Positions 1 to 64,000 of a DNA stretch of 64,000 bases are shown here, piece after piece. This stretch comes from a virus (taxonomy: Duplodnaviria; Caudoviricetes). The notes beneath the pieces are model-generated. The model saw only the letters and a program-made list of their open reading frames with translations. It did no database searches and was not told the DNA's origin. The stretch spans positions 64,001-128,000 of the IMG/VR virus record IMGVR_UViG_2710264778_000001. One strand, 5' to 3'. Each line of letters begins with the position of its first letter. Position 1 is the first letter of the stretch. The position numbers were made by a program, and so were the translations under genes.

Positions 1-206
1 TTGCACCACCTAACAAACAATTAACCCTGTCTTTAGCATGTATTAGTAATTTTGAAGCTTGTCTACTATTGATTGTTGAATTATCTATTAATGTTTTTAA
101 TTTATCTTTAGTTTCTTTTAGTTCTGCTGTATTATTTTCTATTTGAGTTTTTAAATCCTTAATTTCACCTTTTAAGCCTAGTTCTTGGAATGTCTCTTGT
201 TTCTGT
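1..206 (-). pseudogene. 5'-truncated ORF6C-like antirepressor fragment running off the window edge
   Basis: Minus strand reads QETFQELGLKGEIKDLK...STINSRQASKLLIHAKDRVNCLLGGA, preceded directly by an in-frame TAA with no start codon; the RV..LLGG pattern resembles ORF6C. Confidence 0.4.
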
Positions 207-277
207 TATTTATTAATTATATTTTATTCTCATTTATTAAAAAAGGATATATTTAAATAATATATCCTCAATCCCTC

Positions 278-1894
278 TTAACTAGCTTGATTTTTAAATG
301 CAAAATATAAGTTTCTACCTACAAAGAATTTATGTACATCCCACTTACTAGGTATTCTATTAACTCTTATTTTCCCTTGAGTAGCTTTAATTTGATTGTC
401 TGTAGCCTGCTCAACTTTCCATTTAGATTTCTTATATACAAAACTATTTCCTTCTTTAAGTGCTTCACCTTCAATCATATTCATTAATTCAAACAAATCA
501 TTACTTTCCTCAATTAATTCAAACTCATATTTATAACCATCTAATTTTTTATATTTATAGCATTCCAATTCATTATCTTCTCCATGAGTTATCACATAAT
601 CAAGATCACTCTTAGCACTCAATACAATAACTTCTTGACCACTTACAAATGTCTTAAACCAGTCAAGGCTACTATTATATAATACATTAGATAAGCTGTT
701 ATTAAATAGCTGTATTTCCTCCATTCTAATACGTTCTTGTTCTTCTTCAAGTCTCTTTTGTTCTTCAATTCGTCTTTCTAAATCTTCTTTTTCATTAATT
801 TCTCTTTGTTTTGCTTCTTTAAAGGATTCTCCATCATTCATATTAAAAATACTCTTACAGTTCAATAAATTATGCTTATATGTATTGTCTACTATATCTA
901 TTATTAAACAATCTTCTTTTCCTTCAAATAACCTTAATCCCCTACCGATCATTTGAATGAATTTCACTTTACTATTAGTTGGACTTGCAAGTATTATGCA
1001 TGACGTTGCTGGCTCATCAAATCCTGTTGTTAAAATATTTACATTGCAAATTACATCTATTTCACCATTTTTAAATTCTTCTAATACTTTCTTTCTATCG
1101 TCTGAATCTAATGTACTATCAATACTTTTAGCTTTTACACCATTAACTCTAAAACATTCTGCTAAATTATTTGCATGATCTATACCACTGGCAAAACAAA
1201 TTACTTTTCTATTTTTGCATTTTTCTAAATATGATTTTACAACAATTAAATTTCTATCTTCATTATTAACAACTCTTTCTAATTCACTTTGAACAAATTC
1301 TCCTCCAACAGTTTTTACTCCACTTATATCAGTATTAGTTGAAGCTTTATAACATCTAGGTTCACATAAATAACCTTCTTGAATTAATGACTCAATGTCT
1401 TTTGTAAATATGAAATCGCTATATAATTTTTTCATTTCTTTTACAAATGGTGTGGCACTGAATCCAATTACTTTACAATTATCATTAAATAATTTGCATA
1501 TTGAAATTTGTTGTTTGACCGCCTGATGACATTCATCTATTAATACATATTCAAATGCACCATACTTAATTATATTTTCTATTCTATCACCTTTTGAACT
1601 AGTTAATGATTGTCTTGTTGCCACTACAATTCTTTTATCTACTTCATTAATATTTGCTTGTACACTTCCTATGTTCAAATTTTCACCACAAACTTGCTTC
1701 ATTTTATCCAGTGTTTGCTCTCTCAATTCTGTAGAACATACAACAACCAAAATTCTTCCTTTTGTTATTCTTGCCAACTCTGACATAATAATTGTCTTAC
1801 CTGATCCTGTAGCTGAATATACTATTTTCTTTTCTCCAATTTGCATTGTTTGAATTGCCTTAATACATTGTTTTTGATATTCTCTTAACTTCAT
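278..1894 (-). CDS. DEAD/DEAH-box SF2 helicase (ResIII + HelicC)
   Basis: Motifs ATGSGKT, DECH, SAT, TTGFD and QMIGRGLR. Confidence 0.92.
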   Translation of the reverse strand: MKLREYQKQCIKAIQTMQIGEKKIVYSATGSGKTIIMSELARITKGRILVVVCSTELREQTLDKMKQVCGENLNIGSVQANINEVDKRIVVATRQSLTSSKGDRIENIIKYGAFEYVLIDECHQAVKQQISICKLFNDNCKVIGFSATPFVKEMKKLYSDFIFTKDIESLIQEGYLCEPRCYKASTNTDISGVKTVGGEFVQSELERVVNNEDRNLIVVKSYLEKCKNRKVICFASGIDHANNLAECFRVNGVKAKSIDSTLDSDDRKKVLEEFKNGEIDVICNVNILTTGFDEPATSCIILASPTNSKVKFIQMIGRGLRLFEGKEDCLIIDIVDNTYKHNLLNCKSIFNMNDGESFKEAKQREINEKEDLERRIEEQKRLEEEQERIRMEEIQLFNNSLSNVLYNSSLDWFKTFVSGQEVIVLSAKSDLDYVITHGEDNELECYKYKKLDGYKYEFELIEESNDLFELMNMIEGEALKEGNSFVYKKSKWKVEQATDNQIKATQGKIRVNRIPSKWDVHKFFVGRNLYFAFKNQAS

Positions 1895-1952
1895 TATTTT
1901 TTATACCTCACTTATTATAATATTTTTTATTTTATCTACACTTAAATTTCAT

Positions 1953-2200
1953 TTGCACATGATAATGCACTTTTTGTTTCAACCTTGCACATGAAAATAG
2001 GGTTATACCCTTCAACCTTGCACATGAAGTTGATATAATTTATTTCTTAGTGCCTTTTTCATGTGCAAGATTCACTGTGTCAATGTTAATATTTAAGTCA
2101 CGATTAAAGTGTATCAATAGAGAATAACTATCAAGATAAATTAATTAATAATATAAATTAACAATCAAGAAAGATTAAGATCAAGATAGAATCTCTTCTT
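1953..2200. repeat. Iteron-like array A plus AT-rich tract downstream of wHTH gene A
   Basis: TTGCACATGA at 1953, 1985 and 2018 (32-33 bp period), an inverted copy at 2059-2068, then an AT-rich tract at ~2110-2190. Confidence 0.7.
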
Positions 2201-2733
2201 TCAGAAAACGTGGCTTGTTTTTATTCTTGTTTGTCTTCTTCTGTATATTCTAATTTTTTATATTCTTCTTGTAATAATTTAAGTCTTATTTCTTCAATTT
2301 CAACTATTGTATTATTCTTTACTTTGTCAGTTAAGTTATTTATTATTTGTTTCAAGCTCCTTCTAGTATTAGATTTATTTTTGCTTAATTTACTTTGTTT
2401 TATTATTCCCTCTTTATCTCTATATGTATTTACTCTTTTAATTAATAATTCTTTATCCATATATCTGCAATAAAACATTTTAGTATTTCTTATTTGACCC
2501 TTAGCAGTCTCTTTATATCCTGCATAGTCACATCTTATAATATTATATTCTTGTAATACATTATTGTATTTTACTATTGTTGGTTCACTAATGCTTATAT
2601 CATCATTAATTTTTTGAAATGAAGGATAACAAAGTTTATAATCTTCGTCTTGTTCGTTATTATCAATAAACGAATATATGTATAATATATAATTTATTAA
2701 AGTATATACATCTAATTTATGTTTATTAGCTAT

Positions 2734-2946
2734 CTGAATACTCGTCACAACCTAAAGGTTGGACGGTTCTAAATTAATTAATACTCTTACTAACTCTCAT
2801 TTATAGCATTGTTATCATCTATATCTTACAACATTTAGTCTATTATATTAATTATCATTAGACTTTCTTGCCAATTTCTATATTTAGAAAATTAACGACA
2901 AAGGCACGATTCTAATACCTTTTTTATTTGCAATTTTTATTATTAA
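2734..2946 (-). ncRNA. Predicted TnpB omegaRNA (reRNA) scaffold, copy 1
   Basis: ~210 nt between the tnpB stop and the right end, the established location of omegaRNA; 5' boundary uncertain. Confidence 0.6.
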
Positions 2947-4389
2947 TTATATTCCCATACTTGAAATTAATCTATTATCACTATTTTTAATTCTTATTAT
3001 TTCAATATCATGCAATGTTTTAAAACTATCAAATTCACTTAGTAATTTATCTCTATCTATTGTATCTAATTTCATTTTATCATCTATTATTACATTCTTT
3101 ATTATTAAACCACTCATTAAATCTCTTTGTATTTTGCAATTCTCAAACTCATTCCATCTTTGAGATAATTTCTTTTTAATATATTCATCAGTAAATGGAT
3201 TATATTGACTAGCCTTAACTTTATAAGTATTAACTTTAAATAACCATAAACTTTCATATTTTAATTTTCTATTTAGTATTTCTAAAAACATACTCGGCGC
3301 TTTGTTTGCTAGACTCTTTCCAAATCTTTTCTTTTTATTAAATTTGCCTGTCTTCTCATTTATAGTTGTATTTTTACTTCTAGCTTGTAATCCACTATAA
3401 TTCATAGTTTCGACTTTTATTATATTTCCTAAAGATAAAACATAATTAGCTAGTTCTTCATGAGATTGTTTTCTAATCCTAGCCATTTTTCCTTGAATAT
3501 CTCTTAGTTTATTTTGAGTTTTAATATAATTCTTGGATTTAATCCATTTATCTCTATTATGAATATTAATTGTTTCATCTTCATTATATTTATTAGGATT
3601 GTTAGCACGTCTTTGTCTATCTAATTTTCTAGATAATCTAGTTTTAACTTTTTGAATATTATTAATTCCCTCAGCTAATTCTAATAACTTAGTTTCATTA
3701 TCTGATACAATAGCTACTGTTCTAGTTCCAATATCTAGCCCAACTTCACCTTGTCCAATATCTCTTTTTTTAGGTGGTATTCCTGTTAAAACTAATTGAA
3801 CATAATATAAATTTCTATTTCCCTTTTGTTTTCTTATTATTCTACAATATTTAATTTTATCCTGTAATGCTAATTGTGCATATTCATCATTATTTCTAAC
3901 AACGCATTCTAAAATTAAATCATTGAAATATATTCTACCATCTCTATATCTAATTCCTTGTCTATTAGTTAATCCTTCGATAGAATACATTTCATTGTAT
4001 CTAATAAAATTAACTCGTTTAGCATTTCCAAATCTCATTCTATCTATTGTTTTTATAACTCTAGCAGATAATGCTTGAACTGTATTTGCATCTATATCTT
4101 TAAATTCATTAACTCTTAAAGAAGTTGAATATTTATTTAAAGCAAATTTATCATAGTTAGCATATTCTTCTGCTTGTTTAAATAAACTAGATTTAGTTTT
4201 CTTATCAGTTTCTATTCTTGCTTGTTGATATAATTTAGATTCTCTCATTAGTCTAAATCTTCTTAATCCTTCATCTAGTAAAGCATTGTATAGTTTTCTT
4301 GATAATTCAAAGTATTTATCTAATGCCACTATTTCTGATTTATTTGTTTTAAGCTTTAAAGTTAATACATAACTATCTGTTTTCGCCAT
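2947..4389 (-). CDS. tnpB: RNA-guided endonuclease TnpB
   Basis: RuvC-I GLDIG, RuvC-II KVETM and RuvC-III QRDLMS; downstream of tnpA. Confidence 0.93.
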   Translation of the reverse strand: MAKTDSYVLTLKLKTNKSEIVALDKYFELSRKLYNALLDEGLRRFRLMRESKLYQQARIETDKKTKSSLFKQAEEYANYDKFALNKYSTSLRVNEFKDIDANTVQALSARVIKTIDRMRFGNAKRVNFIRYNEMYSIEGLTNRQGIRYRDGRIYFNDLILECVVRNNDEYAQLALQDKIKYCRIIRKQKGNRNLYYVQLVLTGIPPKKRDIGQGEVGLDIGTRTVAIVSDNETKLLELAEGINNIQKVKTRLSRKLDRQRRANNPNKYNEDETINIHNRDKWIKSKNYIKTQNKLRDIQGKMARIRKQSHEELANYVLSLGNIIKVETMNYSGLQARSKNTTINEKTGKFNKKKRFGKSLANKAPSMFLEILNRKLKYESLWLFKVNTYKVKASQYNPFTDEYIKKKLSQRWNEFENCKIQRDLMSGLIIKNVIIDDKMKLDTIDRDKLLSEFDSFKTLHDIEIIRIKNSDNRLISSMGI

Positions 4390-4471
4390 AAATATTCACT
4401 TCCTTTCGTTTTATATAATATATTTTGTTTACTAATATAATTATACTCTTTTTAGTATAATTTGTCAAATA

Positions 4472-4891
4472 TTACTTACCTTGATTTTCAATATATTTCT
4501 TTACTACTTCTAGGCTTACGCTTCCTACAGTAGCAATAAAAGTTGACCTACTCCAAAACTTTCCTCCCCATAATTTATTACGTTTTATATATGGAAATTC
4601 TTCAAATAATCTATGAGCAGAAATTTGTTTTATTAAAGAGACACATTTACAAATACCAAATCTAGGATTACAAGTTATTATCATGTGAATATGGTCTCTA
4701 TCTGTTTCAATATCTTCTATGATAAAATCATAAGCTTTAGAAACTTCTATACAAATTTCTTTTAATCTATCTGAAACTTTACCTACTAATATTTTATGTC
4801 TATATTTAGGACAAAATACTATATGATAACTACAACGAAAAACTAAATGTTCACTCGAATAATATTTATCATTTTCTCTATATTGTTTCAT
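4472..4891 (-). CDS. tnpA: IS200-type Y1 HUH transposase
   Basis: YHIVFCPKYR, DHIH (HUH), FWSRS and KKYIENQ. Confidence 0.97.
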   Translation of the reverse strand: MKQYRENDKYYSSEHLVFRCSYHIVFCPKYRHKILVGKVSDRLKEICIEVSKAYDFIIEDIETDRDHIHMIITCNPRFGICKCVSLIKQISAHRLFEEFPYIKRNKLWGGKFWSRSTFIATVGSVSLEVVKKYIENQGK

Positions 4892-5386
4892 TTTATTCTC
4901 CTCAAAGGGCTATTCCTCTGCACAAGCTAAAGCTTGGCAGTTACCTAGCCTAATTTTATATGTATTAATTCTAATATCTCTCTATCATATAACATTGTAA
5001 ATTCTCCAACATCTTCAATATAAGAATATAATGTTTCGTGCCTATCAATACTTTCTATATCTGTTATGTTTTCATCTTCATTTAATATATTTTTATACAA
5101 TATTATAATTTTATCATTAATTAGCTCTTGTAGTATATTTTTAATATCATTTACTTTTCTGCTGTTATTTCTAGAATAGCCTAATGTATCTAATAACCAT
5201 GTTATTGAAAATATACATGTACCTTTACAAGTTAAATTCATTGTTATTAATGCTAATATAGTTAATTGTTGGCTATTCAATATGTAATCTCCATCTTTTA
5301 TATATTTTTTATCAATCATTATAAATGTGTCATCTTCTCTTATTTCTTTCATATTGTTTTTTAATACCTCTCTTATTAATTATTTT

Positions 5387-5578
5387 TTATTTGTCTTCAA
5401 ATCGCATCTTTTGGAATATCCTCCATTTAATCAGTATTTTATCAAGCTTATCACCTCTTTCAAAAATCCAAAATTCTTTATTAGTTTTGTAATGTGTTCC
5501 TGAATCAAAATAAACTTGTCCCATATTGCAAATAAAGTCTTTCTTTACTGGATTATAACAATAATAATATTTATTCAT
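5387..5578 (-). CDS. Small phage protein (DUF5659-like) directly upstream of wHTH gene A
   Basis: YCYN...G..Y...G.H..T...FW.F pattern; RBS present. Confidence 0.55.
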   Translation of the reverse strand: MNKYYYCYNPVKKDFICNMGQVYFDSGTHYKTNKEFWIFERGDKLDKILIKWRIFQKMRFEDK

Positions 5579-5799
5579 TTTTCATTACTCCTTTTGATTG
5601 TTTGATTATTGAACTTATATATATTTTATTCACTCAGCACCTTATCACAACCTTTCAATTAATTTATAATGCACTTAAAGAGTCACAATCTCAATTATTT
5701 TTTGAAACTGCAACTCTAAATCTATATAAACCATATTTCTATGGATTGAACTATAATAAATGTATTTAAAATAGGGTTTTTAACTGCCTATGTATTTAG

Positions 5800-5991
5800 T
5801 TATTCCCAACACATTGTTTCTTGATATATTTCTTTTTGTTCTGCCTCTGTAAATTCTCCAGATATTTTATATTCTCCACTTAACCATTGAGTCATTACAA
5901 AGTTCTTACCATTATATTCACCTTTTATTAATCCCATGTTTGGATTTTCCCAAGTTTCACTATAATTTTTTATTTTAATCATAATAATCAA
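5800..5991 (-). CDS. Hypothetical protein
   Basis: 63-aa ORF with AAGGA RBS. Confidence 0.55.
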   Translation of the reverse strand: MIIMIKIKNYSETWENPNMGLIKGEYNGKNFVMTQWLSGEYKISGEFTEAEQKEIYQETMCWE

Positions 5992-6145
5992 CCATCCTTT
6001 TATGTAACCTTAACGCCCTTTTTGGTGCGTGGTATAATTTGTTTTCTCTTAACTTATGAGTTAATTATATCATATATTTTATTTGTGAACAATGCTTTTT
6101 TTCAAAATATTTCAAACTTAATTATAATTTATTTTCATAACTCTA

Positions 6146-7030
6146 CTATCTTTCATTTAATGGAATTGGTCTTATCTCTAACAGTCTTCCATCCTGTATA
6201 ATTACCTTACATTTTTCGCCTACTTGCCAGCCGTCAGTCCCTTCTATATCTTCATACATATATTTATTACCATTAACAATTAAAAACGTTTCTTCGCCTT
6301 GTTTTTGACTTATTTCTGTATTATATACTTGTGGTTCACTATCAACGGTGCAATCTATTATTTGATTATTAGAATCCATTGTAATATTAACTTGTTCTGA
6401 TAAATAATATTTGTCAGGATCATCTACATAGAATTTATACAAATCTCCATGTTTGTCTACTGTAATTGATTTATCTATATAATTGATTGATTGTATTTGT
6501 ACATCTAAATTAGTGTATTTTTCTCCATTTTTATAAACTGTAACAATATCACTAGTTTCATTAGTATAATGGTCTATTACCTCGCTGTCTATATTTATTA
6601 AATTACTTTTGATTACTTCATCATTTTTAAATGTTAATTGTACTTTGTCATTTACTTTATAGTTATTATCATCAGCGTAGAATGAATATAGATTACCCTC
6701 TACATTTACTACAACTAGATTATTTTTATCTGGATAAGTTTGTACTATAATTCCATTATATTGACCATTTAACGCTTCATGTGTGTCTTCTGCGTTTAAG
6801 TCAAGTATTATTATTGCGCCCTTATTCCATTGCTCGTCACTTGTATCTGCATCTCTTTCTACTATATAAATCTTATTATTATATTCAGCCTCTATTATAT
6901 AGTTATCTGCATATATTATTGTTGCATTAACTGTATTTGGTGTGTGATATTGTGCAAATGTTGGTATACTTGTTAATATTGTAATTGCTCCAGTCATTAT
7001 TATTAATTTTAATACGCTTGTTATTTTCAT
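6146..7030 (-). CDS. Secreted protein with repeated beta-barrel-like units
   Basis: Signal peptide ending PTFA; internal repeats (LYSFYADDNNYKVNDKV / LYKFYVDDPDKYYLSEQV). Confidence 0.7.
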   Translation of the reverse strand: MKITSVLKLIIMTGAITILTSIPTFAQYHTPNTVNATIIYADNYIIEAEYNNKIYIVERDADTSDEQWNKGAIIILDLNAEDTHEALNGQYNGIIVQTYPDKNNLVVVNVEGNLYSFYADDNNYKVNDKVQLTFKNDEVIKSNLINIDSEVIDHYTNETSDIVTVYKNGEKYTNLDVQIQSINYIDKSITVDKHGDLYKFYVDDPDKYYLSEQVNITMDSNNQIIDCTVDSEPQVYNTEISQKQGEETFLIVNGNKYMYEDIEGTDGWQVGEKCKVIIQDGRLLEIRPIPLNER

Positions 7031-7441
7031 TTTACATTACCTCTTTCATTCTTTTAATATTTAATTACTTGTTTTTAAACTTATTCATATTTTGTTTATA
7101 ATAATTCAATTTTACATTTATTAAAAGCCTCTAACAAACAATTACATTCATTTATATTTTTTAAAACTGAATTTCTAACATCCATGTATATATTACCTTT
7201 TTTATTATTTATTATAGATTTATTAAAAAAGTATCTAATTAATTTATTAGTCATAATTGTTCAATTCTCCTCTTAGTATATTATATAATGGCGTTTACAT
7301 GCTCCGTATTAAATTTTATTTAGTTAATTAGCATTAGTTGTCTATGATTATTTTCTTCTTTAAATAAGCTTATTTTAGATTCTAGGATATAAATATTTCA
7401 TGCGTTATGTTTATTTTATTTATATCCTAGAAATTTTATTT

Positions 7442-7651
7442 TTACATTGCAATATTACCATTATCTTTTAAAGATTCAGCGATTATTTTAGCTTTATCTA
7501 CTGATAGCTTACTCCTATTACGTTGCCATGCATTGTTTGTATATGAGTATCTAAATCCATTAGATTTTAATATTTTTCTTATGCTTTCTTCTGGTTTATC
7601 TGGAAAAATCATTTGCACTCTATTTGCTTCTAAATTATCAATTATTTTTAT
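7442..7651 (-). pseudogene. Orphan C-terminal fragment of the 8931..10097 gene
   Basis: Start-less frame IKIIDNLEANRVQMIFPDKPEESIRKILKSNGFRYSYTNNAWQR..., a C-terminal domain typical of phage/plasmid polyvalent proteins. Confidence 0.7.
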
Positions 7652-8928
7652 TCTATTGAGTATTTAAATGAATATCCCTTATATTCATTTTTTTCGTTTT
7701 TACACACGGAAATTATACAATTATGAAACAATTTTGTTCCAAACAATTCTTCTGATTGTCTTTCTAATTCTTTAGCAGATTTAAATACACCTAGTGACTT
7801 ATTATCTTTAAACATTTCTATTTTAAAAGATGCTCTTTGAATATTTTTATTCTGTTCTTCTGTTGCGTTATAGTAGCACCAACCTAATTTTGTTCCTTTC
7901 TTAAGGTAGTTTCTAATAGTTCCATCGTTTAACTTAAATGTTTTAGATAAATCTTTTGTTGTTAATGTTTCATTGTGTAATTTCCAATAGTAACAAATTT
8001 CTTTAACTAGATTTTTTTCGGAGTTTTGTCCAACTTTTATCCAATCTACACTATTTAAATCAAATATATTGTTTAATCTTGAATTTAATATATTATTTTT
8101 TATATATATTAAATCTGACTTTCTACAATCGATAATTATATAATTATTTTCTTTAATTCCATTCTGAATTGCCAATTCATATTTGTTTTTATCGTTTTTA
8201 ATATTTTGTTCTAGAGTTAATTTTAAATTAGTTTGTTTCTTATAATGTTGTAAACCATGAGCCTCTATAATATAGTCTTCATTATTATATCTAAAATAAA
8301 AATCGTATTTATAATTTTTACACCACTTAACATTTGTTTTAGAATATTGTGCTATAAAAATCAGATTTAATTGAGAGAACAAATTGTTAATTATCTTTTC
8401 AGGATAACTAATTCCATCACCACATCTATCACAAGAAACACCATACGAATATAAATTACAAACTGTAGTTTCTTTTTCAAATCCACAATCAATGCATTTA
8501 ATTAATATTTTATCCTTGCTAGAATATGTATGTGTATGAGAATCTTCTACTTCTACAAAATACTTGATTAAATGTGGATGCGTAGTCGCTATATCGTTAA
8601 TTCCTTTTACTACAACTTGCGGATTTGAGCAACAACAAGCACAACCTACTCCATTCGATAAATGATTTTCATGTATCCACAATTCATCTTTGTGTTTTTT
8701 ATCTAATGTACTCCAATGTTCGCCACAATCAAATCCACAAATATTACATTTGTATTTATAATACTTATAATTATTATTTGTATATCCATTTTTCTTTCTT
8801 TTATCTTTTATTTGCTTCTTAACTATTTTTCTATCTATAACAATTAAATCTCTTTTAATAGTATCATCCTCATTACAATCAATAATTCTTTGCCCTATAT
8901 TATATTTCCAATTTATTTCTTTTTGCAT
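7648..8928 (-). CDS. Free-standing homing-type endonuclease (Zn ribbons, Vsr/PD-(D/E)XK-like domain, NUMOD1-like C-terminus)
   Basis: Several CxxC pairs; GINDIATTHP; YDFYF...IIEAHGLQH; C-terminal FKSAKEL...YKGYSFKY. Confidence 0.8.
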   Translation of the reverse strand: MQKEINWKYNIGQRIIDCNEDDTIKRDLIVIDRKIVKKQIKDKRKKNGYTNNNYKYYKYKCNICGFDCGEHWSTLDKKHKDELWIHENHLSNGVGCACCCSNPQVVVKGINDIATTHPHLIKYFVEVEDSHTHTYSSKDKILIKCIDCGFEKETTVCNLYSYGVSCDRCGDGISYPEKIINNLFSQLNLIFIAQYSKTNVKWCKNYKYDFYFRYNNEDYIIEAHGLQHYKKQTNLKLTLEQNIKNDKNKYELAIQNGIKENNYIIIDCRKSDLIYIKNNILNSRLNNIFDLNSVDWIKVGQNSEKNLVKEICYYWKLHNETLTTKDLSKTFKLNDGTIRNYLKKGTKLGWCYYNATEEQNKNIQRASFKIEMFKDNKSLGVFKSAKELERQSEELFGTKLFHNCIISVCKNEKNEYKGYSFKYSIE

Positions 8929-8930
8929 TA

Positions 8931-10097
8931 TTAAATCACTCCTTTTATTTTTTGTGTCATATTCTCAACAACATTATTATATTCTTGAGTCGCTGATCCT
9001 TCTTTATAATCATAAAAAGACATATTTTCTTTAGCTCTTTTTGCAAGTTGTTCATTGATTATTATTTCAGGTTGCTTAACTGGCTCAACTTCTTGAGTTG
9101 TTTCAATTTGTTCTATAGTAGTATTAAATTCCTTTTGTAATAGTTCTGTTGGATCTTCTGCAAATATAAACCCTTTTTTAAATCTGCTGTAATATCCTCC
9201 AATAGATTTTATTTCTATAGATATATCTATATATTCAGCTTTTGAAACTGTTCTTGTTAACTTAGCTACAAATATTTTAGCACCTGTTTTTGTATGTATG
9301 TCCTCAGACACTATAAATTCTATTGAATCATTGTTAGTTGTTTGATTTTCTTGAGTATTTAAAATTTCTTTTTTTACTTCTTGTGGTTCTACGTCATCTG
9401 TTAAAACTTCAACTGGTTTAACTTCTTCTTTCTTGATTTCCTTTTCAGTTTCTTTTAAAGATTCCTTTGTTACCTTATCTATTTCAATTACAACACAATT
9501 ATTTATAAATTCTTGAGTTAAACTTTTGTTTAATCCGTGTGTATATTTCATAGCAGTATCAAAGCAATAACTTTCACAAGTTTTATTTAAAAGTTCTGTT
9601 CTTATTCTTTGACCTTCAATGACTTTGATTTTGAAATATTGATCCTTTTTAAAAGCTTTATTATTATAACCATTTGTTGAAAACTTAACTTGATTAATCA
9701 TCTTTACTTTATATTCAATTCCGACTGCATTTAAATCAATCTTTATATCTGTTTCATTTATTTTATTTACAATTGTTTTATTATCTCTTGATATTAAATA
9801 AGCTTTTAACTCTTTATTAGCTTCTTTTAATTCTGCGACATTGTTTAAAGGCTTTGCAGTTACTTGTGGATCGTGTTTAATTCCATTATTATCGTAAAAA
9901 TAAAGTGTATATCCAGATGTTTTAATTTCTCCATTTAATTTTACTTTTTCAAGTAAATATCCATTGTCTCCTGAATAATTTTCATCATTTGCAATATCTC
10001 TAGTAACCTTATATAAAGCATTTTCCCCTTTTACTTTACATCCTGTTAATAATACATATTGATCTTTATTTAATTTAGTTCCATTGAATTTACACAT
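8931..10097 (-). CDS. Polyvalent-type early protein, C-terminally truncated
   Basis: Contains HTKTG...GGYYSRFKKGFIF and AKRAKENMSFYDYKEGSAT; the probable C-terminus lies beyond the endonuclease gene. Confidence 0.65.
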   Translation of the reverse strand: MCKFNGTKLNKDQYVLLTGCKVKGENALYKVTRDIANDENYSGDNGYLLEKVKLNGEIKTSGYTLYFYDNNGIKHDPQVTAKPLNNVAELKEANKELKAYLISRDNKTIVNKINETDIKIDLNAVGIEYKVKMINQVKFSTNGYNNKAFKKDQYFKIKVIEGQRIRTELLNKTCESYCFDTAMKYTHGLNKSLTQEFINNCVVIEIDKVTKESLKETEKEIKKEEVKPVEVLTDDVEPQEVKKEILNTQENQTTNNDSIEFIVSEDIHTKTGAKIFVAKLTRTVSKAEYIDISIEIKSIGGYYSRFKKGFIFAEDPTELLQKEFNTTIEQIETTQEVEPVKQPEIIINEQLAKRAKENMSFYDYKEGSATQEYNNVVENMTQKIKGVI

Positions 10098-10220
10098 TTC
10101 AATCTACCTCACTTTTATTATTATAATTTGTTTTCCTGTCTTCCATGATTCTATTATATATCATCTGTACGTATAAAGTCAACAACTTTTAAAAATAAAT
10201 TATAATTAAGTATAAAATTT

Positions 10221-10409
10221 TTAATCATTGCTTTTTAACTGTTTTTCTTTCTCATTGATCCAGTTTTTAACCTCCTGCAAATCCTCTATATTATTTAAGT
10301 AATTATTTATAAATGTTTTGCAGTTACTTTTGTACTTTGTATATGTTGCCTTTTCTTTATTCTTCTCAGCCCATTTCTTTTTTGCTCTTATTTGTGCATC
10401 TGTTGCCAT
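10221..10409 (-). CDS. Small basic protein, candidate regulator
   Basis: AQIRAKKKWAEKN N-terminus typical of small phage DNA-binding proteins. Confidence 0.6.
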   Translation of the reverse strand: MATDAQIRAKKKWAEKNKEKATYTKYKSNCKTFINNYLNNIEDLQEVKNWINEKEKQLKSND

Positions 10410-10563
10410 ATTATCAACCTCTTTATATATGATATTATTGTTTATATTACTATTAGTATTTAACTAAAGTATATATCTGTATGTATAAAATGTAAAGATA
10501 ATTATATTAATTAAATGTATAGAAAAAGGGATTATAAACCCCCTTAATTAAATCTATATTGAA

Positions 10564-10905
10564 TTATAAACTTGTATACATTCCAGTAACTTCTGTAAAT
10601 ATTTCTTGTAGCTGGTCACAATAAATACCGTTTAAAACTTTTATATCTTTGTTAATAATTGGACTAGTTTCAAATGTTTTTATATTCAATTTACCTCCAG
10701 TTACTTTATAAAATCTTAAATCGTATGTATCCATAGAATTTAATGTAATTCTTAGATAATTAGATTTACTCATATTTTTTGGTAACTTCATATTTAAAGA
10801 ATTATTATCATAAGTCAATTGTTTTGCTCCAGTCATTGCTAAAAACTTATTTCCTCCTAGTTGTTTTAATATTTCCATTGCTACTATATTATTATTATTA
10901 TTCAT
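10564..10905 (-). CDS. Conserved phage hypothetical protein
   Basis: ILKQLGGNKFLAMTGAK...GIYCDQLQEIFTEVTG. Confidence 0.75.
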   Translation of the reverse strand: MNNNNNIVAMEILKQLGGNKFLAMTGAKQLTYDNNSLNMKLPKNMSKSNYLRITLNSMDTYDLRFYKVTGGKLNIKTFETSPIINKDIKVLNGIYCDQLQEIFTEVTGMYTSL

Positions 10906-10993
10906 TTTTAAACACCTCTAATTAAATTATTAAGGAGTTTTAGGTACTCCTTAAACCTTATCAATTTATATTTATTTTATCTTTATGTATTTA

Positions 10994-11470
10994 TTAAGCT
11001 AAACAAAAAGATCCTTGACTTTTAAAAGATTTACAACCATATTTATTCTTTATATCTTCATAAGTCATATTAGATTTACGACTGCACTTTTGATCTTCAG
11101 GACGATAATACCATTTAATTTTCTTTTTTGCCCAGTGCAAACCTAATTTACTAAGTTCTTTACTTATTACTTTAGTATTACCACCAACCCATATCCAAGT
11201 ACCAATGATATCTATTTCTAATCCTTCAAATCTCATTAAACCATTTATAATATCTTTATATATATTAATGTCTTCAACCTTTTCTGATTCATTTTTAGTG
11301 CTGTTTTGAAGTTGTTTGAAAAGTAAATCATATTCATTAACCATCATTTTAAATTCTGTATCAATACCATTATTTCTATCTGGATGTAATTGAAAAGCTA
11401 ACTTTCTATAAGCCTTTTTAAGTTCTTCCATTGATTCAACATTTACAAAATATTTCATATTAACAACCAC
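10994..11470 (-). CDS. J-domain (DnaJ-like) protein
   Basis: ELKKAYRKLAFQLHPDR with the HPD motif. Confidence 0.88.
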   Translation of the reverse strand: MVVNMKYFVNVESMEELKKAYRKLAFQLHPDRNNGIDTEFKMMVNEYDLLFKQLQNSTKNESEKVEDINIYKDIINGLMRFEGLEIDIIGTWIWVGGNTKVISKELSKLGLHWAKKKIKWYYRPEDQKCSRKSNMTYEDIKNKYGCKSFKSQGSFCLA

Positions 11471-11892
11471 CTTTTAATTATTTTTAATTTGTTTTGTCCT
11501 GTTAATATTATTATATACGTCTGTATGTATATAGTCAATATATTTTATTTATATTTACACTTTTATAAATTTATTAATAATATACACTATATTTTGTCTA
11601 TGTATTAATAAAAATTAAAAAACCTCTTTTGCTGCCTAGCCTTAAACCGTTGATATTACAAGTTTATATGTATTATTAAATTGTTAATTTGTTTTATTTA
11701 CTGGAATAATTGAATAAATAATAATTAATTTAATTGAAATATATTAAAGAACTCTATTAGGTTCAATTATATTAACGTTTATAGGCTCATAGAACGGTTT
11801 TAGGTTATTTATTAATATTTATACCTTTAATTGTTTACTGGTGTAATTAAGGCTATTTTAAAGCAAAAAGAAAAGAACCTCTTTCGAGATTC

Positions 11893-12159
11893 TTAGATAC
11901 TATACTTTTTAATTATCTCTTTATATTGTTTTAATCCTTTTGCATACTCTAAAGCTTTATTAACTAACTCTTGATCTTCTGCAATTCCTAAAGTGTTTAT
12001 AAAGTTGTCGTGTCCTGTAGATGTGTCATTGATCCAGTTTATTGAGTGTTTATTATCTATTATATTAAGTTCTATAGATACTTCTATCTTTCCTTTAATT
12101 GCTGTTATAAATAGCTTTTTTTTCATCTTTCTTGCGTATGAAAATTTAAAATCTTTCAT
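11893..12159 (-). CDS. Hypothetical protein
   Basis: AAGGAGG RBS. Confidence 0.65.
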   Translation of the reverse strand: MKDFKFSYARKMKKKLFITAIKGKIEVSIELNIIDNKHSINWINDTSTGHDNFINTLGIAEDQELVNKALEYAKGLKQYKEIIKKYSI

Positions 12160-12175
12160 TTCTTATAACCTCCTT

Positions 12176-12379
12176 TTATTTGTACATTGCTAAACTCTTA
12201 TTATATATTTTATTATATCTTAAAGCTAGTTTAATTGCTATTATCATATTGTTATAAGTTGTATTATATAATTTATATGTTTCTGTTGCCCAGTCTTTAA
12301 TATCTTTTATGCTGATCTCATATACGTCATTAACTTTCATAAAATTTATTATCTCTTTTGCAATTTGTATATTTTTCAT
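12176..12379 (-). CDS. Hypothetical protein
   Basis: AAGGAG RBS; operon context. Confidence 0.6.
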   Translation of the reverse strand: MKNIQIAKEIINFMKVNDVYEISIKDIKDWATETYKLYNTTYNNMIIAIKLALRYNKIYNKSLAMYK

Positions 12380-12413
12380 GTTTTAACAACTCCTTTTATT
12401 TCATTAATTTAGT

Positions 12414-12812
12414 TTAGTTTAAGTAATAACATTCTTCCCATGTATTAAAAAATACTTCCGCTTTACTTTTTCTAAGTCTTAATTTTTGTACCAATATATT
12501 ATCTTTAACTTCTTTTATTATATACTCTTCCATTGCTGTATTATTAGATTTTCCTAAGTTGCTTAATTCTATCTCTTTTCCACTGTTTTTAAAATTTAAA
12601 CAATATGTATATTTCAATTGATTATTTTTATCTAATACTTTAATTGTAAATAAAGTAATTACTACGCTTGAAGTTCTTCTGCTTAAAAAAGATGCTTTAC
12701 CGTTAACGCTAAATACTATTGTACCGTTGTTCTTGCAGATCTTAAAATCAGTTAAGCTGCTTAATCTTTCTCTTATATCTTGTGCTTTAACTCTTACATT
12801 TTCAATTCTCAT
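12414..12812 (-). CDS. Hypothetical protein
   Basis: 132-aa ORF with upstream promoter and RBS. Confidence 0.65.
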   Translation of the reverse strand: MRIENVRVKAQDIRERLSSLTDFKICKNNGTIVFSVNGKASFLSRRTSSVVITLFTIKVLDKNNQLKYTYCLNFKNSGKEIELSNLGKSNNTAMEEYIIKEVKDNILVQKLRLRKSKAEVFFNTWEECYYLN

Positions 12813-13114
12813 AAATACTCAACCCCTTAAATATTATAGTTTTCCGTCTGTCGTTATACTAATTATAGCATATATAAAAATAGATTTCAAACAAAATATA
12901 CACAAGTTTAAAAGAATTTTGCTATATATCAGCATTTAAAATTGATATTTTAATTGGTTGTAAATTTAAATTAATTAAAAGTCATCATGCCGTTTTTCTT
13001 TTGCCCTAGTGGTTTCTTTTGTCGGCAAGGTAGTAGAGTTTTTTAGTTGAGCTTTAGCGAAACTTAAACTGTACTAGTTGGTTATACAAAAGAAAAGAAC
13101 GTCTATAAGTACAT

Positions 13115-13206
13115 GGACAAAAATTGGTGTCTAAAATGAAATAAAACATCAACTCTATTATAATAGACTGAATCATTTATCACACTTCAGACACCAAAAA
13201 ACGTCC
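13115..13206. repeat. Symmetric inverted-repeat element downstream of the SF2-like gene
   Basis: GGAC...TTGGTGTCT and AGACACCAA...GTCC arms around a central palindrome CTATTATAATAG (13155-13166). Confidence 0.6.
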
Positions 13207-13212
13207 TTATAT

Positions 13213-14883
13213 TTATTTTGTTTTTCTTTCAATAATCCAATAAGTATCTTTTTGACCATTGATTGTTAATCTCTTACTATCTATTGCAAATGGTAGATTA
13301 ATCATCTTTAAACCTTCATTAATTTTGGTATAGCTTTTCTGTTGTCTTCCATTAACCCTTACATTTATTTTATCTATTAATTCTTTTTGTTGCTTTTTAT
13401 CAAGTGGAATTGTTTCTAAATCATTCAAGTAATTATATAGTTCTTCATTCTCATTCATTTTCTTTTTACTCTCCTTTATAATGGTTTTAAAATCATCATC
13501 TTTGTGTAGTATAAAAGTTCCTTTATTATTTGTAATTACTTTGAAGTTGGCACGTTCTAAATCTTTTTTAAATGTCTGCCATGTTGCTCTATGTTTATCA
13601 TGTGGAGTCATGCCATATTTATATACTAAATAATCCTTATCTTCTTTAGTTAGTTTAATATTTATATATTTATCCTCTATGAATTGTGCTATTAATGGAA
13701 TACCATAATATATGCCTGTTGGATGTTCGTTTTTATATTGATCATAATCTATTAGTTGTCCATCAGAGTCAATTGGTTCTTTTGTTAATAACATTTTAAT
13801 ATCATGTCTTACTCTATTTCTAGCTTGTACTTGAGTATCATATTTAGTTGTATCTATTAATACCCATTGCACTTTATTATCATATAAATTCCAACCAGTT
13901 TCATATGCTCCATTGATTATTAATATATCTAAAGTTTCAGGATATTGTCCATTATTTAATAAATATTCTCTTAATTCCAATTGGTTTTTATTCATTAAAC
14001 TTTCATTATTTATTCTATTGTTTGGACTGCATAACCATTCAACGTTATAACCATAACTAGATAGTAATTGTTTATACTTTTTAGCAACGGTCATTGTATT
14101 AGTGTATATCAACACTTTGTAATCTTTATCTTTTATCCATTTATAATTTATTCCTATTACTTTTATATAGTTAATTGAATTTTTACATATTCCATGATGT
14201 TCGTCTATATATCTTCTTATTCTCTTTAATTCGTTAGTATGAAATATAGTTCTATACATTATTGGATATTGTTGTAATGGATAATACATATTAGAAGGTG
14301 TTGCAGTCAAAGCTAATATTAATAGATTATTTTCGTTTAACATTGTTGGTAAGTACTCCAATATTATACTATAAGTTTTATTTGTTTCAGTATCAAATTT
14401 ATAAGCATATTTAATTAAGTTATGTATTTCATCCATTATGATACAGTTATAGTATTTAAATAATATTATTCTACTTGCTTTATTTTGTAATAGAAATCCT
14501 AATGTACTGTATGTAATTACTTTTATATAACCTATATCACCATCAAGTACGCTTTCTAATGTCTTATCCTTCATAGCCTGTTTAAGATCATTCTTTTCTA
14601 ATACCTTTGTTATTCCGTCAGTTTCTTTTAATATACTTGATTTTAACATTGTAGTATCACAGACATATAAAACTCTATCAAGATTATCAATATAATTATA
14701 AGATAATCCATTTACATATTGTTTTGAGTCTCTTAAAAATTCATTAAATATAAATGTACTCTTTCCACTTCCTGCATAGGCATTCATTATATTTAATACG
14801 CTTCTATCTAATTTCTTGTTAAATTCTTTCATAGCTTCATTAAGCCATAGTTTATTATTGTTATCTTCCATATTTATTATCAC
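13213..14883 (-). CDS. Divergent SF2 helicase-like protein (possible origin-binding/replication protein)
   Basis: AYAGSGKS, DEIH, LTAT, ETGWN and QARNRVR motifs. Confidence 0.8.
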   Translation of the reverse strand: MIINMEDNNNKLWLNEAMKEFNKKLDRSVLNIMNAYAGSGKSTFIFNEFLRDSKQYVNGLSYNYIDNLDRVLYVCDTTMLKSSILKETDGITKVLEKNDLKQAMKDKTLESVLDGDIGYIKVITYSTLGFLLQNKASRIILFKYYNCIIMDEIHNLIKYAYKFDTETNKTYSIILEYLPTMLNENNLLILALTATPSNMYYPLQQYPIMYRTIFHTNELKRIRRYIDEHHGICKNSINYIKVIGINYKWIKDKDYKVLIYTNTMTVAKKYKQLLSSYGYNVEWLCSPNNRINNESLMNKNQLELREYLLNNGQYPETLDILIINGAYETGWNLYDNKVQWVLIDTTKYDTQVQARNRVRHDIKMLLTKEPIDSDGQLIDYDQYKNEHPTGIYYGIPLIAQFIEDKYINIKLTKEDKDYLVYKYGMTPHDKHRATWQTFKKDLERANFKVITNNKGTFILHKDDDFKTIIKESKKKMNENEELYNYLNDLETIPLDKKQQKELIDKINVRVNGRQQKSYTKINEGLKMINLPFAIDSKRLTINGQKDTYWIIERKTK

Positions 14884-14905
14884 TAATCCTTTCTAATTTA
14901 AATCA

Positions 14906-15076
14906 CTAATTCAATTCATGTTTACACCATTTGTCAAAGAATGGTTTACTTGCCTGTTTATCAAATACAAATACCCAAGTATCAAACCCCCAAAAGACTT
15001 CTATTGGCTTTAATCCATGTTTGACATACATCTTAGCTTGTAGTTCATTAACTATCTTTACAGTATTATGGTTCAT
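14906..15076 (-). CDS. Small phage protein (56 aa, not in the ORF track)
   Basis: MNHNTVKIVNELQAKMYVKHGLKPIEVFWGFDTWVFVFDKQASKPFFDKWCKHELN with AAGGAAGTGA RBS and an upstream TTGACA-17-TATAAT promoter. Confidence 0.7.
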   Translation of the reverse strand: MNHNTVKIVNELQAKMYVKHGLKPIEVFWGFDTWVFVFDKQASKPFFDKWCKHELN

Positions 15077-15444
15077 TATCTCACTTCCTTTTATATTATA
15101 TTTTGTTTATGTATAATTCTAGTAATATCTATCTGTCAATCCTTATTATACTCTCATTGTTATAGTCTGTCAATTATTTATAATTTATCTTCATTAATAT
15201 ATAAGTATATTCAATTAGTATTGATATATTATATTGTATGGTCATTATTAGTCTTATACAATAGATTCATATTCATAGGTGTAATATGTTTAGTAAGTCT
15301 GTTATAATTGATTATAAGTCATGTATGAGAGTTGATTTATTTGTAGTTTATATCGTTTAATAGTAATGTTTATTACATGTAGTTATTAATACTATGTGAT
15401 AGTATATTTATATGTGTTTATTTAGTTGTTACTATTATAATATA

Positions 15445-15584
15445 TGTGTATAAGTATGTTTATTATGTGGATAACTTATTATAATTTGTTTGTGTTAAGT
15501 TGTTATATGTAGCGTTTATAATGGTTTAAGGTTATTTAATTGGGTTGTTAACTGTGGATAAGTCTGTGTATAACTTGTAGATAA
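15445..15584. promoter_or_regulatory. DnaA-box cluster
   Basis: TGTGNATAA (reverse complement of TTATNCACA) at 15445, 15466, 15553 and 15565; one-mismatch box at 15576. Confidence 0.7.
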
Positions 15585-16784
15585 GATGTTAATAGATTGT
15601 GATTAACTTATACTTTTATCCATTGTGGTTATATCTTTAAGTTGTAGTATGGTTGTTTAGTTGTATGCTGTCTAACGTCTTAGTAGTTGTATTACAACTT
15701 ATACTTATAGAGTTTAATATCTTCATTCACCATTGTTATTAATTGTAAGCTTATTACTATTTGTTAGTTGGTTACTTTTAGTAAGTAGATGTCTTTGTAA
15801 GGTAAACTCAACTTGCACACGAAGGTTTTGGTACTATAAACTTTTAATATTCGTATTTTCATTTCTTTAAAAAATTGATCTTGAAAATCTCACCAGATAA
15901 AACTGCTGACATATCTATATACTTTTTATCAATTCTTTTTAATTTATCTAGTACAAGTTATTTCGTTAAATAGAGATTTAGCGAAATTGACATAAAAGCG
16001 CATGGTTGAGCCATTCTTTGCGGTGGTGTTGTATATGGTTTAATTTAGGTATAGATAGGGGGCTAAAATACATTATTATGTTCAATATCTGAACGCTATT
16101 GAGGCCTATCACATCATGAAACCTATAGGGATAGTAGGTTAACGATTAACCCAAAACACGAACATTAAAGCCTAACCCTATTCGTAAAAGCTTTCGCAAA
16201 CACTAGTCATACCAACGCTTCACAAAATATTAACATCATAAAATCATCCTATTTTAAACATAAAAACCTACTCAACCCTAGTAAACAAGCCATATTGAAC
16301 GATATACATATAACTATACAATCAAATCACTATCGCTCTACCCTATCTAAAATAACTCTAAACCATTGAAAACACTAGCTTTATACATATTTCAATAACT
16401 ACCAAAATAACTAATCACGAAACATAGTTCTCGTTAATAAAAAAATATAATCCAACCCACCAAAATTTATAATCAATTTTAACCTATCTAACAGACTCTA
16501 TATTAAATAAAATTTTCACTCAATAACTATTACCTAAATTTAATTACACCCACTTTAAATCGTCTAATAAAAGCTGTCCTATTTCACTATCAATACAAAA
16601 AAACAAGACCATTGAAAATAAATCCAATAGTCTCAATATATAATAATAAAGATTAAATAATATTAAAATACACTTACACGTTTAATTATATCCAATCGTC
16701 CCAAACATTGCTACAAGTATGTTTTTGAATAAATAACGGTATCTGACAAGGAGGGGCATAATTTACAAATTTAACTTTTATGGT

Positions 16785-17081
16785 CTATACATTACTTATA
16801 GTTGTATTATTTAATTTGAATAAATCAACGCAACTATCTAAACCATAGTTATAAGCATTAATGCAATCTAGATTATAATTCAAATACATTTCAGATGATA
16901 AATAACCAATAAATAAAATAGCTAAGGCATAAATATATTTTCTATGGTTGATCAAGTAACTCATTGATTTGTTTTTATTTAATCCTATGTTTTGTAATTT
17001 AATATCTATTAAAGTTATTTGGCTGTTAGAATATTTTTTATATTGACTTATTGACATTACAGTTTTCATTCTACATTTCAC
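16785..17081 (-). CDS. Hypothetical membrane protein
   Basis: One hydrophobic segment; RBS. Confidence 0.5.
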   Translation of the reverse strand: MKCRMKTVMSISQYKKYSNSQITLIDIKLQNIGLNKNKSMSYLINHRKYIYALAILFIGYLSSEMYLNYNLDCINAYNYGLDSCVDLFKLNNTTISNV

Positions 17082-17093
17082 TCCTATTAATAA

Positions 17094-17375
17094 TTACATT
17101 AAATTTTTATCTACTATATTTTCAATTTTATTTAATTTATCTACAATAGTTAACTTTGTATTAGTGGCACTATATAAACCTATTAATATAATAAAAACTG
17201 CCATACTAGAAATTCCACAAAACAACTCTATAAAATCAAATTTAAAACTCAATGTAGCTATATTAAATGCTCTTTTAAAAACTACACTTGTAAAAATTCC
17301 ATCAACCAATAAAAGTTTTGTCATGTTATTTTTATCTTTTACTAATTCCTTTTTAGTATTATCAAAAATATTCAT
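17094..17375 (-). CDS. Hypothetical membrane protein
   Basis: Two hydrophobic segments; GGGAG RBS. Confidence 0.55.
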   Translation of the reverse strand: MNIFDNTKKELVKDKNNMTKLLLVDGIFTSVVFKRAFNIATLSFKFDFIELFCGISSMAVFIILIGLYSATNTKLTIVDKLNKIENIVDKNLM

Positions 17376-17461
17376 TATAAAATCTCCCTTATTTATTATT
17401 TAAGTATTTAAATAAAGTATTAAATACCATATTATTCACTAATATAATAAGTTATTAAAAA

Positions 17462-17719
17462 CTACTTATCTGCTTTTTTATTAGTTCTAACCAACTCTAC
17501 TTTCTTTTTGGTCTTATTTAAAATAGTATATTCTTCATCAAGAATAACAACTTTATCGTAATTCCCGTAAACATACCATTTAAAAAACAACATTTTAATT
17601 ATCTCATCTTTATTCAGCTTGTTTAAAGTATTTATGTCTATATTTTTAATTGTCAGATCTATTTCATTATCTATGATAAAATTTGCATTAACTATTAATT
17701 TAACTTCATCATCTTCCAT
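17462..17719 (-). CDS. Hypothetical protein
   Basis: GAGG RBS. Confidence 0.55.
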   Translation of the reverse strand: MEDDEVKLIVNANFIIDNEIDLTIKNIDINTLNKLNKDEIIKMLFFKWYVYGNYDKVVILDEEYTILNKTKKKVELVRTNKKADK

Positions 17720-18287
17720 AAAACCTACCTCACTAAATTTATCTTTAATATACTATATGCACCATTCAAAAATAATTTACTATTTTCGTATAAAATATTT
17801 GATAAATGTTAATACTATCAATGTATACAAATCTAAAACTTAATTTAGGCATATCTTAGACTTTAATTCAACTTAGTACACTTCGTTTTGTTTTCGTTGT
17901 ATTTATTACTCTCTATTCCTCCCCTCTATTGCTTTTTATTTCTTATTGAAAAATTTTCACCCCATTTTTACTATGTTTATAACCTATTCTTGTATAGGAA
18001 TCCTGTATTAAAATAAAACCAAAAATAATACAATCAAACATACCAAATAAAAATACATATAATAAATACTTATAGAACAACATAAATAAAACTCTTAATA
18101 ATACTATATAAATGGATCAATTAACAATACAATTTAAAGTACAACAAAAAAGACTAGATATAATACTAATATACCTAATCTTTAACTAACTATGTAAAAG
18201 TATATATGTAAGTGAGAATGAATTTATAAGCTAGTGCTTTCGCAGAAAATCAAATATAAATCTCTCACTTACAATTAAGCAATAAGG

Positions 18288-18887
18288 CTAACCAACATCT
18301 GGAAAATTCAAATTATTGCTTATGAATTGGGCTAAATAAATATAATCATCTTTAGTCAATACAGAACTTTTACTTAGAGTATATATGCAATGTAAATCAT
18401 TTTCAAATTTAAAATCTTTATACACTTCAATATGTGTACCTAATTTATAGATCAATTCTGATTTTAATTTTAAAATACATTCTCTACTCATAAGTTTACT
18501 TTTCATACTTGCCTTAAGTATATTATTGAATTCTTCATAACCCTCAGTTGTCACTATCTTAAGTTTATGTTTATTTGGTTCTGTATTAGATTTTGAAGTT
18601 GGTTTTATACTTTTAACACCTACAGATACTTTTTTGCTTTCAAAATCCTTTTCTGGATGTTTTCCACAACTTATAATAAAGTTCATCATAAAACTAATTG
18701 TGATAGGTATTAAAGGAAATAGAAACATTACTCCAATTATTAATACAAAGAATCTTTCTATAACAGTATCCATAGCCTTATACAAACCTAATATTATAAG
18801 AATTGCAGTTGTAAAAACACAACTTAATATTATAGCCTGTTTGAGACTCTTTTCAAATGTAGTTTGTTTTCCTTTTCTATTTTGCAT
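18288..18887 (-). CDS. Membrane protein with two N-terminal TM helices
   Basis: Hydrophobic N-terminus; AAGGAGG RBS. Confidence 0.7.
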   Translation of the reverse strand: MQNRKGKQTTFEKSLKQAIILSCVFTTAILIILGLYKAMDTVIERFFVLIIGVMFLFPLIPITISFMMNFIISCGKHPEKDFESKKVSVGVKSIKPTSKSNTEPNKHKLKIVTTEGYEEFNNILKASMKSKLMSRECILKLKSELIYKLGTHIEVYKDFKFENDLHCIYTLSKSSVLTKDDYIYLAQFISNNLNFPDVG

Positions 18888-18975
18888 AATTATGTCCTCC
18901 TTAGTAAATATGAATTCATATATTAAATATATGTACTAAGGGGCTATGCTTTTACATTTTAACCCCTATACTAGA

Positions 18976-19596
18976 TCATGGTAATATTACCTTTTGTAAT
19001 AAATCAGTAAAATTATAATCTAATCCTATGATTTTATATTCATCTCTATTACTTTCAACACACTTACCACTATAATTTATAATAATTATATCAGGGAAAT
19101 GATTTTCAAGACCTTCACGCTCTCTATACCATTCTTGTACATAGCCACTATCATAAATCTCGTTATATTTTTCAACTGGATTAGTTTTATGAAATTTATC
19201 GTACTCTATTAAATAAGATTTAAATGAATCTTGTCCATCAATAATATTGTTAAATATTATATGAGCATCACTTCGTCTACTTCCCCAACTCTCTTCCAGC
19301 TTGAAATACTCTATTTCTGTTACCTGATTAAATATTTCAGCATAAAAGTTTAATAAATAATATTTGTGATCTGATACTGTACTCTTTTTAAACTGATATA
19401 TTAACTCCCTACCATATTTATCTTTATTAGCAACTATATCTTTGTTATTTGCTAGTTTCCTTAAGGTTTTACGTGCCATTTCTAACTGACATTTACTATT
19501 CTTAAAGAATACATATGCACATATTCTAGATGTTATAAAACCATATTCATCAATAAAATTTAAAATATTTCTAATTTTAGGTGTATATCTAATCAT
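18976..19596 (-). CDS. Replication-relaxation family protein (wHTH + PD-(D/E)XK)
   Basis: N-terminal wHTH and RSDAHI...YLIEYD; translationally coupled to the FtsK gene. Confidence 0.7.
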   Translation of the reverse strand: MIRYTPKIRNILNFIDEYGFITSRICAYVFFKNSKCQLEMARKTLRKLANNKDIVANKDKYGRELIYQFKKSTVSDHKYYLLNFYAEIFNQVTEIEYFKLEESWGSRRSDAHIIFNNIIDGQDSFKSYLIEYDKFHKTNPVEKYNEIYDSGYVQEWYREREGLENHFPDIIIINYSGKCVESNRDEYKIIGLDYNFTDLLQKVILP

Positions 19597-21260
19597 AAAT
19601 TTCTTCCTTTCTGATATTTAGCCCATCTAGACTCTTTTTTAACTTCAATTTTTTTAGTAAAATCAATAGTTTTTGATACATTTTCTTCATTTTTTATAGT
19701 ATTTTCGGTAATTTCTTGTGATTCTTCTTTAATTTCTTCAACATTAGAAATTTCCTTTGTTATATGTCCATTACTATCCAAATGAAGTCTTTTATGATTT
19801 TTATCAATTTTATCTTTTAATATTTCTTCAACCATTTCATTAGTTAGATACAAGGTTTTAACTAGTTCATATCCTTTATCATATCTAACAATAGCTTCAC
19901 GCTTTTGTTGCAAATTACATAGGCTTTCATCATCCATTGCAACTAAACTACTTGCTGTATTAGGCTGATAAAATCCAATAACCGTACCAATTTGAGCTTT
20001 AATAGTTGGATTAAAAGAATCTTTGTCTGGTCTTTGTAAACAAAATAGAATATTTATTCCAGATGAAGCCGATTCAGTTATTAATGTTTTGAATAAATCT
20101 ATACATTTTTGTTTGTTTTTCTTTAAATTCTTTTCATCACTTGCTAATGGCATATATAAAGTCATTTCATCAAATGACGCTAATAAAATTGGCATTTTTT
20201 TATTAGGATAAAATCTGTTCCATTCATATACTGAACCACAAAATTTATCACTTGATTCAAATATCTTATTTCTTCTTTTCATTTCATTATGAAGATATTT
20301 TAATAGTCTAAGTGTGTCATCTATATTCTCAGCATAATAATCACATTGTTCTACATTTTTAAATATTCTAAGATCTTTTTTCGCTGAAATCATACTGCAA
20401 AAGATTCTTATATCTTTTCTAGAGAATTGATAACACAAGTTAGTTAATCCAGTTACAACTGCTACTGTTTTACCTGTTTGTGTCTTTCCTGTATATAATA
20501 AATGAGGATTCTTACTAAGATCAGATATTATTGGCTCAAAACTATAGTTAACAGCCAAGAAGAACTCCCAAGGATTTTTTAACTTTATAGGTCTGAATTT
20601 TTCATTATCAGGCATAAGTTTAAATATAATATCAGTTTCAACTAATTGTTTAACTTTATCTAATTTGATTAAACATCTTCCAGTTTGATGTGAAATTGTT
20701 TCTTCCAATCCCTTTATTGTTTTAAAATCCAATCCTTCAGGAATACTTACATCAAGCTTATAACCTATAGTTTCTTTTTCATTAGAATTCTTGTTTATTA
20801 TATCCTTTATATTTTTTATTTTATAAGTTTCACCATTAAAGTTTCTATACTTTTCATCTTGTAAAATTTTATACCATTTGAATTTCAAATTATCCTTATC
20901 GCTTATATCAATCTTATCTAAATGAACTCTCATATAAAAGCTTGATTTAGTAGAAGCATATTCTGCTATTACTTCTGCTCTATATATTATTGCAATCGCT
21001 GGTAACAATTTTCTAAAATCATTTAAACTCTTACCATAAGGAGGAACAACTATAGCATCAAATCCATAGTGTTTTATAATTATTTTTTCTATAACAAAAT
21101 AGTGAGCTTTTTTATTAAAATCACTAGAACCAGTCTTACTAGGATCTTTAGTAACATCAACATTATTAACTCTTTCCATTAATATTTTCCATTTATTTTT
21201 TATACATTTCTTAATTTCATATTCTTTATACCAATTACACAAATCTTTACTTAATTCCAT
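19593..21260 (-). CDS. FtsK/SpoIIIE-family ATPase
   Basis: PHLLYTGKTQTGKT Walker A; EMKRR; ASFDE Walker B; LQRPD. Confidence 0.88.
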   Translation of the reverse strand: MELSKDLCNWYKEYEIKKCIKNKWKILMERVNNVDVTKDPSKTGSSDFNKKAHYFVIEKIIIKHYGFDAIVVPPYGKSLNDFRKLLPAIAIIYRAEVIAEYASTKSSFYMRVHLDKIDISDKDNLKFKWYKILQDEKYRNFNGETYKIKNIKDIINKNSNEKETIGYKLDVSIPEGLDFKTIKGLEETISHQTGRCLIKLDKVKQLVETDIIFKLMPDNEKFRPIKLKNPWEFFLAVNYSFEPIISDLSKNPHLLYTGKTQTGKTVAVVTGLTNLCYQFSRKDIRIFCSMISAKKDLRIFKNVEQCDYYAENIDDTLRLLKYLHNEMKRRNKIFESSDKFCGSVYEWNRFYPNKKMPILLASFDEMTLYMPLASDEKNLKKNKQKCIDLFKTLITESASSGINILFCLQRPDKDSFNPTIKAQIGTVIGFYQPNTASSLVAMDDESLCNLQQKREAIVRYDKGYELVKTLYLTNEMVEEILKDKIDKNHKRLHLDSNGHITKEISNVEEIKEESQEITENTIKNEENVSKTIDFTKKIEVKKESRWAKYQKGRNL

Positions 21261-21537
21261 TGCTATCTTTCTCCTTATTGTATTCTTTAATTAATTCAAC
21301 TAATTCTGTATCATCAGCAATAGTCCCACCCCTATTAGTTAATTTAAATATCTTTATAAACAATGGTAAAAATATAAGTATTGAACCTTCTATTACTAAC
21401 CAATAAGGCATTATAGGAATACCACCTGAACAAAACATTCTATTTGTTTTAAATAATTCATAAAATCTACTACCAACCATAATTGATTCTGAACCAGCTA
21501 ATGTTAATAATCCACCATATAATACTTTCTTAATCAT
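21247..21537 (-). CDS. Small membrane protein heading the FtsK operon
   Basis: Two hydrophobic segments; overlaps the FtsK start. Confidence 0.65.
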   Translation of the reverse strand: MIKKVLYGGLLTLAGSESIMVGSRFYELFKTNRMFCSGGIPIMPYWLVIEGSILIFLPLFIKIFKLTNRGGTIADDTELVELIKEYNKEKDSNGIK

Positions 21538-21615
21538 GTATAAACTCCTTATTGTTTGTTTATAATATATGTATATTCAACTATTTTTAAAATGTGCATA
21601 TAAGGAGGTATTTTT

Positions 21616-22182
21616 ATGGTATTTATTTTAGGTCTTTTTATAGTCTTTATATTGCTTTGTTGGATAGCCTCAGAATGTATGACTAGAAGTAATTATAAGA
21701 ATAGAAATAATCCTGTAAAATACAGTTTAAATAAACAATTAAAACTTATATCAGATGCTATAGATAATTTAGATGGGTTTCAATTCGAGAGTTTTTGTAC
21801 ATATATGTTTCAATTAGGAAATTTTAAGGCTAAGACAACACCAAAAACAAATGATGGTGGTAAAGATATAATTTTAAAAGATAAAGATGGGCTGATTTAT
21901 GTTGAATGCAAACATTATAATGAAAATAATAAAATTACAGTAAATTTAATACACAAATTAATTAGTGCCTGTACTGTAGATGGAATTAGACGAGGTATTT
22001 TTATAACTACATCATTATATACTAGTTCCTCAATTGAATTAGTTGAAAAATGTGATTCAGTAGACATCCAGATATGGTATAAAGATGATTTGTTAAATTT
22101 CTGTACGAATATTGATAGAATAGAGTTATTAGAATGGCTAGGATACGATAAAGATGAGGTTTTAAAATATTGTACAATATAA
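21616..22182 (+). CDS. Membrane-anchored Mrr-like (Mrr_cat) endonuclease
   Basis: N-terminal TM helix; FESF...DGGKDI...VECKHY...FITTS. Confidence 0.85.
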   Translation: MVFILGLFIVFILLCWIASECMTRSNYKNRNNPVKYSLNKQLKLISDAIDNLDGFQFESFCTYMFQLGNFKAKTTPKTNDGGKDIILKDKDGLIYVECKHYNENNKITVNLIHKLISACTVDGIRRGIFITTSLYTSSSIELVEKCDSVDIQIWYKDDLLNFCTNIDRIELLEWLGYDKDEVLKYCTI

Positions 22183-22230
22183 AAAATAGCACCTACTCTA
22201 TTTTGAGTAAGGTGCTTTAAAAAATATCAT

Positions 22231-23349
22231 TTATTTTTTACCTAAATTCATGTATTTATCTCTAATAGACGAAGATTTTCTTCTTCCCTTTGTAGATGAA
22301 CTAGTTGTTTTTGATGTTTGAGTTGTCCTTGTATTAACTTTATTCATTGCACTGAAATCAATTTCTATATCATCTTCATTATTTTCTATACTTTGCTTTT
22401 CTGCTTCAGCTTTCTTATCCATTAAATCTTTATATGATTTTTTTAATTCTGTAATAACTTTATTATTAAAGCTAGTCCCAGATGAGATTAAAATATTTGT
22501 TTCTTCATCCCAAACTGAATCATGTGTAAAGGTTGGATATCCAAATAAATCTCTAACTAATTCAATATTGATATCCTTTTTGTGTTTTTTGTTTAAAATC
22601 ATACCATCATATTTAGGATTTTTTAGAGGTTCTACATATATGCTTTTGTTTACTGCATCACTTAAACCATTTCCAAAATCTTCATTAGCAAATTCTAATA
22701 TAGTCATAAATCCAGGAGTTGTTAATAATACTTCTAACTCATTTTCGTCTAGATTTCCATCAGCAGTAATATGATCATAATTTAATAATCTTGACATCGT
22801 GATTGCAAAATCTCTATTAATATCCATCTTATTTTCTCTTGAATTATTATCAAGTAATTGAATATTAGTAATTAATCCTTTACCATCATTATATGCTTCT
22901 TTTAATTGTTCTAAACTTTGAATAGCATTACCTTGCATTCCTAGGTCTTCATTTGATTTAGGAATTACAGTTACAACATTTGCTACTTTACCTTCCTCAC
23001 CATACAATTCAGAGAATGCTTCAGCTAAAATTCCTCCCATTGTTCCACCAGTTCCGCCTGAAAGTGTGTAGATGAAATAGTAAATCGTTGCATTAGCATA
23101 TCTTTCATATATTTTTCTGCAAATTTTATCTATAGTATCATCTTGCGTTATAACTTCTATGGCATATTGTCTGTTCTTTGCCATACCCTTCATACCATCA
23201 ATATGATATTTATTTTTAATATTAGTTTCAATTGTATCAAGATCTTCTAATGAACTATTTATATAGAATGCGTTAAACCCTTCTTTTTCTAATTCTCTAA
23301 CTATATTAGAACCGCCTTGTCCTATACCTATAAATACTGTTTCTACCAT
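22231..23349 (-). CDS. tubZ: Tubulin/FtsZ-like partition GTPase TubZ
   Basis: GIGQGG, SGGTGG signature loop, NLDENE T7-like loop and a basic C-terminal tail; adjacent to tubR- and tubY-like genes. Confidence 0.88.
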   Translation of the reverse strand: MVETVFIGIGQGGSNIVRELEKEGFNAFYINSSLEDLDTIETNIKNKYHIDGMKGMAKNRQYAIEVITQDDTIDKICRKIYERYANATIYYFIYTLSGGTGGTMGGILAEAFSELYGEEGKVANVVTVIPKSNEDLGMQGNAIQSLEQLKEAYNDGKGLITNIQLLDNNSRENKMDINRDFAITMSRLLNYDHITADGNLDENELEVLLTTPGFMTILEFANEDFGNGLSDAVNKSIYVEPLKNPKYDGMILNKKHKKDINIELVRDLFGYPTFTHDSVWDEETNILISSGTSFNNKVITELKKSYKDLMDKKAEAEKQSIENNEDDIEIDFSAMNKVNTRTTQTSKTTSSSTKGRRKSSSIRDKYMNLGKK

Positions 23350-23351
23350 TT

Positions 23352-23699
23352 CTAATCCTCCTCAATATCATTTTCATTTTCTTTTAATAATTTTTGAATA
23401 TCTTCATCACTTAGGTTATGTGCTGTTTTAAAATTTTCAATACCTAAAGGACTAATATAATACGTTTTAAACTGTCCATCTTTTGTACCTTCTAAAATTA
23501 AGCCAGTTATTAAAAAACTTTTTATTACGCTTCTTATCTTCGATGATGATAATTCTGTTAAATTCATCAACTGTACTCTATTTAAAGAAGCCATTGGGGA
23601 AACACAATTATTGGCTATTAATTCTTCTAATACTTTGTAATCTCTTTTATTAAATAATTCTGACATAATATCACCACCTTGTTGACTAAATAATACCAT
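23352..23699 (-). CDS. tubR: TubR-like wHTH adaptor (start probably MSELF)
   Basis: Small wHTH gene immediately upstream of tubZ, as in type III partition loci. Confidence 0.7.
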   Translation of the reverse strand: MVLFSQQGGDIMSELFNKRDYKVLEELIANNCVSPMASLNRVQLMNLTELSSSKIRSVIKSFLITGLILEGTKDGQFKTYYISPLGIENFKTAHNLSDEDIQKLLKENENDIEED

Positions 23700-24085
23700 T
23701 TACAATATAGCTTGTCAATAATGTATTATTATTCTTTTTATATTTTATATTAGTAATATATTAACTATATATAAGTTTTGTGCATGTTATATTAGTATTT
23801 CTATTACAAAGTGCTAATACAATGTACTCATAGTATTTGAATAATGCTTATACAATAACTACAAACTGCTTATATAATGCTTTTATAATAATTACACTAT
23901 TTACTTATAAAACCAACAGTATATAGTTATATTGTGTTCATAATATACTCACTAATTCAAGTAAACTAAAGTTATAGTTGAGTTTTTATAAAGTAAACTA
24001 TATTTATAGTAAAGAATAATTAAACTAAAGTCTATCTCTACCACTAAAAATTTAAAGTAAATTCTATTGTGTAATTTACTTTAAA
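23700..24085. promoter_or_regulatory. Candidate tubC centromere / divergent promoter region
   Basis: AT-rich interval with repeated AGTAAACTA/TAAACTAAAGT and TGCTTATA units, plus the inverted repeat AAAGTAAATT...AATTTACTTT. Confidence 0.45.
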
Positions 24086-24086
24086 T

Positions 24087-24896
24087 TTGTTATACTATAA
24101 TTATAGTTTAATTAAATGGAGGTTTAGAATATTGAGTAAAGATATAATTGATGTTGATTTTATAGATATCGGAAAAGAAGTGTTTTTAACAGCTCCAGAT
24201 GTTGCTAGAGAAATTCCAGATGATGAAAAAAGGGTGAGATACTGGGGTGATGTTTTTGGTGATATAAAAAAATGTGGTGTATATAAGATAGACGGAAGAA
24301 AAAAATATACTAAACAAACGATAAAAGCATTTAAAGTTATACAAAAATTAATTGATGACAAACAATTTACTCATGCACAAGTTCGAGATTATATATCTAA
24401 AAATGGATTTGAATATATATTAGACAATAAGAATGACTTATCTAAAGATTTAATAGGATACAATGGATTATCTAGTGAACTTTCTGTAGAGTTGGAACAG
24501 AAATTAAATGTTTTCCAAAAAAATATAAAAAATATGTTACTTGAACATGGAGAATTTCTAAAAAATGATATAAAAGAACAAGTAGCATTAACTGTAGATG
24601 AAGTTGTTTCTGATAAATTAGAACCGTTTAAGATTGATTTGAAGAATGATATTAAAGGCAATCTTGAAGAATTTAATAGTGATAATAAAAAATCATCTGA
24701 TAGGTTATATGAACAAATAAATAGCAGGTTTAACGATTTAGACAAAAAATCAGAAGAACGTGATTTAAAATTAGTGGAAAAATTAAGAGATGATACTAAA
24801 GATGCTAAAATTAAAGCTTTAGAATTAGAAATTGAACAATTAAAATCTAATCAAAATCAAGGATTTTTTGAAAGAATATTTGGTAAAAAGAAATAA
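24087..24896 (+). CDS. tubY: TubY-like protein (MerR-like HTH, coiled coil, amphipathic tail); true start probably ~24132
   Basis: RVRYW...GRKKYT HTH, a long coiled coil and C-terminal GFFERIFGKKK. Confidence 0.75.
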   Translation: MLYYNYSLIKWRFRILSKDIIDVDFIDIGKEVFLTAPDVAREIPDDEKRVRYWGDVFGDIKKCGVYKIDGRKKYTKQTIKAFKVIQKLIDDKQFTHAQVRDYISKNGFEYILDNKNDLSKDLIGYNGLSSELSVELEQKLNVFQKNIKNMLLEHGEFLKNDIKEQVALTVDEVVSDKLEPFKIDLKNDIKGNLEEFNSDNKKSSDRLYEQINSRFNDLDKKSEERDLKLVEKLRDDTKDAKIKALELEIEQLKSNQNQGFFERIFGKKK

Positions 24897-25057
24897 GAGA
24901 TAATCTTATGTCGGAAATGAAATTAATTTCTGTGCCCTAGATAGGGCGTATTAGACGTTGTAAAAGTTTTAATGAGCAAATTATCGTCTTTAAGTAGGAA
25001 GTCTATATAAGGCTGAGAACAACAATATGGGTGCTGATTTTATTTTTTAAATATAAT

Positions 25058-25389
25058 CAGAGAAATTTGGGAGACTTATTTTAAAATGCATTTTATGTGT
25101 ATATATGTAATATTAATATAAGATTACATATATAACACACATAGAATGTATTTATGTATTACAAGATTTTCTCAATTTTAATAGTTACAATGCTTTAAGG
25201 TAGTTATTCACAAGTTAAATATGGTGCAATTTAGGACTTCAAACAGAGTAATTTGGGAATCAAGTAAGAGAAAATTGGGATTGCAACAGAGAAATTTGGG
25301 TGATATTATATAAATATGTAATTTCATAAAAACAGAGTTATTTGGTATTTAAAACAGAGAGATTTGGGAGGAGGACAGAGTAATTTGGG
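25058..25389 (+). repeat. Rep_3 iteron origin with a DnaA box
   Basis: CAGAGWAATTTGGG-like units at 25058, 25244, 25266, 25287, 25333, 25355 and 25376 (21-22 bp period); TTATTCACA at 25204-25212. Confidence 0.88.
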
Positions 25390-26560
25390 AAAAGAACATC
25401 AAGAAAAAGTTTATGAACAATTAGCTTTAAATATTCAACCAATGGAGACAGATACCTATGTATATAAGTCTCATAATCTTATTGAGAGTGGGTATAACTT
25501 TACTCTTAACGAACAAAGATTGACATATTTGGCCAGTAAAAAACTAAAACCAAGATATATAAAGTCTAACATAAAACCTTCACAAATGAAGACTTTTTTA
25601 GCAAATGAAACATTTAAGGATTTAAGAATTTATGTAAATGAATTTAAGGATGCATTTGATTTAAAAAGTAATAACCTATATAAAGTTTTAGCTGATACGG
25701 CACATAGTCTTAAACAAAAGAATATTCAATATCTACAAGATGATGGGGTGTTTGTTGAAAAGAGTTGGGTTATAACAAGTAAATACAATCCTGAAGGTAA
25801 ATATGTTGACTTAACATTCCATCCAGATTTGATACTTGATTTATTAGTTATAAAGGGTAGATTTGGAAAGATGGAATACAATGCGACTAAGAAATTTACA
25901 ACGTCTTATGCATTTAGAATCTATGAGCTATTGCAGAATTATGCTTATAGGGGGTTTAGAAGATTTGAGTTAGAAGATTTAAGATATAAGTTAGGTATAT
26001 ATGATGATAATAAATATAAACAATTTAGTGATTTTAAAAAATATATATTAAACCCTTCAATTGAATCTATTAATCAATCTACTAGTCTAGATATAAATTT
26101 TAAAGAATTAAGATATGGTAGAAAAGTTGGAGCTATTGAATTCTATATCTCCCAAAAAACTCTGATTTCACAAAAAATAGATGATGATATAGATGTTGTA
26201 GATCAATCACAAGTAGAAGAAATGGAGAAAAGAGTAGGTTGTACATTAACAGCAGGTACAGTAGCAACATTAACCAATATGGCTATAGAATCAATTAAAA
26301 AACATAAAATTGATATGAGTTTTTATCAATATATTGAATATGAGATGGAAAGAGTAAGAGAATACTCAAAACAAACTACTATAAAAAATGTTGTTAGCTG
26401 TCTTAAAACCGCACTAAGAGAAAATTGGGGAGAAGAAATTTCTATCCCAAAAAATTCTGACTTTAATAACTTTGATGGTAGGGATTATAATTATGATGCT
26501 TTAGAAGAAATGGCGTTGGGTTATAAAGATTATAATCCAGATGAGTTATATAACAAATAG
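25364..26560 (+). CDS. Rep_3-family plasmid replication initiator (start probably TTG at 25385)
   Basis: KSHNLIES.YNFTLNEQRL, SYAFRIYELL, FSDFKKYILNPSIESIN and GRKV..IEF motifs; iterons upstream. Confidence 0.92.
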   Translation: MGGGQSNLGKEHQEKVYEQLALNIQPMETDTYVYKSHNLIESGYNFTLNEQRLTYLASKKLKPRYIKSNIKPSQMKTFLANETFKDLRIYVNEFKDAFDLKSNNLYKVLADTAHSLKQKNIQYLQDDGVFVEKSWVITSKYNPEGKYVDLTFHPDLILDLLVIKGRFGKMEYNATKKFTTSYAFRIYELLQNYAYRGFRRFELEDLRYKLGIYDDNKYKQFSDFKKYILNPSIESINQSTSLDINFKELRYGRKVGAIEFYISQKTLISQKIDDDIDVVDQSQVEEMEKRVGCTLTAGTVATLTNMAIESIKKHKIDMSFYQYIEYEMERVREYSKQTTIKNVVSCLKTALRENWGEEISIPKNSDFNNFDGRDYNYDALEEMALGYKDYNPDELYNK

Positions 26561-26846
26561 TCTTACATCAAATTCATTTATTAAAACACAAAATAACGTC
26601 TAAATTTGCCCTTTAACAGCTTAAGAGGTATTATGTGTCGCCTAACTACTAAAATTGAAATTTGAGCCTTTAAAACGCATTTTAAGCCTATATAGAATTA
26701 TATGTGAGTGTAGTATTAATTATTACACTCTTTTTGTTATTTAAAATAAAAATTCTGAATATTAATGAGTCAAGTATAATAAAAACAAAATATAACTAAG
26801 TTGACAAATATATAACCATGGTGTAATATGGTAAATAGGATAGGAG

Positions 26847-27773
26847 GTGAGAGAGTTGAAAATAGAAAACAACAGTACATTCGTAATGATAGACGATAAA
26901 TATATAAAAGATGGAGACTATATACTAACCAGTGAACAACTAACTATATTAACTTTAGCAAGTATGAATTTATCATGTAAGGGAACTTGTACTATTTCAA
27001 TAACTTGGATAATGGACATGCTTAATTATTCTAGGAATAACAATAGAAAAGTAAATGATATAAAATTAATACTACAACAACTGATAGATGATAATGTTAT
27101 TGAACTATATAAAAATGTACTCAATGATTATAAAGAAAACAAAATAAATAATATAGAATCTATTGATAGAAATGATTTTTTGTATTGCTATATTCCAGAT
27201 GTTGTTGATTACACAATAATATACGATCTTGAAATATTAGAACTACTAAAAATAGCTAATACATATAAATTAGATACATATTCATTAATTAATTTTGTAT
27301 TGTATATATACTCATTTATAAATAATAGCGAAACTGATGAAGATTATAAATTGTGCTATCCATCATTCAACAATATATCAGATACAATTGGAATAGGTGA
27401 ATCAACTATAGTAAAATATACAGACATATTACAAGCTAATGAGATTTTATATTGTGATTATGCTGGTTATAAGGAAACAACTAAAGGACAAATCAAGAAT
27501 TCTAAAATGTTCTATAGCAGATATATGGATATTGAACTACTAACTAATAGAGTAAATAGATATAGAGAACAAAATGGATTTATAAAATTAAATAAACTAA
27601 GCAAGAACAAATCCAATATAAAAAGAAGCCTAAAGCAAATGATAAATACATTAGAAAATAAAATAAATGAAAATACAATAACAAATTTAGAACAAGAAAG
27701 ATTGAAATTACTACAAGAAGAATATAACAAACTAGAAAAACAAGACAAAGAAAACAAAAGTCAAAGTGAGTAG
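26847..27773 (+). CDS. Tandem wHTH Rep-like protein B (intact paralog of A)
   Basis: LCYPSF...IGESTIVKY HTH; end-to-end similarity to restored gene A. Confidence 0.85.
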   Translation: MRELKIENNSTFVMIDDKYIKDGDYILTSEQLTILTLASMNLSCKGTCTISITWIMDMLNYSRNNNRKVNDIKLILQQLIDDNVIELYKNVLNDYKENKINNIESIDRNDFLYCYIPDVVDYTIIYDLEILELLKIANTYKLDTYSLINFVLYIYSFINNSETDEDYKLCYPSFNNISDTIGIGESTIVKYTDILQANEILYCDYAGYKETTKGQIKNSKMFYSRYMDIELLTNRVNRYREQNGFIKLNKLSKNKSNIKRSLKQMINTLENKINENTITNLEQERLKLLQEEYNKLEKQDKENKSQSE

Positions 27774-27789
27774 CGTTTCAGCTACGAAG

Positions 27790-28030
27790 ATTCTATCTTG
27801 TTATTAATTTATATTGATAGTTAATTTATATATTTAATTAATCTATATGGTTATTTAATTTATATATTTACACTCCTATCATGATTAAAAAATGGGGGTG
27901 CAGTTTTTCAAAAGTGTCATTTGCGTGTGCAAGTTTAGGTATAAATATACCTTTATCGGGTGCAAGGTTTAAGGGTAATACCCCATAATCGGGTGCAAGA
28001 AAAGACAAAAAAGTGCTTTATCGGGTGCAA
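27790..28030. repeat. AT-rich tract plus iteron-like array B
   Basis: TTAATTTATA units, then GTGCAA at 27927, 27960, 27993 and 28025 (ATCGGGTGCAA x3), 32-33 bp period. Confidence 0.72.
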
Positions 28031-28086
28031 ATGAATTTAGAGTGCAATAAAGATAAAATATACATAAGTGAAAGGAAGATAATTAA

Positions 28087-28770
28087 ATGAATAAATACAA
28101 AATAAGAGGAATATATAAAATAACAAACTTAATTAATGGTGAAGTTTATATAGGAGAATCTCTGGACATATACAGGCGTTGGGAAGAACATAAGGAGGAT
28201 TTAGAAAATAATAAACATCATAGTTATAAGTTGCAAACTGATTGGAATACTTATGGAGCAGATAACTTTAAGTTTGAAGTAGTGACAATACTTAGTGAAG
28301 ATATTGATAATTTTATAGATAAATACATTTTGCTTGTTTATGAGGATAAATATATACAAGAATATAATAGTATTAATAATGGATATAATATTGAAAATAC
28401 TTTAGAACAAGTTTTAAATGGAGATAAAATAATAATAAATGAAAAAGATAATTTATTATTAGAAGGTTGGATGTTAAAAGAAAGACTAGGAAAATTAATT
28501 AATGAAAACAAAGTCATTAGAAAAATAAATAAAAAGATTAAATATTTTAGCACAGCAGATATAGAAAGAAAACTTAAAATCAATTATCAAAATTTAATTG
28601 ATATACTATTAAATGAAAATATAATATATCAAATTAGAAGAAAACAAAAGTTAAATTGTGAGTATCAGAATGAGAAATATGCTGTAAATTATGATGAATA
28701 TTTACCAAGGATAAAATTTACTAGAGAAGGTTTTGATTTATTGTATAATACTGTTAAGGATAAAATATAA
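28087..28770 (+). CDS. GIY-YIG endonuclease with a KilA-C/ANT-like C-terminus
   Basis: GIYKI...VYIGES...RRW..H; C-terminal KFTREGFDLL. Confidence 0.85.
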   Translation: MNKYKIRGIYKITNLINGEVYIGESLDIYRRWEEHKEDLENNKHHSYKLQTDWNTYGADNFKFEVVTILSEDIDNFIDKYILLVYEDKYIQEYNSINNGYNIENTLEQVLNGDKIIINEKDNLLLEGWMLKERLGKLINENKVIRKINKKIKYFSTADIERKLKINYQNLIDILLNENIIYQIRRKQKLNCEYQNEKYAVNYDEYLPRIKFTREGFDLLYNTVKDKI

Positions 28771-29032
28771 TTAAGTTAAAGTAAAGAATATAAATATTAT
28801 GAAAAATCCAATAAATCTGTGATTTTATATAGATGTAAACAAAATATAAATAAGTATTTGACAGATAAAATAAATTATGGTAATATAGTATTTGTAAGGA
28901 GGTGAAAAACATGGTAATTGAGTTTGGTATAAGCATAAATGAATTATACAATAATAAATTACATATAAAATTAGGCTAGGTAACTGCCAAGCTTTAGCTT
29001 GTGCAGAGGAATAGCCCTTTGAGGAGAATAAA

Positions 29033-29452
29033 ATGAAACAATATAGAGAAAATGATAAATATTATTCGAGTGAACATTTAGTTTTTCGTTGTAGTTATCA
29101 TATAGTATTTTGTCCTAAATATAGACATAAAATATTAGTAGGTAAAGTTTCAGATAGATTAAAAGAAATTTGTATAGAAGTTTCTAAAGCTTATGATTTT
29201 ATCATAGAAGATATTGAAACAGATAGAGACCATATTCACATGATAATAACTTGTAATCCTAGATTTGGTATTTGTAAATGTGTCTCTTTAATAAAACAAA
29301 TTTCTGCTCATAGATTATTTGAAGAATTTCCATATATAAAACGTAATAAATTATGGGGAGGAAAGTTTTGGAGTAGGTCAACTTTTATTGCTACTGTAGG
29401 AAGCGTAAGCCTAGAAGTAGTAAAGAAATATATTGAAAATCAAGGTAAGTAA
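29033..29452 (+). CDS. tnpA: IS200-type Y1 transposase
   Basis: Identical protein to 4472..4891. Confidence 0.97.
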   Translation: MKQYRENDKYYSSEHLVFRCSYHIVFCPKYRHKILVGKVSDRLKEICIEVSKAYDFIIEDIETDRDHIHMIITCNPRFGICKCVSLIKQISAHRLFEEFPYIKRNKLWGGKFWSRSTFIATVGSVSLEVVKKYIENQGK

Positions 29453-29455
29453 TAT

Positions 29456-29484
29456 TTGACAAATTATACTAAAAAGAGTATAAT
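29456..29484 (+). promoter_or_regulatory. Consensus sigmaA promoter for tnpB (also 4440-4468 on the minus strand)
   Basis: TTGACA-17 bp-TATAAT. Confidence 0.85.
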
Positions 29485-29534
29485 TATATTAGTAAACAAA
29501 ATATATTATATAAAACGAAAGGAAGTGAATATTT

Positions 29535-30977
29535 ATGGCGAAAACAGATAGTTATGTATTAACTTTAAAGCTTAAAACAAATAAATCAGAAATAGTGGCA
29601 TTAGATAAATACTTTGAATTATCAAGAAAACTATACAATGCTTTACTAGATGAAGGATTAAGAAGATTTAGACTAATGAGAGAATCTAAATTATATCAAC
29701 AAGCAAGAATAGAAACTGATAAGAAAACTAAATCTAGTTTATTTAAACAAGCAGAAGAATATGCTAACTATGATAAATTTGCTTTAAATAAATATTCAAC
29801 TTCTTTAAGAGTTAATGAATTTAAAGATATAGATGCAAATACAGTTCAAGCATTATCTGCTAGAGTTATAAAAACAATAGATAGAATGAGATTTGGAAAT
29901 GCTAAACGAGTTAATTTTATTAGATACAATGAAATGTATTCTATCGAAGGATTAACTAATAGACAAGGAATTAGATATAGAGATGGTAGAATATATTTCA
30001 ATGATTTAATTTTAGAATGCGTTGTTAGAAATAATGATGAATATGCACAATTAGCATTACAGGATAAAATTAAATATTGTAGAATAATAAGAAAACAAAA
30101 GGGAAATAGAAATTTATATTATGTTCAATTAGTTTTAACAGGAATACCACCTAAAAAAAGAGATATTGGACAAGGTGAAGTTGGGCTAGATATTGGAACT
30201 AGAACAGTAGCTATTGTATCAGATAATGAAACTAAGTTATTAGAATTAGCTGAGGGAATTAATAATATTCAAAAAGTTAAAACTAGATTATCTAGAAAAT
30301 TAGATAGACAAAGACGTGCTAACAATCCTAATAAATATAATGAAGATGAAACAATTAATATTCATAATAGAGATAAATGGATTAAATCCAAGAATTATAT
30401 TAAAACTCAAAATAAACTAAGAGATATTCAAGGAAAAATGGCTAGGATTAGAAAACAATCTCATGAAGAACTAGCTAATTATGTTTTATCTTTAGGAAAT
30501 ATAATAAAAGTCGAAACTATGAATTATAGTGGATTACAAGCTAGAAGTAAAAATACAACTATAAATGAGAAGACAGGCAAATTTAATAAAAAGAAAAGAT
30601 TTGGAAAGAGTCTAGCAAACAAAGCGCCGAGTATGTTTTTAGAAATACTAAATAGAAAATTAAAATATGAAAGTTTATGGTTATTTAAAGTTAATACTTA
30701 TAAAGTTAAGGCTAGTCAATATAATCCATTTACTGATGAATATATTAAAAAGAAATTATCTCAAAGATGGAATGAGTTTGAGAATTGCAAAATACAAAGA
30801 GATTTAATGAGTGGTTTAATAATAAAGAATGTAATAATAGATGATAAAATGAAATTAGATACAATAGATAGAGATAAATTACTAAGTGAATTTGATAGTT
30901 TTAAAACATTGCATGATATTGAAATAATAAGAATTAAAAATAGTGATAATAGATTAATTTCAAGTATGGGAATATAA
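29535..30977 (+). CDS. tnpB: RNA-guided endonuclease TnpB
   Basis: Identical protein to 2947..4389; D/E/D RuvC triad present. Confidence 0.93.
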   Translation: MAKTDSYVLTLKLKTNKSEIVALDKYFELSRKLYNALLDEGLRRFRLMRESKLYQQARIETDKKTKSSLFKQAEEYANYDKFALNKYSTSLRVNEFKDIDANTVQALSARVIKTIDRMRFGNAKRVNFIRYNEMYSIEGLTNRQGIRYRDGRIYFNDLILECVVRNNDEYAQLALQDKIKYCRIIRKQKGNRNLYYVQLVLTGIPPKKRDIGQGEVGLDIGTRTVAIVSDNETKLLELAEGINNIQKVKTRLSRKLDRQRRANNPNKYNEDETINIHNRDKWIKSKNYIKTQNKLRDIQGKMARIRKQSHEELANYVLSLGNIIKVETMNYSGLQARSKNTTINEKTGKFNKKKRFGKSLANKAPSMFLEILNRKLKYESLWLFKVNTYKVKASQYNPFTDEYIKKKLSQRWNEFENCKIQRDLMSGLIIKNVIIDDKMKLDTIDRDKLLSEFDSFKTLHDIEIIRIKNSDNRLISSMGI

Positions 30978-31190
30978 TTAATAATAAAAATTGCAAATAA
31001 AAAAGGTATTAGAATCGTGCCTTTGTCGTTAATTTTCTAAATATAGAAATTGGCAAGAAAGTCTAATGATAATTAATATAATAGACTAAATGTTGTAAGA
31101 TATAGATGATAACAATGCTATAAATGAGAGTTAGTAAGAGTATTAATTAATTTAGAACCGTCCAACCTTTAGGTTGTGACGAGTATTCAG
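30978..31190 (+). ncRNA. Predicted TnpB omegaRNA scaffold, copy 2
   Basis: Lies between the tnpB stop and the right end. Confidence 0.6.
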
Positions 31191-31395
31191 AGATTTAATC
31201 AATTAAAAATTAGATATTTTGAACAGAATATATCTGAAACAGAAGAAATTGAGTTGAATAAGCTACAAAACTGGCTTAAAATACATAATAACTAGTAACA
31301 AAAATAAAATATAACTAAGTAAATTAAAATTAGGAGGAGATTAAAATGATTGAAAAATTAACTAAAACAAATGAAGAAAGGTATGGTATAAAGTA

Positions 31396-31671
31396 ATGAG
31401 TAAAGATAAGGGTAGAGAATTTAATGGAGATAGAAAAGAATTTCACTTATATTTTGGACAAGAAGCCGAATTAGGAAGGCGTTATAATGTTTGGAGTGGT
31501 GAGAGGTATACTAACCCGTACATATATGAAAATGATCAAGAAATGGCTGAGAGACATAAAAGGTTTGAAGAATTAGAACAATTAGATAAAGAAATGAAAA
31601 AGAGGCAACTAGAACATAAATTAAAGAATGAGGGCTTAGATACAGTACTGAATGACATATTTGAAGAGTAA
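31396..31671 (+). CDS. Hypothetical protein
   Basis: 91-aa ORF. Confidence 0.6.
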   Translation: MSKDKGREFNGDRKEFHLYFGQEAELGRRYNVWSGERYTNPYIYENDQEMAERHKRFEELEQLDKEMKKRQLEHKLKNEGLDTVLNDIFEE

Positions 31672-31879
31672 GTAATACATATAGTGCATATTATAGATTT
31701 AAAGGTACATATTAGGCTCGTAGCGACGTTTTAGGACAAGCAAGGTATAAATTATTGTCTTGAAATAGAACATCTATATGGGGCGAATAAGTGGGTTAGA
31801 ATTGAATAGAGATAAAATATAATTAAGTTTAATAAAATAAAACGTAGATTTTAACTAGAAAAGGAGAAATAATATATAA

Positions 31880-32968
31880 ATGAAAATAGGGAATTTAGAA
31901 GTATATGGTATTATATACAAAATAACAAATATAGTCAATGATAAAGTTTATATTGGACAGACTACAAATGAAAAAGGATTTAAAGGTAGATATAATTATG
32001 CCTCATGTGATAGTTTAATTGGAAAAGTTTATTATACATATTTACCAAAAGAAAAATATAAAGAAAAGTCAATATATAATAAACATTTATTATATTCTAT
32101 CAGAAAATATGGATTTGATGCATTTAAAGTAATAGAAATATTTGATATTGCTTTTTCTAAGAAAGAATTAGATATAAAAGAAGACATTTGGATTGATTAT
32201 TTTGATTGCATTAATAATGGTTATAACAATATGGGAGGAGGTTCAAATGGAAAATTATCTAAGAAAAGTAGATTAAAATTAAGTAAAACTTGGAAAGAAA
32301 AATATAAAAATGGATATATACCTCACAACTTAGGCAATAAACATACTGATGATTGGAAAGAAAAGATGAGTAAAGTACATAGTGGTGAAAATAATGCAAT
32401 GTTTGGAATTTCTCCACAAGAAAGAATGGATGAAAATACTTTTAATAAATGGAGAAATAATATATCAAAATCCGTAACTAGAGGTAAAAATCCATTTGCT
32501 TCAAAAGTAGTTTGTTTAGAAACTAAAAAAGTATATGAGTGTGTAAAAGACGCAGAAGAAGAAAATAATATTACTGGAATTTCTGCTGTATGTAGAAAAA
32601 TAAGATATAGTTGTGGTGGAATGCATTGGGCTTATTATGAAGAGTATTTGAATATGACAAAAGAAGACATAGAGCAAATATATATAAAAGAAAAAGAAAG
32701 TAAAATTAGTAAGAACACTAAGTCTTTAATCTGCACAACTACCAACAAATTATTTAAATCAATAAAAGAGGCAAGAGCTTTTTATAATTGTGATAGTCAT
32801 ATATGTGATTGTTGTAATAATAAAAGAAAATATTGTGGTAGGTTAGAGGATGGAACAAAACTTGAGTGGAAGTACATATCAGATTTAACTCCAGAAGAAT
32901 ACATAAAATATGATATAGAAAATAAATTAAATGAATTACATAATCACAAATTAGTACAAGCCAGTTAA
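31880..32968 (+). CDS. Free-standing GIY-YIG homing endonuclease (NUMOD3/NUMOD1-like domains)
   Basis: GIIYKITN...VYIGQT, NGYN, HTDDWKEKMS...GENNAMFG and repeated VCLET...ISAVC units. Confidence 0.88.
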   Translation: MKIGNLEVYGIIYKITNIVNDKVYIGQTTNEKGFKGRYNYASCDSLIGKVYYTYLPKEKYKEKSIYNKHLLYSIRKYGFDAFKVIEIFDIAFSKKELDIKEDIWIDYFDCINNGYNNMGGGSNGKLSKKSRLKLSKTWKEKYKNGYIPHNLGNKHTDDWKEKMSKVHSGENNAMFGISPQERMDENTFNKWRNNISKSVTRGKNPFASKVVCLETKKVYECVKDAEEENNITGISAVCRKIRYSCGGMHWAYYEEYLNMTKEDIEQIYIKEKESKISKNTKSLICTTTNKLFKSIKEARAFYNCDSHICDCCNNKRKYCGRLEDGTKLEWKYISDLTPEEYIKYDIENKLNELHNHKLVQAS

Positions 32969-33019
32969 TATATAAACAAAATATAAAATAAAAAATTTAA
33001 ATAAGAGGAGAGTGACAGA

Positions 33020-36000
33020 ATGTCTAAGCAATTGTATAGTCCAAGATTTATATTAAAAATTCAATCATCTAGATTAAAAGAAAATGATTGGTCATTGGAT
33101 ATAAATTTACAGGAAGCAAGAGACAAAGAAGAATTAATTCAATTGGGAGATAGTCAAATATTAAGGTTTATAAGAGAATTAACTAATATGAATTATTCAG
33201 AAAAAGAAATAGAAGAAGTTAAAGAAAAAATAAATGAACTAAAAAAAGAAAAGTCATGCAAAGCCAATAAAGAAAAAATAAAAGAACTATATAAAGATTT
33301 AGATGAAATGTTATACATAAAAGACTATGTGTCTATAGTATTTGATAAAAAAGGTGATTTCGATAGAGCAACTAATAAAAATGGATTTAAAATAAATAAT
33401 AAAAAATTCAAAAGAATAGTTGGAACTACAGGGGGAGTAAAAAACAACACAGTTAATTTTTGTAGCGAAGAAATATACGAACAATTAAATGAAAAAATGG
33501 ATTGTGGAAGAAATAAAGAAATACCTATAGTTCCTGCAAAGTTAGAAGCATATAGAGCATTAAGTGCCAGTGTTTCAACACCAGTAACACAAACTAGAAG
33601 GATTTTAGTTATAAAAGATGGAGTAACAAATATAAAAGATAAAGTAATTAAAGTTAGTGATAATGGTGATGATTATAAAGTTGAATATGGAATAGATTAT
33701 GAATCTGAAAAAGAATTTTGTGATGGTTGTGGGATGATTAGACCAACATTATCTGAGCAATGGGCAATAGATTTAGGTTTATATCACGAAGATGAACAAG
33801 GATATAAGGTTGCTAATTATATACCAAGTGGATTTAATACAAGATATGCCTTTGAAAAAGGAATGCTTTGTACATATGACTTTGAAATGTTTGGGGAAGA
33901 AATAGCTAAAAATTATATGGTTAAAGATGCATGGGGCAATGAACAGGATATAAGAAAGATAGATATTATATTTACTACAAATATGCTAAAACTTTGGAAT
34001 GCTTATGATAGCATAGAAGATTATCTAGATAATTGTGAAAAATATGGATATTTACTAAGTGTGACAAAAGTAACTCCTAAAAAGTTAGAATTAAAAAGAA
34101 ATATGAATTATCAATACTTACAAAGTTATGAGTTTTCAGATGAAGATATAAAAGAATTATGTTCAGAAACAGTAAATAATATAAATGATGTATTAGGATT
34201 AGACATAGCAAAAACAGTATTGTTTTCAAAAGGAATAGATATAACAAAAGATAATGTATCTAATGGGGGATATGATTTCATAAAAGCATTAACTATAAGT
34301 GATAAGGTATTAGAAGATTCATATGTTAAAAATAAAATATATAATATGATAAAAAAAAGAATACGAGAAGCTAAAAAAGGAGTTATACAAGTAGATGGTT
34401 GTTATTCAATAATCTGTGGAGACTTATATGCTTTATGTCAATATATGTTTGGTTTAGAAGTGACAGGATTATTAAATAAAGGAGAATTCTATAGTAAAAC
34501 ATGGACAGACAAAGGAGTTTATGAAATAGTATCATATAGAAGCCCTATGACATCACATAATAACATAAGTAAAAAGAAGTTGATAAGTAATGAATTAACT
34601 GATAAATGGTTTAAATACATAAAGACAATGACAATATTTAATGCTTGGGATACAACTTGCGATTCAATGAATGGTGCTGATTAACAAAATGGTCGTCTAT
34701 TATGGAAACATAGTGGAGTATTACACCTTAAACTGCTCAAATTCCCTAAAGATTTATACACTACAACGTAGATAGTGATATCAAGCGTGAATGTAGCGAA
34801 AGCAGAAAAAAGTATAAATATATCCTATGCTGAAATAAAAGCCTTATATAAGGTGCTAAGGGTGTTGTAATGGGTAATGTAGCATGGATGTTATCTCAAT
34901 GAGATAATCCTTCAACGACTATAAAGGTGTACCTTAACAGATAATGCTGATGGTAAAGGAATAGTCTACTCCCCTGATAAATATCGGGAAACCGAGGGTA
35001 TAAAGGTTTGATAGTGATGCAGAAATAGAAACTAATAATAAAATAATATTAAAAACAACAAAAAAAGAATTACCAATAATTTGTGAACAGAAATCTACTC
35101 CAAAAGTAAAAGTCACAGAAAATAAATTAAGATTATCAAATAAAAATGGATTTGGAAATGCAGTAGGATCAATAACCAATAGAGTAACTACAATGTTTGA
35201 TGTATTGGCTTCATTAGAAAAAGATTCAAAAGAATATAAAGAATTAAATAGAAGAATAATATGTGGCCAAGCACTACAACAGGAAGAAATTGATAAAATT
35301 AAAGGAATTCAAGCGAAACAAATGCCTAAAACATGGTATGATTACAAAATTAATAAAATACTAGAAGATGATTCAGAAGATATAAAGAGACAAAAAGAAT
35401 TCAATTTAAAATTAGTAGTAAATAAAAAGCCATATTTCTTTATATATAATTATAAAAATATTCAAAGTAAATACAATGTATTTATGAAGAATGTTGAGAA
35501 TAATTGTATAATAAGATTTGGGTTAAGTTTAAATGAGTTAAAAAACAAACCAAATAAGAATGAAGATGAAATAAACTTTCTAAAATCAGTTAAATATAGA
35601 AGTCCAGTTTTTGAAAATCCTAGTGCTATGAATAAAATATGTTGGTATATAGAAGACGTATTTAGAAATATTAAATTAAAAACTAATAAAGATGAAAAGG
35701 GATTTGATAAAAGTATATATATGACAACCTCTAAAAAATATGAAGGTAAAAAAGAAGAAATTAAAGAATTGTTTAATGAATATAAAAGCATACAATCACA
35801 ATATATGGTTGAAAAAGGAAAAACAGTAGATAAAGAAGAAAAGAAAAACAAGAGAGAAGAGTTTGTAAATAACTTTAAACAAAAAGCTATAGAGATATAT
35901 TCTAACAGTGAAGATTTATGTAATGCCATAGTTTATACTTTATATGACATAAAAGCCAATAGACAGTTTGTATGGGATATATGTGGAGAACAAATGATAA

Positions 36001-36110
36001 TTAATTTATTAAGCAATAATGGTAACAAATATAAATATCCTATTAAATGTAAGCATGGAGATATAGAGTGGCAAGGATTAAGGTTTAAAATGGAGGAATG
36101 TGAATGTTAG
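33020..36110 (+). CDS. YonO-like single-subunit RNA polymerase (RdRP-related two-barrel fold); exons 33020-34681 and 35007-36110, ~921 aa
   Basis: DGCG, EKGML and YRSP motifs; the spliced junction restores NGAD|FDSD; exon 2 is in frame with ORF 35193..36110; followed by HU and head genes in SPbeta order. Confidence 0.88.
34682..35006 (+). ncRNA. Group I intron without an ORF (325 nt)
   Basis: 5' exon ends in U with a GAU/GUC P1; P2 has a GAAA loop; P3 ACACCTT (34723)/AAGGTGT (34924); P7 GACTAT (34917)/ATAGTC (34961); terminal G; P10 CAAA/TTTG. Confidence 0.92.
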
Positions 36111-36871
36111 GATTAATAGTAAATGAAAAAATAATATGTGAAAAGGCTTTAGCTGATAAATACATAGAAGGAAAACCGATGAAGATAATTAGATTAATAA
36201 TTAAGAAATATTTAAATGAAAAACTTACAAAAGAACAAGTATTTGAAAAAGTAGATAACTTTATGAAAGAAATATATAAGGATAAATATAATAAATCATA
36301 TTGGAAGAAAGTAATCTCAGATTCAATAAATACAGTATCAAAATATAATAATTATAATCTAATTAATATTGAAAAAATAGATATATATAAAGAGGAATTA
36401 GATATAATTGAATCTTTAAATGATATTAGATTAGAAAAGTTAGCTTTTGTATTACTTATATATGCTAAAATAAATAAAATAATAAATCCAACGAGTGATG
36501 GAAGAATAAATATAAATTTAGCTTATATATTTAAAGAGAGTAAATTGGTTTCTGATAAAAAGTTATTACATAAATTAGTAGATATTCAATACATATTAAC
36601 TAGTAAAATTTGTGACTCAACAACAATGAAAATAAATTATATTAATGAAGAAGGAGAAGTTAGATTGACGGTATTCAATCTAAATGACTTAAATCCAATT
36701 ACATATTATTTAGAATATAAATTAAATGAAACATATAATAATTGTGAGATATGCGCAAGCAGATTTAAACAAAAATCTAAGAAACCACGAAAGTATTGTA
36801 ATAAATGTGCAAAAGAAATAGATAAAGAAAAAGCAAAGGAAAGAATGAAAAATATAAGGAATTTTCAATAA
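36104..36871 (+). CDS. Conserved protein downstream of the RNAP, with a C-terminal Zn ribbon
   Basis: CEIC...YCNKC; overlaps the RNAP stop. Confidence 0.75.
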   Translation: MLGLIVNEKIICEKALADKYIEGKPMKIIRLIIKKYLNEKLTKEQVFEKVDNFMKEIYKDKYNKSYWKKVISDSINTVSKYNNYNLINIEKIDIYKEELDIIESLNDIRLEKLAFVLLIYAKINKIINPTSDGRININLAYIFKESKLVSDKKLLHKLVDIQYILTSKICDSTTMKINYINEEGEVRLTVFNLNDLNPITYYLEYKLNETYNNCEICASRFKQKSKKPRKYCNKCAKEIDKEKAKERMKNIRNFQ

Positions 36872-36949
36872 TGTTCGATTTAATAATATATATGAAACAC
36901 GCATGGTTATCACATTTAAAAGCATTTCTTATTTAAATGTGAACGTGGT

Positions 36950-37500
36950 AATTATGGTAGAGAATAAGTATCTGTTTCTATTTTCTACGAAAGGAGTTGT
37001 ATTGATATTAAAGTACAATCCAGTAGGGTAGATTATGTCTAACATATTTACCCTACATAAAAAATAAAAACAAATTATAACAAACTACTTAAAAATACAG
37101 ATAGTATTACTCAATTATGAGTTTATTATACCAACCACTCTGAGGAGTGGTACAAACTTTTCATTTTTAATTCATTTTTTTCATAAATCCTTTTATTTAT
37201 ATTTTTAACTTTTCTCTCCTTGGTAGGCGTAGCTATTCAGAGCAACACGCCTACTTTAAGGAGAAGAAAATAGAAATGAATTAAAACAAAATATAATTAA
37301 GTTAAAATTACTGTTTTATCAGTACTTTAGATAATAATTGTAAACGTGTATGAGGTGGTTATGTGAGAGTTCCATCCATATTGTATATATTTTTCTATGT
37401 GCTTAAGTATATTGTGAGAGATTACTTAAGCTTTTTTATTTAGATTAATTCGGATAATTCCGTTTTAAAATACAACCGTGGCTAGGTGAAAAGGCTATTT
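36950..37500 (+). ncRNA. Candidate structured leader/ncRNA 1
   Basis: Successive hairpins such as GTAGGGTA..TACCCTAC, ACCACTC-TGAG-GAGTGGT, CTCCTTGGTAGGCGT..ACGCCTACTTTAAGGAG and GCTTAAGTA..TACTTAAGC followed by a T-run. Confidence 0.45.
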
Positions 37501-37513
37501 AGGAGGAATAATA

Positions 37514-38167
37514 ATGAAATGTAAAAAATGTGGATATGAAAGATCAGAACAATATTTTTATAAAGGATTTACTGAGTGCAGAGATTGTATACAAGATTAT
37601 TTAAACAGTCAACCACTTGAAAAAGCTTTTATAACTACAAAAGAATTATTAGAAAAAGCTAATTATATTGTGAATGAACAATTGTTAGTAAACATATTTT
37701 TTGGAGAATTAGAACAATATAGAGGTTTAAAAACTGGAAATATGTTAGGTGAATATCTTAAAAGAGTAAATACAATGCCTCAATTTGAAAAATATAGATA
37801 TAATCAAAAAGTAATCAATGAAGAAAAGTCGGATATTGATTTTCTAGATGACGATATTATGAGAATAAAAAAGAATATGAAACAATCTACTTTTCAAAAT
37901 GACGCAAATGCCCATGGAAAATGGATGAATTCATTGAGAGATGCTTTGGAATTAAAAGAAAAATTACTTTTAAAAGAGAATAAGGTATCAATTAGCAACT
38001 TAAATGATTTAAAAGTTGATTATGGAGTATTTGAAGGGAAAGATATAAATGGTGAAACAGTTGGTATTATACCAATATTTATAAATAGTCATTACATAAG
38101 AAGTGCATATATAAAATATGTTGATGGTAAATATGAAATGACTGAATATATCACAGATAAATTATAA
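37514..38167 (+). CDS. Zn-finger protein, N-terminus related to 45266..46213
   Basis: CKKC...FYK...CRDC. Confidence 0.7.
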   Translation: MKCKKCGYERSEQYFYKGFTECRDCIQDYLNSQPLEKAFITTKELLEKANYIVNEQLLVNIFFGELEQYRGLKTGNMLGEYLKRVNTMPQFEKYRYNQKVINEEKSDIDFLDDDIMRIKKNMKQSTFQNDANAHGKWMNSLRDALELKEKLLLKENKVSISNLNDLKVDYGVFEGKDINGETVGIIPIFINSHYIRSAYIKYVDGKYEMTEYITDKL

Positions 38168-38297
38168 TTAAGTTATTAAAATATCGATTTTAAGCCCTCA
38201 ATGGGGTTTTAAATAAATTTTCAAAAAACCTTTAAATAGGCAAAATTAAAATAAAATATAAAGCAATATTAGAAGAGAGAAAGAGGAGATTAAAATT

Positions 38298-38579
38298 ATG
38301 AACAAAGCAGAATTAGTAAAGGCATTTGCAGAAAAAATAGGAGTTTCAGTAAAAGAAGCAGGAGAAAAATTACAAGTATTGAATGATTTAATTTTTGATG
38401 CATTAAAAGAAGGTAAAGATGTAACTTTACTTGATTTAGGAAAGATTAAAATTGTTGAGACTGCTGAAAGAGAAGGTTTAAAGAAACCGGGACATCCAGA
38501 AGAAGGTAAGAAATTATATCCAGCATCAAAGAAAGCTAAGTATTCAGCAAGTAAATCAGTTAAAGAAGCAGTTAAGTAA
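38298..38579 (+). CDS. hup: HU-family DNA-binding protein (YonN-like)
   Basis: MNKAELVKAFAEK...AEREG..PG...PAS..AKY.ASKSVKEAVK. Confidence 0.92.
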   Translation: MNKAELVKAFAEKIGVSVKEAGEKLQVLNDLIFDALKEGKDVTLLDLGKIKIVETAEREGLKKPGHPEEGKKLYPASKKAKYSASKSVKEAVK

Positions 38580-38687
38580 TTAAATAAAATGAATATAACA
38601 AAGGAGATTTAATTGAGTTTTGCTTATATTAAATCTCTCTTTGCCTATTATTCACTTTACCGAAAGGTATAAAATATAATAGAAAAG

Positions 38688-40154
38688 ATGGGAGATTTGC
38701 TTATGAGCAAAAAGAAGAGAAGTGAAGAACATGATTTTAGAATTACGCCATATCATGTAAATAATTCAGTCACAGGTTCAAGTGTGCTTTGTGAAGTAGA
38801 TGGATTAAAAATATTACTTGATTTAGGAATGTTCCAATCACAAACGCATAAATTAGAAGACATATACAAGATTAATCATAAGAAACTACAAATACCTTTT
38901 GATAAATTAGATTACATAATATTATCTAGTGGGCATGCAGACCATTGTTGTGGGTTAGGTGCTATAGGAAGAAGAGACGTAGAATTCAATGGTAGAGTTA
39001 TGGCTACTGAATTATCAGCAGAATTGATAGGATTAAATGTAAGAGATTCAGCACATCTAATGAGAGGTGAATGTGAGGCTTATAATAAAAGTCATAATGC
39101 TAATTTAATACCTTTATATAATGAAAGTGATGCAGAAAATGCTTTAACTTGTATACAGGGGTATGGACATAATGAAAAAATAAAACTAAATGATAATGTA
39201 TATTTTGAATTTTTACCAAATGGTCATCTTAGTGGAGATGGAAGTATTTATATTACATATCAAAAAGATGAATATACAAAGAAAAGATTATTATATACTG
39301 GAGATCATAACTTTGGTAGAGAAAAACCTTTCACAAAGAAGTGGGTAGAAAAATGTTTAAAAGCGGATTGTATAATTAGCGAATCAACTTACTCTGGAAA
39401 AGGTCATTTGAAACAAGATAATTTTAAAGTATTAGAAGATGCTATTTTAGACGTTTGTATAAATAAAAAGGAAATTTTGTTTATACCTACTTTTGCTATA
39501 CATAGACAAACCGAAGTTGAATATATGTTAAAGAAAATATTTGACAAAAATAAAATATTACGAAATTCAAATATTCCAATATATTCAGCAGGAGTTATGA
39601 GTGCTAAAGCTCATAGAATATTAGGTAATCCAAAATATAAATGTTTTTATGACGAAAAGTGGCAAGAATTAGATGATGTTTTTGATTGGGATAGAGTTGA
39701 ACACGTTGAAAGATTTAAAGATGTATCTGAAAAGTTAATAGATAATAAAGTAAAGATTATCTGTGCAAGTTCAGGTATGCTTACAGGTGGTTATGGAAGT
39801 TATTTAGCAAGTTGTTTTGTTAATAGAAAGAATGTACATTTCTTATTTAGTGGATATCAAGCAATAGGTAGTGTTGGAGATAAAATAATGAGTCAAGAAC
39901 ACAAAACAGTATCAATACAAGGAAAAGCATATATAATAAAAGCTAATTCATTAGGAAAACTTGATTTAAGTGGACATGCTGGAAATGATGAATTAATAGG
40001 TTTGATAAAATCTGTAAATCAAAAAGTATTAAAGAAAGTTATTTTGATTCATGGAGATGATGATAGAAAAGAATTACTAAAAGATCAATTAGAAAAAGTA
40101 TTAAATGATAAAGAAATTATTATCCCTAAAATGGGAGAAGTAATTAAATTTTAA
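38688..40154 (+). CDS. MBL-fold beta-CASP nuclease
   Basis: VTGS, SGHADH, NGHL, YTGD, ESTY, SSGMLTGG, SGHA and LIHGD. Confidence 0.92.
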   Translation: MGDLLMSKKKRSEEHDFRITPYHVNNSVTGSSVLCEVDGLKILLDLGMFQSQTHKLEDIYKINHKKLQIPFDKLDYIILSSGHADHCCGLGAIGRRDVEFNGRVMATELSAELIGLNVRDSAHLMRGECEAYNKSHNANLIPLYNESDAENALTCIQGYGHNEKIKLNDNVYFEFLPNGHLSGDGSIYITYQKDEYTKKRLLYTGDHNFGREKPFTKKWVEKCLKADCIISESTYSGKGHLKQDNFKVLEDAILDVCINKKEILFIPTFAIHRQTEVEYMLKKIFDKNKILRNSNIPIYSAGVMSAKAHRILGNPKYKCFYDEKWQELDDVFDWDRVEHVERFKDVSEKLIDNKVKIICASSGMLTGGYGSYLASCFVNRKNVHFLFSGYQAIGSVGDKIMSQEHKTVSIQGKAYIIKANSLGKLDLSGHAGNDELIGLIKSVNQKVLKKVILIHGDDDRKELLKDQLEKVLNDKEIIIPKMGEVIKF

Positions 40155-40194
40155 AATGAAATAAAATATAATTAAGTTTAAGGAGAGATTTTAA

Positions 40195-40410
40195 ATGGCA
40201 AAGAAAATGATTAATGAAAAGATTATAACTGATCACAAATTTAGTGCAGAAGGCACTCTATCAATAGATAACCTTCCAGAAGGTGTATTTATGATGGAAG
40301 TAGAAGAAATTGGGGAAGTTGATTTAAAGAAATATTTAGATAAGTTTAATTCTGCTTATATTAAGTTGTCAATTTCAGATAAGGTTGAATCTGAACCAGA
40401 AGAGGAATAG
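40195..40410 (+). CDS. YonK-like small acidic protein
   Basis: Size, sequence pattern (GEVDLKKYLDKFN...IKLSIS) and SPbeta-like position. Confidence 0.6.
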   Translation: MAKKMINEKIITDHKFSAEGTLSIDNLPEGVFMMEVEEIGEVDLKKYLDKFNSAYIKLSISDKVESEPEEE

Positions 40411-40421
40411 AAGGTGTAAAT

Positions 40422-40637
40422 ATGAGTAAAGACAAACCTAAATTAGTAGAAGGTACTTTAAGTCTAGATGATATAGTGTACAGTTTACCTGATAATTGTG
40501 ATACAGAAGTAGTCTTAAAGATTCAAAAGAAAGAAAATCATTATGGAATTTCAAGTTTTAGAATCAAAATTGAAGAAAGTAAATTAATTAATAAGGTTAA
40601 AGTATTTGACAAAGATGAAAATGAAGTGAAAATATAA
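40422..40637 (+). CDS. Hypothetical protein
   Basis: 71 aa; RBS. Confidence 0.6.
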   Translation: MSKDKPKLVEGTLSLDDIVYSLPDNCDTEVVLKIQKKENHYGISSFRIKIEESKLINKVKVFDKDENEVKI

Positions 40638-40643
40638 CTAAGT

Positions 40644-41086
40644 AGCAGATACCTTTAGCAAGGATTTGACTTAAAACAACTAATTTGTAAATTTCTATAT
40701 GTTATATAGAGATAGTTTTACTAATATAGTGTTGAGAATGATACATTTGACATTCAAAATACACAAGGAGTTGACATAGGTTATCTTCTTGAAAGTGGAT
40801 GGATATCCCTTAAAACCTACTACCAGAGAGAACCAGTCAAGCCTATGATTTTATATTTAGTTTATATACTGAATATAATTATGCTAAAATAGACTCCAAT
40901 TATTTATAATGACGAAGTACAAGTTATTATAATAGCATACGGGCTAGTGGGTCACCATATGGGTATGTATAAAATGGAATTGCGGTATATATCTTTGGAG
41001 TATACCTAAGAGGGTTAGATGCGTCTAGCTCTCTCTTTTAAATATATAATAAAGCTCATCTCGTTGTGATAACGATGTGGGTTTTT
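40644..41086 (+). ncRNA. Candidate large structured ncRNA 2 (~440 nt)
   Basis: ORF-free and GC-enriched, with nested helices GGAGTT/GACTCC, CATAGGTT/AGCCTATG, TTATAATGAC/GTTATTATAA, GCATAC/GTATGT, GGTATAT/GTATACC and AGAGGGTTAGA/TCTAGCTCTCT, ending in a terminator-like hairpin. Confidence 0.6.
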
Positions 41087-41087
41087 A

Positions 41088-41393
41088 GTGTATTTAAGTA
41101 TAATATTACATTATAATTGTAAATTAGTTAGATGTAAATATCAATATAAGATAAAAAAGAAAAGGATGAGAATTATGTTAAAAGATGATGGTAGAGTAAG
41201 TAATAAAGATAAGAAGAAAGTACATAGAAAATATAGACCAATAAAATGTGAAGCCGATAATTGTAATGAGTCAATTGATATTGATTTATGTATTTTTAAT
41301 GAAGACTTCGATTATTGTGATAATACTAAAAGTTCGATATATGTGTATTGTCCAGTATGTGGGTTACAACATAAAGTTAAATTAAACAAATAA
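41088..41393 (+). CDS. Small Zn-ribbon protein (true start probably ~41166-41175)
   Basis: CEADNC...CPVCG. Confidence 0.6.
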   Translation: MYLSIILHYNCKLVRCKYQYKIKKKRMRIMLKDDGRVSNKDKKKVHRKYRPIKCEADNCNESIDIDLCIFNEDFDYCDNTKSSIYVYCPVCGLQHKVKLNK

Positions 41394-41423
41394 ATTATAT
41401 AATAAATAAAGGGAGAGTTTATT

Positions 41424-42635
41424 ATGGATGAATTGAAAATGAAAGAAGGAGAAAGTAAATTAGCTTATTTTAAAAGAATTACTGATAATAAAAATGAATA
41501 TGATTTAGATTATGCTGAATGGGGAGAGCTTTTAGTAGGTGAAAGAAAATATTCAAGTGAAAATTGCAGAAAAGCATTCTACATATTTAAAAAATTCTTT
41601 GAGCAGTTAAATATTGAAGAAATAGAAAAGCTTCCTAAAAATAAAATGGAAGAAGTTATTGAATTGATTGGTGAACTTGATGTAAAAAAGATGGAAATTA
41701 AAAATAAAACAAATCAACTCAATAGTATAAAAAGAAAATTTGTAAAAACAATTGAAATATCTAACGATATAAAAGATTGTTTATTAGAGAATATAGATGA
41801 ATTTCCTAAGTTTGAATATGAACCTATAATAGACCTTTCAAATAATAAATTGATTGTGCAAGTATCAGACTGGCATGTTGGTTATATTATAGAGGGGTAT
41901 AAAGGAAATTATTATAACTATGAAATTGCTAAGAAAAGATTAAATAAATTATTAATGGAGATAGATAAGACTTGTAATTTATATAATATTAACTCAGTAA
42001 TTGTTGTGAATTGTGGTGACGCAATTGAAAATTTATATATGAGACAAAATCAAAGTTATGAGTGTGAGTTTGATTTATCTCATCAGATTACATATGCTTC
42101 AAAGTTATTGTTTAGTTTTATAACTGATATATCATCAAGAAATAGAAATGTTGAAGTATATTCTGTAGGTGGTAATCACTCAAGATTAAGTTCAAAGGAT
42201 GCCAATGTTGAAGGTGATAATGCAAATGTAATAATTAATGAAAATTTAAAAACATTTGTTGAGTTATCAGATAATAAAAGAGTACATATAAACGATATAG
42301 ACTATAAAGATGATAGTGCTAGTTTTGAAGTTAATGGTATGAATGTAAAAGTAATTCATGGAGATAATAGAGTTTCTGATAAGAAAAAATTATTTGATTC
42401 TGAATCTACTATGGATGAAACTGAATACAAACTTGTATTAAGAGGACATGATCACAATTTCAATATACAGTCACAAAATAATGGTGGTTATGTAGTGACG
42501 TCTGGAAGCTTATTTGGATATAACCCTTATTCTGTAAAGAAAATGAGTTGTACAACTAACGCAAGTCAAACATTAATTGTAATTAATGAAAATGATATTG
42601 AATGTATCAAAGATATTAATTTACAAATAGTATAA
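41424..42635 (+). CDS. Calcineurin-like metallophosphoesterase (YonJ-like)
   Basis: SDWHVG, CGD, GGNH, IHGD and GHDH. Confidence 0.9.
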   Translation: MDELKMKEGESKLAYFKRITDNKNEYDLDYAEWGELLVGERKYSSENCRKAFYIFKKFFEQLNIEEIEKLPKNKMEEVIELIGELDVKKMEIKNKTNQLNSIKRKFVKTIEISNDIKDCLLENIDEFPKFEYEPIIDLSNNKLIVQVSDWHVGYIIEGYKGNYYNYEIAKKRLNKLLMEIDKTCNLYNINSVIVVNCGDAIENLYMRQNQSYECEFDLSHQITYASKLLFSFITDISSRNRNVEVYSVGGNHSRLSSKDANVEGDNANVIINENLKTFVELSDNKRVHINDIDYKDDSASFEVNGMNVKVIHGDNRVSDKKKLFDSESTMDETEYKLVLRGHDHNFNIQSQNNGGYVVTSGSLFGYNPYSVKKMSCTTNASQTLIVINENDIECIKDINLQIV

Positions 42636-42686
42636 ACAAAATATAAATAAGTAAATGAAAGGATTATATGAAAGCATATAATTAAG

Positions 42687-43292
42687 GTGATTGATATGGG
42701 AGAAATATATCAACCAATAGATAATATCTATAATGAAATGATTAATACTGATTTTCTAAAGAATAGACGTATTTGGTTTAATGACCAAGTTGATGAAATA
42801 TCGGTTACAAAAGCAATTTATAGTTTAAATAAACTAAGAAAATTAGATGATTTAAATGAAATTCCTATTAAAGATAGACAACCTATAACCATTATATGCA
42901 ATAGTCCTGGAGGATATTGTTATCAAGGCTTATTCTTATGCAGTGTAATAGAATCTATGGTTAAAGAAGGCTATAACATAGTCACTATTACAGGTGGAAT
43001 GAGTGCTTCAATGAGTTTTTTAATAGGTTTATGCGGTAAAACTAAAAAGTGTTATGAGTATTCAACTTTTCTTTGTCATCAACCAAGTGGAGGAGAAATT
43101 GGTGAAGCAATAAAAATAAAAAGAACTAGTGATGAATTAGATAGATTATGGGAACTAAGTAAAGTTATAATTAGAAAACATTCAAGTATGTCAGATAATT
43201 TATTAAATACTATATATAAAGAATCTTGGGATTATATAATGGATAGTTCGGAAGCATTAAAACTAGGAATTGTAGAAGAAATAATTAAGTAG
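42687..43292 (+). CDS. ClpP-like serine protease
   Basis: NSPGG, SASM (Ser), HQP (His) and D..M...EALKLGIV. Confidence 0.9.
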   Translation: MIDMGEIYQPIDNIYNEMINTDFLKNRRIWFNDQVDEISVTKAIYSLNKLRKLDDLNEIPIKDRQPITIICNSPGGYCYQGLFLCSVIESMVKEGYNIVTITGGMSASMSFLIGLCGKTKKCYEYSTFLCHQPSGGEIGEAIKIKRTSDELDRLWELSKVIIRKHSSMSDNLLNTIYKESWDYIMDSSEALKLGIVEEIIK

Positions 43293-43300
43293 AAGGATAG

Positions 43301-43639
43301 GTGAAAAGTATGAATGAAGAACTAAATCAAGAGTTAGAAATGGATGAAGTTGAAGGAAAAGAATTTTATTCTCAAGATGAAGTATTAGATATTATAGATC
43401 AAATAACGCCTAAAATTGAAATTGATAATGAAGAATTAAATGGATTAAAACTTGACTTAAAAGTATTTAAAGATGGTTTAAAAGATATTAGTTTTGCATG
43501 TGGACAATATGTCGGATTAATGTCGGTAGGCGTAAGTGCTGTTGATGCATTCCAATATATACTTAATGAATCTACTGGAAAGAGTAATAAAGATGTAACA
43601 AAAGTTCAACAGATAAATGTTGAAAGTAATCAAATTTAG
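43301..43639 (+). CDS. Hypothetical protein
   Basis: Operon context. Confidence 0.65.
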   Translation: MKSMNEELNQELEMDEVEGKEFYSQDEVLDIIDQITPKIEIDNEELNGLKLDLKVFKDGLKDISFACGQYVGLMSVGVSAVDAFQYILNESTGKSNKDVTKVQQINVESNQI

Positions 43640-43656
43640 ATTGGAGATAAAATATA

Positions 43657-44265
43657 ATGAATTATAAAGATAAAGTTGATAAGATTGTCGGTCTATTATT
43701 AGAAAATGAAGAATTGGAAACAAATTGCGAAGTAATTCTAGATTCTGAATTAGCTTATGACGTAACCAAAGAATTATATTATAAATTAGATAAGTACTTT
43801 CTTATAGAAGAAAAAGACCAATTTGAAAAAGATTTAAAAGAGAATGATATTCTTGGAGTAGCTTTGTTAGTTCATGGTGATGGACAAGCCGAATATTTCT
43901 TACAAAGAATTATGAGTGATGAAGGTGAAACATATCTAGATGAGATAACCCAAGTTCTATATATTCAAGATGATTTATTAGACTGTGTTGATGTTGAAGA
44001 GTTTAAAATAGCTGATATTTATATTCTTACAGAATGTGATGAGAATTGTTGTGATTGTGAATCTTGTAAAAATAAACAAGCGTATTCAGAATACGAAAGA
44101 GAAATGGACGATTATCTAGACGAATCAATGTTTGAAGTTCATAAATATTTTGCAGATATGTTAATAGAACATGGAGAAGATGAAGATTTTGATTTTCATG
44201 AATTGATTGATGAAATAATTTATATGGCATTTTTCAAGGGATTTGATAAAGCTATAGAAGAATAA
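43657..44265 (+). CDS. Acidic hypothetical protein with a Cys cluster
   Basis: CDENCCDCESC. Confidence 0.7.
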   Translation: MNYKDKVDKIVGLLLENEELETNCEVILDSELAYDVTKELYYKLDKYFLIEEKDQFEKDLKENDILGVALLVHGDGQAEYFLQRIMSDEGETYLDEITQVLYIQDDLLDCVDVEEFKIADIYILTECDENCCDCESCKNKQAYSEYEREMDDYLDESMFEVHKYFADMLIEHGEDEDFDFHELIDEIIYMAFFKGFDKAIEE

Positions 44266-44312
44266 AATATAACTAAGTATTAAATTAAAAAGCCAATTTT
44301 ATTAAGTTTTTA

Positions 44313-44339
44313 TAGACCACATCTATAGGGTGTGGTCTA
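44313..44339 (+). terminator. Hairpin, probable terminator
   Basis: TAGACCACA-TCTATAGGG-TGTGGTCTA. Confidence 0.55.
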
Positions 44340-44410
44340 TTAAGAATTTAATCGTATTTGCTGGGTTGGGTATGCCCAGTATTATTTTATGATAGACAGG
44401 TGGTGAGATT

Positions 44411-44665
44411 ATGGAAATAAATTTAAAAGCTGGTGAAGTTAATGTTATTTATAGTGATTACTTAAATAAAGTAGTTAAAGAAGCAATGATTCAATTGACA
44501 GATACAGTTGCAGTTAAATATTCATTAAATAAAGATAAGAATTGTATGGATATGAGTATCATAAATACTTTACTTGAGGATGTAGATCAAGGTGGAGAAG
44601 TAAACAAAGATGAAATCGCAAAAATAATAACTGCTCAGAAATCAATATTTGTACAATTAACTTAA
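44411..44665 (+). CDS. Hypothetical protein
   Basis: RBS; operon context. Confidence 0.65.
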   Translation: MEINLKAGEVNVIYSDYLNKVVKEAMIQLTDTVAVKYSLNKDKNCMDMSIINTLLEDVDQGGEVNKDEIAKIITAQKSIFVQLT

Positions 44666-44692
44666 AAATAAAATATAAGGAGGTATTATTAT

Positions 44693-45157
44693 ATGAAATT
44701 AGGTTATATACCATCTATGTTAAATAATGTTAGAACTATGAAAGTTTATATAAAATCTTTAGGTTCAACAACTTTAACAGAAGCAGATGAACAGAAAATA
44801 ATTGATGATTATTCACCATTATTACAATATAAAGATTTAATTTTTTCAGGTAAATTTAATATTGATCCACAAGGAAATGTAATTGTAGATGAAACAAATG
44901 GTGAATTAGTGACATTGTCTTTAGTAAATCAAGTGCTTAATATTAATAAAGATTTTATTGCTACTTTTAGTATTGCAACAAAGGATATTAAAGATAGTGA
45001 GTTAGGAGCAAATATATTAAAGACAAAAGACTTAGTTGCAGAAGCAAAATGCTTGTTGTTTAAGAATATAATTACTAAAGCAGTTGAAGATATTATAACT
45101 GCAATAAAAGGAAAAGAAAATAATTTTGAAACAGAAAGTGAATCTGTTGAATTTTAA
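44693..45157 (+). CDS. Hypothetical (possibly virion) protein
   Basis: AAGGAGG RBS. Confidence 0.7.
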   Translation: MKLGYIPSMLNNVRTMKVYIKSLGSTTLTEADEQKIIDDYSPLLQYKDLIFSGKFNIDPQGNVIVDETNGELVTLSLVNQVLNINKDFIATFSIATKDIKDSELGANILKTKDLVAEAKCLLFKNIITKAVEDIITAIKGKENNFETESESVEF

Positions 45158-45265
45158 TTTATTAAACTGGGTTGAAATATATCCAGTTTTTTATTGTTTT
45201 TATAGTGCTTATTTGAATTAATAAGTAGTTTGAAATAATAAATTATAAAAAGGAGGTGTATTATC

Positions 45266-46213
45266 GTGGCTGGTAAGTCAAGAAATAATACAGAAATAAC
45301 AAATAGGGAAATTATTTATTGTACAGGGTGTGATCACGATAAAAAACCTAGCGATTTTTATAAGAGTTATGGTTCTACTAAATCTGGGACATTACCATAT
45401 TGTAAACAATGTTGTATAGATATGAGCTTGAATGATAATGGAACATTGAACATAGATAAATTCAAAAATATGCTGTCTAAAGTAGATAGACCATTCTTAT
45501 ATCAAACATTAGAAGATAATTTGAAAAAATACCCCCAAAAAATAGAATCTGCTATTGGCTTCTATTTCAAAGATTTAGGAATGACACAAAATAGAGGTTT
45601 AAAATATAAGGATAGTGTATTTGAAAATGAAGAAACAAATAAACTAGCTGAAATGAATACAGTTAGTTATAATATTTCACAAGATGTAATTAAAAAATGG
45701 GGACAAAATTATACATCAGAACAAATTATGAAACTAGAGAACTTCTATAATGATATGCAAAATAGTTACGATGTTAAAACTGCTTCTCATAAAGATTATT
45801 TAAAAAAAATATCAAAGGTTTCATTAAAGATGGATGAAGCATTAGATAATGACAACGTAACTGAATTTCAAAAATTATCAGGTGTTTATGATAATTTAAT
45901 GAAATCAGCAAAATTTACAGCAGTACAAAGATCGGCAGTAGATGATACTGGAGGATTCGCAACGTTTTGTGAGTTTATAGAAAGCCTTGAAAAAGAAGGT
46001 TTTATTGAACCAGCAAAAATAGAAGAAGACTATGATATTGTTGAAGCTACTATCTCAGATGTAAAAAACTATACAAAAAAATTAGTTTTAGGGGATAGTT
46101 CAATATCCACTATGGCAGTAGAACAATTGAATAAAATGAAAGAAAAACAAGATGAAAGTAATAATACTTTAGATGAAGAGTTAGAAGGTGAAGATAATGG
46201 CATCAATAACTAA
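45266..46213 (+). CDS. Zn-finger protein preceding the terminase (YonG-like; candidate small terminase)
   Basis: CTGC...FYK...YCKQC; overlaps terL. Confidence 0.65.
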   Translation: MAGKSRNNTEITNREIIYCTGCDHDKKPSDFYKSYGSTKSGTLPYCKQCCIDMSLNDNGTLNIDKFKNMLSKVDRPFLYQTLEDNLKKYPQKIESAIGFYFKDLGMTQNRGLKYKDSVFENEETNKLAEMNTVSYNISQDVIKKWGQNYTSEQIMKLENFYNDMQNSYDVKTASHKDYLKKISKVSLKMDEALDNDNVTEFQKLSGVYDNLMKSAKFTAVQRSAVDDTGGFATFCEFIESLEKEGFIEPAKIEEDYDIVEATISDVKNYTKKLVLGDSSISTMAVEQLNKMKEKQDESNNTLDEELEGEDNGINN

Positions 46214-47963
46214 CTTTAAATCAGAAAAGGATAATAAAAAAGAAGGGATTTTAGATATTCATAATCCAGCAGGTAATTCTTTTGAAAAAGATGTTAATCC
46301 TATGGCTTCAACTTTTGATGTAGTAAAAAAAGATTTTGCTAAATATGTAAGCTTATGGCGTGCTTGCCCTGATTTATTTATTGATTTTATTACACCAAAG
46401 GATAGTAAATTTAAATTATTTTTCTATCAAAGAGTATTTTTAAGAAGTGCGATAAGGCATAAATATTTCTATGCAACTTTTACAAGAGCTTTTTCTAAAT
46501 CATTTCTTAGTATATTAATACTATATATAAAACTTATTCTGTACCCCAATATATCTTTATTTATATGTTCTGGGGGAAAAGGTCAGGCAACTAATATCGC
46601 AAAAGAAAAAATAGAAGAAATATGGGAGAAGTTTCCTATATTAAAAAGAGAAGTTAAAGATTATCAAGTATCTAAGGATTATTTAAAAGTAACACTACAA
46701 AATAATAGTCGTTTAGATATAGTTGCTGTTCGTGAAAGTACTCGTGGAGGAAGAAGAAATGCTGGTTTAATTGAGGAAGCAATTTTAGTTGACGGTAAAT
46801 TATTAAATGAAGTTATAATTCCACTGATGAATGTTAATAGACGTGCTAAAAATGGAGATGTTGATCCCAATGAACCGCACAAACAACAAATTTATGTTAC
46901 AACAGCAGGATATAGAAATACATTTGCTTATGACAAGTTAAAACAAATACTAGTATGGATGGCAACAAAAGATGATGAAGCCTTTGTTATGGGTGGAAGT
47001 TGGAGAATTCCAGTTTTACATAAACTATTAGACCCAAATTTTGTTGAAGAATTAAAAGAAGATGGTACATATAATCCTTTATCCTTTGATAGAGAATACG
47101 AAAGTATATGGACTGGAAGTGGCGAGGATAGTTTCTTTAATGAAGATATGATAACAAAAAATAGAGTATTAAAGAAGTCGGAAGACAAGCCTGATTTTAA
47201 AGTTTCGGATAATGATAAATTTGAAATAAAATATATAGTATCTACAGATGTGGCAAGAAGTGAAGGAAATCAAAATGCGAATACTGTAGTTACAGTTGGT
47301 AAAGTAAAACAAAATCTTACAAATGGACATTGTGTAACAAATATAGTAAATATGTTTGTATTACATGGAGAACATTTTGAAGAACAGGCTATAAAAATAA
47401 AAAAGATTGTTTTTAAATATAAAGCAGAAATGTGTCCGTGTGATTTAAATGGTCTAGGAGCTGGTCTTGCTGACTATTTGGTAAAAGAAAATATAGATGA
47501 AAATGGTGAAATATTTCCTCCATTTTCTATAGTAAATGATGATAGATTTGATAAGTATAAAACTGATGATAGTTTACCATTATTGTATGCAATTAGATCA
47601 CAAGGAATTGCAGGGCAAATTCATGTTAATTGTTTATCGCAAATATCATCTAATAAGGTTAAATTTTTAATAGATGAAATGGAAGCAAAAACTCAATTAT
47701 CTAAAACACAAATTAAAGATATGAGTGGTAGAGAAATGGGAGAATATTTAGCACCGTTTTTAAATACTACTTGTTTAAAAGATGAAATGCTTAACTTAAG
47801 AGCAAAACAAACAGGTAAAGATGTAGTCTTGGATAGAATAAATAAGGGAATACAAAAAGATAGATTTAGTTCTTTAGAATACCTTTTATGGTATGTGAAA
47901 GAGATAGAAAATAACTTTGAAGATGATTCAGATGACGATGACAGACAATATGTATTTTGGTAA
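46188..47963 (+). CDS. terL: Terminase large subunit
   Basis: LFFYQR, TRAFSKS, RGGRR..GLIEEA, VTTAG, FDREY, STDVAR, DLNGLG and KDRFSS. Confidence 0.93.
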   Translation: MKIMASITNFKSEKDNKKEGILDIHNPAGNSFEKDVNPMASTFDVVKKDFAKYVSLWRACPDLFIDFITPKDSKFKLFFYQRVFLRSAIRHKYFYATFTRAFSKSFLSILILYIKLILYPNISLFICSGGKGQATNIAKEKIEEIWEKFPILKREVKDYQVSKDYLKVTLQNNSRLDIVAVRESTRGGRRNAGLIEEAILVDGKLLNEVIIPLMNVNRRAKNGDVDPNEPHKQQIYVTTAGYRNTFAYDKLKQILVWMATKDDEAFVMGGSWRIPVLHKLLDPNFVEELKEDGTYNPLSFDREYESIWTGSGEDSFFNEDMITKNRVLKKSEDKPDFKVSDNDKFEIKYIVSTDVARSEGNQNANTVVTVGKVKQNLTNGHCVTNIVNMFVLHGEHFEEQAIKIKKIVFKYKAEMCPCDLNGLGAGLADYLVKENIDENGEIFPPFSIVNDDRFDKYKTDDSLPLLYAIRSQGIAGQIHVNCLSQISSNKVKFLIDEMEAKTQLSKTQIKDMSGREMGEYLAPFLNTTCLKDEMLNLRAKQTGKDVVLDRINKGIQKDRFSSLEYLLWYVKEIENNFEDDSDDDDRQYVFW

Positions 47964-47992
47964 ACAAATTATAAAAGAAAGGAGATGAAATA

Positions 47993-49576
47993 ATGGCAGG
48001 AAGGCCAAAAGGTTCAACTAATGCTTTTTCAAAAAAACAAGTTGAAGAAATGCAATTAAAAATTGAAGAATTAGAAAAACAATATAATTCATATGATCAA
48101 GTTGTAGATAGTTTTGTTGATGGTTTTATATTAGAACTTACACAACAAATTAAAACTATTGATATGACCACATTGCAAAGATGGTTTAGTAATCCAGACA
48201 ATTATATTCAAGAAATAAATAATCTACTAACTTATTATTATATAATAGACGGTAATATATCACAATTATATGATTTAATATTTTCTCTACCAGAACTAAA
48301 TTACAAAATAAAAACTTACAAAAGATTAAGTAGCTATGAAAATGATATTTCAACTATAAAAATTGCGTTAGAGAGAATAGTAAAACATAAAACATTAACT
48401 AGAGAATTGTTAGTTCAAATGGCTGTTAATGGTTCGGTTTTAGGAACTTGGTTAGGAAATAAACAAGAACCTTATTTTAATGTCTTTGATGATTTAGATT
48501 ACATATACCCATATGGAATTTATAAAGGGAAGATGGTTGGAGTATTTGATTTATCATATATAGATACATTAACGAGCGAACAAAAAATAGCATTATATAA
48601 TACATTGAAACCATTAGTTACTGAAAGCATTTATAACAAATGGAAAGGTGAAAGAGATCCAAATAAACAAAGAGAATTACAACTAGTTGTTTTACCACCA
48701 GAGACTTCATTGGTTGCCAGAACAAGAGTATTATCACGTAATCAAAGATTAGGATTGCCTTGGGGAACTCAATCTATATTTGATTTACAACATAAACAAA
48801 AAATGAAAGACTTAGAACGTGCTATGGCTGATAAAATTATAAGAGCAATAGCAATTGTTAAAATGAGAGATAAGGATGATAATGATAATAAAGTAAAAGA
48901 GAGCGTTCAAAAGAAAGTTTTTACTAAAGTTAAAAAAGCATTAGAACAAAATAACAATAGTAAAAATGGATTAACATGTATCGCTATGCCTTCATTTGCT
49001 GATTTTTCTTATCCTGAATTTAAAGGTGCTGATGATATATTAGACCCTAAAAAATATGATAGCGTAAATAATGATATTACTACTGGAACAACTGTAGGAT
49101 CTGTTTTAGCAAATGGTAGTGGTGGTAATTATGCATCAGCAAACTTAAATTTAGATATGATTTATCAAAAAATAGGTGCAATGCTAGAACAAGTTGAAGA
49201 AATATATAATCAATTAATTCTTATAGTATTAGGGAAGAATAAAGGTTCTAATTATTATTTTGAGTATAGTAAACAAAAACCGTTAACTAAAAAAGAAAAA
49301 TTAGATAATCTTAAAAGTTTAGTAGATAAAGGATATGCATTAAGACCATTGATAGAAGAAATGGGATATGATTTTGAAAGTTATATTGATGAAAGTATCT
49401 ATGAAATTGAAAAACTTAAATTAAGAGATAAAATAATTCCACCTTTAAGTACTTATACTGCAACTGGTTCAGATGTAAATAGTGGAAGACCAACAGATAC
49501 TACTGGAGAAAACAACAGTACAGTTCAAACAAAAGAACAGGGTGGCAATTTTAACCCAAAACCTTCAACAGAATAG
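47993..49576 (+). CDS. Portal protein (YonE-like)
   Basis: Follows terL; size and GNYASANLN..GRP pattern. Confidence 0.75.
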   Translation: MAGRPKGSTNAFSKKQVEEMQLKIEELEKQYNSYDQVVDSFVDGFILELTQQIKTIDMTTLQRWFSNPDNYIQEINNLLTYYYIIDGNISQLYDLIFSLPELNYKIKTYKRLSSYENDISTIKIALERIVKHKTLTRELLVQMAVNGSVLGTWLGNKQEPYFNVFDDLDYIYPYGIYKGKMVGVFDLSYIDTLTSEQKIALYNTLKPLVTESIYNKWKGERDPNKQRELQLVVLPPETSLVARTRVLSRNQRLGLPWGTQSIFDLQHKQKMKDLERAMADKIIRAIAIVKMRDKDDNDNKVKESVQKKVFTKVKKALEQNNNSKNGLTCIAMPSFADFSYPEFKGADDILDPKKYDSVNNDITTGTTVGSVLANGSGGNYASANLNLDMIYQKIGAMLEQVEEIYNQLILIVLGKNKGSNYYFEYSKQKPLTKKEKLDNLKSLVDKGYALRPLIEEMGYDFESYIDESIYEIEKLKLRDKIIPPLSTYTATGSDVNSGRPTDTTGENNSTVQTKEQGGNFNPKPSTE

Positions 49577-49588
49577 TAGGTGATAAAA

Positions 49589-49756
49589 ATGAAAATATTG
49601 ATTTCTAAAACAGAAGAGTTGATTACTATTTCTTTAGATGGTAAAAAATTATTAATAAATAAAGACAATAAGCTATTTAACAAATTGATTATTTTATCTA
49701 AAGAGGAAATTAAAGAATTATATCAAAAGGATAAATTTAATAGTTTATTAGATTAA
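49589..49756 (+). CDS. Small hypothetical protein (55 aa, not in the ORF track)
   Basis: AGGTGA RBS; MKILISKTEELITISLDGK... Confidence 0.5.
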   Translation: MKILISKTEELITISLDGKKLLINKDNKLFNKLIILSKEEIKELYQKDKFNSLLD

Positions 49757-49814
49757 AATAATTATTTATTTAGTAATTTTAATTATTTATTATACTTAAT
49801 AGATAAATTATATT

Positions 49815-51503
49815 GTGAAAGGTGGTGATAACTTGGAAGAACAAAATAAAAAAATAGGTCAATTTCAAATTTCTTTTAATTCATTAACTACTGTTCCCAA
49901 TGATCCTACTATAATGAAAGCAAAAGTTATTCTTTTTGATTTTGAAAGAAGTGGCAATAATCAAATCATTGAAAAAGCAGTAGCCGAAGAAAATATAAAA
50001 TTTCTTATTGGTAAAAGAATTTGTTGCAAATACATATCAAAAGAAGATAATGGTGGAGAATTGGATGCTTTAGGAGATCATGAGCAATATGAAACAACAA
50101 ATAGAGATGATAAGGAAGTAGTCTATACTGATACAGAAGCTATTGGATTTATTGAAAATGTCTATATAGATAATTATACAGATAACAATGGAAATACTAA
50201 AGAAGTTGTTTATGGTGATGTAATATTATGGTGTGATGATCATTATGCGGATATTATTGGATTATTAAAAGAATGGTTAGAGAAGAATATACCAATACAT
50301 ATGTCAGTAGAATATTATTATTTTAACTATACTGTAAAAGATGGAATTGAATATATACAATCTCCTATTTTATTTAATGCACATACTGTTTTGAATAGTG
50401 AAGATAGGGGATATGCAATAGAAGTATTGCCTTCATATGAATGTGCAACTTTAGTGAGTTTTAATGAATTAAAAGAGCAATGGAATAAAGCTATTAATTC
50501 ATTAAATTCAAAACAAAATAAAGTAAATAATCAATTAAATGAAGAAAATTTACAAAATAATAGTTTACAATCTAGCGAAAATCTAGATTCTAATAAATTA
50601 AAACAAATAAATAAAATCCAAAAGGAGGATGAAACAATAATGGAAAACATATTTTTAAATGCAATGAAGTCAAATAATGAACTTTCATTTGGTGATGTTA
50701 GAGATTTATTATATGACGCTTTAGCTTCTGTTATGGTAGCAGAAGAATATTTTAATGTTTGGATAAGTCAATATGGAGTATATGAAGATTATTTTTTATA
50801 TGAAACAATAGAAGACTCAAAATGGGTGAATTATAAAGTTTCTTATACTAAAAACGCTGATGATACTGTAACTATAGACTATGCTACAAAATCAAAGGTT
50901 GAATATAATTTAACATTAGTTTCTGTAGATGATTTTGAATCTTCTCAAAATGCAAAACTAGAATTAGAAAAGTCACAAAATGAATTAAAATCAGCTAATG
51001 CTAAAATAGAAGAACTTGGTGATCAAATGAAATCGCTAAATGAAAAATTAGTTGAGAAATCTAATAATTCAAAAGTAGATACTGATAAATTTAATGAATT
51101 AACTGAAAAGTTAGTTTCCTTAAACGCTATGGTATCAGAAATGCAACCAATTGTAGATAAATACAATAAAGATGCATTTGAAAAATCTTTTAATAAAGCT
51201 AAAGAAGATTATAAAGTTACATTTACAAGTATTAATGCATTAGATGTATTTGAGTTGGAATCTACTCAAGAGTTAATTAAAGAATCTATTAATTCAGTAA
51301 AAGAAAAAGCAGATACAGCTAAATTTAGTTTAAATGCATTAATTGTAAATAGTATTAAACCAATTGAGGAAAAGATTAATGAAGATGATGTAGTTTTAGG
51401 TTCTGCTAATGTTAGTATTAATCAAATAACTAAAGCTGAGGATACAAAAGAATTAACAGACGTTGAAGACGGTGTATTATCAGAATATGGATTTAATTAT
51501 TAA
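49815..51503 (+). CDS. Prohead protease/scaffold (YonD-like)
   Basis: Between portal and capsid; HMSVE motif; coiled-coil C-terminal half. Confidence 0.7.
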   Translation: MKGGDNLEEQNKKIGQFQISFNSLTTVPNDPTIMKAKVILFDFERSGNNQIIEKAVAEENIKFLIGKRICCKYISKEDNGGELDALGDHEQYETTNRDDKEVVYTDTEAIGFIENVYIDNYTDNNGNTKEVVYGDVILWCDDHYADIIGLLKEWLEKNIPIHMSVEYYYFNYTVKDGIEYIQSPILFNAHTVLNSEDRGYAIEVLPSYECATLVSFNELKEQWNKAINSLNSKQNKVNNQLNEENLQNNSLQSSENLDSNKLKQINKIQKEDETIMENIFLNAMKSNNELSFGDVRDLLYDALASVMVAEEYFNVWISQYGVYEDYFLYETIEDSKWVNYKVSYTKNADDTVTIDYATKSKVEYNLTLVSVDDFESSQNAKLELEKSQNELKSANAKIEELGDQMKSLNEKLVEKSNNSKVDTDKFNELTEKLVSLNAMVSEMQPIVDKYNKDAFEKSFNKAKEDYKVTFTSINALDVFELESTQELIKESINSVKEKADTAKFSLNALIVNSIKPIEEKINEDDVVLGSANVSINQITKAEDTKELTDVEDGVLSEYGFNY

Positions 51504-51618
51504 TAAGATTTTTATCAATTGAAATGATACACATTGATAATATTTTTATTAATATGTTGAAATAAAAACAAATTATATAAAATTAAAATAATACTTAAAA
51601 AGAAATGAGGAATGTAAA

Positions 51619-52143
51619 ATGGCAACAGTTTTAAGAGACGCTTTATATTTACCAGGAACACATAATATTTCAGAAATAAATACAATTTGGGCTAAACCAG
51701 TAGCTAATGGAGCTATTCTAAGTGGTTCTAATATGGATAATGGTGGTTTAGTTGAATTTGCCGGAAGAGACGCAAATGGAAATAGACTTTGTAAACCATA
51801 TGATGGAACAGGAGAATTCTTTATTCTTCAAACTCATGTTGAAGATCAATTATTAATTGATATGGGTGAAACTGATTATAAAAACTTTTATAACAAAGTT
51901 GGAGAACCAGTGAGGTTAATAAGAGTTGAAACAGGTTTAGCACAAGAATTATCAGGTTTTACAGTTGATACTGGTGTAACTTTAGCACAAGATTTACCTG
52001 TAATTTGGGATGCTACTAATAAAGTTCATAAAGTAGTTGCTTCTATTGGAGCAGGACAAACACAAATTGCTACAGTAGTAGATTTAGATACAGACTTTGG
52101 TTACAATGCTGGAGTTACAACTATAAGAATTGAATACAAATAA
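51619..52143 (+). CDS. Head decoration protein (YonC-like)
   Basis: Position and size; FYNKVGEPVR. Confidence 0.6.
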   Translation: MATVLRDALYLPGTHNISEINTIWAKPVANGAILSGSNMDNGGLVEFAGRDANGNRLCKPYDGTGEFFILQTHVEDQLLIDMGETDYKNFYNKVGEPVRLIRVETGLAQELSGFTVDTGVTLAQDLPVIWDATNKVHKVVASIGAGQTQIATVVDLDTDFGYNAGVTTIRIEYK

Positions 52144-52176
52144 AATAAATTATAAAAAAGAAGGGATGATTATATA

Positions 52177-53235
52177 ATGGAAATAACATTAAAACCAGAA
52201 GCAATACAATTAGGAAAAAGAGTTTATAATAGTAAAGATATAAATTCAGAGAGCAAAGATGGACAAGCTATTACAGAATTAGCACATAAAGCAATAAATG
52301 CAAATGGAACAATAAATAATTTACAAGCATTCAGAGACTTAAATCAATTAATTGTTACAACAGCAGAACAATTACAACAACCAAATAGACAACAATATAT
52401 TGATTTAGTTTCAGATTATAAAAAAGTAGGAGTTAATGACATTATGCAATATAATGTTGAAGATAAAATAACTAAAGTTACTACTGCCTTAACTGCAACT
52501 GGTACAGGAGTAAACTTTACTAAAGTACCATCTTTCACAAGCAGAGTGTATGCAACTCCTTATAAACACCAATTTGGTATTAAATATTCTATTTCAGAAA
52601 TGTATTCTGATCCAATTAACCAATTTAAAAATGCAGTAGATTTGGTTAATGAGGAAAAGGTAAGATACATATTATCACAAATCTTTGCAGTAGTTAGAGA
52701 AGCATCTGCTAATTCAAAAATACCTGCAAAACAAAAAAGTACAGTTGCTAATATTACATTCCAAGGATTCAAGGCTATAGAAACAGCTTTATTAAGATAT
52801 AGTAAAAATGTTAAGCCTGTAATGATCGCTGATACTGCTCTTATCGGTTCATTGGCTGATAAACAAGCTAGTGTTATGGTTACTGGTTCTACAACTGTTC
52901 CAATGTATTTAACAGATGATATGAGAAAGTCATTATTGACAGATACTACAATTGAGCAAATTTCAAAAACAGTTGCAATATCTATAGATAATCCATATAT
53001 AGATAATATGAATTCTAAAGTTGAATTGCCTGTAGATGAAGCTATTTTAATTGCTGGTGGTTCTGCTAGTCCAATTAAAGTAACAGAATTTGGAGATATG
53101 GCTTTACTTTCTGATATAATCCAACAACATATTGAAAGTGAAGAAGCATTCTTAAAGATAGCTTATAAAGTTGATGTAACTTTATTATTGAATAGAGCTA
53201 TTGGATACATTAAAGATACATCTGTAGTTCTTTAA
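52177..53235 (+). CDS. Major capsid protein
   Basis: 352 aa, after the scaffold and decoration genes, followed by a hairpin. Confidence 0.72.
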   Translation: MEITLKPEAIQLGKRVYNSKDINSESKDGQAITELAHKAINANGTINNLQAFRDLNQLIVTTAEQLQQPNRQQYIDLVSDYKKVGVNDIMQYNVEDKITKVTTALTATGTGVNFTKVPSFTSRVYATPYKHQFGIKYSISEMYSDPINQFKNAVDLVNEEKVRYILSQIFAVVREASANSKIPAKQKSTVANITFQGFKAIETALLRYSKNVKPVMIADTALIGSLADKQASVMVTGSTTVPMYLTDDMRKSLLTDTTIEQISKTVAISIDNPYIDNMNSKVELPVDEAILIAGGSASPIKVTEFGDMALLSDIIQQHIESEEAFLKIAYKVDVTLLLNRAIGYIKDTSVVL

Positions 53236-53328
53236 TAATAAATAAAATATAAGTAGGATTTGAAATATAATCCTACTTTAAATCTTATAATAGTTTAAAA
53301 TATTTATGAAATTAAGGAGAGAAATAAT

Positions 53329-53871
53329 ATGAGTAAAAATACAGTAACATTAATAAGGAAACAAGCTGATCCATTTGAGGTAAATTATCCATTTGCATTA
53401 CCTGATGGGAAATTAACACATTTTGATTGGACAGGAACAAAAAATGGAATTATGAGCAAAAGAGATGTACCAGTTGAAGTATTTCAATGGTTAAAAGATT
53501 TTACAACAACATTCACAAATGGTCACTTAATAGTAGAAGAAAAAGATAATGAAGAATTAGAAGAAGATGTAAAATATTTAGTTGAAGATGTTGAAGAAAA
53601 ACAATCTGAAATTAAAGGTGCAATAAAAACAAGAGAAGAAATTGAGAAAATGTTAACTACAGGAAATCAATTAGTATTAAAAAAAGAATTAGATAATTTA
53701 ATAAAAGATATAACTGATGAAGACCAAGTTAAAGAAGTTAAAAGTTATATATATAGAACTGCAATAGATATTGGGGTTGATTCTAATGCTAAAAGAAAGG
53801 TAATCTGTGAATGGTATGGATTATCTAATGTAGAAAATTGTGGTTGGATATTTGATGAAGAAACAAAATAA
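53329..53871 (+). CDS. Virion-module hypothetical protein
   Basis: Position (YonA-like). Confidence 0.6.
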   Translation: MSKNTVTLIRKQADPFEVNYPFALPDGKLTHFDWTGTKNGIMSKRDVPVEVFQWLKDFTTTFTNGHLIVEEKDNEELEEDVKYLVEDVEEKQSEIKGAIKTREEIEKMLTTGNQLVLKKELDNLIKDITDEDQVKEVKSYIYRTAIDIGVDSNAKRKVICEWYGLSNVENCGWIFDEETK

Positions 53872-53892
53872 TAAATAGGAAGGTGAGATATT

Positions 53893-54306
53893 ATGACTGT
53901 AACAGATTATGATACTATATGGGAAACCTTTCGAGATATCTCAGGATTAGATGATGAATTATTACCTTCTGATGAACAAGGAATATATTTAGAAATTCAT
54001 AATGCAGTAAGAAAGTATAATATCAAAACCGATGATAGTGAAGAAAAATTAACTTATTCAGATGAAACTGAAACATTGAATAAGTTTTTAGATGATAATA
54101 GATTACAATTACTCGCATTATTTATTAAACAAAATATATTACAAAGTAAATTAGAATATTTTGAACAATTACATCAATATGATTTAAAAGAAGTAAAAAG
54201 TAAATTTTACAGAGAACAAGTTTCTGCCAGACAATCCACTATAGAAAAGGTAGATAAAGAAATTAAAGAATTATTAAGTTATATGGATGATCATGATTTA
54301 AATTAA
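53893..54306 (+). CDS. Putative head-tail adaptor
   Basis: Position and size. Confidence 0.55.
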   Translation: MTVTDYDTIWETFRDISGLDDELLPSDEQGIYLEIHNAVRKYNIKTDDSEEKLTYSDETETLNKFLDDNRLQLLALFIKQNILQSKLEYFEQLHQYDLKEVKSKFYREQVSARQSTIEKVDKEIKELLSYMDDHDLN

Positions 54307-54307
54307 T

Positions 54308-55546
54308 ATGAAAAATTATCAAAATTATAAAAAACATGTTCAAGTTGATATGGTAAAGTATAGTGGAACTTTCCATTTCAACGAACAACTTAAACAAGAG
54401 GGAACTGATATAAAAATTAATGGAAAATCATCACAGGTTTTAGATGATATTGAAACTACTATAAGAGCTATAGTTAGAAATCATGGAAATGAATTTAATG
54501 AGTCAAAAGAAGAACGTTCAATAATGATTGATAAAAAATATGAATTTAAAGCAGGAGATTACGTAGAATATTTAGGAGATATTTATTTAACTAATAACTC
54601 TATTGATAAAGATAATCCATTTTTCAATACTGCTAAAATGACAAGATGTAACTATGTTTTAAAATGGATGGACGAGGGAGTTCTTAAAGAACAATCATGT
54701 ATCGTTTATAATAATACTAAAAATACTGGAGGTACAAAAACTTTAACTAGCGGTTTAACTGAAATTGACGCAATGGTAAATATAAATATACAAAATAATG
54801 AAGATACAAGAAAAATTAATTATGGTAAAAGATTATATACTATGAAAAATGCTTGGCAAGTTACATTAATTGATAATATAACTACTGAAAATACTTTTTC
54901 ATGGACACTTGGAAAAGATAGTTTGAATAGTGAGATAGATGATATAGTCAATGGTATATGTGATGCATTCGAACATTCATATGCAATATCGCTCAACTCT
55001 AACAATCAAACATTAGTTGAAACAGAAACATATAAAATAGTTCCTAATGTAACTGATAAGGGTGTAACAGTAACAAATCCAAAAGTAAATTATACTTCAT
55101 CTGATGAAAATATAGCAAAAGTTGATAGCACAGGATTAGTAACAGCTTTATCAGTAGGTAGTTGTATAATTACTTGTAGTATTGGAACTGTAAATTCTGT
55201 ATTAAATTTAAATGTCAATGAAAAACCTATATCGCCAGTAGTTAGTTATAGTACAAATTGGAGTCAAGGAACAAATATTAAACAATTTGTTACATCTACA
55301 TTAAGTTGTATCAAAACAATTAGTGGAGTAGCAGATTCAACATTACATATAGATTATAGCTTTGATACAAATGCTCAAACACTTATTAATGCTGGCAAAA
55401 TAGTTGTTACTAGAAAATCTGATAGTTCTATATCTATAAAGAATGTATCTGTGACTACATCTACTAATATTTATTTAACTGTTACAGATTCAGTTAATAA
55501 TACTAAAATATTAGATAATCAGCAAATAACTTTAACAGGAATGTAA
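54308..55546 (+). CDS. Head-closure protein with an Ig-like (Big_2) domain
   Basis: YTSSDENIAKVDSTGLVTALSVG. Confidence 0.75.
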   Translation: MKNYQNYKKHVQVDMVKYSGTFHFNEQLKQEGTDIKINGKSSQVLDDIETTIRAIVRNHGNEFNESKEERSIMIDKKYEFKAGDYVEYLGDIYLTNNSIDKDNPFFNTAKMTRCNYVLKWMDEGVLKEQSCIVYNNTKNTGGTKTLTSGLTEIDAMVNINIQNNEDTRKINYGKRLYTMKNAWQVTLIDNITTENTFSWTLGKDSLNSEIDDIVNGICDAFEHSYAISLNSNNQTLVETETYKIVPNVTDKGVTVTNPKVNYTSSDENIAKVDSTGLVTALSVGSCIITCSIGTVNSVLNLNVNEKPISPVVSYSTNWSQGTNIKQFVTSTLSCIKTISGVADSTLHIDYSFDTNAQTLINAGKIVVTRKSDSSISIKNVSVTTSTNIYLTVTDSVNNTKILDNQQITLTGM

Positions 55547-55623
55547 ATAAAATATAACTAAGTTATAAGTTAATAAAACGGATGTTTTATATGGAAAATA
55601 AATAAAAAGGAGGATAGTAATAC

Positions 55624-56208
55624 ATGGGAAACGAATTAGATAATTATCAAGATTTTAAAAAATTCATTAAGACATTTTTTTTGACAGATATGGATTTATG
55701 GAAGATAGTTTACTATCCTCAAATATCACCCTTGGATGGAGAAGATCCAGAAAATCCATATGATATCTTTGACAGCTCTACAGCAACTAATGAAAATGAC
55801 AAAGAAATACATGGAGTTGTTATTTTTAGGCAAAAAAATGATGAAATTTTAAATGCAAGCATTCCAATTATACTTATAGATTTCAAAAGTTTACCTAAAG
55901 GAAGTTATAAAGAATATAACAATATATATATAAATTTTAGAATAATATGCAAAGGAAGTTATATTCAAGATATACAATATAAAGACGATATTAATAATCG
56001 AATTTCAGTCATTGCAGAATTAATTGATAATAATTTTAACAAATCAATGATTAATGGACTCGGTGAGGTTAAGAGAATTAGTTATGATTCTATACCTATC
56101 AACGAAGAAAACGAAGGTTTTTCATTAACTTATAAAGCAAGTTCTTTTTCTTATAATTTTATAAATAATAAAAATATACAAAAAAGAATTAGAGGTGAAT
56201 ATTTTTGA
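55624..56208 (+). CDS. Putative tail terminator/completion protein
   Basis: Position before the tail tube gene. Confidence 0.5.
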   Translation: MGNELDNYQDFKKFIKTFFLTDMDLWKIVYYPQISPLDGEDPENPYDIFDSSTATNENDKEIHGVVIFRQKNDEILNASIPIILIDFKSLPKGSYKEYNNIYINFRIICKGSYIQDIQYKDDINNRISVIAELIDNNFNKSMINGLGEVKRISYDSIPINEENEGFSLTYKASSFSYNFINNKNIQKRIRGEYF

Positions 56209-57068
56209 TTAATGAAGAAACTCTTAAATATAATTTGATTAGAGGATTAGATATTCAATATATTGATAAAGATAATCAAATTATAAATATAAAACAGCCT
56301 AAAATAGCCGATATAGATGAAAGTTTATTATCATATCTTACTTATACATATATTTTTAGATTACAAAAAGAGCATTTGGAATTTTATGATGAGATATCAG
56401 AAAAATTGAATGGAAAATCTTTGTTTGAGTCTATATTAATTCATGAAGAATATTGCAAACAAAAGAATGATTTTAATCCAATGAATTCATATATTATAAA
56501 ACTAATTTGTTCAATATCTTTCTTTTTAGGTATAAAAGATTTCAAAAAAATTGGATTTTCAAAAGATAGACAAAGTATCGAAGTTTATGATTTTAAAGAA
56601 AACAATGGAGAATTATATAAAGTCATTATCTTTAAATTAGATAATAATAATTTTGATGAGTTTGCTGAATTAATTAGAACTATTACTTGTAGTGATATTC
56701 TTGAGGTTGAAAAGAAAATGAAAAAAGTACTTTACTCTGATCCAAGTGTTCAGAAGATGTATGAAGATTTATTAGAGCAATATAAAAATAATGAAGAAAA
56801 AACAAAAGAAGAAAATAATATTACAATTTCAGATGTTATAGGAGCTATATGTATAAATGAGAATTCAAAATATAAATATAGTGATATAAAAGATTTAACT
56901 ATATGGCAGGTATTTTATCAATTTAATTCTATGTTTACAAAAGAAAATATAGAAATTATAAAATCACAATTTACTTCAGGTAATTTTAGTTTTGATAAAA
57001 CACCAGATTTAAATTGGCTAAATAAAATAAAAATTAAGATACCAGAAGATGCTAGAATAACAAAATAA
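56205..57068 (+). CDS. Tail-module protein (possible assembly chaperone)
   Basis: IKDLTIWQVFYQF motif; position. Confidence 0.55.
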   Translation: MINEETLKYNLIRGLDIQYIDKDNQIINIKQPKIADIDESLLSYLTYTYIFRLQKEHLEFYDEISEKLNGKSLFESILIHEEYCKQKNDFNPMNSYIIKLICSISFFLGIKDFKKIGFSKDRQSIEVYDFKENNGELYKVIIFKLDNNNFDEFAELIRTITCSDILEVEKKMKKVLYSDPSVQKMYEDLLEQYKNNEEKTKEENNITISDVIGAICINENSKYKYSDIKDLTIWQVFYQFNSMFTKENIEIIKSQFTSGNFSFDKTPDLNWLNKIKIKIPEDARITK

Positions 57069-57150
57069 AAATGAATGATTAAACTTTTATAAATATAAGA
57101 GTTTTTTTATTATATAAAAATTGAAAACAAATTAAAGGAGGAATTTATAT

Positions 57151-58224
57151 ATGTCAAATATCTTTGAAAGATTCGGGATTTTGAATGCTTCAGAAATTAA
57201 ATTATTTAGCAAAAGTACCGATAAACTAATATTAAAAATATTACAAGGAAATTCATTATCATTAGAGGTGAAATCTGATTCTAAAAGTGCTAAAGAGCAG
57301 GGTGTTGAAGCAATTACTTGGAATTTAGCTAAAACTGGAAGTATGAAACTATCTACTGAAACAACTTCTTTTGCACAACTAGCAGAAGCATTAGGTAGTA
57401 ATGGATTGAAGCTAAATACAGATTCAGAGACTTATGATAGAAGTGAAACTTTTACTGTAACAAGCAATGGTTCAATTACTATTAATTTAGCAAATGAGCC
57501 TATGGTAAGTTCTGTAGTTAGTTTTCATAAACTTACATTAGATGGGGAACTTGGTGATGAACTTACGGCTGTAGTAGATGTTACAGATAAAAAGAAATTC
57601 ACTATTACAGATTCTAAGTTAAAAATTAATGATATTATTGAAGTAAATTATATTGAATCTTTAACTGCTGGAAAGGTGTATACATTTAAAGTAAGTGGGA
57701 AAGGTGGAAATACAGAAGCTAGAAGACTTGTTGCAAATGTATTATGTAAGAATAGAGTTGATGGCTCAATGAGAGTAATGCAATTAGTTGTGCCTAATGT
57801 TGTTCTTGAAAATTCAATGACTTTAACTTTTGATGCTGATACTCCTAGTAAGTTCGAGTTGACATTAAAAGTTATGGCTGATGCGATTTTAAAAGACGAA
57901 AATGGAGACCCATTATTTTTCGAATTAAAATCTTTATCTGATATAGTTGGAACTATAACTCCAATTACTGATTTAATAGCTACACCAGCAGATGATTCAG
58001 CGACATTTACATTTACAGCTCCAACTGGTGCTTCAAGTGTTAAACTTATGATTAAAAAGTCATCAGATAGCACATATGTTGATTCAGGAATTTCTCTAAC
58101 AAACGTTTCTACAACCGTAACTGTTTCTGGTTTAGTGGATGCAACATCATACAATGCTAAATTAATAGTAGTAGGTGGAGAACATGAAGGAGAATCCAAT
58201 GTTGTAACATTCACAACTTTATAG
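57151..58224 (+). CDS. Major tail tube protein with a C-terminal FN3 domain
   Basis: PSKFELTLKV; FN3 pattern VSGL..ATSY...GESNVVTFTT. Confidence 0.72.
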   Translation: MSNIFERFGILNASEIKLFSKSTDKLILKILQGNSLSLEVKSDSKSAKEQGVEAITWNLAKTGSMKLSTETTSFAQLAEALGSNGLKLNTDSETYDRSETFTVTSNGSITINLANEPMVSSVVSFHKLTLDGELGDELTAVVDVTDKKKFTITDSKLKINDIIEVNYIESLTAGKVYTFKVSGKGGNTEARRLVANVLCKNRVDGSMRVMQLVVPNVVLENSMTLTFDADTPSKFELTLKVMADAILKDENGDPLFFELKSLSDIVGTITPITDLIATPADDSATFTFTAPTGASSVKLMIKKSSDSTYVDSGISLTNVSTTVTVSGLVDATSYNAKLIVVGGEHEGESNVVTFTTL

Positions 58225-58310
58225 TGTTAATATTAAGGACATGCTTAGGCGTGTCTTTACATTAGTTTTATAAAAACAAAATATAAGTAATTAAGAGGAA
58301 GTGAAATAGC

Positions 58311-58757
58311 ATGAGTGAATTTAATTCGGTTGAAGATTTTTATACTCAATTACAAACTAACATTGGTGAAACATTAAGAGACGAAGCAGAAAAAATAAAA
58401 GAAATTATTCAAGACTATATGGTTACCGTTATTTATACTTCTTATGCTCCAGAAATATATGAAAGAACCTACGAACTACTTAATTCAATAATTATAGATT
58501 ATAGAATAAGTGGAAGTGAGTATATTGCTGAAATTAAAATTGATCCACAAATGTTGCAATCTCCATCAAATTCATATAATGAAAATCCTTTGCCAATTAC
58601 CGAAATAGCCGAATTATTTGCAGAAGGTAGAGGTTATAAAAGAAACGGAAGAAAGATGGATGTGATTGGAGATACATATGAAAATTATGTGGAAGTTGGG
58701 AATGCACTAAAAGACATCATAGGCATGTTAAAATCAAAAGGATACGATTTTGAATAA
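58311..58757 (+). CDS. Tail/neck-associated protein
   Basis: YAPEIYERTYELLNSI motif. Confidence 0.6.
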   Translation: MSEFNSVEDFYTQLQTNIGETLRDEAEKIKEIIQDYMVTVIYTSYAPEIYERTYELLNSIIIDYRISGSEYIAEIKIDPQMLQSPSNSYNENPLPITEIAELFAEGRGYKRNGRKMDVIGDTYENYVEVGNALKDIIGMLKSKGYDFE

Positions 58758-58938
58758 GAAATAATATTAATAATGGATATCTTATATGGTATCCATAAAT
58801 AAATATTATTAATACAAATAAAATATAAATAAGTATTGACTTTAATTTGAGTTGAGTGTATAGTAAACATTGTAAAGGAAATATAAACCTTTATAAATAA
58901 AATATATATAATAAATTTAAATTAAAGGAGAGAAAGAA

Positions 58939-59874
58939 ATGGAACAAAACAAAGTTGTAAGAAACAATATTAATAAGAATGAAAGAATGACTAAAGGAAA
59001 TGTTTATATTATGGTTAATACAGATACTAGAAATATAAAAATAGGTAAAAGTGCAAATGTAGATGAAAGACTAAAGTCATTAAATGGAGCATATAAAATG
59101 CTTGGAGAAAAACCTAGAATTGAATTATTATATTCAGTAAGATGTGAGGATGATTTAAAACTAGAACGTCATTTACATAGACATTTCAAAGATTTTAATG
59201 TACAGAATGAATGGTTTAGCATAAATCCTAAAAATGTAATAGATTATATAGAAACATTAGATATGAATGATTTTTGCAAAAAAGAAGAGAAAAATTTTGA
59301 TTTTAGCAATGGAATAAAATATATTATAGAAGATATAAAATATGAAATATCTATTTTGGAATTCAAATCATATAAACAACAATTATATGTTACGCCTTAT
59401 TACATTATTGCTTTTTATGAAAAATATTTTAGAAAAAGCAATTTGCTATCAAATATATTAAGTTTAAAAAAATGTTTAGACAATATGAATTATTATAATA
59501 GAGATATTTTTTATATTATAAGAAATAATGAGTTTTATATATCTTGCTATTTTTGCGTTTTATATATGAAAATATTTATCAATAAAGAAATGGTTAAAGA
59601 ATCTTTTATAGAAAAAATATGTAGTGAAATTATTGAAGATTTCAAAGAAGAGATAATAAAAGTAAACTATTATAATGAAATAGATACTCTTATAGAAGTC
59701 AATCTAGATGGATATCCAATTGAAGAGTATAAAAGAGCAGAAACCATATTATTACAGTTATTAGGAGACTATTATACATTTCAAGAAGTCCCTATTGATA
59801 AATTTAAGAGTGCTGATCTAGAGAGTTTAGTATGTAACATTTGTGAAAATATAAAACTTTCATGCAAATTATAA
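58939..59874 (+). CDS. T5orf172/GIY-YIG-superfamily domain protein
   Basis: VYIM...IKIGKS..VDERL...LERHLHRHF...NEWF. Confidence 0.85.
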   Translation: MEQNKVVRNNINKNERMTKGNVYIMVNTDTRNIKIGKSANVDERLKSLNGAYKMLGEKPRIELLYSVRCEDDLKLERHLHRHFKDFNVQNEWFSINPKNVIDYIETLDMNDFCKKEEKNFDFSNGIKYIIEDIKYEISILEFKSYKQQLYVTPYYIIAFYEKYFRKSNLLSNILSLKKCLDNMNYYNRDIFYIIRNNEFYISCYFCVLYMKIFINKEMVKESFIEKICSEIIEDFKEEIIKVNYYNEIDTLIEVNLDGYPIEEYKRAETILLQLLGDYYTFQEVPIDKFKSADLESLVCNICENIKLSCKL

Positions 59875-60135
59875 ACAAAATATAAAATAATAACCATAGA
59901 ACGGATTGAATTTAATGACTAAAATATTTGAGACTAGAATTTTTCAATAAGGTTCTAGTCTTTAAAATTATAATCACCTTTTGTAAAAATTTAACTAACG
60001 ATTTAAATACATAATATTGTAAATAAGTGGTAACATATTTATAAGATAATACGATTAAAAAGTATTAACTGAATATTATATCCATTATGAATTGTATTTA
60101 TACATAATGAGATAAAAAATCGTTCGACAAAACTA

Positions 60136-60417
60136 TTGCATATTATGGTAAAAGGTGGTATATTCATGAATATAAAGAGGTATAAAAAAAATATTATTAC
60201 AAGAAATATCAGAAAAGAAAAAACCATTACAGAACAAATCAATCAAGTTGGAGGTGTTAATATGAATGCTAGAATACAAGAATTACAAAAAAAGTTATCA
60301 TTAAATATGAATAAAGCAGTATTGTTAGCAGAAAAAAACACTATCAGAAATGAACAAGGATATGTAGTATTACGTAAAGATGATGAGTGGAGAGATGAGG
60401 ATGAGTGGGAAGAGTAA
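60136..60417 (+). CDS. Putative antitoxin (true start probably 60262, MNARIQ)
   Basis: GGAGG RBS before 60262; acidic C-terminus DDEWRDEDEWEE; overlaps the toxin gene. Confidence 0.55.
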   Translation: MHIMVKGGIFMNIKRYKKNIITRNIRKEKTITEQINQVGGVNMNARIQELQKKLSLNMNKAVLLAEKNTIRNEQGYVVLRKDDEWRDEDEWEE

Positions 60418-60796
60418 AAAGAAAGATATACAACCGCAAGAAGTGTGGTATGTTAATTTTCCTTTTGAGGAGAATCCCAACATAAAGAAAAGAAGACCAG
60501 TTGTGGTTTTAGGAAAAACAGAAGACAAAGTAACTGTAGCAGGATTAGAAGTAGATGCTTATTTAAGTGTTAAGATTACAAGTCATACTGAACGAAAAGA
60601 AGATGAATATGATACAATAATAGTCAAATGGAAAGAAGCTAATTTAAAAAAGGAATCGGTGGCAAGAGTTTCAAAAACGATAATTTTACCTAAAAGTCAA
60701 TTTATTGATAAAGTTGGAATTGCAGATGATGAAGATTTTGAAAATATACTAACTAAATACATAGAATTAACTGAATCATTCGATGATAGAACTTAG
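60380..60796 (+). CDS. PemK/MazF-family toxin
   Basis: EVWYVNFPFEE...KRRPVVVL...ITS...LKKESVAR. Confidence 0.85.
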   Translation: MMSGEMRMSGKSKKKDIQPQEVWYVNFPFEENPNIKKRRPVVVLGKTEDKVTVAGLEVDAYLSVKITSHTERKEDEYDTIIVKWKEANLKKESVARVSKTIILPKSQFIDKVGIADDEDFENILTKYIELTESFDDRT

Positions 60797-60924
60797 TAAA
60801 AGTAATACAATCTTTGCTGAGTTCTTTTTATTATAAAAATATCTTGACCTTATCCGATTTTCGTATAATAATGTTATTATAGAGTTAATTTACTAGTTGT
60901 GGTATAATATTCTATAATTAGACA

Positions 60925-61788
60925 TTGTTTAAAGGGGATGAGTTAATGAAGAATATTTTTATAAGAAAATTAATGGCTTTGACTATTGCAACTACAACAG
61001 TTTTAGGATTTGGTTCTGTAACTGCACATGCTGAATGGAGACAAGATAATAATGGATGGTGGAATACTGAAGGAAATTCATATTCTACTGGTTGGAAAGA
61101 TATAAATTCAAAATGGTATTACTTTAATCCAAATGGATATATGAAAACAGGTTGGTTAAGTGATAATGGCAAATGGTATTATTTAAAAGATGATGGTTCA
61201 ATGGCGGTTAATGAGACTGTAAATGGTCAATATAAAGTAGATAATAATGGAGTATGGATACAAAATACCACTGTGAATTCTAACAATACAAGTACTGTAA
61301 ATAATTCAGTTTCAAGCACAAGTAATAGTAATAATATGACTAATTTGACTAATAATATTGATAATAGTACAAATACAAATAGTTCGACAAGTTTAAATAA
61401 CACAGGAAACATAACAAATAATGGAGCTATAAACAATGGACAAATAAATACAACAAACAATGTTGATATTAATGTTGATAACACAAGTAAGGCTAAAGAA
61501 GATTATTATAAAGAATTAAAAAAACAACAAAAGAAAAGTAATGAAACATTAAAATTATATTATGAAAATCAATTAGATAGTGCTAAAAGTGATTTAAAAC
61601 AAGCTCAAACAGATCTAGAAAGAATAAAGACTCAAAAAACTGTTCAGACACTTAAACAACAAGATGATGGTTCTTGGCAATATGTTTATGAAGTAGATCA
61701 AGAGAAAGTTAGATATCATGAAAAACAAGTAGATAGTTATCAAAAACTTGTTGATTATTATGAGAAATTAGTAAAACAATATTCTTAA
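60925..61788 (+). CDS. Secreted cell-wall-binding (choline-binding repeat) protein
   Basis: Signal peptide AHAEW; KWYYFNPNGYMKTGW repeats; Asn/Thr/Ser linker. Confidence 0.88.
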   Translation: MFKGDELMKNIFIRKLMALTIATTTVLGFGSVTAHAEWRQDNNGWWNTEGNSYSTGWKDINSKWYYFNPNGYMKTGWLSDNGKWYYLKDDGSMAVNETVNGQYKVDNNGVWIQNTTVNSNNTSTVNNSVSSTSNSNNMTNLTNNIDNSTNTNSSTSLNNTGNITNNGAINNGQINTTNNVDINVDNTSKAKEDYYKELKKQQKKSNETLKLYYENQLDSAKSDLKQAQTDLERIKTQKTVQTLKQQDDGSWQYVYEVDQEKVRYHEKQVDSYQKLVDYYEKLVKQYS

Positions 61789-61840
61789 AATAAATATATA
61801 AGAAAAAAACGAGTATAATTAACTACTCGTTTTTCTTATA

Positions 61841-62635
61841 TTAGGGATTACATTTCATATTTATAATTTGATATTTATAAGGAGAATTTGTATCAACGAT
61901 TACAGGAATTTTAAAAGACCAGATTTCGCCACTTTTTAAACTTGTAATATTAGCAATAGGAGTATCTAAAATATCTCCATTATTATTGGTAATTTTAGCT
62001 TGTACTTCAACATAAGAACAATTATAACTATTATTATTTTTAATTTTCCCTGTGATATAATAACCATCATTACTTACATTGTGGTTCAATAACTCTAAGC
62101 CATTCATAGTAAAACTTTGTGAGTTAGATTTTGGTTGAGTATTAGTTGTAGTTTTGGTATTTGAAGTCTTTGCCCCAATAAAATTTAATAAATATATTTG
62201 GTTATAGTTAAGATTTTCAGTATCAAATTTTATTAAACTCTTATTAATAGTTGGTTTCATTCCATTAAATAGTTCAAAATATTTAGCAGGGGAATTCTTT
62301 GTGTCAGATGTTTTTTCTAAAACTATATTTAAAACTTTATTATAAAGTAATTGATTGTCATCTAATTTATAATTAGCATCTATATCATTATTACGTAGTA
62401 ATGTATTACATTCTTTAATGTTGTCATGGTTTAAATTATCAATAAATTCATCTACAATTTTTTTGTCTTTAGTCTTTTTTAATAATTCATCATTTTCAAC
62501 TTTTTGAAGTTGCTCTTTTTGAATATAATTTAAATTAGATTTAATGCCTAGTACAATTATTATTATAAATATTAAAGATAATATTAAAACTATAATTTTT
62601 TGTTTTGAAAGTAAATTTATTTTGAATTTTCTCAT
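61841..62635 (-). CDS. Membrane-anchored FxLYD-domain protein
   Basis: N-terminal TM helix; ITGKIKNN...YVEV...LKSGEIWSF. Confidence 0.78.
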   Translation of the reverse strand: MRKFKINLLSKQKIIVLILSLIFIIIIVLGIKSNLNYIQKEQLQKVENDELLKKTKDKKIVDEFIDNLNHDNIKECNTLLRNNDIDANYKLDDNQLLYNKVLNIVLEKTSDTKNSPAKYFELFNGMKPTINKSLIKFDTENLNYNQIYLLNFIGAKTSNTKTTTNTQPKSNSQSFTMNGLELLNHNVSNDGYYITGKIKNNNSYNCSYVEVQAKITNNNGDILDTPIANITSLKSGEIWSFKIPVIVDTNSPYKYQIINMKCNP

Positions 62636-62747
62636 ATTATTCCTCTCTTTATAAAAATATGTTTGATATCAATATTATAACATATTTTTAGCAGTTTTAG
62701 GAAAAATAAAAATTTTATTTTGAAATATGTAAAACTAGCTAATTTTG

Positions 62748-63464
62748 CTAGTTTTTTCTCAATTCATATAATTTTAATAATTCATTTGATTCATTTAATA
62801 AATCATTTAAATCATCATTATTTATAATTAATGATCCAGAATTATCTATATATATTCTTTTCATATGTTGTAAGAAATCTACCAATTGTTTATTATACAT
62901 TTGTTTCATAACTATATAATATAAAGAATGAAATGCTAAAAGAAATCTAAATGTAAATGGTATATCATCATTTACAGCTTGTAGAGCATTAAGCTCCGAT
63001 TGTATTTTACTTTTTAAACTATTTAAATTAGCCTTTTTTAAAATATAGTTAACTATTACTTTTAAATTTTCGTTAAGATCATATTCTTTATCTATACGTT
63101 TCTGTATTTGATCTAATTCTACATCTAATTCTTTATTTTTAAGGTTTTTTTCGTTGTTTATAATGGTATAATTTCGATCTATACTTATATTCTTTATAGA
63201 TTCTAAAGTATCTTGGCTTAATAAAGTTTGTTTTATGTTAAAGTTATTATAATTAAAAAGAGTTAATTGTGGTTCAACTTCAAAAATGTCATTTGGAGTT
63301 ATATCTAATATATTGCATAATTTTTCAAGTATATCGTATTTAATAGATGTAGTCTCGCCTTTAACTAATTTACTTAGATTATTTTGAGCTACACCTATTT
63401 CTTTAGATAATGAATAAATTGATATGTTTCTATTATCTAATATTTCTTGTAACTTTACTTTCAT
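62748..63464 (-). CDS. XRE/Cro-C1 HTH transcriptional regulator
   Basis: ISIYSLSKEIGVAQNNLSKL...LEKLCNILDITPNDIF. Confidence 0.88.
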   Translation of the reverse strand: MKVKLQEILDNRNISIYSLSKEIGVAQNNLSKLVKGETTSIKYDILEKLCNILDITPNDIFEVEPQLTLFNYNNFNIKQTLLSQDTLESIKNISIDRNYTIINNEKNLKNKELDVELDQIQKRIDKEYDLNENLKVIVNYILKKANLNSLKSKIQSELNALQAVNDDIPFTFRFLLAFHSLYYIVMKQMYNKQLVDFLQHMKRIYIDNSGSLIINNDDLNDLLNESNELLKLYELRKN

Positions 63465-63500
63465 TTAAACTACCTCCTTATTTAATTATATTATACTTCA

Positions 63501-63570
63501 ACATACTGTATGTAGCAATAAAAAATATTCAAAATATATGTTGACATACTGTATTTAATGGTATTATAAT
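63501..63570. promoter_or_regulatory. Divergent promoter with two palindromic operators
   Basis: ACATACTGTATGT (63501) and ACATACTGTATTT (63544); the second overlaps TTGACA-18-TATAAT. Confidence 0.7.
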
Positions 63571-63696
63571 GTTCACATAAGGTAAGTTAATCCAACTTAT
63601 CCAAATAAAAATAAGGCAGTAACATGAATGCTACCACCAACTCTCGCAAAGTTAGTATAGCACATTGTTCAGCCTAAATCAAGGGAGATGTGTTAA

Positions 63697-64000
63697 ATGG
63701 AAAATGAATTAATGTTATTTAAAGGAAGAAAAGTTGAGGTTTTTGAGTGGAATGGGAAGATTTTATTTAACCCTAAAGATGTTGCAGAATGTTTAGAAAT
63801 TGCAGATGTAAATAGTAGTATTAGGAATTTTAAGGAAAAGCAAGTAGTTAAGTTAAAAAATTTAGATATGCATGGAATGCATATCTAAAAATTAAATAAT
63901 GCAGGTGAAAATTTTCTTACTGAATCAGGAGTGTACAAGCTAATTTTTAAATCTAAAAAAGAAGAAGCTGAAGAATTTCAAGATTGGGTAACAGATGAAG
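63697..64000 (+). pseudogene. BRO-N antirepressor with an in-frame TAA, running off the window
   Basis: FNPKDVAECL...HI*KLNNAGENFLTESGVYKLIFKSKKEEAEEFQDWVTDE continues in the same frame after the stop at 63886-63888. Confidence 0.8.

Follow-up and report, generated by a model that had tools for sequence, protein, structure and literature searches.

The window analysed here is a 64,000-nucleotide stretch (positions 64,001 to 128,000 of the IMG/VR virus record IMGVR_UViG_2710264778_000001) of a clostridial phage genome of ~210 kb, which carries plasmid-maintenance genes and two diverged copies of a putative initiator gene, A and B (Table 1). Record positions 210205-226137 repeat 1-15928, and positions 223883-229129 match 89965-95212 in reverse complement, with 99.5% identity. 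It looks like the genome is circular or terminally redundant, and like the assembly walked through a copy of an insertion sequence (IS). An apparent third copy of gene B at the end of the record was rejected as a separate gene because of these duplications within the record.

Gene B is set in a plasmid-maintenance region with tubZ-tubR, tubY and a canonical Rep_3 replicon. The Rep_3 protein matches the Pfam models Rep3_N (E 3e-23) and Rep3_C (E 5e-16), and the repeats of this replicon (25058-25388), which are spaced partly at 22 bp, number six matches against 0.29 expected. A megablast search of 25300-28900 against phages and plasmids returned no match, and the window gave no hits when scanned for Rfam families and tRNAs. 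The start of gene B is likely the TTG codon, which lies 7 nt past AGGAGGTG; the resulting 305-aa form matches the database entry.

The earlier note had described A and B as paralogs, with one copy inactivated by an IS and the other intact, and this description holds: A is split and B is intact. Over 132 aa, protein B shares 64% identity with the N-terminal piece of A (4945-5352); with the C-terminal piece (2221-2748), the identity is 66% over 164 aa. The interrupting element has the hallmarks of the IS200/IS605 family: a Y1 TnpA together with a TnpB-type ORF, no target duplication, and a fixed short target adjoining it. The insertion point in gene A is just after ...ATACATA, and both IS copies examined in the window come after ...ACATA. 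Three copies of the element are 99.7-100% identical. On the identical copy at 29033-30977, the transposase matches Y1_Tnp at E 1.7e-40; the match to OrfB_IS605 (E 1.8e-4) is under the Pfam cut-off. Deleting the element in silico joins gene A in frame to an uninterrupted ORF of 301 aa with no other defects. In this genome, the recent arrival of the IS200/IS605 element has thus turned off the A initiator and left B as the sole intact member.

Table 1. Features of the two cassettes and their surroundings (window coordinates)
Feature	Position	Strand	Remarks
SF2 DNA helicase	278..1894	-	Directly downstream of origin A; ResIII, Helicase_C; phrog_16 E 3e-87
Iteron array A	1953..2068	-	Direct TCATGTGCAA at 2018, 1985, 1953; inverted TCATGTGCAA at 2059-2068 (+)
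Palindrome A	2000-2010		GGGTATAACCC
ACACTTTAATCGTGA box of cassette A	2098..2112	-	
AT-rich tract A, 17-bp tandem	2113..2193	-	Begins with GATTCTATCTTG (2182-2193); 83% AT, 92nd percentile
Gene A, whole	2221-5352	-	Paralog of B; IS-split
Gene A, 3ʹ part (WH2 and C-terminal helices)	2221..2732	-	
IS200/IS605-family element	2733..4958	-	2,226 bp; TnpA 4472-4891, TnpB-like ORF 2947-4389
Gene A, 5ʹ part (WH1)	4959..5352	-	
63-aa protein	5387..5578	-	Directly upstream of gene A; 84-90% identity in L006-L008
Rep_3 replicon, canonical	25058..26560	+	Directly upstream of B; rep gene and six CAGAGnRATTTGG repeats
Terminator-like hairpin of Rep_3 gene	26706-26730		Sole terminator-like hairpin in the stretch
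Promoter-like site of gene B, TTGACA-17-TAATAT	26801..26829	+	Candidate by consensus match only (10/12 matches)
Gene B, predicted intact initiator	26847..27773	+	308 aa from GTG 26847, or 305 aa from TTG 26856
Small hairpin GTAGC-N6-GCTAC	27770..27785	+	Overlaps gene B stop codon; putative terminator
AT-rich tract B, candidate DNA-unwinding element	27789..27870	+	4-5 tandem 17-bp units; begins with GATTCTATCTTG
ACACTCCTATCATGA box, conserved	27870..27884	+	Between AT-rich tract and iterons B
Iteron array B	27923..28030	+	Variant GCGTGTGCAA at 27923; exact ATCGGGTGCAA at 27955, 27988, 28020
Spacer palindromes B	27937-27952; 27973-27983		AGGTATAAATATACCT; GGGTAATACCC
Conserved end box TGCAAATGAATTTAGAGTG	28026..28044	+	Overlaps last iteron, before next gene; kept in A, B, L006-L008

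Predicted structure of protein B

An AF2 model of protein B (pLDDT 86.4, pTM 0.83) has two winged-helix domains, WH1 (~10-120) and WH2 (~125-230), followed by a C-terminal helical hairpin (255-307). This agrees with the earlier suggestion of a winged-helix protein, and the best structural matches of the model are the plasmid initiators RepE and pi. All 12 Foldseek matches in the PDB with E <= 1e-3 are RepE entries, comprising RepE54-DNA co-crystals and the RepE complexes 8aan/8ac8 (probability 1.0, ~245 columns); pi (2nra) appears further down the list. A structure search independent of Foldseek placed pi at the top (Z 8.1 over 184 aa, residues 9-228 of protein B) and RctB domains 2-3 at Z 6.9, while a second gave RepE at Z 9.1 over 190 aa and RctB at Z 7.6. 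The RepE and pi matches have an rmsd of ~5.5 A. Matches in a viral structure library are “Replication protein O”, a COG5527 plasmid-replication-initiation protein and “Replication initiator protein”. The predicted structure of protein B thus has the tandem WH1-WH2 domains in the RepE/pi arrangement, for which Z-scores of 8-9 are convincing. The shared fold alone does not prove the function of the protein.

Sequence comparisons give a different picture. Neither B nor A matches Rep3_N or Rep3_C (PF01051 and PF21205) in Pfam at E <= 0.1, nor does any of 80 wider family members. Alignment of the family profile with the neighbouring Rep_3 protein by hhalign had a probability of 0.2, i.e., no relation, and a search of PDB sequences with that profile returned nothing at E <= 10. 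HTH_36 (PF13730), whose match spans only the helix-turn-helix of WH2, scores 18.7 bits for B and 23.0 bits for the C-terminal piece of A, with a gathering threshold of 25; several close homologs have precomputed PF13730 matches, as do 30/80 wider members at E <= 1e-3. Wider members also match PHROGs annotated as replication initiation protein, O-like or DnaD-like. For the subfamily of B itself, no PHROG or Pfam model scores above threshold, and the Protein Atlas offers unnamed clusters and HTH_36 only. The earlier description of the system as unrecognised is therefore correct for its annotation but not for its kind, which is well known. We suggest that protein B belongs to a Rep-like initiator family that is new in sequence and familiar in kind, with a putative role in replication.

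Origin-like DNA and its conservation

The same elements follow both genes in the same order, as the earlier note had observed: a small hairpin, a GATTCTATCTTG box, 17-bp AT-rich units, an ACACT box and iterons. The ~210-kb genome contains just two copies of GATTCTATCTTG, at 27789 (+) and 2182 (-); the box is no separate element but the opening unit of the 17-mers. Tandem Repeats Finder reports 4.0 copies of the 17-bp unit at 27803-27870 in B and 4.6 at 2113-2190 in A. The B tract reaches 91% AT over 70 bp, which corresponds to the 99.9th percentile genome-wide. The ACACT-type box is likewise limited to these two loci in this genome, and is conserved in the homolog loci L006-L008; the hairpin stem in L008 differs (ATAGC/GCTAT).

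The arrays of three or four repeats at 32-33 bp were found downstream of both genes, and the repeat cores differ between A and B, as claimed. The B core, CGGGTGCAA, lies at 27957, 27990 and 28022 and at no other site in the genome (expected 0.07). At 27924 there is one more repeat of variant sequence, CGTGTGCAA, giving core spacings of 33/33/32 bp for the four, and Tandem Repeats Finder detects a 33-bp period across these repeats. The A core, CATGTGCAA, lies at 1953, 1985 and 2018 (-), with a direct spacing of 33/32, and inverted at 2060 (+); it too is absent from the rest of the genome (expected 0.76). When the whole genome was scanned for 9-mers that recur at a distance of 31-34 bp, arrays A and B came out as the top two 150-bp windows, scoring 12 each, with the next window scoring 3. 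Small palindromes are present in the arrays, as had been noted, and are not conserved in other family members. Each locus has the features of an iteron-type theta origin, namely at least three phased direct repeats and an AT-rich element beside a putative initiator gene. We rejected a centromere function for the arrays: TubR is present and has its own set of repeats at 23959-24022.

What is retained among the homologs of A and B? We compared the loci L006, L007, L008, L009, L010/11, L012/13, L014 and L019. Downstream arrays, the absence of which from homologs would have spoken against the earlier proposal, are present: seven other lineages, at 37-64% identity, have a periodic AT-rich tract and phased, lineage-specific repeats on the 3ʹ side of the gene. 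The order is stop codon, GATTC-type start, ~17-bp periodic AT-rich units and repeats, the last spaced mostly at 32-34 bp or double that. Phased 8-mers are enriched 5- to 87-fold over the rest of the locus in 6 of the 8 loci; L009 lacks 32-bp phasing, and the phasing of L014 is weak. An alignment of five close loci shows a conserved scaffold with variable iteron cores.

Two genomic contexts recur. The A type consists of initiator, origin and SF2 helicase, with the helicase gene directly after the origin in A, L006, L007, L008 and L019. The B type consists of TubZ/TubY/Rep_3 followed by initiator and origin, and L014, at only 42% identity, repeats the B order of TubZ, MerR-type TubY, Rep_3, initiator and origin. 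Of the two, it is the A-type order, in which the 63-aa protein gene precedes initiator, origin and helicase, that is widely conserved. In a phylogenetic tree, the B clade is sister to A plus L008 (support 98/94) and nested among helicase-linked genes, which indicates that the B-type copy is derived from within the helicase-linked clade. These cassettes occupy conserved replication or partition synteny, and the “selfish” character once proposed for them is unsupported.

All three exact B iterons carry a concerted AT-to-GG change relative to A. Positions 192-193 of the recognition helix are TD in the B clade, whose core is CGGGTGCAA, NN in A and L008 (cores CATGTGCAA/CGTGTGCAA), and I/L-D in L006/L007, which have other cores. 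The concerted 2-bp change in the iterons and the changes in the WH2 recognition helix suggest that the A and B cassettes probably differ in specificity, and could therefore coexist in one genome. Some cross-recognition is nonetheless possible, since the cores differ by only 2 bp and the first B repeat is intermediate between them.

Relatives were not recovered by every route. A tblastn search of B against phages gave no match, a scan of genome contigs found no relatives, and single-protein locus scans with P0032 and P0029 yielded nothing; two wider family alignments proved too diverse for scans of this type. When IMG/VR was scanned for exact iteron pairs of the A or B type, the phages recovered were all unrelated and higher in GC, and none had a homolog.

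Function of the cassettes

We consider it likely that A and B are paralogous modules, each combining a gene for an iteron-binding initiator with two winged-helix domains and a cognate origin directly 3ʹ of that gene. By analogy with RepE and TrfA, initiator monomers would bind the three or four iterons; the 32-33 bp spacing corresponds to three helical turns, so every iteron would face the same side of the double helix. The bound complex would melt the adjoining 17-bp-periodic AT-rich tract and might hold one of its strands. It would then recruit a helicase, which could be the neighbouring phage SF2 helicase in the A type or the host replicative helicase. Our proposal follows the “loop-back” model for RepE, which involves binding of both double-stranded and single-stranded DNA (PMC10602881).

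RepE of mini-F, pi of R6K and the Rep_3-type initiators share with this family the two tandem winged-helix domains, and their theta origins share direct repeats phased on one face beside an AT-rich, repeated unwinding element. In contrast to these systems, the family described here has no detectable sequence homology to them, its iterons are 32-33 bp apart (22 bp in the neighbouring Rep_3 replicon), its origin is 3ʹ of the gene with an AT-rich element of 17-bp units, and it has an additional C-terminal helical hairpin and a linkage to an SF2 helicase gene. The placement of the candidate origin, with its iterons and AT-rich tract, directly 3ʹ of the gene resembles the Rep-ori of Staphylococcus aureus SaPIs, where the origin just downstream of rep has iterons and an AT-rich region and is bound by the cognate Rep (PMC9371898). 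However, the Rep of SaPIs is itself a hexameric, self-loading helicase that ends in a winged-helix domain, and its iterons measure 5-6 nt, whereas the protein here has no ATPase domain, the cores of ~10-11 nt are spaced at 32-33 bp, and the helicase is encoded separately. The lambda O/ori-lambda system and other O-like/HTH_36 initiators are also phage-encoded, and their iteron sequences also vary between related phages; the O-like PHROG, HTH_36 and viral structural matches described above fit this likeness. In lambda, the O gene itself contains the iterons, and P-DnaB is recruited by its product. Here, the origin is instead non-coding and 3ʹ of a gene whose subfamily has no PHROG or Pfam match above threshold.

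Could the protein act mainly as a transcription regulator, with the phased repeats as operators for the downstream gene, i.e., the helicase gene in A-type loci? Winged-helix proteins are frequently repressors, and the last iteron and the end box are 40-60 bp away from the start codon that follows them in A, B, L006-L008 and L019; a regulatory role is conceivable because the final repeat borders directly on the sequence preceding the next gene. Fur/PerR-type winged-helix regulators are among the structural matches to protein B (Z 6-8), but these cover one domain of ~85 residues, as against ~190 residues for the full-length match to two-winged-helix initiators. Moreover, we found no convincing sigma-70-type promoter overlapping the arrays, and the architecture is kept in B, L012 and L013, where the next gene encodes a homing endonuclease. 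Operators would also leave the conserved, 17-bp-periodic and extremely AT-rich tract unexplained. We regard a mainly regulatory function as decidedly unlikely. Rep initiators commonly autoregulate too, so both roles could coexist.

It is very doubtful that B is an accessory, DnaD-like organiser or loader for the neighbouring Rep_3 initiator, with its repeats forming a secondary loading or enhancer site of a composite origin. The succession of Rep_3 and a family member does recur in L014 despite its low identity, and the N-terminal piece of A weakly matches phrog_186, “DnaD-like helicase loader” (E 0.002 over 91 residues), as do 6/80 wider members. Neither A, B nor the wider members match DnaD or DnaB_2 in Pfam. 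Against an accessory role, the structural match of protein B to DnaD is poor (9a5c_B, TM 0.17, E 0.044). In addition, a terminator-like hairpin and a promoter-like site of its own separate B from rep, and A, L006-L008, L019, L012/13, L009 and L015 keep their repeats and AT-rich tract with no Rep_3 gene nearby.

A further explanation is that the arrays are copy-control or incompatibility loci acting by titration or handcuffing, like incA of P1, where control iterons lie downstream of repA. The origin would then be elsewhere, for example at 15.4-15.6 kb, an ORF-free region 12 kb from B with the densest cluster of DnaA boxes in the genome. The lone iteron-like site that the earlier note had placed at ~15812 does exist near this region (TCGTGTGCAA, 15813-15822, -), and shares 12 nt (CGTGTGCAAGTT) with the first B repeat. 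However, the homologous non-coding regions of three relatives have no copy of their own iterons, and we therefore treat the site as lacking comparative support. No second array of A or B iterons exists anywhere in the genome, and the arrays are always paired with a periodic AT-rich tract typical of an unwinding element. A pure control function is thus highly improbable, and we retain the reading of A and B as initiator-origin modules.

The genome has four origin-like elements: the Rep_3 replicon, origin B, origin A and the DnaA-box cluster. B need not be the origin that is used, since the Rep_3 replicon and the DnaA-box cluster are also present. The cumulative GC-skew minimum, at ~22-24 kb of the window, coincides with the divergence in gene orientation at tubR/tubY and was therefore not used as evidence for origin B; nor can it separate origin B from the Rep_3 iterons, which are 2.5 kb apart. 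Multiple replicons are familiar from P1 (oriR/RepA and oriL/RepL), IncF plasmids (RepFIA/FIB) and SPP1 (oriL/oriR). As in such multi-replicon phage-plasmids and plasmids, several predicted initiator-origin units are accompanied here by a partition system (TubZ/TubR/TubY) and a Rep_3 replicon, but one family has supplied two of these units as paralogs, whose iterons show a small, concerted shift and one of which is disrupted by an IS. This genome is consequently a useful case for studying the division of labour between phage-plasmid replicons. The A/B pair is also a natural experiment in the drift of initiator-iteron specificity, involving a 2-bp change in the core and a handful of recognition-helix residues, with all other features conserved.

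A more far-reaching scenario is that the maintenance region received a copy of a lytic-type cassette linked to a helicase, which was re-tuned by the concerted 2-bp change in every iteron and by changes at positions 192-193 so that there is no cross-talk, resulting in separate maintenance and lytic programmes, with the precisely excisable IS as a reversible switch that turns the lytic one off, and with the family supplying the missing initiator of large Clostridium plasmids, including those of C. botulinum. We consider this scenario unlikely as a whole. In any case, a family of “hypothetical proteins” gains a name and a testable predicted function, and its origins are predicted to the base pair. 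The family comprises ~250 clusters at 50% identity, from large clostridial phages and plasmids, and may provide the replicon of large Clostridium plasmids without a known Rep in typing. On Clostridium botulinum plasmids for which PLSDB typing names no replicon type, a 31%-identical homolog lies between a TubY-like gene and parB.

Paralogous genes and the DNA that follows them

Genes A and B are paralogs, as the earlier note had proposed: the first piece of gene A shares 64% identity with B and the second piece 66%. We place the start of B at 26856 because a TTG there follows a Shine-Dalgarno sequence, AGGAGGTG, at a distance of 7 nt and the database holds the product in its 305-aa form. The proposal that one copy is inactivated by an insertion sequence (IS) and the other intact also stands, since an IS200/IS605 element splits gene A and B is uninterrupted. 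Deletion of the element in silico rejoins the pieces of A in frame as a clean 301-aa ORF. Hence, the insertion happened recently, and A is otherwise undamaged. We infer that gene A is currently off, which would leave B as the only functional initiator of its family in this genome. The target ...ACATA precedes both copies of the element read in the window, and a third copy occupies about 13.7–15.9 kb of the record.

The same architecture follows both genes, in agreement with the earlier note. The full order is a hairpin with a 5-bp stem at the stop codon, AT-rich units, an ACACT box, iterons and an end box. A GATTC box, GATTCTATCTTG, begins 4–5 tandem 17-bp AT-rich units. The AT tract of B is 91% AT over 70 bp, at the 99.9th percentile for this genome, whose overall AT content is already 74%; that of A is 83% AT, the 92nd percentile. 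A conserved box, ACACT(C/T)(C/T)(T/A)ATC(A/G)TGA, lies between the AT-rich units and the iterons, and a conserved end box, TGCAAATGAA(A/T)TT..., lies after the iterons. Genome-wide, the GATTC, ACACT and end boxes each occur at the A and B loci only. The iterons of B are GCGTGTGCAA at 27923 and three exact copies of ATCGGGTGCAA, with spacings of 33, 33 and 32 bp; those of A are three copies of TCATGTGCAA, with spacings of 33 and 32 bp, and an inverted copy at 2059. The cores CGGGTGCAA and CATGTGCAA, expected 0.07 and 0.76 times per genome, are each absent outside their own array. When the whole genome was scanned for 9-mers recurring at 31–34 bp, the A and B arrays took ranks 1 and 2 with a score of 12 each, the next score being 3; one score-3 window, at about 23841, adjoins the tubR–tubY repeats. 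The shared architecture is real and not a product of chance. Small palindromes, described earlier as separating the repeats, are present at A and B but were not found in other family members.

Positions of features (window coordinates unless a locus or accession is given)
Feature	Position	Strand	Remarks
Gene A, first piece	4945–5352	−	
Gene A, second piece	2221–2748	−	
IS200/IS605 element in gene A	2733–4958		2,226 bp; Y1 transposase and TnpB-like ORF
Second copy of same element	28966–31191		opposite orientation to copy in A; splits small ORF starting at 28912
Gene B	26847–27773	+	intact ORF
17-bp units, A	2113–2190		4.6 copies (Tandem Repeats Finder)
17-bp units, B	27803–27870		4.0 copies (Tandem Repeats Finder)
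63-aa protein	5387–5578	−	directly upstream of A-type initiators
tubZ	22231–23349	−	
tubR	23352–23699	−	read from position beside tubZ; no family match
32-bp repeats AAGTAAACTA...	23959–24022		tubR–tubY intergenic region; also long imperfect inverted repeats
MerR-type, TubY-like gene	24087–24896		divergent from tubZ/tubR
Rep_3 gene (Rep3_N/Rep3_C)	25364–26560		canonical Rep_3 replicon spans 25058–26560
GIY-YIG homing-endonuclease gene	28087–28770		slot directly after origin B
GIY-YIG/NUMOD endonucleases of distant relatives	L012:3861–4916; L013:6300–7355		same slot after origin
Plasmid locus L015	NZ_CP013295.1 174906–187643		homolog at 5926–6771
ORF-free region	14884–16785		1.9 kb; contains lone site and DnaA boxes
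DnaA-box cluster	15445–15584		140 bp
Lone site	15813–15822		

Predicted fold and relatives of the probable initiator

Sequence libraries gave a sub-threshold HTH_36 match on the second domain of the protein and a weak PHROG "DnaD-like" match on the first. A profile search of PDB sequences with the initiator family found nothing, and profile comparison found no relation to the product of the neighbouring Rep_3 gene. With 18 homologs as input, AlphaFold gave a confident model (pLDDT 86.4, pTM 0.83) that has two winged-helix domains, as the earlier note's winged-helix assignment had anticipated, and then a long helical hairpin. All 12 Foldseek matches in the PDB with E <= 1e-3 are to RepE (probability 1.0, about 245 columns); they comprise RepE54–iteron co-crystals and 8aan and 8ac8 (RepE with iteron dsDNA and DUE ssDNA), with Pi of R6K further down the list. 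A Foldseek-independent search placed pi at the top (Z 8.1, 184 residues, model residues 9–228) and RctB domains 2–3 at Z 6.9. A further structure comparison gave RepE at Z 9.1 over 190 residues, pi at Z 8.1 and RctB at Z 7.6; Fur and other single-domain regulators aligned over only about 85 residues. Matches in a viral structure library were "Replication protein O", "COG5527 ... initiation of plasmid replication" and "Replication initiator protein", and the four structure searches are concordant. The family comprises 252 clusters at 50% identity (E <= 1e-3). Among 80 diverse members, 30 match HTH_36 and none Rep_3, and the PHROG matches are mostly to replication initiation protein, O-like or DnaD-like annotations. 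Hence, the modelled protein is of the RepE/pi type by predicted fold and outside Rep_3 by sequence.

Relatives were collected from nine IMG/VR and five metagenome loci, four of the latter five appearing to duplicate IMG/VR ones. They represent seven further lineages, with 37–64% identity. In all seven, a GATTC-type start, AT-rich units with a period of about 17 bp and lineage-specific repeats lie directly 3ʹ of the gene. Homologs therefore carry downstream arrays, and repeat sequence follows protein lineage. In six of the eight loci scanned, phased 8-mers exceed their frequency in the rest of the locus 5- to 87-fold; the signal is weak in L014, and L009 has none at the tested spacing. Alignment of the five closest loci shows a constant scaffold and varying iteron cores, in which the 3ʹ half, T(G/A)CAA, is common and the 5ʹ half changes. 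The B clade has TD at positions 192–193, in the recognition helix of the second winged-helix domain; A and L008, which both have C(A/G)TGTGCAA, carry NN there, and L006 and L007 carry I/L-D. This pattern is suggestive, but the sample is far too small to establish it.

Lineage-specific repeats at homolog loci
Locus	Repeats	Spacing
L008	CATGTGCAA / CGTGTGCAA / CGTGTGTAA	32 bp
L007	two TGTATGTGGT(C/G)AA(G/C)AC and two inverted TTGGACACATACAA	32 bp
L006	TTTAAAAA(G/A)GTGCGT-type, less distinct core	33 bp
L010/11	TTTCTACAATTTGA	32 bp
L012/13	ATTTATTAGTATCTA	64 bp; inverted copy 33 bp after first
L019	TTATCACT core (CTGGCTTATCACT / CTGATTTATCACT)	65 bp and inverted pair
L014	GCTAAAC(A/G)ACT	34 bp
L009	TAGGTATGGTTTT	76 bp and long inverted arms

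Genomic settings and competing explanations

Family members recur in two settings. At A, L006, L007, L008 and L019 the order is 63-aa protein, initiator, origin and SF2 helicase (ResIII/Helicase_C, phrog_16). The 63-aa protein, a possible partner of the replication module, is 84–90% identical between loci, as against 61–75% for the initiators. In L012/13, a homing endonuclease separates the origin from a short helicase-like stretch, with a match to the final 69 helicase residues only. Such endonucleases seem to have landed repeatedly at the origin–helicase junction.

Gene B instead lies in a plasmid-maintenance block, after tubZ/tubR, a TubY-like gene and Rep_3. The tubR–tubY intergenic repeats are a candidate tubC centromere, which together with the TubZ, TubR and TubY-like genes indicates a plasmid prophage lifestyle. 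Six CAGAGnRATTTGG repeats (0.29 expected), partly 22 bp apart, lie upstream of and overlap the annotated Rep_3 start; translation probably begins farther downstream than the TTG at 25364. Between the Rep_3 gene and B lie a terminator-like hairpin and a distinct promoter-like site. L014 has the same order of TubZ, MerR-type gene, Rep_3, family member and origin, and its protein is 42% identical; the slot of B is thus held there by a distant family member. In a maximum-likelihood tree, the B clade is sister to A and L008 (support 98/94) and is nested among helicase-linked genes, far from L014. Therefore, B seems to be a cassette of the helicase type that reached the maintenance region by copying or transfer.

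On 197–215-kb Clostridium botulinum plasmids, a 31%-identical homolog is flanked by a TubY-like gene and parB, and candidate repeats and 17–18-bp units are upstream of the homolog; at L015 these are 18-bp tandem units (TATTAGTATATATTGTT x2) and three TCCACAGGGATTAAC-type repeats. The typing shown for these plasmids lists no replicon type, so this homolog may be their initiator. Another homolog, from a 176-kb contig of Clostridium sp. VAP52, is in keeping with a clostridial host, and an extrachromosomal state would be consistent with it.

What is the function of the A and B cassettes? Given the paralogy, the IS split, the unique phased repeats, the conserved layout, the predicted fold and the replication/partition synteny, we consider it likely that each is an initiator with its cognate origin. 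By analogy with RepE/TrfA (PMC10602881), monomers would bind iterons three helical turns apart, the bound initiator would open the neighbouring AT-rich 17-mers, perhaps gripping one strand, and the complex would then recruit helicase. A concerted AT-to-GG change in the three exact B iterons would separate the A and B specificities, so that two origins sharing a genome would avoid titrating or handcuffing each other. We regard the case for truly distinct specificities as roughly evenly balanced, because the cores differ by 2 bp and the first B repeat is intermediate.

Alternatively, the protein could be a regulator and the repeats its operator, with the array just upstream of the next gene. This is unlikely: it leaves the periodic AT-rich tract unexplained, and the layout persists where the next gene is a homing endonuclease. 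The recurrent pairing with Rep_3 could mean that B is an accessory to the Rep_3 initiator, but most members of the family lack a Rep_3 gene nearby, and we think this quite improbable. It is very doubtful that the arrays 3ʹ of the genes serve copy control, since the origin would then need the same iterons again elsewhere, and the genome has no such second set.

As an initiator with its origin, each cassette would work like an iteron-type Rep replicon, sharing its predicted fold and origin architecture but not Rep_3 sequence membership. Several replicons in one phage-plasmid are familiar, for example in P1. For an origin downstream of its initiator gene, with cognate iterons, SaPIs offer a precedent (PMC9371898), and the A and B cassettes would share both features. 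Our literature search found no paper on this initiator sequence family. What is new is the family, its conserved origin grammar of 17-bp units plus 32–33-bp phased iterons, its two recurrent contexts, and a paralog pair of putatively shifted specificity, found together in one genome and IS-split in one member.

Genome extent and the lone related site

The virus record is 229 kb long with 25.8% GC, and the window is its positions 64001–128000. Self-comparison revealed that record positions 210205–226137 are a 16-kb direct repeat of 1–15928 (99.9% identity), linking the two ends, and that the last 5.2 kb (223883–229129) are the reverse complement of 89965–95212 (99.5%). Both redundancy junctions coincide with copies of one insertion sequence. 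Therefore, the true genome is about 210 kb and circular or terminally redundant. An apparent third copy of gene B at the record end, 99% identical and frameshifted, is most simply read as a walk of the assembly through an IS, and so is probably an artefact and not a third gene. The cumulative GC-skew minimum, at about 22–24 kb, matches the point where transcription diverges. We do not count it as evidence because skew cannot separate origin B from the Rep_3 iterons.

The lone related site reported earlier near 15812 is present as TCGTGTGCAA and has 12 nt in common with the first B repeat. It shares its ORF-free region with the genome's densest DnaA-box cluster (two perfect TTATCCACA and three one-mismatch boxes, co-oriented), and the region shifts abruptly from G/T-rich to C/A-rich on the + strand. 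Three related phage contigs have homologous non-coding regions; DnaA boxes are kept in G004 only, and none of the three regions contains a copy of the iteron of its own phage. The lone site may be due to chance or lineage-specific, and we leave it out of the system. Elsewhere in the window, a 554-aa ORF at 33020–34684 matches Pfam RdRP (PF05183, E 2e-11), the match being to a YonO-like single-subunit RNA polymerase.
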